This document shows positions 1 through 64,000 of a stretch of DNA of 64,000 nt, one piece after another. A program made the translations under genes and the position numbers. Position 1 is the first letter of the stretch. Each line of letters begins with the position of its first letter. The notes below the pieces were generated by a model. It was not told the DNA's origin and made no database searches. It worked only from the letters and a program-made list of their open reading frames with translations. The stretch lies in assembly GCA_965112155.1 (NCBI GenBank), contig OZ218101.1. The stretch is one strand, 5' to 3'. The DNA is from Podarcis liolepis. Lineage: Eukaryota.

Positions 1-12996: not shown

Positions 12997-15900
12997 ACAG
13001 CAGTATTCTGTTCTGACGGTAGCCAGATGCCTATGGGAAACCCATAAGCAGGACTCAAGCACAAGCGCCCTCTCCCCTCCAGCAGTTTCCAGCAACATTG
13101 CATATTATATACAGCGTTCCTATACATCTTATATATTGTGTTTTTATTGTTATTGTTTGGCAGGGGGTTCTTTAATTTCCATTGTAAGAACATAACGCTG
13201 GTATGTAAATGTCTCAGATGATCACACAGACTTATATGTGTATCATTTGCTGGATTGGGACCTGGGGGCATAAACTGGATTTCCATTCAGAGTCACACTT
13301 GAACAGACAGTGGGATGCACATTCTGACATGCATTCAGATGAACATCCCAATTCATACGTTACATGTTGTGCATTAACATCTGGTTTGTTTGCATGAACA
13401 GAGCAGGGTTGGAGCCCTTCTGGTTTCAGAAGACTGGTACTTGCCTTATCATGATGTACCAGGTCCAACACTATTCTACTCTGACTGTCCATAGCTCCAA
13501 ATCTCTCAACTAGTCCCCACAGGCATAACCTATTCCAACCTTCCCCAACTTGGTGTCATGCAGAATCTTTGGAGCCTAGCCCCTAAAGGCAGATCTATTG
13601 TCACTGGAAGTCAGAGGTGGTTTGTGAGGCATTTATGGTTCTTCTTGCAGAAGTCAAAGACATGCAGAAAAGAGGGGGGGGGAGAAACCTGATGTGTACG
13701 TGCAAAGGTGGTGTGCACCTGATACTTCACCATTCTTTTGTCTCACAACACTGGAAGATATGCATGACCAGCCAAGACAAAGGTTCATGGTTCCTCATGG
13801 TTAACTCAAGGCTATTTCTCACATAGACAAAGCCAAGCGCAATGTATACAATATTCATTTCAAGTAGGATTCTTTATTCAGCTGAATCAGTGGATTGGAT
13901 GCTTAAGTCGGTGAGCCACTCTTGTAGTCAGAAAAAAGAACCTATGCATCTTTTCATGTATTTGTAAAAGCAAGCAAAAAGCAAAAGCAAAAAAGACCAC
14001 ATACCTAACCGAATAGAATTATGCGATGCATTTAGGGTGCTTCCAGACTGCCAGCATTTTGTGGGAGGGAGTGAAACAAGCAGTGGAATTTTCCACTTGT
14101 GCAATGAAAAGTGGACTAAAGGAAAGGAAACGTCTGAAGCACTGAGAGGGGGAACTGGGAGCTACAGGAAGATGTCCAATTTGAGAAGGCAAAAATGTCC
14201 ACCGAGGAGAAAGAAACAGTGTTGTTGTGGGATGTGTTGCATGGATTGAATTCCTTTAAACTGTCTTTAATATTGTGTTTTAATATTAATGTGGTGATTT
14301 AATTGTTGCAATCCACCCCAGGACCTTAGGGTAAAGGGCAGGTAATGAATTGTAACAACAACAACAACAACAACATGTTTCACCTGTAGTTTTAGGAGGA
14401 TCAGTAAAATAAGCTTCCATGAATGAAATGTTTAACTAGATTGCAAGATTGTGATCTAAACCTTGAGCCCCATGGCATTCAAGAGTAAGTTCAAGGATGG
14501 TCAATGGCTCCAGTCCTTGACCATCCCTACTTCTGGGTGAATCACCTGAGTTCAAAGATCCTTGCATGCAGCAGCAGGTTGCATGTATATGGCTGTTCAC
14601 ACAGATTTCATTTTGGGATAGATGGTTAGTACTGTTAACTCTTTTTACTCTGATTACAGTTGCAAGAGGGGAGGAAAAGAGACACATCCCTCATTCCTCA
14701 CCCCCAAACAGGTAATATCCGCTGTCAGAGCCAACCATATTTCCCTGCTCTGTTCCTGGTCTTGTTCTTGAATGGGGAACTATGTGTATAGAGTATGTGT
14801 ATACTCTATAATTGTATAGAGTGTTTTGACAAAGGAACCAATGTCATAGAGGGGTGGTGGGCTTTCTTTCACTTTTCAAGGAGATGCTGGGCAGTCATCT
14901 GTTGGGGATGCTCCATTTCTGCATTTCCTGCATAGAAGTTGGACTATGTGGCTTGCAAGAGCCGTTCCACTCTATATGATTCTATAGACCTTGGATGGAG
15001 AGATGCTGCAGAGGGACCCAAGTGAACAGCATTCATTTGCAAGAAAGGAACCTGATTTGGATGAGGAATCATGAACGTTTCTCAGTTTCTGCTTATGAAT
15101 GGTCCTTGTTGGATTGGGAAAGTAGGCTTGAATTGCAGCACCAAGAGGCAATCCTCATAGGAACCTAGGAAGCTGCCTTAACAGTCTACTAGCTCAGCAC
15201 TGTGCATATCAGCTGCTAGTGGTTCTCTGATATGAGCAGGCTGGGATCACTCCCGACCTTACCAAGATATGCTGGACCTTCTTTATGTACAACAGATGCT
15301 TTACCACTGAACAATGGCCCTTCAAAATCAAACCTGGAGGTGAAACTCGTGACTTCCAGTAGCTTAGATTGCAAACTCCACCTCCACAATGGCCATTCCG
15401 TTATAGCTCATCCATTTATTTAAAAACCTGTACCACCTTCATCCCAAAATGGGTTTACCTACCTCACATTCATGCACCCCGCTTGATAGATCACTCACAG
15501 CTGAATGTGTAAAGTTTACACATTGTACTGTATTTGAAGTGATGTTAGATGATATGAATGTTTCGCTATCGCAAACTGGTTTACGGGTGTTTCAGACATG
15601 TAAAGTTTCATTTGGCTACATTTCTCGAGTGACAAGCAAAAGTGTGAGCTCATTCAAGGTAGCATGGAAATACTATTACAGATAGATCAAGCATAATCGA
15701 TATATTTCATTCCTGACAGTCTGGTCCTAGCAAGAATGAGACTAGAGTTCTATTGGCAGGATAATGTGACTTATCAATGTGAGAACCCAAAATGCTGTTA
15801 AGAAAGCATACAGGTACCTACCTGAAATTGCTGTACTGTATTTACCAATGAACATCAGCATCGCTTCCTCTCAGGCTCCTATAGATTAATTCAGGAAGCA

Positions 15901-16530
15901 CTATTTAACCGTCAGTCTAAGACCTGGGGGACATATTGTATTCGGAGAAGTATCTCAGGGACATATGCAAATAACAGGTAATTTAACTGTTTATTGCTTT
16001 TAAGGAAAACAGCAAAAACTACAAAAACATAAAATTTACCCATCCAGAGAATATACATATATATGTGATGAAAGCCTGGCTGCATTTAAAGTCAGCTGGC
16101 ATTTTGCCATTGTTGCACTTGAATGAGAATTTCATTTACAGTGAATAATGATAAAGATGCTATTTAGGGTACAAAATGGATTTGATTTGAAGAACAGGTT
16201 TAGGGTATAATTTTCTAAGAAATAGCTTTTGCAATACTGTAAACTTCAGCTAAGGATACTACCAAAGCTTACATATTATTCTCCCGTCAGCAATCTTCCA
16301 CTTGCTCAGCTAAAACTGATACCCTGGAAATGCAAGTGTGTGTGTGATTGTGGTGGGTTGGGCATTCTGAGCTTGAGCAATAATGAAAATATGACTAAGA
16401 TTTGGTTTTCCCATAGCTGTTTGAACTTCAGCATGACAACTGAACTGCATTTGAAGATTTGGGAGGTTTTAATATGTGGCAAGTTAATCTGTTTTTCACA
16501 CTTCCCCCAGAAGCTGCCCAGAGTGGCTGG

Positions 16531-16532
<2 letters not shown>

Positions 16533-16575
<43 letters not shown>
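16533..16575. repeat. (AAT)n microsatellite
   Basis: Directly visible. Confidence 0.95.
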
Positions 16576-16880
16576 CTTTTTCATATTATTTAGGCCCAAA
16601 CATGCATTTAAGGTCTTAAATTTTAATTTTTTACCATATATTTTCATAGTGGAAGTGCTACTGTTGCAACCCACCTTAGTTCAAATGATGTGGATCCTGA
16701 CGCACCAGCTGAAGACCAATTATCTATTTGATTGAAAATGACACTCTTCTATTTTCTGTAGCACATTAACAACACTCAGACATCTGAATTGAAGCATGTC
16801 ACTTGAGAAAAGCTGTCATTTTCTCATGTAACGTAAAACAAGTTCAAAGCTCAGTTCCAAAACATTCAGTTTGTTTAGAC

Positions 16881-17017
16881 CAGGCTTCCTCAAACTCAGC
16901 CCTCCAGATGTTTTTGGCCTACAACTCCCATGATCCCTAGCTAGCAGGACCAGTGGTCAGGGATGATGGGAATTGTAGTCTCAAAAACATCTGTAGGGCT
17001 GAATTTGAGGAAGCCTG
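16881..17017. mobile_element. hAT-type palindromic MITE
   Basis: TIR CAGGCTTCCTCAAA...TTTGAGGAAGCCTG, 8-bp TSD GTTTAGAC/GCTTAGAC, CTACAACTCCCAT/ATGGGAATTGTAG core. Relatives at about 30300, 33575, 33915, 46660 and 53810. Confidence 0.8.
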
Positions 17018-18034
17018 GCTTAGACATTGCTTTCATTAGCTGCATTCTTGCTTGGTGCTGCTTACAGATGCAGGTTATTCCCATCAAAATGCCACTCTAC
17101 GGTATCTCCCCATTTAATTCAGGTCTACCATTTCCGCAGACTATCCACTATGTAACAAACAGCAAGACAGAAATGGTAAATCTGGATTAGATGGGGTGGG
17201 TGGGTTTGTGGGATGGCATTTTGATGAAGACAACAACATTGTGTGATCACTGAAGGGAAAAAATAAACTTGCATGCATGAACATCTTAGGCTGTATGAAG
17301 AAGAATAAGTATTGTGGCCATGATTCTAGCATCCACTATGGGCTTGCATGAATATACAGCTGAATGGCTGATTATTATTATTTAATCACACGTTTATCCC
17401 TCTCTTCCACCAAGAAATTCAGGGCAGTATAAATGGTCCTCCCATTTTTTCCTTACAACAGCAACCCTGAGAGGTACAGGAGAGAGAATCTGGTCCAAGA
17501 CCACTCAGTAAGTTTCATGGCTCAGTTGGGAGCTGCTGCTCCAGCAATTGTAACCCTTGTACCACATTGGTTCTTATGAAATTGCTGTTTGTGTATTACA
17601 TTTGTATCACTATTTTCCTCCAAGGAGCTCAGAGTGACAGGGAAGCTTCAGAACAGCCCTGTGAAAAGGAGAGTCGTTAGAGGAGCTTCTGGGCAGGTGG
17701 TGTCTAATGCTACCCAGTATTGTTTTTCGACTGTAAGTTCCAGGAAGAACTTTGCAGTTGACCTTTAAGAGTATTCCAACACTTGGGAGCTTGGGGCTGC
17801 AGCTGAATTGCTCATCAGTTCTGAACTAACAAACTGCTAAAAGGATGTCTTTGCCACATCTGCTCCGTCATTATGGCTTCAGTGTCTGTATCTACTGTCC
17901 CCAGATTTAAGCTGCATGTGTTACCACCACCACATAAGAGAAGTAGCAGCAGAGCTTGCAGAAACAATTGAATTTGTTAGTATTTATTTAAAATAATTTC
18001 AGGGGGAGTTCAAGAGAGCTTACTTCTCTGCAAG

Positions 18035-18314
18035 TGGCCTGCGAGCGCTCCAGTTGGAGAACAGCCTTTACCAAAGGTGTCATGGGCTCTGAAGACACTC
18101 AAACTCAGGACGCAAGGGAGAAATGTGCTAAGAGGAAGGCACGCTTGGTAAATCCACACCGTGATCGACTCCTGCCCGGAAACCAATGTCCCCACTGTGG
18201 AAGGACGTGTGGATTCAGAAATGGCCTCCACAGTCACTTACAGACTCATTGTTAAAACCGTGTATATGGAAGACAATCTTACTTGGCTACGAGTGATCGC
18301 CAGAGAAGAAGAAG
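18035..18314 (+). mobile_element. RTE-clade LINE 3' fragment
   Basis: Encodes CERSSWR...CPHCGRTCGFRNGLHSHLQTH (C-terminal C2H2 finger typical of RTE ORFs), followed by a short UTR and (GAA)n tail. Confidence 0.7.
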
Positions 18315-18638
18315 GATTGCAGCCTAAGTGACTCAAATATAAAACCATTGAAGGAACTGCATGAAAATACAAATGCAGCACAGAATGTTCCTTGCTCTTT
18401 GCCACTTTTATATTTATGACTTTTTTGTTTCTTTGAGTAAAGATGTAAGAAGAAGTTGAATTTGACTGAAGATCAGATTTACTACTTCATATTCATGCTA
18501 AAACTAAGGGCTGATCTACTTGAGCCAACACACTCATAAACAGTCCTGGTCCTCGGATGGTTTTTTTATTAAAACTCCACAGAATAATCTAGCCAGGTTT
18601 CATGTAGGGTCTTAATCCAGAATAAGGAGATGGAAAGG

Positions 18639-19382
18639 CAGTGCCAGGTTTAGTATAAGCTAAACAAGCTATAGTTTAGGGCCCCACTCTTTTGGGGCCC
18701 CCCAAAAAAATTAAAGGAAAAAAACCTGGATGTACATTTCCAAAATATAAGATAAAAAACTAATAAAATGGCTTTAGATAAAAACTAATAAAATGGCTTT
18801 AGGTTTTCCCAGTAGTGATGTATTCAAGTGAGAGCTGGACCATAAAGAAGGCTGATCGCTGAAGAATTGATGCTTTTGAATTCTGGTGCTGGAGGAGACT
18901 CTTGAGAGTCCCATGGACTGCAAGAAGATCAAACCTATCCATTCTGAAGGAAATCAGCCCTGAGTGCTCACTGGAAGGACAGATCGTGAAGCTGAGGCTC
19001 CAATACCTTAGCCATCTCATGAGAAGAGAAGACTCCCTGGAAAAGACCCTGATGTTGGGAAAGATGGAGGGCACAAGGAGAAGGGGACGACAGAGGATGA
19101 GATGGTTGGACAGTGTTCTTGAAGCTACCAGCATGAGTTTGACCAAACTGCATGAGGCAGTGGAAGACAGGAGTGCCTGGCGTGCTCTGGTCCATGAGGT
19201 CACGAAGAGTCGGACATGACTAAATGACTAAACAACAACAACAAGATCCATAAATTACTATATTGCATATATTCAACACAAAAAACAGCGACAATTTGTT
19301 GTTGACAAAGGACAGCTGGACATATAAAGGGCCCCATTACCTTCAGTAGCTTAGGGCTTCATCAAACCTAAATCCGGCCCTG
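18639..19382. mobile_element. non-autonomous hAT element interrupted by Bov-B
   Basis: Imperfect TIR CAGTGCCAGGTTTAG / CTAAATCCGGCCCTG. 8-bp TSD TGGAAAGG/TAGAAAGG. Confidence 0.7.
18802..19244 (+). mobile_element. Bov-B (RTE) LINE, 5'-truncated
   Basis: ORF 18902-19219 reads RVPWTARRSN...GRQRMRWLDSV. (CAA)n tail. Confidence 0.9.
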
Positions 19383-21281
19383 TAGAAAGGTCTAGTAAAG
19401 ACAAAACCTGCTTTTGTGTCTGATTATGAAGGCATGGAATTTACGCATCTCTTTCTTTGCTTATTTAACTCAGGGGCCTAGTCATTCCGTTGCAATTTGG
19501 AACCCTGGGAATGGAGATATTCCAACAGGTAATCATTCAGTCACATCCTGTTCTTGATCTTCTGAAGTGCAGGGTTTCCTCTGCAATGACATCAAATCTA
19601 TGGAAACGTTTGAGCTATGTAAATACTCCTAGCAGTTGCAGTTAGATTTCACCCTGTTCTTTCATCATGAGAAAATTTCCAAAATGTCTGATGGGATTTT
19701 AATTTCTTGAATTTCTAAAGGTTAACCTTCTAACTTGAAATAATTTGACCCAGTAGAATAAAGCTCTGGACAATTATACACACAAACGAAAACAATGCAG
19801 CTGCTTTATGACTTTATTAGCACACATTACAAGGTCCCTGTCAGAATTAGAGCTCTGTCTCATTCTCTCCTTTGAAGCAAGCACACTTGAAAATGTCAGG
19901 CACTCCCAGCTATAGCAGCTTGCAGTGCTTATATATCTCAATGGAAAGTTTCGATAAATGAGGCCATAAAATTAGGTGTTGAAAGGTCATATGGTTTGAC
20001 CATCAATGTATCTAAGCAGTAGTCACATTGTTCACTTCAGTGTAAAGTTGTTACTGTTTGATTTTCGCCTCCTACCCGCCTGCCGCCCCACTTTTTTAAA
20101 AAAAGAAAACGCCAATCATTTTGTATGCCAGAATGGAAAGGAAGGTCTCTGGAGTTCTGTCTTGATGTTCCTGTCTGCAGCACAACTGCATTCCTTAATG
20201 AATGCTCAGGGCTCTATGTCTAATTTTGGAATTGAGTAAAATGAATTTGCTGCAATTCTCAATCACTGGGGAATAATCTTAATGTACTTCCCCCTACTGT
20301 TTATGTCTTTATGCAAACAGTGTCTCCTTAACAATGCCCATTGCAGCTAATTTGCAACTACAGATCTCAAAAATATTGTCTTCTAAAGTTTTAATAGAGC
20401 CCCATGCAACTTAATTATCCATTATTGGCAGCTTCTCTCCTGGGGTGATTAGTTGGATGAAGCTAGTGAACTTTGAAACTGCAAAATCTCAGATGGAAAG
20501 ATGATTAGTTTATTTAGCAAGAGACTGGGATAGGAGGGAATGATGGGACTCCCTCGACTCATCTTTGATCAACTTGTTTTCTCTATGGCAGGCTATTTCT
20601 TTGCATGGAAGAATCTCATTTAAAGTTTTGTTGGAGAGTTCTCCCTAACTGGAACAGTCCCTGTGTAAAGTTCACATGAATATGAATGAAAAATGAATTC
20701 ATCCATTCATCAGTGTACTTTTTAGATTTTAGTTTCTTCTTCTTAATAGGTCTCCTGATGTTACTGAAATCCATTCCGGGCACTCTGCAAGGCTGCCCAT
20801 TTCCTCTCAAGTTCCTGCCAGCTGAAGTGGTTTATCATGTTTTGATTCCCAAAAGGAAAAAAGGATAATTGAAAATCAATGTGGAGTCACATCAGGGACA
20901 TTTTTCTGACATTATGATAGTTAGCTATCTAGTTAACTCTATTTACATGCAAAAGACAGATGGCAATAATAGATTGCTATGTCCCAAGAAAGTTAAGGCC
21001 TTGTGAGAGTAGACCACAGAAAATGGTGCTATATTAAAATAAATGAAACAGAGTGGTCATTGAGATAAGCAGTCTAAAATCTTGCATCTTGTCTAGACAA
21101 ACAATACAATCCAACACATGCCTACTCAAAGCAACACCCTCAGAATTCTATCAACTTACTCCCAAGTAAGTCTACATTAACTTTAAAGCCTAAGTATGGC
21201 TAACTTACTGGTCCATAAATATATATATAAAAAGTACCAGTATTGCTTTCCAATATTGGGTCTGGTGACTTCTGTTTCAGT

Positions 21282-21360
21282 GTATTTGAAGAAGTGTGCA
21301 TGCACATGAAAGGTCGTACCAATAACTAACTGAGTTGGTATCTAAGGTGCTACTGGAATA
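21282..21360 (+). mobile_element. degenerate Penelope-like terminal repeat
   Basis: Diverged copy of 48802-48889 and 53587-53670. Confidence 0.65.
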
Positions 21361-21699
21361 ATTTATTTTGTTTTATTTATTTTTATTTTGTTTCAATATT
21401 TAAACGTTTACTCAGAAGTGCCACTTAGGCCAATGGTACAGTTGTAGCCTTAAATCAATCTTTTTCTCTCTCCCCCCCCCTTTTTTGGGGGGGGCCTCGG
21501 TGGGACAATTCTGCAGAGCATCATACATGGCTTTCCCCCACCAACTATCGCTTTTACCGTAACCCTGTGAGGTGGGCTAGGTGCACGGTCTTGTTTTAGT
21601 GCCTTCTGAGCATTCTATTTTTAAAGCACATTTTAGTCCCTGGTCCTCGTTTTTCCTCGTATGGAACATCTTAGCATTCATCTTTTTTTACAGAGTACT

Positions 21700-22882
21700 G
21701 AATGTCAAGTGTGGCCCACGGTGCCTAGCGTTCAGGATTCCCTTTGAGAAGGAGCGCCGAGGACACGCGCCCGGGAGAGTTCCGCGCTCCGACGCGACTC
21801 TGCGCACGGGAAACGGCATTGGTTGACCCGTTTGATCGCGCTTGCGACGAGGACAGCAAGTCTGAGCCCACCGCCGCTCCGATGCTACTGGAACGGCTTG
21901 CCGGCTTCCTTACGGAGCTCGGGGAAGCCGCCGTCTTACGTACATTAAGCACCATTGAACCCAGAGCGATCAGTTAGTTGCAAGTAAACAGCAGTTGCAA
22001 GTCAAAAGATTGGGTTGCATAAGGCTGATTTGCACAGGCCTCGTTCCTTCTCCGTTGGGCTCCGTCAGAGGACAGAATCATCCTGCTGGTCGGACAACGG
22101 GAAGCGCATCAGCGGCAGATTAATAATGTTTCCAGATATTGTATTTTTTAAAAATAAACAATTTCTGTGATGCTCCGCCCGCCCCCCCGAAGATCTCAGA
22201 TCTGGTGGTTCCAGTAGGTCTTCCGAAGTGGTCGTGGCCGCAGATAAGGGAGCCTTATCTTATTGTTCACGCCTACTTTTGTGCATATTGACTACTCGCA
22301 AGCAAGCCCATTGAGTTCAATGAGGGGGCGTAAATGCGCATCGGGATATTTGCAATCGTGCAAACGCGTCAGAGACATCTAGGGCGCAATGCTGCCCACG
22401 CTGACTTTTCCAAGGGGTTTACTTCCGCGTAGACATGTAACTGTGTACTGCTACTCGCCGATGATAAACTACAAGCCCCATAAATCAGAGCGGCACAGCA
22501 GGGACGTAATTTTCGCGCCTGCGTAGTTAAGGGCCCGAGGCGCGGTGGGACCAGAGGTTCCGTCCTTTCCGTTGCTCAATGAAACCTTCCTAATGGAGCG
22601 CCGGAGCTTTTGATGGTGCTGCGCAAGCGCTGTGGCTGGAGCTGGCACGATGGAGCATCCGCGGCTGCTACAAGTTGCAATCCTGATTCTGTTTGTTCTG
22701 TGCTGGGGGAAGAGCTCGGCTGGTGAGTCTGGAGTAAATGCCGCCGGGATCCTGCTTTGCAGAGGGGTCGTGCCCCTCCTTGGCATGTGCGCAGCCCCGG
22801 CGCGCCGTTTTCTTGTCCTTGCTTCTCGTTGTTACAGCTTTGTTAACAGTAGGCTGCAGTTTGTTTGTTTGTTTGTTTGTTT

Positions 22883-22922
<40 letters not shown>

Positions 22923-23010
22923 CCTATAAACACGGGCGTAGAAGGGTCTTGCAATCTTGGATCGCCGCCTCCGGTCCCGGTTCTGGCCACATGGAGCGAT
23001 GCGTGCCCAA
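21700..23010. promoter_or_regulatory. CpG island / POGLUT1 promoter
   Basis: High CpG density around exon 1. ETS-like ACTTCCG near 22421 and E2F-like TTTCGCGC near 22511. Confidence 0.75.
22650..22722 (+). CDS. POGLUT1: POGLUT1 exon 1 (signal peptide)
   Basis: [24 protein letters not shown], donor G|gtgagt. Confidence 0.88.
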
Positions 23011-26000
23011 AGGCAAAACTGATACTTCCTAAGTGGCTCCCTTCTCTTTGTCCCGCAGAAATTCTAAAGTCTCCGAGAACTTCCCTGCTTAACTGCTCAA
23101 GAAGTGCTTCTGCGGCTGCTGGTGGGGGCAGTACAGTACTGCTCAGCAAACAGGAACTGATTTACCCAACTTAAAATATTAAGTGTGTGTGTGTGTGTGT
23201 GTGTGTGTGTTAGAGAGAGAGAGAGAAGGAAGGAAGCAAGGCCCTGATGAAACTCATACCCTTAAACACATGGGGGTCGTCTTTGTCTTGGAACTTGTGT
23301 CCCCACCCCCCTCCTGCCAGAGTAATGGCAAAGCGGACTTGCAGGCAAAATGAAATGAGTGTCCCAATTTTAGACACTCTTGGAGTGCACTGTTTTCTTC
23401 AAACATTTGGGGGTAAGGATAAAGTTGCTCTTGCATCATTAAAATGTCAAAACTTGTGACATGTTACACAGCCCACTTCTGCTGGTGATAGCAGACTCTT
23501 TGTGGGGCTTGCCATTCTCTTCCAAAGCGCCAACCCATGCATCTCAGTCAGGCAATCTGGTCTAGAAATGGAAGGATGTGCATGGATTGAACAGCAGCAT
23601 TATTATTATTTAAAAAAACTTCACTTGGTGTAAGTGCACTAACTCAAACAGGCAAAACAATTTTAATGCCTGCCTTCTTTAATTTCCTGTGGTGCAATTC
23701 TGTGCATGCTAATTCAGAAGTAAGTCCCCACACCATGTTCAGTGGGCTTGCTTGGGTAAGTCAGTGTGTTTTAGGACTTATTTATATATTGAATTTATAT
23801 CCTCCTCTTTCTTCCAAAGGAGCCTAGGGCAGTAAACAACAAGAGCTAAATCAATAAAAACATCCGAAAAACAATTCCAGTGCCAGCGCAGATTGGGCGA
23901 AATCTCAGCCTAAAAGGCTCGTTGACAGAGGAAGGTCTCTGGTAGGCACTGAAAAGAGAAGAAAGCAGAGCCTGACTGATATTCAAGGATTGTAACTTTT
24001 TTATGTTGCTGAAGCTGGGTTTCTGGGTTTAAAGCAGCTTTCTTGTAAGACAGGCTACTCTTTCATCACTAGATTAGGTCTCAGAAACAAGCCTGCCACT
24101 ACACCAGTCTCATGTGGAAATGTGATAACAGAAAGCTACAAAACCAAGACCCTCAACCTCCCACATCATTGCTGATCTGAAGGTCCATGAGGTTACCACC
24201 TTGCTGAAGCTAAACAGATCTAGGCCTGGTTAGTGCCTGGATGGGTGGCCTCCTAGGAGCAACATGCACCACATTCAGTTCCACGACAGAAGAAAGGCTG
24301 GAAGGAAATAGAATTAAATAAATATACAATAAAATCCTTCCCTTCCTCCAAAGAGTTCAGGGCAGTATAAATTAATGATACAAGAAAGTTGACCAATACT
24401 GAGAAATGCAACTCTTTGAGAAGGGATTCAGCAAGGAAATACCATTATACATTCAGGGGAGTGTTGAGAAGTTCTGGAGGGCAAATAAATGGTGGGGGAA
24501 TTTGGCCAGGTCCCCCCACAAGGGGTTCACAGCATTTTCCTTGAAGGTGCTGTGGTTAAGTCACTGAACAGGAGGCTGGATCCAGATTCATTCTCAACAC
24601 ACAGGGCAAAGCCTTGGCCAATCTTGGCACCTTTATCCTGTGTGGGTGGGCAGTGGGACCTCTTGATGATTGTGTCAGATTGGCCAGAATTTAACCCTCC
24701 TTTTGTATCTTTCAGATACAAAATGGAGCAAATTCCTGGTTCAGATAGACAGAGCTGTGGAGAACTACAAACCATGTATGCAGGCAAACTGCAGCTGTCA
24801 TCAAAGGTAAGGGGCCAGCATCTCTCAAAATCCAATTAATACAGTGTGATATAACTCACCAACTCTAGGTTGAAGGTATTACCCTAAGTACAGTGGTGCC
24901 CCACAAGACGAATGCCTCGCAAGACGGAAAACTCGCTAGACGAAAGAGTTTTCCGTTTTGGAGGTGCTTCGCAAAACGAATCTCCTATGGGCTTGCTTCG
25001 CGAGATGAAAATGTCTTACGAGTTCCTGCGGTTTTCCCCCCCTCCCCCCCTTTTCTAAGCCGCTAAGCCGCTTATCAGCTGATCCGATAAGCCGATAATC
25101 CGCTAATCCGTCAATGGGCTTGCTTCGCAAGACAAAAAAACCGCTAGACAAAGAGAATCACAGAACAGATTCTTTTTGTCTTGCGAGGCACCACTGTATG
25201 CTGAATTATAAGCACCTCATGTTATTGGGGATCATTTGCAACAACCTCGTTATTGGGAAGCAGATGATGTGTGCCAAATCAGACCTGACACCATTTACAC
25301 AGCTAATAATTGTGATGGTTTCTTTTAAAGAATAAATAGCATGGGTGGTGCCCTGCTTGAGATTGAGAATTGATTTGTGGGTTAATCCATCTCAGGTCCC
25401 AGTCTGGATTAGCACCTGCCACTGGCTTTTAACAATTTTTGCACATGCAATTCGTTCACACAGTTGCTAACTGCATGGCATGTCTAGTTGAAACTTGTGC
25501 TGTCTTAAAATAGTAATATTTAACATTGTAACCACCACCACCTGTTTATGAATCGCTTGTTGCAGATGAGAGCCTCACAGTGATAAAGCATTAAACACAA
25601 CAGAATATCAGCTTGAAATATAGTACCTTAAAATGTCAATCCAATCAGATAAAGGATGGTATAGCAGTTTAATAAATAACAACTATAACACAGAAAAATC
25701 CCCCTCAACACAGAATTGAATTAATATTCCTATATTAATTCCTATATTTAATATTTAATGACACAGGGTCATTAAAAATAGGTTCTGATTATTTGTGTGT
25801 ATCTATTGACCAAAAGTAGAGAGGAAATATGGCGTCTTTGTTGGAAATATAGTAATATTGTTACTAGGTGGACCCAATGGTGTTAATAGTTTAAAGTAGC
25901 TCCCTGTTTCAGCTCCCTCTCTCTCTGTGCAAGGCAACAAGTTCAATATTCTACTAAAGTGATTGTATTGAACCATCCCATGCTAAAATCCCTTCCTGGA

Positions 26001-29000
26001 ATGACTTAGCTGTTATACTAATTTTCCTTAATGTGTTTAATGATGGGTGGAATCTTTCTTCCCTTAGAGTTAGGGAACAGGACTTGGCTCCCTTCCGAGA
26101 GGGGATCTCCGAGGAGCTGCTGTCAGAAGCAATCAGTCGGAGGCTTGGGACGCACTACCAGATCATTGAGAAGAAGTTGTACCGTGAACATGATTGCATG
26201 TTCCCTGCAAGGTGAGAGCAATACGGAACGTATCAGAGAGAGAGAGAAACAGGAAAATCTCCCTAGCCTCCTTAACCTATGGGTCACTGAGCAGAAAACA
26301 TTTGAAAGGGCTAAATTCCAGTGTAAGAGGAAGAAACTGATGAGGCATTGCTTTGCCTGAAATGTAGAAATTGCATTTGCTTTTGTGAGAAATCAATATT
26401 GACATGGCACTTTAGTTGTACGAGGGGGTGATGCGGGTTAGAAGCTGAAAGAAATCGGCAATAAATGCCTCTTGGGAGCAAGGATAATGGAAAGGGATAA
26501 CTTGCTGAGTTGTCTAAAAACAGTTGTTTGGGTGTCAGAAGGAGCTTCTGTCTGCGCCCAGCTTGGTTTATAGTCATAGTAAAAAGCAAACAACACCAGC
26601 ATTGCAATGTGTCCCTATTGCTTTCTTGTTTCATTTCAGTCCCTGGGCTTTTTGTGTGGTCATGCTGTTCCTATGGGTATAAAAGCTTTTCTCTGTCCTC
26701 TGCTTGGTGTTTCCCTTCAAGTCTTATCTAGAGAGACCCCATTAGCCTTTTATCAATTGCCTTGCATTCAACCGACTCTTTCCTTCACTATCTCTGCTGC
26801 TTGTGTGGTGTGCCTTCATTCAAGTCTTGGTCTCCAAGACACGGACACTTTACCTTCAGTGCGGTGTAGTGGTTTGGGTGCTTGACTAGGGTTGGTGAGA
26901 CCTATGTTCAAATCCTCACGCAACAGCAAAACTCAACTAGAAGACATAACCTACCATATATAAGTGCAGGCCGGGGAGGAGAACCTGCAGTTCTTGAGGG
27001 AAGGAGTAATACAAAAATAATGGGTGGGAGTCAACAAAGTTTTACACAGAGTAGGCCCATTGAAATTAAGGGGACAAACTTAGTCACATTCATTAATTTT
27101 AGTGGGTCTACTCTGAGTAACATGCAGTTGAACGCTATCTGTGATAGGAAAATGCTATACATATACTCTCATTAATCCTTACAGCATCCCTCCATATCCA
27201 GTTAGTATAATTTTTCCTCTGTTGAATTGTATGAAGCCCTATAAATGCAAATGTGAGGCAGAGGAAGGCTGCTGAAGGGGATAATGAGAGATGGGGAGTT
27301 TCTTGCTTGGGGCCACCTGGTAAGTTTGTGGGTGAGGCTCAAGCTCAGGACTTATTGACTCTTAACTCAAACACTTAACACTGGTGTATCCCTCTCATCT
27401 CATGCGGGTAGTTCTCTGAATCTTTTCAAGCTTATTTTCACAATATAACTGAGTTTAAGTTATACTGTAACTGTGTCCTTACAGCACAGAGTCCTAACAT
27501 ATGGACAAGTAATTCCATCAACATTGTCTATAAAATTTTCAAGGGTTCACCCTTAGGTAGCCAAAATGGCACTACCCATGCACAAGGAGGTGATATTGGC
27601 AGACATGGGGAAAACTGCTTTGAGGTTCCATTACAATAAATCAGTAGGGACATTTACTTCAATAAAAACTGAATAAAACCCAAATATTTGCATAAGTACA
27701 AATTTTGGCATCTGTCTGTTTCATGACACAATTGAAAGAGTGTGCCATCGGGGTTAAAGTCTACCTGTTGGAGAGTTACTGTAGAGACCAATACGGGAGA
27801 GACATGTTTCATTGCAGCTGGGGCAGATGAAAGCATCCAGTTATCCTGCTGCAGATGCACCATGGCATTTCTTCTCTCTGCTCTTCTCCCAGCAGTCATT
27901 TCTCCTCTGGTCACTGCTGTGAATACATGACCTGACTGTCTGTCTTCAGGCACTACAGTTGTCTGCAAGGGATTCCCACACAGCAGGGTTGATGTTGCCA
28001 GCCTTCACGCCATGTTTTCAGACATCTTTGTAACACAGTTGGTCTGTCAATGGGCCTGGTGCTTGAAGCCAGCTCCACAAAATACGTTAGTACGTGTTAG
28101 TTAGTGGCCATAGCACACTAACTATCTTTTGCAGGAGAAATCTGAAAACTGAGTAGGAAGGGAAATGAAATGGAGGATGATCGATGAAGGCATGGCTGGG
28201 ACTTCATTTTCTTACAGGTCTCACTTGGTATGAGTAATTCTCAAGGCCACCCCTTGCACGTATTGATATCCACAGGTGCAGTGGGGTTGAACACTTCATC
28301 CTTGAGATCATTAACAACCTCCCGGATATGGAGATGGTGATCAATGTGCGAGACTACCCCCAAGTGCCCAAGTGGATGAAACCAAAGATACCCATCTTCT
28401 CCTTCAGTAAGGTGAGAGAGAGAGTGGACAACTCCTTGGTCATACTTGGTGGGGACAGCTAATACGCTTATTTGAATATCTTGCATCACGGAGATATTTT
28501 GCAGGAACTAATGTGCTTTTGTCTCTCTATTTTCTGAAAGACGTTGGAATACTATGATATTATGTACCCTGCTTGGACATTTTGGGAAGGCGGGCCAGCT
28601 GTTTGGCCAATTTATCCAACAGGCTTAGGACGTTGGGATCTAATGAGAGAGAGTCTCAAAAGGTATGTTTCTGGAGAGAAGGATGAAGCTTGTTTTGTGG
28701 AGCTTCACTCCGCATTCTGAAGTGTGTTTCCTAAGAAATCAATCATACTTTGTAAGATGGAAGTATGCATGACATCAGAACTGGCAGTGATCCACAAGCT
28801 TTGTAAGTTGTGAGGTACATCTAGGCTAGCTGAGGCTGCGGCCCTATACCCACTTACCTGCGAGTAAGCTCCATCAAATCCAATGGGACTAACCTCTAAG
28901 TACACATGTATGGGATTGCACTGCTAATTTTTTTTTGGGGGGGGGGGGCTTTAAACAAGCCAAATTGGTGGAAATCCAAACAGGAGTTAGCATATGGGGT

Positions 29001-32000
29001 AGCGATGACTTTGCAGACATCCAACAGTAAGATGCAAGAGTTTTGGTATTTTTGTGAGTGTCTATTAAGGGGAACTTCAGCTTCTCTGTATAACAACTTG
29101 AACTTGCTAAGATCCCCTCTTTTTCACAGCCTTTAATGGCATAGAGGCTGCCATCGTTGCTTTCTAGAACATCCTGCGGTGATGGAAATAAATACATTGA
29201 TTCCCAAATATGACACAAACTGACCAGTTTCACTCCAGTGTCATCAATTTTAGATGTGAAAGAAGTGGCACATTAATCAAATGGTAAAATGCCTTGCTAG
29301 AATAATGGGTGATGCAACTAACAGCATGGAGCAGAGTTTGTTTAGTTGAGGTTACTTAACCTAAAACCAAAGAAGGGATTCAGAGAAATAGGATGGATTT
29401 CTTTGCTTCTCTTACTAAGGTGTTATATGTCCATGTTTTTAACATCATGTACTGATCAAACTCTCCTTAGCTCTGCAGAAAAATGGCCCTGGAAGAAGAA
29501 AATTTCGAAAGCCTATTTCCGAGGGTCCAGGTGGGTTAGCTCCGTTCCCACTTCCTAACACTGATATACTACCGATGATTTGTATAGTGATAAAACCAGG
29601 GCATTAACAAGACATGGGCTATGTACTGTGTTGCCCAGGAAGATTCAATGTTTACAAATGATATAAACAGGGCTCTGACACATTCTCAACAGGGGTTGAT
29701 ATTTTCAGTTCAGAACAGGGCGATTGTTACCTAGTAAAACAGCTGTTGTTGTTGTTGTTTAGTCGTTTAGTCGTGTCTGACTCTTCGTGACCCCATGGAC
29801 CAGAGCATGCCAGGCACTCCTGTCTTCCACTGCCTCCTACAGTTTAGTCAAACTTGTGCTGGTAGCTTCGAGAACACTGTCCAACCATCTCGTCCTTTTT
29901 CATCCCCTTCTCCTTGTGCCCTCAATCTTTCCCAACATCAGGGTCTTTTCCAGGGAGTCACAAAACAGCTGTACTATTCAGTAACATTCTCAATTGTTGA
30001 TTGTCTTTCTTGCATTCGGGTAACTATTAGTGTGCAGCCACTGTTCCAAATATTTTACTCAAAACATACTCAAAACAAAAGACCCCCAAATGATTTACAT
30101 ATACAAGATACAGAGCAGCTTAGGCTTTGCTGAGGTGGTGGAAATGCTAGTTTCCTGCACTTCTTGTTCGTGTTCCTTCTCTGCTTTATTATATTCAAAC
30201 AGAACTTTCATACTTTCTTGATGACAGGATGGCTTGTGGATTTTTTGTGTGTGTTTGGATGCAGTAAAGAAGCATAAATATATTCTAGATCGTCTGTATC
30301 TCAGGGGTGGAGAACCTGTGGCTTCCAGATGTTGGACTAGAGTTCCCATCAGCCCCAATGAGCATGGTCAGTGGTCTAGATGATGGGAGTTGTAGTCCAG
30401 CAACATCTGGAGGGGTAAACATTCCTCACATCCGCTTATATCTGCAGTGATGTGTTATGTATTCATCTAATTATTGATGGAGCTCAGCTTCCTACCATCG
30501 TTCCTGCGGCATATCAGTAAATTAGATAAGTTTGTCTTCCATGGAGAACATCGTTTAACAGATTTATGTGTGGTTTCACTGGTAGGACAAGTTCAGAGCG
30601 GGATCCCCTCATTCTTCTTTCTCGAGAAAATCCAGACCTTGTTGACGCAGAGTACACGAAGAACCAAGCCTGGAAATCCGAAAAAGTAATTACTCTTGAA
30701 GGCAGCTCTTTCCTTTCTCTTAGAAAAGGGGTGTTCTGTTGTTTCAAACTCTGGCTCTCAGGAAGAGAGCCCCTGTTTTTCAGGACACATTCATAAGATC
30801 ACACACTGATATCATGGAATAATGACCCCTCCGTGGTTCCATGCTTGCCAACACTAGCACAGGTTAAGAACCTCACTTCAACAATAAGTATGAATTGAAA
30901 GGATGGGGGGAAATGTCTCCTGTTGACTAATTGTTGGTTCTCCTGGGAGGCCAGTGTAAAAGTGCCATTGGATATGTGAAAAGGAAAGAAAAAACTTAAC
31001 TGTGGGGGATTATTCGTAAGTAGTGTCGTGTTTAAATTAGGTGCTAGGAACTACATTCATGGCAGTAAGACATTGGAGCATCATGCAGCCAGGGCCCTGG
31101 ATTCATGTTGTGCTGATGGCACTTTGATTTAATTATGAAACCTAATGTCACACACTTTTTCTGGGAGGGTGTGTGAGGGAGGATACATTGTCTTAAGACA
31201 CAGGTGGGGAATGTTTTCCAGACTGAGGGCCACATTTCCTTCTGGGCACCTTTCGGGGGGGCCACATGTTAGGGCCAGAGGAAAAAGTAGGCAGAGGAAG
31301 AAATTTGACTGGACTTGCTCCTGCACACACGCGCAATGTCTTCCCTATCCTCTATCCATCCAGGCAAGCAGGGTGTGGTGGTGGTGAGGAATTATGAAAG
31401 TTCAAGGACATTTCAGGCAGGGAAAAGAACTCAAGGAGGGTGCAGAGGAAGGCTGGTGAGGGGTGGAGCTTGGGAAGTGGGTGTGTGGCTGAGGAGGAAG
31501 TGTGAAATCTTAAGGGGTGACTAACCTTAAGCATTGCCTTAATTTATTGGTTGTGTCCCAGTAGCAGGGTTGCCATATGTCTGAAATTCTGGACATAGCC
31601 AGAATACTGCAGTCAGAAGCAGCATCTGGGTAAAGCTTAACAACAACAACAATTTTATTATTTATACCCCGCCCATCTGGCTGGGTTTCCCCAGCCACTC
31701 TGGGTGGCTTCCAGCACAACTTTCCCAGCAGTGTCCAGATTTTCACTTTTTAAAATATGGCAACCTTACCCAATAGGAATGTGTCAGATATTCTGATTCT
31801 TTTTTGGTTGAGTGTCCCATAGCTTGTTGGCTGATTTGATTTTCATTGAGATGCTTGGTTTGGCATTTACCTTATGACATAACTAATCATTCTCGGGCTC
31901 TGGTTTTATTTTGTTGCTTGCCAGTTGTGTGTCTCTGCCATCTTCTAGTTATGTTGTGACTGAGTGGCATGTTCTATAGGATGTAATTTGGAACTTCTCC

Positions 32001-35000
32001 ACTTAAATATCTGCATTGCATTTCAAGGTGCAGAAGAGGAAATAACCAGGACTGTAGTGGAATTGTCACTTAGATGAAGGTGACGGTTTGCTGTGAACCT
32101 TAATGATCCGATGAGCTTGTAACTGACCTACCCACTGCTCTGCATTGTGAGGAAACATTATGCCGCTCCAGCCTCTTTGTAAGGAACATGTGACAAGAGG
32201 ACTTTGGACTGGCACTAAAATAAGTATGAAGTTCCAGATATACACATGCCAAGAAAATGGATTAGGAGAAACCACTGCTTTTTGCAATCTTAAAAAACCA
32301 AACATTTAATATGTACCTTAAGCCTGTGCATGTTTACTTAGAAGTAAACCCAGGTGAGTTCAACAAGGCTTACTTCTAAGTAAACGTGTACAGGATTGCA
32401 TCCTTAGAAATATTTGGACTATTACATTTTCTGTGACAGGTTCCAGGTTTATTTAGATTTCCTTAGGAACAGGGACTCTAATTTTGTGCCTTCTGAAAAT
32501 AAATCTAACAGAGAAACTGTACTTGTGCTTATGGTGTTTCACTTTGGTTGTAGTCAGTAGGTAGATGATATATAACAACAATTTAAAATAAATATATATG
32601 TATCTATTGTTCCTAAAGGACACTCTTGGGAAACCACCAGCTAAGGAAATTGCACTGACAGACCACTGTAAATACAAGTAAGTAGCTGTGGGTCAGGCTG
32701 CAATTCTATACATAAATACATCAGGAAAGTCCATTGAACGTAATAGAATTTACTTCTGAGTAGACATGCGCAGGATTGAACTGTCCGTCTAGAATTTATT
32801 GGGACTGTTTTCATCTGTCTATCTTGTTTTATGTTAAAATAGATACTGGAAAAGTCTTAAGACCATAAAGATGTTCAATTAAACATTAGTTGCAAGACAA
32901 GGCATTTGCTCCTATCTTCATGCTGCTGCTATTGGCACCTTTTGCCCTACCCTGAATTGTTTCACAAGCAGGAATATATGCATTCTGTTTGTGCCTTGGA
33001 GAATTGCTTGTCCGCTCCACCCTTATGAAAACTTTCTGTCACACAGTTGTGTTAGTTATTGTAATTTAAGGAAGGCATTCAAGGAATCCCAAAGAACCAC
33101 TATATCCCCTGGGTGCTACTAAGGATAATAAGTAGCTGATATGATTATACTCTGTGGAATATCAGCAGCTCTTCTGGTAAAGCAAACCGAAGGCACTCTC
33201 ATCTCCGGTCCCTTGAGTATCTCTGTGAGATATTTCAGTGCCACATGCAGATGATGATCCTGCAATACTAGTGTGTTAAATGACTTCCCTGAGGTCTTTT
33301 GGGAAGAGCAGAATGGTGCCTGGAATAGAAATTATGGATTCTGGCATGGAGGTTTTTTTAAGCAAAGTAACTTCTGCATTTGTGTTTTGATGCTGCATCC
33401 TGCCATCTCCCTGGCTTTTAAGGACAAAAACTTTGGCAACTAAGGTTCAGGCACTGTTGTGTTTTTATCTAAAATATTTTTTAGATAAATGTACTTTTGT
33501 AGACTGTTTATTTATAGGAACTCACTATAAGGGCCAGGATTGAAACCAAAATGCAAGCCAACACCATAGATCACTATTTCCCAAGCTTAGGTCTCCAGCT
33601 TGTTTTTGGACTACAGTTCCCATCATCTCTATCTAGCAGGACCAGTGGCCAGCGACGATGGGAATTGTAGTCTAAAAAAACCCTGGAAACCCAAATTTGG
33701 GAAGCACTGCCATAGATGGAGCAACTGTGGTTACGGAAGTTTTGATTTGCCGTATTTGTCTTTCGATACTCTGTGGCAAGAGTCAAATGGCTTATGTTCT
33801 TCCCATATGACCCTTCTGTAAAGCAATTAATGTAGTGAATAACCAAGTTGAGGAAGAAAAGCCATGCCCTTCTCATAGAACTATATGAAGGAGACCTAAC
33901 CGATCTTCGGAGATAGGCAGCTTGCTGCCCTCCAGACATTGGACTACAATTCCCATCAACCCTGACCCCATTGGCCCCACTGGCTGGGGGTGATGGGAGC
34001 TGTAGTCCAACTATATCTGGCAGGCACCTTGTTGGCTAACTTGGATGTAGTCCTGCTTGAACAATGATCAGATCTTTCAAGAGCATGCAAGCATTTATTA
34101 ATTGTTGTAAATTATTCAAGTTTGAATCTCTAGAAGAATAAAATTCACCTAAAGCTGCATAACCCAGTTTTGTTCAATGATTAAATAAATGCACTGGTTA
34201 CTGGAGGAGAGGGAATATTATAAGATGGTGTCTGTTTTTATTATACAGATACCTCTTCAACTTCCGAGGTGTGGCTGCCAGTTTCCGCTTCAAGCATCTC
34301 TTTTTGTGCAACTCGCTGGTGTTTCATGTAGGGGAAGACTGGCTGGAGTTCTTCTACCCTCAGCTGAAACCTTGGGTTCACTACATCCCAGTCAAATCAG
34401 ATCTCTCTGATGTCAGGTGAGAAGTTGAAACTGAAGCTGCAGTGGCATAATAACCGCTCCTTGCGTACTGAGGTAGAAACATCAATGTACCATGGGAGCT
34501 TCCAGACCAGCTGTTTGTTGAACATCCTTGCTGATACATTCACTTGGAGGTCATACAACTTTGCCCACTTTGTTTCAGGGAGCTGCTGCAGTTTGTGAGA
34601 GAAAATGACGAGGTAGCCCAAGAAATTTCAAAGAGGTAAGTTTTCCTTATATGTAACTTTTGTGTAGCTTCCATGAGGCAATTATTCCCACTGCAGAGCA
34701 CCAGCTGTTGTGATGACTGGCAGAGGTCATAATAGCTTTTGAAAATAAAACTTGCAAAGGCTCAAGGGCAATGAAATTCAGAACCCTTTTAAACAGTCAG
34801 TGAAATTCCATCCCAAATTCCTTCCTTCAGTATTAGTGTGGTATCATGTTCAGATATGTCTCCTCCTAAGTCATACTTTGAGCTGACCTGTTGAAATCAG
34901 TGGACATGACTAACTTAAATTCAATGATCTCAGTGACTCTGACTTATGTATACAGGTCAACGCGCCCCAACAAAATCCTGTGTCAGGGAGAGGCAAATGG

Positions 35001-36366
35001 GGAAAGAGCTGAGGGGAGAAAAAAGCACTTACAGAGAGCCGAAAGAGACAATTAGTAGTCTGTCGTCTGATAGCGAAGAGGAGGCAGCGAGGTGGGAGGA
35101 TGAGCCCGGAACTAGTCATTCTGTAAACAGAGGAAATCAGAGGCGTGGTTTCCGCAGACTTGCATGTTGGGCAAAAAAAAGTAAAAAGAAAACAGATGTG
35201 GCATCTTTGCCGACTGGGTCGGACATGATTTGAAGCACTGGAGATGTTCTTTTGAACTTTGTAAATAAATCAAAGAGATTGTAACTGGCAGCGAGCCCGG
35301 AGTTTTTATCTATGCCGGCTTGGCAGCACACACCTCTTACACCCTGATTGGGTATGTGTTCTCATGCAATATACCTAACCTTCAAATAATTGTAAGGAAT
35401 GTTTAGCATAAGGTTGGGCATTATTATGAGGGGAACAGAGGAGATTGTTTACTGTTTGTTGCTTTGGAAAAGAGGACCACTCCTGAAAGGGAAAGTTACT
35501 ATGCGGATCAGTGGTTTTAGTAGTTCTTAAATTAAAAAAGCATTGACTTTTTGATGTAAAGGAAGAATGCACTCCCAGTTCTTCTCCCTTTTAGCCATGG
35601 ATGGAAGTTTCAAGACATGAGTTGAACATTCCTGTGCCTGATGTTGATCCTGGGAAAGATGGGCATGGTTTGCCCACAAGGCCCTGGCAGGCTGATCTCT
35701 GAGACCTGGAGGGCATAGTTAGTCCTGTGTGTCAAAGGTCTCCCACCACTGGGATCTTCAACATAATCAAAATTAAAATCCTGTGACACCTTAAACACAC
35801 AGAAATGTGCTGAGGTTAAGATCTGGGGATTGAATGTACCTGCCAAATGTACAAAAGTTGCCCATGAAAGCTTATCCCACAAAATGTTAATCCTTACCAT
35901 GTCTTATAATTCCTTGCATTTGCTGCAAGTGACTGGTTTGGTTTCTGTACTGTAGTTTCTCCCTACAAACATTATTGCTGTTCTCTTTAAAATCAAATTA
36001 ACTATCATAACTTCATGCCCAAGGAAACCTGAGAGCTCTAGCTTAATGGAGCAGATAATTTTCTGTTAGCAGTCCCTAGCCCTTCCCTCACAGCACTCCC
36101 GTTCCTTGAAGAGATGCACTGATCATTAAGCCAGTTTTCATCCTTAGTTCTTGAGGTATGAAAGCCACTAACTGTAGTCATTCTCTTTGCTTGTCTTTCT
36201 TGCCTCTAGAGGTCGCCAGTTCATCATGGACCACTTGCGAATGGAGGATATCTCTTGTTACTGGGAGAGACTTCTGACTGAATACTCCAAAACCCTAACT
36301 TACAAAGTTAAACGAAAGAGTCACTACAGTGAGATTTCATCCAGAAACTTGAAAACAGAACTGTAA
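22650..36366 (+). CDS. POGLUT1: protein O-glucosyltransferase 1 (Rumi/KTELC1), 11 coding exons, 388 aa
   Basis: join(22650-22722,24716-24806,26068-26211,28276-28411,28541-28662,29471-29530,30586-30685,32619-32677,34249-34416,34579-34635,36210-36366) = 1167 nt, open frame, all GT-AG. Signal peptide, [23 protein letters not shown] and C-terminal KTEL. Confidence 0.97.
24205..24262 (+). mobile_element. 5S rRNA-derived SINE fragment
   Basis: GAAGCTAAACAGATCTAGGCCTGGTTAGTGCCTGGATGGG resembles the 5S internal control region but is diverged and partial. Confidence 0.55.
24716..24806 (+). CDS. POGLUT1: POGLUT1 exon 2
   Basis: [29 protein letters not shown]. Confidence 0.95.
24891..25196. mobile_element. 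Tc1/mariner-type MITE
   Basis: TA TSD. TIR CAGTGGTGCC...GGCACCACTG. Same family as 60120-60464. Confidence 0.85.
26068..26211 (+). CDS. POGLUT1: POGLUT1 exon 3
   Basis: VREQDLAPF...LGTHYQII...DCMFPA. Confidence 0.95.
28276..28411 (+). CDS. POGLUT1: POGLUT1 exon 4
   Basis: [37 protein letters not shown]. Confidence 0.96.
28541..28662 (+). CDS. POGLUT1: POGLUT1 exon 5
   Basis: [37 protein letters not shown]. Confidence 0.96.
29471..29530 (+). CDS. POGLUT1: POGLUT1 exon 6
   Basis: [19 protein letters not shown]. Confidence 0.95.
29747..29961 (-). mobile_element. Bov-B 3' fragment
   Basis: Same 3' end as 3644-4137. 11-bp TSD AAAACAGCTGT (29736-29746 and 29962-29972). Confidence 0.88.
30586..30685 (+). 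CDS. POGLUT1: POGLUT1 exon 7
   Basis: [33 protein letters not shown]. Confidence 0.96.
32619..32677 (+). CDS. POGLUT1: POGLUT1 exon 8
   Basis: [19 protein letters not shown]. Confidence 0.95.
34249..34416 (+). CDS. POGLUT1: POGLUT1 exon 9
   Basis: [48 protein letters not shown]. Confidence 0.96.
34579..34635 (+). CDS. POGLUT1: POGLUT1 exon 10
   Basis: [18 protein letters not shown]. Confidence 0.95.
34981..35341 (+). mobile_element. probable solo LTR
   Basis: TGTCAGGG...CTCTTACA ends, 5-bp flanks TCCTG/CCCTG (1 mismatch), AATAAA near 35265. Confidence 0.5.
36210..36366 (+). CDS. POGLUT1: POGLUT1 exon 11 (last coding)
   Basis: [27 protein letters not shown]...LKTEL*. Confidence 0.96.
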
Positions 36367-37011
36367 AAATATTTTTAAATATTCAGGACCAAGACTTGTG
36401 GACACTGTGAAATCCAAAGAGCAGAACGGTTTTCTTCAAGCTTAGAGGAAAGAGTTATTGTTACTTACTGTATTAAACTATTTTATCAAATCTGGAATTT
36501 TCTTTGATATCATGGAAAGTAGATTTTTCCAGAAGTGTTCAGCTATTTGGGAAGCCAAAGTTCCACTGAATTCTAGTATTCCTTTGTGGTGAAATCCTTT
36601 TGAAAAGGGAACTGATGTTCCATGATGTTTAACTGACTCACCATTTAACACCAGATTAATCCTATGGAGTGGGCTGTAGTTTCTTACTGGTGAGTGAATC
36701 ATTTCTTGAATCATCATGGATGCAACGTTTAATAATGTGATCTGTGTAGCATTTGGACAATAGTTCTTTGCAAACTTCGAGTCTTTATATATTGCCCTCT
36801 TGCAAAACATCAATGCGGTACACAGCAATATGAAAAACTTTTTAAAGCAATTCAAAATAATCATTAAAATGAATGATTACACAACCCTAATTAATAATAA
36901 TAATAACAATAATAACAATAATAAATAATTTTATTATTTATACCCCGCCCATCTGGCTGGGTTTTCCCAGCCACTCTGGGCGGCTCCCAACAGAACATTA
37001 AAAACAGAATA

Positions 37012-37224
37012 CAGTGGCACCTCTGGCTACAAACTTAATTTGTTCCGGAGGTCTGTTCTTAACCTGAAACTTCTTAACCTTAGGTACCACTTTAGCTAAT
37101 GGGGCCTCTCACTGCCACCACGCGATTTCTGTTCTCATCCTGGGGCAAAGTTCTTAACCTGAGGTACTACTTCCAGGTTAGTGGAGTCTGTAACCCCAAG
37201 TGTTTGTAACCTGAGGTACCACTG
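37012..37224. mobile_element. Tc1/mariner-type MITE nested in a LINE tail
   Basis: TA TSD. TIR CAGTGGCACCTC/GAGGTACCACTG. Related to 50728-50962. Confidence 0.8.
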
Positions 37225-37929
37225 TAAAACTTCAAACATTAAAAACTTCCCTAGGCTAGGCTGAGAAATGCTGACCAACCCAGCTTTATAGAGTTCATGA
37301 CTGAGTGAGGCAAAGCTAGACAGTATGTGGGAGATCTATGGTCAGAAACTCTCACTCCCCTGCTTTTCTTCTTATTACTAATTAACAGCCTGACGTAGCC
37401 CCTTTGAAGATTGGGGAAGTGATTCTAAAGACACGGGTTTTACTCTTTTCCTGATCTGAACTACTTCCCCAAAGCTGCTATTAGCTAGAGAGAGGGGAAA
37501 AAAACCAGCACAGCTTCTTCCTTCGCTCTTGTTTGTGAAAAGCCACCTTGCCACTTCTATTCAAGGATTTATTTCCATGTCGCTGCAAAATCTGGGGAGG
37601 AATGAGAAAGCTTGCAGTGCTATGGAGCAAATGGCAGCCCTGCAAAAGATGGTAGTTAAGCCATTCCACATCCACATGGAAATAGCTTGAGAAGTGCACA
37701 GCCAAGTTGTGTGTCCCATCCCTCACATCTCAAATATAGTCCGAGTTTCTGGCAAATGATCTCATAATTCACTTTGCATAAATCAACAGTGTCTGTTCAG
37801 TGGTAGTGTACTGGCAAATTCAGAAATGCAGGGTCCCTTCATGATAATGTGGTATAGCGGTTAAGAGTGCTGAACTAGTGCTGGAGAGACCCAGGTTCAA
37901 ATCCCCACTCAGCTATGAAGCTCAACTTT

Positions 37930-38345
37930 TTATTTAACTTGGTTTTTTTTTAAAGTGTACCATCCTTCATCTGGAGATCTCAGTGCGGTTCACAATATTA
38001 AAATACAAAATGCATCATAAAAACAAGAAAAAACCCACAAACCAATAACCGTCCCCCTTCCCACATCCTCCTATAAACACATTAAAAAGGGGTATAAGAT
38101 GTTAATCAGCCAAAGGCCTGATTGAAGATAAATGTTTTTGTGTGGCACCTAAAGGTGTATAATGAAGGCGCCAGCCGAACCTCCCTAGGGAGAGCATTCC
38201 ACAAACGGAGCCACCTCCGAAAAGGCCCATTCCTGCTCTGAACCTTTCATGGAGGAGGCACACAAAGAAGGGCCTTAGATGGTAATCACAGGATCTGGGT
38301 AGGTTCATATGTAGAGAAGTAGTCCTTAAGGTGTTTTGGTCCTGT
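37930..38345 (-). mobile_element. LINE 3' fragment (L2-type)
   Basis: Similar to 1515-1940. Confidence 0.6.
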
Positions 38346-39739
38346 CCTTGGGCCTAATGTATTTCACAGGGCTGAAATAAATAGTCACAGCCATGTTCCT
38401 ATACAACCTAAGAGTATACAGTGTGCAATATACAATAATTACACAATAATCTTATATGTGCTGCAGAAATAGTAACAGGTTTTTGATCCTCCGCAACCCT
38501 GGATCACTGCTATATAGGCCTGTACTCACTGAGAGGCGGTGAGAGAAAATTTCATATGCCGCAGAATGCTATATTAATTACTGGTTATGTCTCCTGAGTA
38601 TGGCGTGTGTGTATTGTAGATATTGGAAACTGGTGCTGCATAGTATTCCTCATTACCTTCCTCACTGAGCTTATAGATGATGGGGAAGAAGAAAAAAACA
38701 GCATGACGCTAAAACAAATTTGCAGATGCTGTTTAAGGAAGAGGGACCAATACCAGACATGGAAGAATTAACTCAGGAAATCAAACTATGTGGCATTATT
38801 GTGCTGGCTAGGAAAGAGGAGGAAGAATGTTAAAAAATGAGACAAAACCCTAAATTTATCTTCAGTGAAGGGAATTAATCTGGTATGTTCTAAAACTCAT
38901 CTTTAAATGATCTTTTGGATTAAAAAAGAAAAACCTGTTTTGATGGCTTAATTAATACTGAAATTTGATTTATTTAAAGCACTGTGACAACAAAGAACCT
39001 GGGCAACCGACAGATGTTCTGCCCTACATGATATAACAAGCAATGAACTACTTGTATTTTGTTTCTGTCACAAATGTGTTTTGGGCTGGTGAGAAAGGTT
39101 ATAAACTTAAGGATTTACTTTACAGCTCTGTTCCAATTACATATTGCAATTTGCCCATTGGCTAGTTATATGTCGGGAAGCTCAGGCAGTAAGCTTTTCT
39201 TGTTTTCTTTTCCATTCCGGATAAGAGCATGAAAGACTGACTTCGCTCAGTGATGAAAACTAAGGTAACTTTAAGTACAACTGCTGCTGACAGCGGGTAT
39301 CACTGGACATGATGGAACTTATTTTTGATCAAACGTGCATTGGCTGCATTACATATTTACCCTTAGTACAGTTAAAAGAACCTTGCTTTAAGTTCCTCAA
39401 CAGAATTTGGAGCAAGTTTGCACTGTAGTTTCCAGTAGCAGTGCTTTTAAAATATAGCTGGAAGCGTTAAATCTTACTAGCTTTGCCTTGATAGGCTTCG
39501 TCAGAGGGGAGGAATACATACAGCAGTGGACGTATATCGTTCCGCTTTTTTTTTTTTTTTTTAAAAGCCAGAGCAAATAAGTCGTCTGCAAAAATAGACA
39601 GGGCTCTTGAGCCTCAACAGCCGTGCAAAAAAAGGGAATTTCCGCTTGTCGTGCCCCAATATTAATATCTTGCCACCACGCTCTTTTTAAAACCCCAAAT
39701 CCTTTCCACTCCATCGACAATAGGGGCAGAGGAGGTGCA

Positions 39740-40400
39740 ACAGAGTATGCACGGCGCTTCCTGCAAAGCAGCTGGTCAGGATTGCGCACGCGCAGTGGCG
39801 GGAATCCAACACCTCCCTCCCCCGAGCTCGCACCGCCTCCCGCTTCGCATAACCCACTGGCCGGGGGTTGGTGGTGGGGGCGGCGGGTGGAACGGAAATG
39901 CTTTCCAGCCGGGGAGTTGCCTGCGCTGCGTCCTCCAAGGCGCTAGGGCGGCGCGCTCCTCCTTGGCCCACTTCCGGCACAGCTGAGTCCTCGAGGGAAG
40001 GTCCTGGGAAGCGGCTTCTGGGGGAGAGCGCTCGGCTGTTTGGCGATGGAGCCTCTGCCGCCGCCGCCGCCGCCGCTGAAGGGGCCGGTCCGAGTCTCGG
40101 CTGCCTCTTTTCCCGCGCTGGCCGCGGGGCAGCCCAGGGCTTTGAGTAGGCCGGAGCCGCCGGGCTCGGGCTCGGGCTGGGAGCGTGTCCGGGAGCTCTT
40201 CCGGCGAGAGTAAGCCCGAGGGTTTTGTTTTGCAAGAATGCGAGGGTCGCCCGGGAAGCGTCAGGCGCCCCCGTCTCCTTGCAGCCAGGCGGGGCGGGCG
40301 CGGGGCTGGCAATGGACGCAAAGGCAAAAGCCCTGCCGAAAGCCCACTCGCATGCCGAGTTGAGTTGTCTCGAGCCTCACACGGGCACTTTCAGCCTCTG
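39740..40400 (+). promoter_or_regulatory. TIMMDC1 CpG-island promoter with NRF1 and ETS/GABP sites
   Basis: TGCGCACGCGCA at 39783-39794 (NRF1 consensus), ACTTCCGG at 39970-39977, GC boxes, high CpG density. Confidence 0.8.
40046..40209 (+). CDS. TIMMDC1: TIMMDC1 exon 1
   Basis: [13 protein letters not shown]...[12 protein letters not shown], donor gtaagc. Confidence 0.88.
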
Positions 40401-43400
40401 TTGATAATGTGGCTTCATTTAACGCTGGCGTTGCATGGTGGGGGGTTCGGGATTTCTGAAACGTGAAGGGGGCTTTTTATGTCCTGAAGACATGAGTTCT
40501 CATCGAAGCATTTTCTCCCGCAGCGAGCTAAATCGGTATCCTGAAGAAACGGTCAATATCATCAAAGCAACGTTCTGCGGGGGCATTGTCGGCATGGTCT
40601 ATGGCGGGGTACCCGGTTTTATAAACTCCAAGAGACGGTACATTGAGCAGAGCCAAGGAGAGATTTTCCACAATCGCTTGGATGCTGCGGTATGGACAGA
40701 TTCCTGGCATGGTAGAGCACACATCAAATCAGTCTTCTCAATAAAGCCGTTACCCAAATCTCCTTAAGTGAGCACACTAGGAGTGCTATGGACACTTGTC
40801 ACTAGCACTTCAAAAAGTTGGTTGTAGAGCTTGGGAAGGGCAACCAAAACTATCAAGAAGCTGGGGCAACTCACCTGAGAGAAATGTTATGGGCTTTTTA
40901 GTTTAGAAAAAGTGCAGGGCATGATAAAGGTGTGTACTTGGTATGGAAAAACTGATTACAGTAGATACAAGTTTTTCCCTTTTCGTATAATGCTAGAACC
41001 TGTGATCATCTGATGAAGCTGAATACTGGAATATTTAGGACAAAAGGAAGTGCTTCTTCACACACCACATAGTTAAGGATGGTATTTGCTGCCAGAAGAT
41101 GTAATATGCCGGGTTATGTGGCTTTACAAGGGGATTATTCATCAATAACAAAGCTGTCGATGGCTACTAGTCATGTTGGCTGCATACTGCCTCCAGTCTT
41201 GTGAGTTGGTGTACCTGTGAATAGCAGGAACATACCGTGGAACATGTGGGAATGTGCCATTGTACTTGTGTTCTGCCTGCAGGCTTTCCATAAAGATTGG
41301 GTTGGCGACTGTGACAACAAGAAACTGGACTTGATGGGGGTAGATTGAGGATCACAGCCAGCGTTTCCATATTGCCTGGGTTAATAGTCTGGATAATATA
41401 ACTGAAGGCAATTAAAATGTTTAGTTCTGAGATGAGTACTGAAAAATCCAGAAATAAAAAAGCAGGTTATCTGCATGTACAAATGAGCTGAGTGGTCCAT
41501 AGTTTTGTCAACAGTAAAGCCTGCTGAATTGTTTCTGGTGCAAGGGTCTAGTCCAGAATCCAGACTATAAAGGCGCAGGTGGGGATGTGCATGCAGAAGC
41601 AAAATAAATAACTAAGTTGTGTGAAATGGGAGATACTGGACTTCTTTGATTCTTTCTGCTTCTAAGCAAATATTTTAGCCCCTATGTAAGATACCTTACT
41701 AGTAGGCCTCTTTTTCTCATTAACCTCAGGAATGGTACATATAAAATGTCATTTGGGGCGTAATAAAAATTGGTAGTGTGGCCTGACAATGTCTTTAAAC
41801 TTTTGTAACTTTCTTGATAGCGAACTGCACATCGTGCAGCAACCAGGGGCTTCATCCGTTACGGTTGGCGTTGGGGCTGGAGAGTTGCTGCCTTTGTGGC
41901 AATATTCAAGTGAGTATGCTTATTCTTGGTTGGAGGAGGCAGTTAATGTACAATAACTGTTCTAAAATGTTACCATTGTCATATCTGTGAGCAGTTAACT
42001 TGCAAGATGAGACAGTTTAAATAGAACCTCTCCTTGTGTCCTTTCCTTCTGACCATCATCACCATCAGATGGTGTAGAGTCTTGTAAAAACAGCTTATCT
42101 ACCCCCAGCCAATCATTAGGCCTTGCATAAGGCAAACCAACCATTTCTGTTCTATCAAAAAAAGCTATGTTGGCATATTGAGAGCTGTGACTGCTTCTCC
42201 TCAGAAGGTCTATAGTCATTCTGTAACATCATAGCAGACCAGCTAATAAGAACTCTCAGGCGACTGGTGAAAAACTCTCTATTTTTCTATTTATATCTGG
42301 GGTGGGACCAGGGTCTGACTGCGGTGCTCTGGGCCTACATTCAACCCTTATGACCCTCCTGAGACCATAATCCCTCCCAAGCTTTTTCCTTGGTTGGAAT
42401 GTATGAATGCTTCCTGGACAGAGGATGGGAGAGGGTATGTTGAGAAAGCTTGCATGTATGGAATGTAGCCTATTAGTGTCCTGTTAGTCATTGTATATTT
42501 TTAAGCTGTAATGACTGTTTTATATAAGATCCAGGGATAGGCTTTATTTTACTTATTTTTTTAGTCTGTCATTTATAATTAAAACTCCAATTATTTAAAA
42601 CTCTTACCTCAGGTAATTGAAATTGTCCTTGAACTTGAAATGGCATACTGTACTCAGTATCCAAATTACAGCCTGCTTTGTACATTATTTTCCCCTCTAG
42701 TTTCCATTAGTAGAAAAAAACATGCATGCTACCACTTGTGAAGTATGTGTTTCACGTTTTGCCATAAATATATGGATCGGGAAGTGTACATTTTTCCTGT
42801 ATGTTGCATGTAAACTTTGTCCTGTGTAGAAAAAGTCACATGTGAAATGATTCTAAATACTCACCGTATCGTCTAAAATGGGAAGAGTTAGCAAAATTTT
42901 TAGTCAAGAACTACAGGCCATTGTTTGGACCACCAGAAATAAAAGTCTTTTTCTTTCATTGGGCAGTTTTCCTTATTAATCCTTGTTTTTCTCACAGCAC
43001 AGTGAGCACTGCTATGTCTGCATACCGTGATAAAAACGCCCTCAGTCACTTTGCCGTTGCAGGAGGTGAGGCGATGATATTTGAATGTTCCGTTTTGAAT
43101 GAGGCAGAAAAGTTGATTGGAGAAAATTAGTTTCAGAGCTCAAGAGTTCTGCTTCTTGGTCTATTAATCTTCACTTTTTGACCCCGATCAAATTCAAAAA
43201 TACGTTTTGTTACTTAAAATGATTTTTTTTTAACCAGGCAGATCTTTGGGATTGGCATTTCTGTCCTGCTGATTTCAGAAAAACTCATTTCCAAATGTGT
43301 ATGCTTATGATGACAGCATTAATATTGCGCAAGCTATAGTGGTTCTTTGGTGAAAGGTTCTTAAAGGATTATAATATTAGAGGATTAGTAAATAATTTAG

Positions 43401-46400
43401 GCTACAATCCTATTCCCAGTTACTTGGTAGTAAGTTCCCCTGAACTCAAGGAGACTTACTTCTGAGTAGATATGTAAAGGATTGTGCTGTCAGTCATGTT
43501 AAATATGAATGGAGAATTGGGAAGCCAGCAAAGGAGAGGCATCTTCTCAGTTTCTCTTTCATTGTGAGGTTTTGCTACTAAATTAATCTTATATTGAGAG
43601 AAGCCATTTTTTGCTAGCTCTGAAAAGTGCTATAAGTGGATACTAATTTGTATTTTTGTACATGCAGAAATTAAATCTTATAATTAAAAACACTTAAAAG
43701 AGAAACTTAATCCCTGCCCTAATTTTTCTGTCTGAGTAAGCTGTCTGCTGTGAAACTGCTATAGTCCTCTGACATAAAAATGGCCCTCTTGAACCGACAC
43801 ATCCAGATTTTTAAAAATATATAATAACTGAGAAAAATCTAAAGGAACAGTTCACCATATCCTGCTTTGTAATCTCCTTTGGTTTCAGCTGAGTTTGTCC
43901 TGAGTCCTACATAAACCTCGCTGAAATTATTAGAGGCTGCACCCTTTTAAAGGTACATTGTCAACCTCTTGCAGATTCCACTTGGCATCTTGTCCGTCTG
44001 TTTTTTTGCAGACCCATTTTTGTAAAGCTATCATGACAACATGAAAGGACAATCTAATTCTCTTCCTAGATATCTTTGGTCAGTACGTAAGAAAATTATG
44101 TGGGAGAGGTCTTTGTTTTATCAACATCTTTTCTCTTTTGTGAAAGCCCCAGAGGTGACCCGTTTTAATGCATTTCTGCATATTATTGAAACTAGTAGTT
44201 TATGACTTGCCAGCATTCCCAGCTTCTGGCTCCACAAATGGAATTAGGAATTCTTCTAATTCATAAGGGAGCATCACAGTACCCAAACACTGCATGGATG
44301 AAGGCAGCAGCTCCTGCTGGTTGCATATACCTAGAAAGAAGTACCAACTTTCCTTTCACAAATGGGAGCCATAACAGTTCTAACTTGAATGTGCTGTTGG
44401 CCACAGCTGCTTATGCCTGACATATGACTGGTATATTATTTCCCCCATAGATGGTAATTGTTATGATTCCTTACAGCACTCAGCTATTGTAATTTGGTAC
44501 CTCTTCACGCTGGTCCTTGACACTTGAGATGTACATTTTTAGGATCCTTTATTGTAACTTGTTTTAATTGGGTTTTCATGTTGCTTTTAAAATTGTTGTG
44601 AGCTACCCTGGGACGTTAGAATGAAGTGTGGGTAATAAATCAATGAATAATGATAATAAGCATAAGCAAAAACCTATAAAATCAGTTGAAACTTTGAAGA
44701 CAGACTGGTTTCTAAGTTGTGCTGACAACATAGACTTCTCATATTGTGTTCTAAAATGAAATAGACATTACAGTTGCTGCAGCATACCCTTTTAAGTGCG
44801 GACGTAACAAACACGTGCACAAGTTTTTTAAGATATGCGTACGGTGCCTGTACATATTTGCTGTAGGAAATACTGATGGTCCCCCCCCAAAAAAAATTAT
44901 AATATTTGGAGCTGCCCGTAGCTGAATCTTTAGTGTGTAGTCCTGGAGCAGAGTCCAGTTTTACAGGACAGGACAGGAAAAGGGGAGGCAGAAGGAATGA
45001 CAAAAAAGCTTTTTCATTGTAGCTGAGACTTCTTGCAAATCTCTTGTGTGTGGTCTGATTCTATTGTTTTTCTTATTTCTAGGTTGTACAGGAGCCTTGT
45101 TCAGAATGCACTTGGGCTTGAGAGGTTTGGTTGGCGGGAGCCTTTTTGGGACGTTGTTGGGGTAGGTTGCTCATAGATGTACAGTACATGTACACACAGA
45201 TGCACTAGGAACCAGAAGTGCTTCCTTTTGTTGGGTGTGATAGTCTGCAGGTGTCATTACAAGGCAGTTTTTGAATCTTGACAGGATTTCCTGCAAACTT
45301 CCTTCTAGCCTTAGACCTCGTCTGTTTTCTCTCTTGCTGCAGAAGGTGGCTATTTTTCTTCCAATTTCCCACTTAGTTTTTCTGCATTCTTCTTAAACAG
45401 AAGTTGATTTTTATTTGCCTGTCTACTAATGTTTAAATAGGTAGAGGTGCTGATTTTTTTTAAAAAAAACACACAAATATATTGATTGCTGTGGTGGGTC
45501 AATTGTTAATTTGGAGGATCCATTGTCCTTTTGTTCTCAGTCAGCTTTTTCAGCCCATCATTTCTTTTCTTCTTGGAGGTGGGTGGGAGTAAATGTTTAG
45601 TAGACATAGGGTCAACATTTAGGGAATCAGTTTAATGGAGAAGACCCACACAGAATTATGTTTTCTAATTATAAGAACAAAACAATAACAGTTAAAAATG
45701 ATGGATTCCCTTTCCAGATTTGGGACACTTTTCTTCACCTCTACTACATCAATAGTTTTGATGTGTGTTGCATGCTGGGTATGGGCAGTAATGTTTAATT
45801 TAAAAAAGACTAAAGGAAGATGGAATGTTCTCTATTTGTGTTTGACAGTAGAATTGAGCTCCTATTTTGCTACTGCTTTTAAAAAAGCCTTCAATCAATC
45901 TTTATTGTGGCCAAAGACCAGACAGCAGAATTAACAATAGCCACATATACTATAGCTTTAAAAAAGAAAATGGATGAATAGGAGAAGGCACAGATGCAAC
46001 TACTGGCAGAGTGACTGGTCCCCCATTGTTTATAAGTAAGAAAGTGCTCCATATGGCAAAATGTACTTCCTGTGTCATCATCTTGCAGTGTACCTGCTGG
46101 AGCATTACTGATGTCAATGCAAAAATTTGCTGGCGAAACCTTGATCGAGAGAAGAAAACGAGAGCAGTGGGAGCTGTATGAACAGAAGCTGGCAGAATGG
46201 TAAGGAACCAGTGCTGTTAGGTTTTAATTATTAACTCTGCTACTGAGCCAGGGTGGATCTGCTCTTCCTCTAGGAGTGCTACACAATGATTTTAGCCATC
46301 TTCCACTAGTGATGTGATATGATGCTCTTGACACTGACCATCAGTCATCTTTTGCTCGTTTTGAATTTTCAACTTTTGCATTTTCTGGAGCTTTTGCTGA

Positions 46401-48071
46401 TATGGAATTGGTAGTTCCATAAAAATCCATATACTGTTGGTGTAATGGGCCCGTGGCTTGATTTTAGCATTATTTGTAGAATCCTCTCAAAATCTATGGC
46501 AATTGACAAATGGCACACTAGCAACAATGGCATTTTCTGGGTATCTTGTGATCTCAAGGGTGGGCTATAGCCATTTTTCTAGCCACCCAGTCCTATTTGC
46601 TAAAGTGGCTAACAGTATAGGTAATTTTAAACATTGAAGGAGCATAGGAGAACTCTATTTCTTCCAGATGTTTTGGACTACAGCACCCATCAGCCTGAGG
46701 TAGCATTGCCTAATGGTCAGGGATGATGGGAGCAATAATCCAGCAACAACTGGAGTGCCCTAGATTGGAGAAGACTGTTCTAGCACCAAGTTAATAATGC
46801 TTTATGGAGCATTCTAATTTATTAGAAAGCATTATTCACTCCCACTTGGTTGTATCACATGTAGTATTTCCCAGCCTCTTCGCTACATAGTTTCTGTATT
46901 AGTTTTCTCCCCTTGTACACTGGTTTTAAAGTTATAACCTGAATAAAAATACAAGAGGGGAAGAACATTTTACAATTATGAACAGCCTTCTAGAGCTGTT
47001 TCCAGATGAAAATTTTATCCTATAGTTTTAATATATTTCTCATATATTCAGTGTCCAGTTTGTTCATTCACTTTTCTGTGTGAACTGATCAGTTTGTCCT
47101 ATGCAGGCATGTGGGCAATGGCAGATACAATGTAGGTGAAAAAGCCCTTTATAGCATTTCATTGAGCCCTATTGAAAGTGTTTCCAGGATGTATGAAGGG
47201 AAGAAAGGGTTGTCTTTAAGAAAAAAATAGTTGTCATGTGGAGGATTGTGTGAAGGAATAGTCTCTGTTTGAAACAATTCGTTACAGACCGTTAATGATT
47301 TGTCAGTGGTAAATGGATTGGCTTCAGCCTAAAATGTTTGTTTGTTTTTTAAAATGTATTTTTATTAAAGATTTCTTAGTGTAAAAAAACACGTGTGTTA
47401 TCTCTTTTTTCAAGTTGTGTTTTCTACAGTTTGGTTTCATTTGTTGTGAGACATTAGTGTTACATACAATGTTAGGTTAGGAAGAAAAGAGGAGGCGAGA
47501 GGGGAAAGGGTGGGTAGGGTGGGGTGGAGTGGTTATGTCTCCATTCTTCTACTTAGTGTATGTGTGGGGTTTTGTGTCAGCGTCACTTGTCTGGGTTCCC
47601 TTACTATTCGCTCGTTGTGTTTCCTTGGTGGGGAGAGAGGTTGGGGTTGGCCTTGGGTGTGGTTGGTTGTCTTTGGGTGGCTGTAGTGAGATTTGTTTTT
47701 GTCAGTGAGCGGTGTGTGTGTGTGTATTTTTGAATCAGGTTAGCCAGATTGATTCGTATGCTGTTGGTGGATTCTTGTCATTGTCTTGTTAGGCTGTGTA
47801 TGTGATAAAGGGGAGCCATACTGGGGTGAAGGCATCTTCTTCTATTTGTCCCTGTGTCAGTTTCAGTTTATTAGTTAGTTTTTCTAATAAGTTTCAGCCT
47901 CCAATGTTAATGGTGATATAAGCATATGAGGTGCAGTTTTGTTTTCCTCTCAGAAGTACAACCATGTTCTTTTTTCTTTTTCTTTTTAGGAGGACCAGGC
48001 TCAGCGTCACTGAAAACATCTCAAAGGAAATGGATGATGTACTTCAGGAAGGAGCTTCTCCCAGATCATGA
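40046..48071 (+). CDS. TIMMDC1: complex I assembly factor TIMMDC1 (Tim17 family), 7 exons, 252 aa
   Basis: join(40046-40209,40524-40689,41821-41909,42998-43065,45083-45161,46089-46199,47990-48071) = 759 nt, open frame. [26 protein letters not shown] and [19 protein letters not shown] match TIMMDC1. Syntenic with POGLUT1 and CD80. Confidence 0.95.
40524..40689 (+). CDS. TIMMDC1: TIMMDC1 exon 2
   Basis: [13 protein letters not shown]...[10 protein letters not shown]...HNRLDAA. Confidence 0.95.
40800..41340 (+). mobile_element. old CR1-type LINE 3' fragment
   Basis: Decayed CR1 ORF2-end sequence (AGGGCAACCAAAACTATCAAG...TTTAGTTTAGAAAA...TTCTTCACAC). Boundaries approximate. Confidence 0.5.
41821..41909 (+). 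CDS. TIMMDC1: TIMMDC1 exon 3
   Basis: [29 protein letters not shown]. Confidence 0.96.
42998..43065 (+). CDS. TIMMDC1: TIMMDC1 exon 4
   Basis: [22 protein letters not shown]. Confidence 0.95.
45083..45161 (+). CDS. TIMMDC1: TIMMDC1 exon 5
   Basis: [25 protein letters not shown]. Confidence 0.95.
46089..46199 (+). CDS. TIMMDC1: TIMMDC1 exon 6
   Basis: [36 protein letters not shown]. Confidence 0.95.
47339..47892 (-). mobile_element. L1/Tx1-type LINE 3' fragment
   Basis: Poly-T plus TTTATT at the left end. Flanking direct repeat TTCAGCCTAAAATGTT / TTCAGCCTCCAATGTT. Confidence 0.6.
47990..48071 (+). CDS. TIMMDC1: TIMMDC1 exon 7 (last coding)
   Basis: Strong polypyrimidine acceptor. [32 protein letters not shown] at 48398-48403. 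Confidence 0.85.
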
Positions 48072-48709
48072 GTGAAAACAAATGTTTTTAGTATTGCACA
48101 CTGGAACGCTTAACAAGTGGTGTTAAAAGTTTTTCTTGTGGCCTGTTGCTCAGTACACAATGGACTCTCTTGAAGAGCTCCTAGGTTTTGTCAGATAAAC
48201 CAGGAACATGGAAAGTTCAGCTTCAGGTGATGACTAGCTCCCTCTTTAGTTGGGAGAGGAATAAGCTTGAATTACTTCTCTGGATAGAGAAAATACAAAA
48301 TTCACTTTTTGGGGATATGCTCTAAGGGATAACATGGGTGTATTCCGAAGGTCTCCAGGGTAAGTTGATTGGTTGAACGGTGGAGTAAATCTAAAACAAT
48401 AAAGAAAAATAATAATTATTTTGAAAGTTCATTGCTATATGAATTCTTGGGTTTGGTGCCACTCTTCTTTTGAATGCAGTACTATAAATCTTAACTTACC
48501 TTTGACCTTACTACGTACCAGGAGACATGGGTGCTGGCGGGGAGCTAGGGCTCCCCCAATATTTCTGAATAAAGCACTGCCCCCCAAGGTCTGCGGCAGC
48601 CATGTGTGCATGCTCATGTCATGTGTTGAAGCTGTGGGGCTTCCACACAACACGTCAGCAAAAATGTTCTGCCATTACAATATAAAACAGCATTGACTAG
48701 CTTTGGTAT

Positions 48710-48926
48710 AAAAAAATTCCTTCCTGTAGCACCTTAAAGACCAACTAAGTTAGTTCTTGGTATAAGCTTTCGTGTGCATGCACACTTCTTCAGATGTGTG
48801 TATCTGAAGAAGTGTGCATGCACACGAAAGCTTATACCAAGAACTAACTTAGTTGGTCTTTAAGGTGCTACAGGAAGGAATTTTTTTATTTTGACTATGG
48901 CAGACCAACACGGCTACCCATCTGTA
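48710..48926 (+). mobile_element. Penelope-like element end with inverted duplication
   Basis: Perfect 88-bp inverted arms (48708-48795 and 48802-48889). 14-bp TSD ACTAGCTTTGGTAT (48696-48709 and 48927-48940). Confidence 0.8.
48800..48837 (+). ncRNA. minimal hammerhead ribozyme motif (Penelope type)
   Basis: GUAU-CUGAAGA-A-GUGUG(CAUG)CACAC-GAAAGCUU-AUAC: catalytic core, stem II, palindromic AGCU in place of stem III, and a 4-bp stem I. Confidence 0.65.
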
Positions 48927-49871
48927 ACTAGCTTTGGTATGTTTCACTTGGAAGGAGTTCCCTTGGAATAAATGAGAAAATAATGGTGATATTGCAGTGT
49001 CCTGCCTCCCTGCCCCTGATGTTCCATGTCCCCAACAGCCATTACTGGGCTGCTCTTTATTAATATACAGTAACCATAAAACATAAACAAAATTAATTAG
49101 TAAATTCAACAATAAAATCTACAACCTCCTTACAACTGCAGCAAGTTAAGTTTCCTGTGGGCTTTAACAGGATACTACCAGTATATTTTTTTTATCGGGT
49201 TGTCAAAATGTTCTGTGCCTACGTGTTTTGTTGAGAATTGTGAAGCTGCACACGCTTTGACTATTTGTTGCTGGTGGTTGTAGTATTTGTATACTGATCC
49301 CCCCCCCACGAGCTCAAGGATGTGTGCATTGTCTTCCACTTCCCCATTTTTATTTTCACAACTGCTCTGTGAAGTAAGATATGCTGAGAGCTGGTAGTTT
49401 AGACACCGAAGTTGTGAAACTACACATACTTAAGAACATTTTCTGCTTTTTATTTATTGGGGTTGACAAACATTTTTTGTTTTGCCATTTTGCTGTAAGT
49501 ATGAAGACTATGAAATGTAGTAGTTAAAACATTGTATTACATGATCTGTGATACAAATATGTATCTTGCTTTTCTACTCAGGAGCCCGAGGTTGTATACA
49601 TTATCCTCTCCTTCCCTCTTTTATCTTGGCCTAGCCTACCTCGCAGGGCTGGTGCAAAGTTAATAAGCAGCAGATCTCTCCATCAGCTTTTGGGGTGTGT
49701 GCAGGGGCCTCACATCACATGCAGTGTACCAGGTCCTGGAAAAACCCTGTTGGCATCCTTGTGTACAATCCCAACTCAGTTGGCTACAGATTTTCAGGAT
49801 TTTTTAAAAGCGCATTCATGCCCAATATACCAAAGTTTGTCCTAAAATAGTGGCATTTCCTGCAGTATAAG

Positions 49872-50596
49872 TGTTACAGAAAAATCTAGGTGCGAGGCTG
49901 CTCAGTCACCCAGCTTGTCGGGCAGAGCCTGTCGGTCCCTGCGGAATAAAGGAAGGAGTCCAGCCACCAATCAGAGCAAATAGCTGTAGACCAAAGTTTA
50001 TTGTGCAGCAGGTTCAAAGAGGAATGGGGTGACAATGACTTTTAAAACTTTCCCACCATATCCAAAATACAGTTTGTATTTTATCATTGCTACATCACTG
50101 ACATGTCACAAAAGGGGAGGAGTAGATGGGTTACACTAGTTTAACCTTGGCAAACATGTCCAGACAAGTCCTTGGTACAAGATTAGCATAAGCAGACATG
50201 TCAGGGCAAGGCCCAGGTATAAGATTAGCATAGGCAAACACCTCTGAGTCCTACCGCCCAAAATACAATAGAACTTCCTTTGCATGTCTGGCAAGTCTGG
50301 TGATGGGATTAGGCTTTCCTTGGCCAACAATCAGCTCAGCAGTTGTCACCTCTGGTCACTTCCTGGGGTAGGAGGTGTGTATACACATCCTCATGCTTGG
50401 GGAGGTGGCAGGGAAAAGAGTCGTTTTTCCAAGGGCAAAATAGTGTTGAAATGGAGGAAACTGGCAAAGGAGTTGATTTTATATGATTGTTAAAGCTAGG
50501 TAACTTCCCTGAGCTGTCAAGTCGAAAGGATACATTTATGCATTATATTTGTAACAACTTTAAAGATGTGCCCCCCCCCCCGTAATTTCTGTAACA
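49872..50596 (-). mobile_element. solo LTR (725 bp)
   Basis: 11-bp terminal inverted repeats TGTTACAGAAA...TTTCTGTAACA, perfect 5-bp TSD ATAAG, AATAAA on the - strand near 50000. Confidence 0.8.
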
Positions 50597-50727
50597 ATAA
50601 GCATACTTGAAATCACAAGTTGCCTTCTGCCCTAAGGGTGGAATGTCTTTGAAAAGATGGTTTTGATGTAGTGAAAACGCTTGGCAATTGTTCTGAAAAG
50701 GGGTTTTTGGCCCCACCTATTTGGGTA

Positions 50728-50962
50728 CGGTGGTACCTCTGGTTGCGAACTTAATCCATTCCGGTTCGTAACCGGAAACCACTCATAACATGAGGCGAGC
50801 TTTCGCTAATGGCACCTCTCACTGCTGCCGCACCCCCGGCGCGCAATTTCTGCTTGCATCCTGGGGCAAAGGTCACAACAAGGGACATCTACTTCCGGGT
50901 CAACAGAGTACATAACCCGAAGGATTCATAAGGAGGACGGTACGTAACGTGAGGTACCACTG
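50728..50962. mobile_element. Tc1/mariner-type MITE
   Basis: TA TSD. TIR CGGTGGTACCTC/GAGGTACCACTG. Confidence 0.8.
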
Positions 50963-51428
50963 TACATGGTAGCTATAATTTGTCACTGTAACCGTTGTAT
51001 CTTGGCTTTCTTTAGTGCTGGAATTCAGCTGTGTACAGAGGTTCTCAGGAAGTCTCCTGTCCAAGCTCTGATGAGAGCATGAACTGCTCAGTTTCTGTAA
51101 GGATTACCAGAAATAACCACAAAATATTTGGGCTTTCTTTTCCTTCCACCATTGCGATAAAACCGTTACCTAGTAGAATACACAGATTTAATGAAACAAG
51201 TGATCCATTTGCCACAAACATCATTGGGGAGGAAAGGAGTAGGATGAAAGCCACAAACCATAATTGGTTTGTGTAAATTGTGGCTGAGTTTTTATGACTT
51301 ATTGTTCATGTCTTTGCTCTCTTCAGGCACTCTTTTTTGCCCATAAGAAAATGAGAATAAAAGGCCTGTTAAATGCAATGAAAGAAAAAAAATCCTAAAT
51401 AATCCAGTTCACTTACTGCACTGGCTCA

Positions 51429-51542
51429 TTTATTAAAAGCCTGAGTCTATATAACCATACATTTCATTAAATAGAATAACCAGGCACAAGTGTGTTTTAT
51501 ATTTGAAGTGCAAAAAAGACAAAAGTTTAACTTTATTTTATT
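51429..51542 (-). terminator. candidate CD80 polyadenylation signals
   Basis: AATAAA on the - strand at 51537-51542, 51532-51537 and 51429-51434, ending an AT-rich, TE-poor ~1.8-kb stretch after the stop. Confidence 0.45.
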
Positions 51543-51594
51543 GGTATAATTGTATAAAAATAGTTTAAAAACAACAACCACCATCTCAGGCTGA

Positions 51595-51595
<1 letters not shown>

Positions 51596-51644
<49 letters not shown>
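51596..51644. repeat. (AC)n microsatellite
   Basis: Directly visible. Confidence 0.95.
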
Positions 51645-51646
<2 letters not shown>

Positions 51647-53338
51647 ATATACAGTATATAAGGATGATTTGCTGAAAAGCTAATGCTAAAATATAACTTG
51701 GCATAATTACAGATTTAACCTAGTTTACAGTCAAGAATAAAGTGAAAATAGGAGACAGCAATGCTTGGATACATTTTGCACAGCTGAGAAATACATTGTT
51801 TGGGAAGCCTGCAGAAAAGCTGGGCTGCTTTAAACAGACAGGACTTACAACGTTACAGTTCCTATTGTGATATGAAAGGTTTACAAATAAGCAGACACTC
51901 TAAAAACCTGTCCATGTCCTTTGTTAATCACCTTAGAGACAAACTTTAATATGGCAGGGAGAGTTTCTGCTAAAGTGTTTGTGAAACTTGGGTCTGCTTT
52001 CTTCAGTGGTTGGGTTAACTCTCGGTTTAAACCAAATAATGGTGGTTTAGAGCCTGTTTACATGACAAACTGAGTGAGTTAGAAGATAAACTGAGTTAAC
52101 CCCTGGCTCTTGGGCATTTTCTTCCTCCATTGAATGCCATGGAAGAATCCTGCATAAGAGTTAAGTGTGCTTATAGTATTGAAATCCTGATGCTCAGATA
52201 GGCACATATCCCATTAAAGCTTTATACATTATAAATCTTATTACAGCAGTAGCAAATGAATATTTAAAAATACTCATATGGCCAATAAATAGTTCTTGCT
52301 ACCCCTACATTTACATAGAGGGTCCATAGCAACAAGTATAATAAAGCTATAAGCATGCCAGGCTTATTTTCTGGTAAATAAAATTAGGGATGAGAGGTGA
52401 TAAATTATGTGCAAGCCACAATTTAAGTTGAAGGAGAGTTTCCAAAATGAGAAAACATTCTTTACCCTACATAGCAGGCAATAATACTGTTCCTGGGTAT
52501 GGCTTCTCCAGCTGCAGAACCATACTAGTACCTTCCATTCTGTTGCAAACTGCATGTGCGTGGATGGCAAATAATGGCGAGAACATCTCACCCTTACACT
52601 AAATACACCCCTAACTGAGGATTTTATTACAACGCGAGTGAGAGCTAGTTTAGCAAAGATCAACGGGCTCTGCAGCTGGGGACAAGTGGTCCAGTCTACC
52701 AAGCATCCAAATGTGGAGCCCCCAATTAGTTTTGGGTGCTGGGACGCCGATACCTCATAAAAGGAGCGTTTGCTTTCCTTGGTGTGATTTCGGAGACAGA
52801 GCATTGCCAAAGCATTGCTCCCTTTTCCACTTGAAACGGGTGCTGCTTTGCTGGTGGAGTTGCTCACAAGTCACGAGGAAGAGGTGGTTTCACGCAGTAA
52901 GATGGCTGGAGATGTCCAAGCCAGCGGATCTGTCCCAGTGGGAGTGGGGGAAGCACTCTTTGGTTTGAACTGAACTTCACTGTAAAATTTCTGCTTATGA
53001 AGAACAACGGTTCATTTCCCCTTCCAAATCAGGCAGTTGTCTAGAAGATGGTACTACGCGTTGTATGTAGTTATCTGATCGTTTGGCGGCGGGGGGGGGG
53101 TACTTGTAAAAAAAGGCTGTTGAGGTGGAACAGTCAGTATGATGGGTAGTGCTTTTAACCCTTACCCCTCCCGTCCTTTTTCTGAGCAATGCTTCTATCA
53201 CACCTGGAGAGAGAGAGGTATGCCCTGTGTCGTTGTGAAGAGTGATGCACTCCAGGTTCTGGGATCCAGGGTGATTATGTCCATTTCACCAGAGCAGAAT
53301 GTTGAAAATCAAACGCCACTGCCCAGGTTTCTCTATGG

Positions 53339-53427
53339 TCAGGCACATGCTGCTTCCGATGTCCCGTTGGAAAGCTGCTGCGATGTCATTTCGCTTGTTG
53401 CCACTGGCTGGTGAGATGTCACAGGCT
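53339..53427 (-). CDS. CD80: CD80 probable last coding exon
   Basis: tttcag acceptor. KPVTSHQPVATSEMTSQQLSNGTSEAACA*. Confidence 0.6.
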
Positions 53428-56400
53428 CTGAAACGTCAATGGGTTCAGCAACATTGAACAGAAAATCTTTACCAACGTGACTAAGAATTTTTAAAATATG
53501 TCAAAGAGTGGGGGTGGGCAGAACTCCCATTAGTCATGAGGGTGGAGCATGGGTCAAAAAGTCAATAAAGAACAACAAAACTTGTTCTGAAGAAGTGTGC
53601 ATCCACACGAAAGCTCATACCAAGAACTAACTTAGTTGGTCTTTAAGGTGCTACTGGAAGGATTTTTTTTATTTTGACTATGGCAGACCAACACGGCTAC
53701 CTATCTGTAACAACAAAACATAGGCTAAGAGGCGATGACCGGTCAGGGTCACCCAGTGAGCTTCATAGCTGAGGGGGGATTTGAACTCTAGTCTCCCATG
53801 TCTTAATCCAGGGGTGGGATACTTTTGGACTTGCAGATGTCACTAAACTACAAATCCCACCATCCCAGGCCATTGGCCATGCTTGCTGGGGCTGAGGAGA
53901 GTTGCAGTTCAGCAACATCTGCAGAGGCAAAGGTTCCCCACCCCTATCCTAATCCAACACTCTAACCCATGGGTTGGCAAACTAAGGCCCAGGGGCCGGA
54001 TGTGGCCCAATTGCCTTCTGGATCCAGCCCACAGATGGTCCGGGAATGGCTGCATGGATCAGCGCAGGGATTCTGATGGTTCGGGCTGCGCCATTTCCCC
54101 CCCTCCCTCACACACACCGTGGTAGCGCCTCCTCCCTCCTGGCTTCTCCCAGCCCTGCCTAGAGGAGGAAGGGGGCTGGGCTTTGTTGATGGCTGAGCGC
54201 CGTTTTAAGCAGCCCCTCTCTGGAGCCAGCCCTTTCACGTCACTCATTGTCCCTCCGCTGCCGCCGCCAACCCCTGCCACTCCCAACGCATGGGTAAGCG
54301 ACCACCGGGTCTCATCCAGTGTTGTGGAGAAGGGAAGGGAGAGTCGGGGGGATTTTTTCCTCCAAAATATAGTCTGGCCCCCCACAAGTTCTGAGGGACA
54401 GTGGACCGGCCCCCTGCGGAAAAAGTTTGCTGACCCCTGCTCTAACCACTACACCACTCAGAACTAGCACTCTGAATTGTTCTCAGAAGTTAGAAAAAAG
54501 TTCAGACGAGCAAATACGGCCTATCAGCAGACAGAGTAGCAGAGTTCAGTAATAGCCAAAGCTTTGGAAGTTTGGGACTTATTCCACTTTGCAACTAATT
54601 TTAAGATTGCAAAGGAGTCTAAATACAAAGTAGTTTCTGAGTTTGTATTTAGATTGTAAGCCTGCAGTCACATATGTTACCTTCCACATGCCGAACTATT
54701 TGACACAGCATCTCTTGTAAATAAAATAAATAAAAATAATTTTAAACTTCATCTCTATTATCCTGCAGTATGTGTTGCTTTCCATAATACTGTTGCAGGT
54801 TCCCACTAGTGCATCACATCCATGCATGCTCTGAATAATTCATTTATAGTTGAAGAATACATTTAACCAATCCCTGATTTTTTTCAAATAAAACTGGTGC
54901 AAATTGAAATGTTTCATGGTCATTTGGTTCTGGGGTGGTAGTTGAAAATACCACTTTGTGTATATCACTAGCTTCATTGGCCTAACATTATGAAAACTGG
55001 AACTGTCTTCTTGCCTGCATACATTAGAAGAACCAGCTACTAGAATTGCCCTTTCATTCACCGAAAGGGGAACCTGAAGACAACCAATGTAACTTGCAGC
55101 CAGAGGCATTTTTAACAGGCAGTTGCCCTGAAGAACAAACTCACTGACCCCCCCAACTCCCCTCTTTCAAAGGTCAGGTTTAATTCTCAAGATTGCGTGC
55201 TAGGGGTGTGGGGAAATTCTTTTACATATTTATTTACATTGTGGAATATAGGCTAGGGAAGTTGGAGCGTTCTTAAGAAGCAGAGGGTATAATGTTTTCA
55301 GAGTGTGGCTTCATTCCCTTTTACGAAGCTGCAGCACTAAGCTTAAGGAATCTGGAGGCAACATTTTCTCAGGAAAAATGTTTGCAGACTCACAACTCAG
55401 CCACGTAACCTGGAAAAGAATATGGTCCAGCACTATGGCTCCAGTTGAATATTGGGGCTCATTCACACTTGTTTCCCAATGCACATATATTTCAGTTTGC
55501 CTTGGGATGATGGCTGCCCTCCCTCCCCACCACTTAGTGTTATTTTTTTGCTGAGCTGAAATATTCCTGGTTTGGGAGGGGTTGTGTGTTGTTGTTTTTT
55601 AAAGTATGATTTTAGCTTGTTGCTTTTAGTCCTGTAAACCTCTTACTATATTTTTTATGAATTCGCGGGCAGCACGCCAGGGAAAGGGCCCATTGCCCTA
55701 GTGGGACTAGAAATATTGTTAAATAAATAGGATTGCATCCAATGCTGGCCTTACTCAAAGTAGACCCACTGAAATTAATGAACATGATGAACTTGGGCTC
55801 ATTAATTTCAGTGGGCCTAGTCTGTACTGAGCTTAGCTGGATACAACCCATGAAAAGCAAACATTCATTTCCTAACATGGCTACAGTTTAAGTTGAGCAT
55901 GTAATGAGCCTAAGGATCTGCTTGCAATGTTTGGCCACAGCCCTGGAACATGTAAACTATGAACAATGGTTTGTTTCCAGTGGTAACCTAAGGGTTTATG
56001 AAACGATACCTATTGCATTTATATGCTGCCTTTCTTCTTGGTGGTGTGCATGGTTCTTCTACCCCTATTATTCTGGTAACAAGGCTGTGAGATAGGCTAG
56101 GCTAAGAGACAACTGATTAGAAGTCTTGACGGCTAAGTGCGGATTTTAACCTGGGTCTCTAAATTCCTAGCAGGGCGCTCAACCACACCACAGTTTCCTA
56201 CATTGGTTGGTCACAAAGGCATCGGAACTTACTGCGGCGGCGGCATCGGAGGAATGTTGGCACTATCACGAGAGCAAGGACGAGGATAACAATGGAAGCC
56301 GCTATGAAACCATGCGGAGGAGGCGGTGGAGATGAATTGGGGCACTTCCCTATTGCTGAAATGAGAGAATTGAAGATAAATCTGTGACTACACTGAAGAG

Positions 56401-59400
56401 CCCAAGGGGCACATGAGAAGCAATACTTTGGGGCACTGAGTGCCACTTATCTGAGTGGAGCACTTCCAACATTAAGTTAGTTTTCCTTTCTCCTGTTTAA
56501 ACTTGAAACCCACCTACATATGGAAATCATGGCCATCGCTTAATGTCTTACATTTCCCTCCATCTACTTGATAATATTGTAAGGATAAACAAATGGATAC
56601 CACATTCCAAGCTGAGGCACAGGAATATTTGCTGCCTGCACCCACACCCACACACCCACAGGAACATACAAATAATCCAAGACAGTGACTTGGTTTTGCA
56701 TTTCTCACTGGTTCAGCTAAATAGTTACAATGCTATCTATATTTTTTGCTAGTGTTTCTGGTACTGTTCAAGATGGAATCCATGAAAAAGCAGAAATGTC
56801 CCATCAGCTGACCAAATATTTTCAGCTGTGATGCTAAACTTCTATAGGAAGAAATAATAATAATAAAAGATACAGTGTCTTCCTAACAACACACAGCTAT
56901 TTTAGATCCAGAGATAAAGACTCGCCAAATTAATGGTCATTTGTCATTTGTAGATCTCCCTATATGGAACCAATCTCATTTGAAAAAATCTGAGGTTTAG
57001 TCCTTGTAAGTCTTCTGAATGGCTATATTTCACAAATGAGAAACACTGTCTCAGTGTATGATTGAGGGAACTTACACAAGAGGTGGTCGGTGGACACTTG
57101 TAAACCTGCATAATGTATTCGACATTGGACCAAGATATCTTCAGACACATTTTGCTGTAAGTTGCCAGTAATATTAAAACTTTCAGTGTAGTTGTCCTTT
57201 ATGGAAGTATAGGAACACCGCACTGTCTCATTATTGACCAACCAAGACATCGTAGCCTCTGGATATCCTCCATAAGAAGAACACATCAGTGTCAACTGAG
57301 CTGGGCCACAGGGATTATGTGATACATGTATGACAGGCTTCCTATAGTCAGCTAGAGGGAGGAAAAGACAGTAAGATCACAAGTTACACTTGTACATATT
57401 GAGATGTCAAACAATGTTATTGGCACTATGCTTAAGGATTGTTTTTCTACAGAAATATCAAATTTAATCTGACTTGCAGTTGAACATCAGAGTGCTCTTT
57501 AGGAAATCCCATTCATTTCAACGGGAGACACTCGTAGAGGTTCCTGCCATGGCTTGTAATCTAAATGGTGCTATATTACTAAGAGTTCTAAATTACTTTT
57601 TATGGTAAGAGTTCTTATTATAACGGGTTAATAGCATCCTTTCTCTCGGACATAATATAATGCTGGGAGATTGGGAAAGGTTATGGAAGAAAGGGGTTAA
57701 GTTTACTGCATGTACAATGTTAAAGGAAAATATTATGAAAATGATGTATAGATGGTACTTAACCCCTGTAAAATTAGCAAAGATGTATTATAATAGTGAT
57801 AATCTCTGTTGGAAGTGTAAAGAAAAAGAAGGTACCCTTTTTCATATGTGATGGACCTGTCCCAAGGTGAAAGACTTCTGGGAAAAGATTTACAATGAAT
57901 TGGGAAAAAAATATGTTGAAATATACCGGGTACATTTATTAAGAAACCGGAGGCCTTTCTTCTTGGCATAACAGGTTTGGAATTGCCCAAGAAAGATGTT
58001 AAATTATTTTTGTATGCCACAACGGCTGCTTGAATTTTACTAGCCAAGAACTGGAAAATACAAGAAGTATCAACTGTGGAAGATTGGCAGATGAAGATGA
58101 TGCACTTTTCGGAGCTAGCTGACCTTACGGGAAGAATCCGCAACCAGAAAGAAGAGGAATACCAAGAAGATTGGAAGAAATTTAAGGACTACCTGAACAA
58201 TTATTATAATATTAAAAACTAGAAATCATTTGAAAGCACCAAAGAGGCCTAGGATTAAATTAGGATTTATTAAATAAATTGGGTTTAGAATAGTAATAAA
58301 AGTGAATAAGTTAGATAATAATTGGAAATATTTTTGTTGAAGAATGATATTGGAAAGCTGTTACATACAGATACAAGGAAACTCAGAATGGAGGGATTAG
58401 AGGAAGTCAACCAATATGTAAACAAGGTTGGGTTGTAAAGGTTTAAGATTATTTTCTCCTATGTTGTGGTTTTGGTTATGTCTTTGTTGTAATGTATTGT
58501 ACTGTTTTTTCTTTTGGTATGTGTGTTTTTTTCCCTTTTTTCCTTTTCTTTTTTCTTTTTTGTTAGATTGTAAGTGTTGTAATTGTGGAAAATTCAATAA
58601 AAAAATTTGGGGGGAAAAATAGTATCCTTTCTCTCAAATTCACATTCCCCTCATAGCAACGTTGAGTAATGTTGGACCCAAGAGACTATATGTTTGTTTG
58701 TGTCTGTTAATTATTAGCATTTAAGTTAAATAAAATAACACTAAACAAATTCAAAAGCATTTATATATTTATAATTAACGCTTTTACTTGAATGAGTAAT
58801 AATATATTATTCTGGAATGAATGTTACTGTACTATTAATATCTTATCGTTATGTATACCACTGTCTTTTATAATTCATGGAGACTTTGTTTACGTCAAAT
58901 GTCAGGGTATTTAGATTTTATGTTTATTTCATATATGATGCCTTCTGAGGGCTTGACCCTAAAAGGAAGCATAAAATAATACTCTCCTGCTCGTTGTCAT
59001 ACACCTAAAGGGATATGTTTTTAGGATAACTTAAGCAATATTTAGCAGCAATAATATTGAGTGGAGAGAGCTGAGCTGGGTCAGTGGATGGAGTCGGGAA
59101 CGTAACTGGGAAGCAGAGGACCGCCAGTCACCAATGCATGTGAAAGTGTGTTTCATTTCCTATTTTCAAAAGAAGTTCTCAGCTTCCAGTTGTCAGCCAT
59201 CTTGGAACTGCTGCACAAAGCGCTTTGGCCTTCCTAGGCCTGGGGTTTGGGAAGCACTTGTGGGGAGATAAGGATTTGGCCCACTGGGCCAAAATGTCCC
59301 CATGTCCCTGCTGTAAGGCCTACTGCATGTCTAAGTCAAAAGTAGCAGTGGCTTATGGGAAGGAGACCAACCGTAAGTGGAGCCAGAGTCAATGACAGGC

Positions 59401-60031
59401 AGAGCAAGCTAATTTCACCCCCAATCTCTCCCCTCCCTGCCGCTAAATTCTATTTGGGCAACACAGACTAAGGAGGAGGAAGCTTGCAGGCAATGCCACC
59501 CATTGGGCTGGGTGTGAAGAAACAGGGAAGTTGGAGCTGGCTGAGGATAGATAGGTTGGTGGAGCAGTGCTCTATTTGCCCCAGGGAACCAGCCTCCGAC
59601 AGTAGAAAAGTGACTCAAAATGAACAGCCCCTGTCTAACACAAATGAATAGGACCCTTAAGTATTGCTTGGGTACTTGAAATCCTGTTTTGCTAGACAAG
59701 CACTTACCTGACACTGATAAATGTACCCATTTATCACCTTTGTGTTCTTCCTCCAGTAATATGATACACCTATATTTGCCTTGATCGGACACATTCACAC
59801 CGGAGATCCAAAGTGTAAGATTCTTCTCATCCATCTTTGTCCTGTTCTGGAAATGTATGTCTTTTACGGTGTTTTCTTCGCCGTTGCTGTAAGCTATCAC
59901 AACCAGGTCAGATATATCAGGGCCTACGTATTTCTGCCAGTAGATCCTGTAAGATGCCAGGGGCCGTTGCATTTTGTAGTTGCAAGGGAGTGTGGCTACA
60001 CCCCCTATTTTGGCTGTTACCGGGACAGGGT
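53339..60031 (-). CDS. CD80: T-lymphocyte costimulatory ligand CD80 (B7-1), 5'-partial
   Basis: complement join(59708-60031 IgV, 57076-57351 IgC, 56233-56355 TM, 55647-55706, 53339-53427), all phase-1 junctions in frame. VATLPC..YRIYWQK..DQGKYRC. Tail-to-tail with TIMMDC1 as in mammals. Signal-peptide exon not found in the window. Confidence 0.85.
53582..53708 (+). mobile_element. Penelope-like element end with hammerhead core
   Basis: Near-identical to 48804-48926. 11-bp TSD AACAACAAAAC (53571-53581 and 53709-53719). Confidence 0.8.
53968..54439. mobile_element. non-autonomous hAT element
   Basis: TIR CATGGGTTGGCAAACT/AGTTTGCTGACCCCTG, perfect 8-bp TSD CTCTAACC. Confidence 0.8.
55647..55706 (-). 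CDS. CD80: CD80 probable small cytoplasmic exon
   Basis: tttctag / gtaaga sites, 60 nt, phase 1-1. IPLGQWALSLACCPRIHKKY. Confidence 0.55.
56233..56355 (-). CDS. CD80: CD80 stalk/transmembrane exon
   Basis: SIGKCPNSSPPPPPHGFIAASIVILVLALVIVPTFLRCRRR, donor gtaagt. Confidence 0.85.
57076..57351 (-). CDS. CD80: CD80 IgC exon
   Basis: ADYRKPVI...LTLMCSSYGGYPEATMSWL...FNITGNL...VQCRIHY, 276 nt. Confidence 0.92.
57648..58617 (+). mobile_element. L1 LINE, 5'-truncated (ORF2 C-terminus plus 3' UTR)
   Basis: MYRWYLTPVKL...CWKCKEKEGTLFHM zinc knuckle. 18-bp TSD AATAGCATCCTTTCTCTC / AATAGTATCCTTTCTCTC. Confidence 0.88.
59708..60031 (-). CDS. CD80: CD80 IgV exon
   Basis: PVPVTAKIGGVATLPCNY...YWQK...FQNRTKMD..NLTLWISGVNVSDQGKYRC, 324 nt. 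Confidence 0.93.
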
Positions 60032-60119
60032 CTGGGGAGGAAGAAAACAAGAAACAGGATCTCGTGAAACAGATGCTTGTTCTTCAAGTCCTTCCTCACA
60101 TCTCTGCGTTGAAACAATA

Positions 60120-60464
60120 CAGTGGTGCCTCGCAAGACGAAATTAATTCGTTCCGCGAGTTTTTTCGTCTAGTGAATTTTTCGTCTTGCGAACCACGGTG
60201 TCAGAAAAGTTTTGGAAAAGCTTCAAAAATCACCAAAAACCTCAAAAAAGGCTACCACACCGCGTTCTATGAGTTGCTCCTCGAAGTCAAGTCGCAACTG
60301 TATTAACGGTGTTAAGAAAAAGGAAACAAACTTTCAAGACGTTTCCGTCTTGCGAAGCAAGCCCATAGGGAAATTTGTCTTGCGAAGCAGCTCAAAAACC
60401 GCAAAACCCTTTCGTCTAGCAGGTTTTTCGTCTTGTGAGGCATTCGTCTTGCGGGGCACCACTG
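60120..60464. mobile_element. Tc1/mariner-type MITE
   Basis: TA TSD. TIR CAGTGGTGCC/GGCACCACTG. Same family as 24891-25196, opposite orientation. Confidence 0.85.
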
Positions 60465-62904
60465 TACTTTGCAAAAAGGGAAGGGAGATTCAGATATACA
60501 ACACACACACTGGCCATCAGTCATTAATGAAACAAGGATTTCTGAAGGAGTTCAACCTACTATTAATTCCACAATCAGTTCCCATTAGTGGTGCAATAAA
60601 TTTCCCCATACTCTCCCACAAAGATACCTCTCTTTGACTTGTCAGTGACTGTTTGCAGCCTCCATTATTTCTGCTTTCTGTTTTTCCTGTCCCATTTCCC
60701 CGATTGCATGATCCCAGAATACCAGAAATTAAATGGTGAGCATGATGGTGCCACAACATGGCACAGCTTTCATATGTGATGACCTCCAAATGGGTCATTT
60801 CAGTGTGAGGAAGCTGGAGTAGCTCAGTTGGTAGACCATGGTAGGGCATAATCTCAGGGTTGAGGGATGAAGCACCACATTGAGTAAAAGTTTCCTGCAT
60901 TGCTATATGATCTTTGTGGTACCTTCCAGCTCTATGACTTTTTAGCACATTTGCCCTCATTCTGAATGGGGCAGGTAGGGGAGAGAGAGCAACACAAAGC
61001 GTGGAAGAGATCTAAGTAAGAGTAACTTGGAATTACAATATAGAACAAGTAAAGAGGGGAGCACTTTGTCACCTTTTAGCATAGTTCTCTGAAAAATTGC
61101 CAAGAGAGGGGTGTATTTTCATGGGGGAGGCGAGGGAACATTTTTTCAAAACACACACTCTTCAGCTTAGTCCTGCTTAGGAGAAAACGCCGTTATAAGG
61201 GGATTTATTGTCTGAATCATGCTTGTCTGGATGAAGGCTAAAGAGAGGTGTATGAGTGTGTGGAGAAGTCAGCCTATTGTATAAAGTCAATAGTTAACTT
61301 TGTTGTTCTGCTCGCTTTTGCCTCTAGCCTTTCCCACCACTAGAATGTGGCTCCCAAAGGGTTATCCAGAGGGAATGAAAAAGGTTCCCCAATCCTGGTT
61401 TGAATCCACTGAATGTTATTCATGAAATATCTCTGAATTGCAAACCTCTATACATCTAAATTTCAGAAGACAACATTAAAACTGGTCACATGCATCGATT
61501 CCATTGTTCTATTCCGGTTTGCCTTTTCTCCTTGAACTATTGGTTTGCATGCTTGTAGGCATTTTCCCTGCTGTCAGGACTGTTGTTGTTGTTGTTGTTG
61601 TTGTTGTTTTTTAAAAAAACCCTTCCCTAAAATAAATGAATCCAGGCTAATGTAGCTGTGTCTCTCCCCCCCCCCCCGTCTTCAGTTGTGATTTGTGTAT
61701 TGCAAGGGGTTGGACTAGATTACCAGTGGGGTCTCTTCCAACTCTACAATTCTACGATTCTATGTACATATATCATGAAATAATTTGGTACAGGCTGTGA
61801 ATAAAAGGGACGGAATCTTTTGACAAAATTACGGAGGATCTGGGGTTATATATGTAGAGAGTAGAACTAGATTTATATAATTTAATCTTTTTAATAACTA
61901 TAATAAAAAGGCAGGGTGGAAATGATAGGCAATAAATAAGTTAATAACAGTTTTCATATAGCAAAGCCCAATATAGGTTTCTGAGTTGAAACCACAGGAA
62001 TAACTTGGTAGCATTTAATTATTTATGGAATTTATGTAGTGCCCAATTAGCCACATCCCCTGGGTGGTTCACAAATTTAAAAACGATAAAATACAACTAC
62101 TATTTTCCCCCAAAACCCCCCACAAAATCATAAAAATAGTGTATAAAAATGGCACAGAAATCATCATAAAGCCATCATGAGGCAGCATAAGATGAAGAAC
62201 AATAAAAACAGCACTAAAACCCAGCCAAGGGGGAAAACAAAATACTTTAAGGAACTAAAATGTACTAGAACCATAGTTACTAAGAGAACATAATTTGCTA
62301 AAATGCAGCTGGGCTATGTTTAGAGTAAATACAGCAGAATTTGGCAACTGAAAATTGTTTGTAGAAAGGATCTGTCAAGATAGAGATTGTATAGAACTTT
62401 CCCTAACATTAGACAGAGGGAAGTGGCTGCCTCAGGTTGTGAATTTGGGGTGTGATAAAAGTTCAGCAAACGGTTCTTTATTTAATTGATCATTGCTGTG
62501 TGGTTTTTTTGCTGCCAGGAAGAAGGTGCCAAAATAATTTGCCTCAGGTGTGAAATTTGTTCAGTCTCAGGTGCCAAAATAATTTGTCTAGCATATCACC
62601 TGTACTTTGGTTATCTCCAAAATCCAGGGGCAATTTCAGACATTTAAGGTCTGGTTTCACCTTGAGGGCTCAGTCCTCTCAGCATAGGCTGCAATTCTTA
62701 CAGAGGAGCAGCACAATAGTACTGTGATTGGTGCCCAGCTCTGCCTTGGGACCTCTGAGAAGAAGGCATGTGTGGTTGCCAGTCCATTTCAGTTTTAAAT
62801 TCTGCATCTGGTTTTTTGCTTTACTTCTTACTTGTTGTTTTAACTTTTTATTCTAAAACTGCAGAGAACTTTGGTTGCTGGGTAGCATATAAATGTTGTG
62901 AAAA

Positions 62905-63158
62905 AGAAGAAGAAGAGGAGGAGGAGGAGGAGTTTGGATTTGATATCCCGCTTTATCACTACCTGAAGGAGTCTCAAAGCGGCTAACACTCTCCTTTCCC
63001 TTCCTCCCCCACAACAAACACTCTGTGAGGTGAGTGGGGCTGAGAGAAGTGTGACTGGCCCAAGGTCACCCAGCAGCTGCATGTGGAGAGGCGGAGACGC
63101 AAACACGGTTCACCAGATTACGAGACTGCCGCCCTTAACCACTACACCACACTGGCTC
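62905..63158 (-). mobile_element. tRNA-derived SINE (Squam3-like)
   Basis: - strand head GAGCCAGTGTGGTGTAGTGGTTAAG, core GGGTGACCTTGGGCCAGTCAC, (CTC)n(TTC)n tail. Confidence 0.7.
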
Positions 63159-63637
63159 ATTTAATTAATTACTAAGTAACTATTTATTTAGATAATAACT
63201 ATTTATCTAGCTAATTATTTAATGACTAAATAAAACATGACCCAATTGCATTTGGTAACCAGTTTCAGTGATCTGCCTGAAATCCCCCCAGCCCTGTGAA
63301 ACTTCTACTATTATTTACCTTTTCTTACAATTCTTACAATTCTTATCTTACTTTCTTACAATTCAGGGTGGTGGTGCTCTGTCACATCGTCCTAGAAAAT
63401 GTTATGGGGGCAGTTTCACACCACCCTAACCACACCAACAGAGGGCATCATACCAGAAAGAGACCATGGGTGTGTGGATGTCAGAAACAGAACTTGCTGT
63501 GACTTGCCTAAGGAGCTTTCTGGTTGGCAGGCTAATTTTTCCCCTCTGCCCAGAAAAGCAGAACAAAAACCTTCTGTGCAGGACAGCCGTGAGCAAGCAC
63601 ACAGTTACTGGAATTTTTTTGCTAATGTCACACTTAC

Positions 63638-63655
63638 CTTTGTCTTGCATAACAC
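63638..63655 (-). CDS. CD80: candidate 18-nt CD80 microexon (xVMQDK)
   Basis: tttcctag|GTGTTATGCAAGACAAAG|gtaagt, phase 1-1, in frame with the IgV exon. Confidence 0.45.
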
Positions 63656-64000
63656 CTAGGAAACTGCAAGTAGAATATGCTTACAGAACATAACAGTTGT
63701 AGACAAGAGGAACTATGCTGCCCGCAAACATTCAGCAAGTTCAGTTAACTCACAGTGGAGGTGTGCTGTTGCCACAAAGCAAAAATGAAAACGAAGCTGG
63801 AAACTGGAATAGACAATATACTAAATAGTCCCTGTAACTGGCCTGTGTGGGAGGCATCTCTCATTCAGCATGTGATCCTGATGAAATCGAAGGTACCAGC
63901 ACCAAAATCCTGTGCATAATTTCTCTCACTGTCTCAGTGAGAGGGACTAATCTTGTTCTCTTTTCCTGCCAGTACAAAAAAATGGGCTCAGTAACTCTAA

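Follow-up and report, generated by a model that had tools for sequence, protein, structure and literature searches.

A young palindromic insertion, probably a doubled stub of a Penelope-like terminal repeat, in the likely 3' UTR of TIMMDC1

Inverted pLTRs, one-sided tails and target-site duplications (TSDs) make up the standard layout of Penelope-like element (PLE) insertions (PMC8557442, PMC3846280, PMC8969392). Published examples show an inverted pLTR that is 37 bp shorter than the direct one, with an optional 31-bp tail and TSDs of 8-10 bp (PMC3846280), or an inverted, 5'-truncated copy with a 30-40-bp tail at one end (PMC8557442). The route by which the inverted repeats form has been described as undefined to date (PMC8557442), and the in vivo role of the hammerhead ribozymes that PLEs carry is open (PMC4209133, PMC11167929). 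Minimal hammerheads paired on opposite strands, 100-700 bp apart, were reported in 2014 (PMC4209133). With regard to the mechanism, the protein of an anole PLE nicks and extends both target strands, starts at two internal positions that delimit the tail and integrates RNA in the uncut state, and no reads were seen to end at the ribozyme site (PMC11167929). In green anoles, 16,208 polymorphic Penelope insertions have been counted (PMC7561263). The non-LTR retrozymes are related to pLTRs, with reptile consensus lengths that average 176 bp and rare exonic copies in 3' UTRs (bioRxiv 10.64898/2026.07.22.740005).

We consider it probable that the insertion described here is a stub of a PLE terminal repeat, doubled head-to-head, likely during insertion, and likely located in the 3' UTR of TIMMDC1, with a hairpin predicted to block its hammerhead. 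Taken by itself, the locus is a young PLE insertion of an ordinary, published layout. The arrangement is not unusual, as both opposite-strand hammerhead pairs and inverted pLTRs with a one-sided tail had already been published. What is new here is the set of empty sites that date the insertion as young.

Anatomy, age and surroundings of the insertion

The window, i.e. the whole 64-kb stretch of DNA that was analysed, contains two exactly reverse-complementary arms of 88 bp each (48708-48795 and 48802-48889), separated by a 6-nt GTGTGT loop (48796-48801). They lie in a 217-bp insert enclosed by a 14-bp direct repeat (48696-48709 and 48927-48940), and all of these dimensions, as first annotated, were confirmed on the sequence. 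The palindrome is beyond chance: the runner-up among the perfect palindromes of the window has arms of only 17 bp, the insert has a folding z-score of -24.3, and none of 200 shuffles equalled the native fold. In the insert, an inverted copy of 48802-48889 comes first and a forward unit (48798-48926) follows, which extends 37 nt beyond its mirror (48890-48926). The parts are as follows.

48696..48709, no strand: target-site duplication, left copy, 14 bp, the final two bases (AT) being common to the inverted arm
48708..48795, minus strand: pLTR stub, inverted and tail-less, 88 bp, by sequence comparison
48796..48801, no strand: head-to-head junction spacer, 6 nt; 48798-48801 are family letters, whereas 48796-97 differ
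48798..48926, plus strand: pLTR stub, forward, 129 bp, comprising hammerhead, body and tail; 96% identical to the copy at 53586
48890..48926, plus strand: tail, 37 nt, in the forward arm only; family ends cluster behind 48892 and 48929 (for the concept, see PMC8557442 and PMC11167929)
48927..48940, no strand: target-site duplication, right copy, the first 3-4 bases probably also belonging to the element end, as family contigs align to 48929-48931

Two bases are thus shared with the target duplication at the left junction, and family contigs align 3-5 bases into it at the right junction. Three variants, at 48833, 48872 and 48880, are common to both arms and absent from both other copies in the window, so that the arms are either of a single origin or homogenised. 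In the tail (48897-48926), an ATG starts a frame, MADQHGYPSV, that extends as far as the end of the element. By analogy with rotifer PLEs, in which pLTR and tail encode the first ORF residues (PMC3846280), this frame could represent the beginning of the ORF of the parent element.

The age of the insertion was assessed on contigs from four of 24 listed sequencing runs: X1, which may be the assembly's own sample; X3, with the same species label, from a different sample and study; X4, from another species; and X15, from a third species. Three of the four (X3, X4 and X15) show an empty site, with one contig each joining 48695 to 48927 and holding a single copy of the duplication. Differences from the window number 13 in about 1,744 positions for the X3 contig, 15 in about 1,770 for that of X4 and 23 in about 1,088 for that of X15. 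With empty sites in three of the four runs, one of them a sample with the same species label, the insertion is young, as had been proposed, and it is polymorphic or lineage-restricted. The identity of arms and TSDs (0 differences in 102 positions) by itself bounds the divergence only to less than 2.9%.

That the inversion arose as an assembly or library artefact is highly improbable. Perfect palindromes are a known type of chimera, and the loop is uncovered among the X1 contigs listed, the left-junction contig including just 7 insert bases; PLE structures also give assemblers trouble (PMC8557442). Nevertheless, independent X1 contigs (47900-48716 and 48902-49900) span the outer junctions on either side without a single difference, the TSD is present exactly once in the empty allele, and further inverted centres are shared between runs.

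The gene upstream of the insert is TIMMDC1, with TIMMDC1 of Podarcis muralis being 98% identical (the best of seven homologue matches), which makes the host a lacertid lizard. There are seven exon matches, the last ending at 48068, and the insert begins 639 bp after the stop. Other searches of the product gave Tim17 in Pfam at E 0.017 and an Atlas best of 0.80, and its identity was settled by the homologue search. The transcript and the neighbouring gene are placed as follows.

47990..48071, plus strand: coding part of the last TIMMDC1 exon, with the stop at 48069-48071, from homologue and exon matches
48072..49307, plus strand: TIMMDC1 3' UTR, from one spliced X15 contig of a relative's empty allele
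56201..60083, minus strand: exons of a CD80-like gene (V-set, C2-set and probable transmembrane), the convergent neighbour

The X15 contig begins with 200 loose letters, the last 30 of which match the previous TIMMDC1 exon (46169 onward), there is no depth in the intron bin, and the contig reaches 49307; a second X15 contig, of lower depth, carries on to 49900. As the spliced contig crosses the insertion site, the insert likely sits in the TIMMDC1 3' UTR and not between genes. This evidence comprises one contig of one run that we guess to be RNA, from a species without the insertion, its strand and ends not being given. Of the location first annotated, about 640 bp past the stop and between convergent genes, the distance and the convergent CD80-like gene are correct, whereas the intergenic placement is not. 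Transcription of the insert had also been thought to need read-through, which is not the case on the plus strand, since the site lies within the 3' UTR of the relative. AATAAA occurs in the UTR region at 48398, 48568, 48967 and 49111, and because the first two are upstream of the insert, shorter isoforms may skip the hairpin. No description of TIMMDC1-CD80 synteny was found in the literature searched.

Other features of the window include three copies of another repeat (3644-4085, 18802-19243 and 29747-29959), 93-94% identical, which we take to resemble the end of an RTE/Bov-B LINE. An intact ORF of 338 aa on the minus strand (9279-10295) presumably carries olfactory-receptor-like motifs. Possible DNA-transposon ends are seen at 24886-25199 and 60117-60469, as inverted matches of 74-79 bp that contain short internal repeats. 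Short repeats of hairpin type are found at 55765-55815, 32332-32385 and 16872-17026 (arms of 17, 16 and 45 bp, respectively), and an assembly gap of 128 N is located at 4565-4692.

Hammerhead motifs and their predicted folding

Each arm carries a hammerhead motif or part of one.

48800..48837, plus strand: minimal type I hammerhead motif with a predicted cut after U48833, by the consensus of PMC4209133, with no Rfam detection
48760..48797, minus strand: hammerhead core with C3 at 48793 and stem I down to 2 bp, from the sequence

On the plus strand, the core comprises CUGAAGA (48804-10) and an extra A (48811), followed by a 5-bp, G-C-opened stem II (48812-16 with 48821-25), GAAA (48826-29), the palindromic AGCU (48829-32) and the cleavage site, with a 4-bp stem I (48800-03 with 48834-37) enclosing the whole. 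The plus arm agrees with the entire minimal type I consensus, including CUGANGA, NUH and the palindromic 15.2-16.2 (PMC4209133), so the minimal, dimer-type hammerhead first annotated, extra A included, is upheld. The core recurs unchanged on the minus strand (from 48793), but with stem I reduced to 2 bp there, as the loop gives ACAU and not GUAU, against 4-5 bp in the consensus. The claim of a hammerhead on both strands therefore stands in full for the plus strand and for the core only on the minus strand. The assignment is a match to the published minimal-hammerhead consensus (PMC4209133) and not to Rfam. A covariance-model search, which the first-pass annotation had proposed, gave no hammerhead match in Rfam at E up to 10, either in 3 kb around the insert or in 48796-48860, the shorter interval yielding no match at all.

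Folding predictions strongly favour the hairpin, with -170.8 kcal/mol for the full hairpin vs -113.4 kcal/mol for a forced hammerhead. The predicted pairing probability of stem I is below 1e-37 in the full insert. The earlier idea that the hairpin merely competes with the ribozyme understates the case, since the hairpin wins by 57 kcal/mol and the antisense arm precedes the core in transcription, whichever the direction. Because the hairpin outcompetes the ribozyme, the minus-strand stem I is short and there is no tandem hammerhead partner at the insert, cleavage at the TIMMDC1 insert is unlikely.

In keeping with this, we regard it as very improbable that the hammerheads at the insert cut the TIMMDC1 transcript or an antisense one. 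The core is intact on both strands, the palindromic stem III is predicted to pair between molecules (-6.3 kcal/mol), and a PLE hammerhead of the anole is activated by protein (PMC11167929). To the penalty of the hammerhead fold, the order of transcription and the lack of a tandem partner must be added a stem I probability of 0.2 in the prediction for the isolated arm, and the published in vitro results: monomers of minimal hammerheads are inactive and dimers weak (PMC4209133), and 8 of 9 Xenopus dimers failed to cleave (bioRxiv 2026.07.22.740005). The hammerhead is thus predicted to be a passenger, which would have served the source element and would be silent here.

The family and the proposed insertion mechanism

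Two other copies of the family are found in the window.

53571..53719, plus strand: second copy, one tailed forward stub within an 11-bp TSD of its own (53571-81 and 53709-19), by sequence comparison
21259..21374, plus strand: third copy, older (84%), with extra upstream element sequence, ending at the tail-less boundary, by sequence comparison

The element part of the second copy (53586-53709) is 96% identical to the forward stub; its head carries five additional bases, which read as the reverse complement of a stretch of its own TSD. The matched part of the third copy (21280-21374) is without the tail, and its upstream letters match the loose-end consensus ahead of 48798. There, the sequence directly upstream of the hammerhead (21259-21279) closes with a pyrimidine run and CAG; judging from their sequence, these might serve as an initiator or a splice acceptor, and they may account for the accumulation of element heads at 48800 described below. 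A splice acceptor at stem I is known in Penelope of D. virilis (PMC4209133). Weak nhmmer matches at 41586, 35762-35882, 34024 and 51927 (E 0.04-1.7) were not counted as copies; the two at 35762-35882, on opposite strands (E 0.14 and 1.7), may represent an ancient head-to-head copy from a related family. Partial tandems of direct pLTRs, a trait of longer PLE copies, are not seen among the three copies of the window.

Outside the window, contigs of the family number in the thousands: 8,994, 7,503 and 7,422 contigs of the three DNA runs (X1, X3 and X4, respectively) were aligned, with depth concentrated on the element, and 1,904, 1,748 and 1,576 of them are at least 99% alike, these being short contigs and not copy numbers. 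The summed element depth is 48,000-104,000 times that of the flank, which is likewise no copy number and shows only that the family is very abundant. The suggestion of a recently mobile family is supported. A scan of metagenomes with a 29-nt family pattern gave 0 matches, and one with an 18-letter pattern gave 19, none extending beyond 24 nt, which we took as chance.

The ends of these copies cluster. Among the 24 of 584 rows listed, loose ends with unrelated flanks pile up before 48800, the base of stem I (48, 47 and 42 contigs in X1, X3 and X4), and copies that continue upstream depart at 48798 (31, 33 and 32 contigs). At the other end, family ends lie behind 48892 (14, 19 and 22 contigs) and behind 48929 (28 in X3 and 32 in X4, with no X1 row among those listed); rows behind 48893 have letters in common, so that this cluster is partly a subfamily variant. 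Joints between left-arm and right-arm pieces number 162, and the 15 listed have differing centres, which makes head-to-head copies a trait of the family. In 11 of these 15 one arm starts at 48795-48805, with 0-5 shared letters, and in the other 4 neither arm is at the head. Two of the 15 have an arm whose first base is 48834, directly following the predicted cut, one of them with both arms there; these are the joints 48762-48834 and 48793-48834, the former being found in X1 and X4.

No telomerase-like RT or GIY-YIG ORF was recognised by eye among the 26 ORFs of at least 120 aa in the window. The assignment to the PLEs, which we hold to be likely, is made on four structural features, all of which are present: a hammerhead in a terminal repeat, an inverted 5'-truncated copy, a one-sided tail, and a variable TSD with an empty site. 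The Penelope-like origin given in the first-pass annotation is thereby retained. A DNA-transposon MITE or a microRNA precursor with a chance hammerhead-like motif would also show a long inverted repeat, with a TSD in the former case, and Rfam miRNA models do score the hairpin. However, all 18 miRNA matches in the 3 kb are of a generic hairpin kind and below the gathering score and the locus is absent in relatives, which speaks against a microRNA, while the arms are asymmetric owing to the tail, the centres vary among copies and the TSD is not of fixed length (11 bp at the single-arm copy vs 14 bp here). We therefore give this reading very little credence.

With regard to the doubling of the stub, we propose a priming step on both strands, which as a whole we hold to have an even chance of being right. 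The GIY-YIG endonuclease would nick both target strands, 14 bp apart, and the reverse transcriptase would extend from both nicks, beginning at the distal internal start site (the tail end, about 48926-30) from the bottom-strand nick and at the proximal one (about 48887-92) from the top-strand nick. Both cDNAs would halt near the RNA head (48798-48802), which might be set by a start site or by a splice acceptor, both being possible, and would then be end-joined. The result would be two head-to-head cDNAs, one with and one without a tail, inside a TSD. The copy would be short (about 130 bp) because the priming is internal, about 90-130 nt from the preferred RNA head. This both-strand model of the inversion is our own; PMC11167929 draws no link to inversions, and no both-strand or twin-priming model of PLE inversions was found in the literature searched, the coverage of which is incomplete. 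In the anole PLE the starts have no homology to the cut DNA, whereas 2-4 nt of homology are present at both junctions here, in a different family (PMC11167929).

An alternative to both-strand priming is a fold-back, in which the cDNA reaches the RNA head, snaps back and copies itself, its end being joined by microhomology or after a nick at the tail boundary. We see this as a serious candidate, albeit with somewhat less than an even chance. Junction palindromes have been read as self-priming (PMC3846280), the tail has been ascribed to endonuclease-mediated resolution (PMC8557442), the tail-bearing arm is longer at the head in this copy (48798 vs 48802), and the 11 joints with one arm at the head have the other at varied stops. 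However, for the inverted arm to stop at the tail boundary the fold-back needs an additional step, whereas two RT start sites account for this end directly; 2-4 untemplated bases are required in this loop; and 4 of the 15 joints listed have no arm at the head. Judged from its sequence, this copy fits both-strand priming and fold-back alike.

A more general picture, in which lacertid genomes would hold thousands of mini-palindromes recording PLE integration by both-strand priming, with the cut-start subset as a record of in vivo cleavage and the young ones altering host mRNA output, appears improbable to us as a whole. A family that is abundant, recently mobile and readable end to end provides a test case for the two models of inversion and for the hint of cut-site usage.

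Host transcript and comparison with known systems

If the host is affected at all, the dsRNA hairpin and not cleavage would be the cause. The longest perfect helix predicted in the UTR is 89 bp with the insert vs 12 bp without it. It is conceivable, but in our view rather unlikely, that TIMMDC1 expression is lowered through editing, retention, dicing or dsRNA sensing of the perfect 88-bp hairpin. The site is transcribed in a relative (X15), and inverted Alu pairs in human 3' UTRs behave in this way (PMC11263572). On the other hand, two of the poly(A) signals lie upstream of the insert, and one study reports inverted Alus to be without effect on localisation (PMC3458544). Hairpins of this kind are probably frequent and tolerated, given the great abundance of the family. 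The insertion allele is most likely near-neutral. It also provides a natural experiment in which the 3' UTR of a gene for mitochondrial complex I assembly occurs with and without a perfect 88-bp hairpin.

Among the known systems, the closest in layout are the EN+ PLE insertions, which are alike in the head-to-head inverted terminal copy, the palindromic junction, the tail at one end and the variable TSD (PMC3846280, PMC8557442). In contrast to these, the insert has no ORF or internal body, consisting only of the 129-bp stub and its 88-bp mirror, and its TSD is 14 bp vs 8-10 bp in the rotifer examples (PMC3846280). The metazoan PLE minimal type I hammerheads exhibit the same CUGAAGA, the extra nucleotide after A9, the G10.1-C11.1 pair, the 5-bp stem II, the AGCU stem III, U17 and the 4-bp stem I; their pairs are 100-700 bp apart, whereas the cores here are about 10 nt apart within a perfect hairpin (PMC4209133). 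Compared by eye, the motif of the turtle Chrysemys picta (Fig. S3 of PMC4209133) shares the core, the extra A and GCUU, and differs by one both-sided change in each of stem I and stem II and by the loop, loop II being shorter here; in that figure it is without the asterisk of PLE-linked motifs.

In Poseidon PAc of Anolis carolinensis, as here, about 115 nt separate the hammerhead from an AC-rich end downstream of it, the tail is likewise bounded by two ends, and copies retain an uncut ribozyme (PMC11167929). It belongs to a different sequence family, and the junction homology of 2-4 nt is a property of the present insert. Non-LTR retrozymes are likewise non-coding, hammerhead-bearing and pLTR-related. 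They are head-to-tail tandems, whereas the insert is head-to-head with one intact stem I (bioRxiv 10.64898/2026.07.22.740005), and this layout without a tandem unit led us to reject a retrozyme identity. Finally, the inverted Alu pairs of human 3' UTRs are likewise retroelement dsRNA in an mRNA tail (PMC11263572). Compared with them, the palindrome at TIMMDC1 likely arose in one insertion event, is perfectly paired around a 6-nt loop, and is shorter and lineage-restricted.
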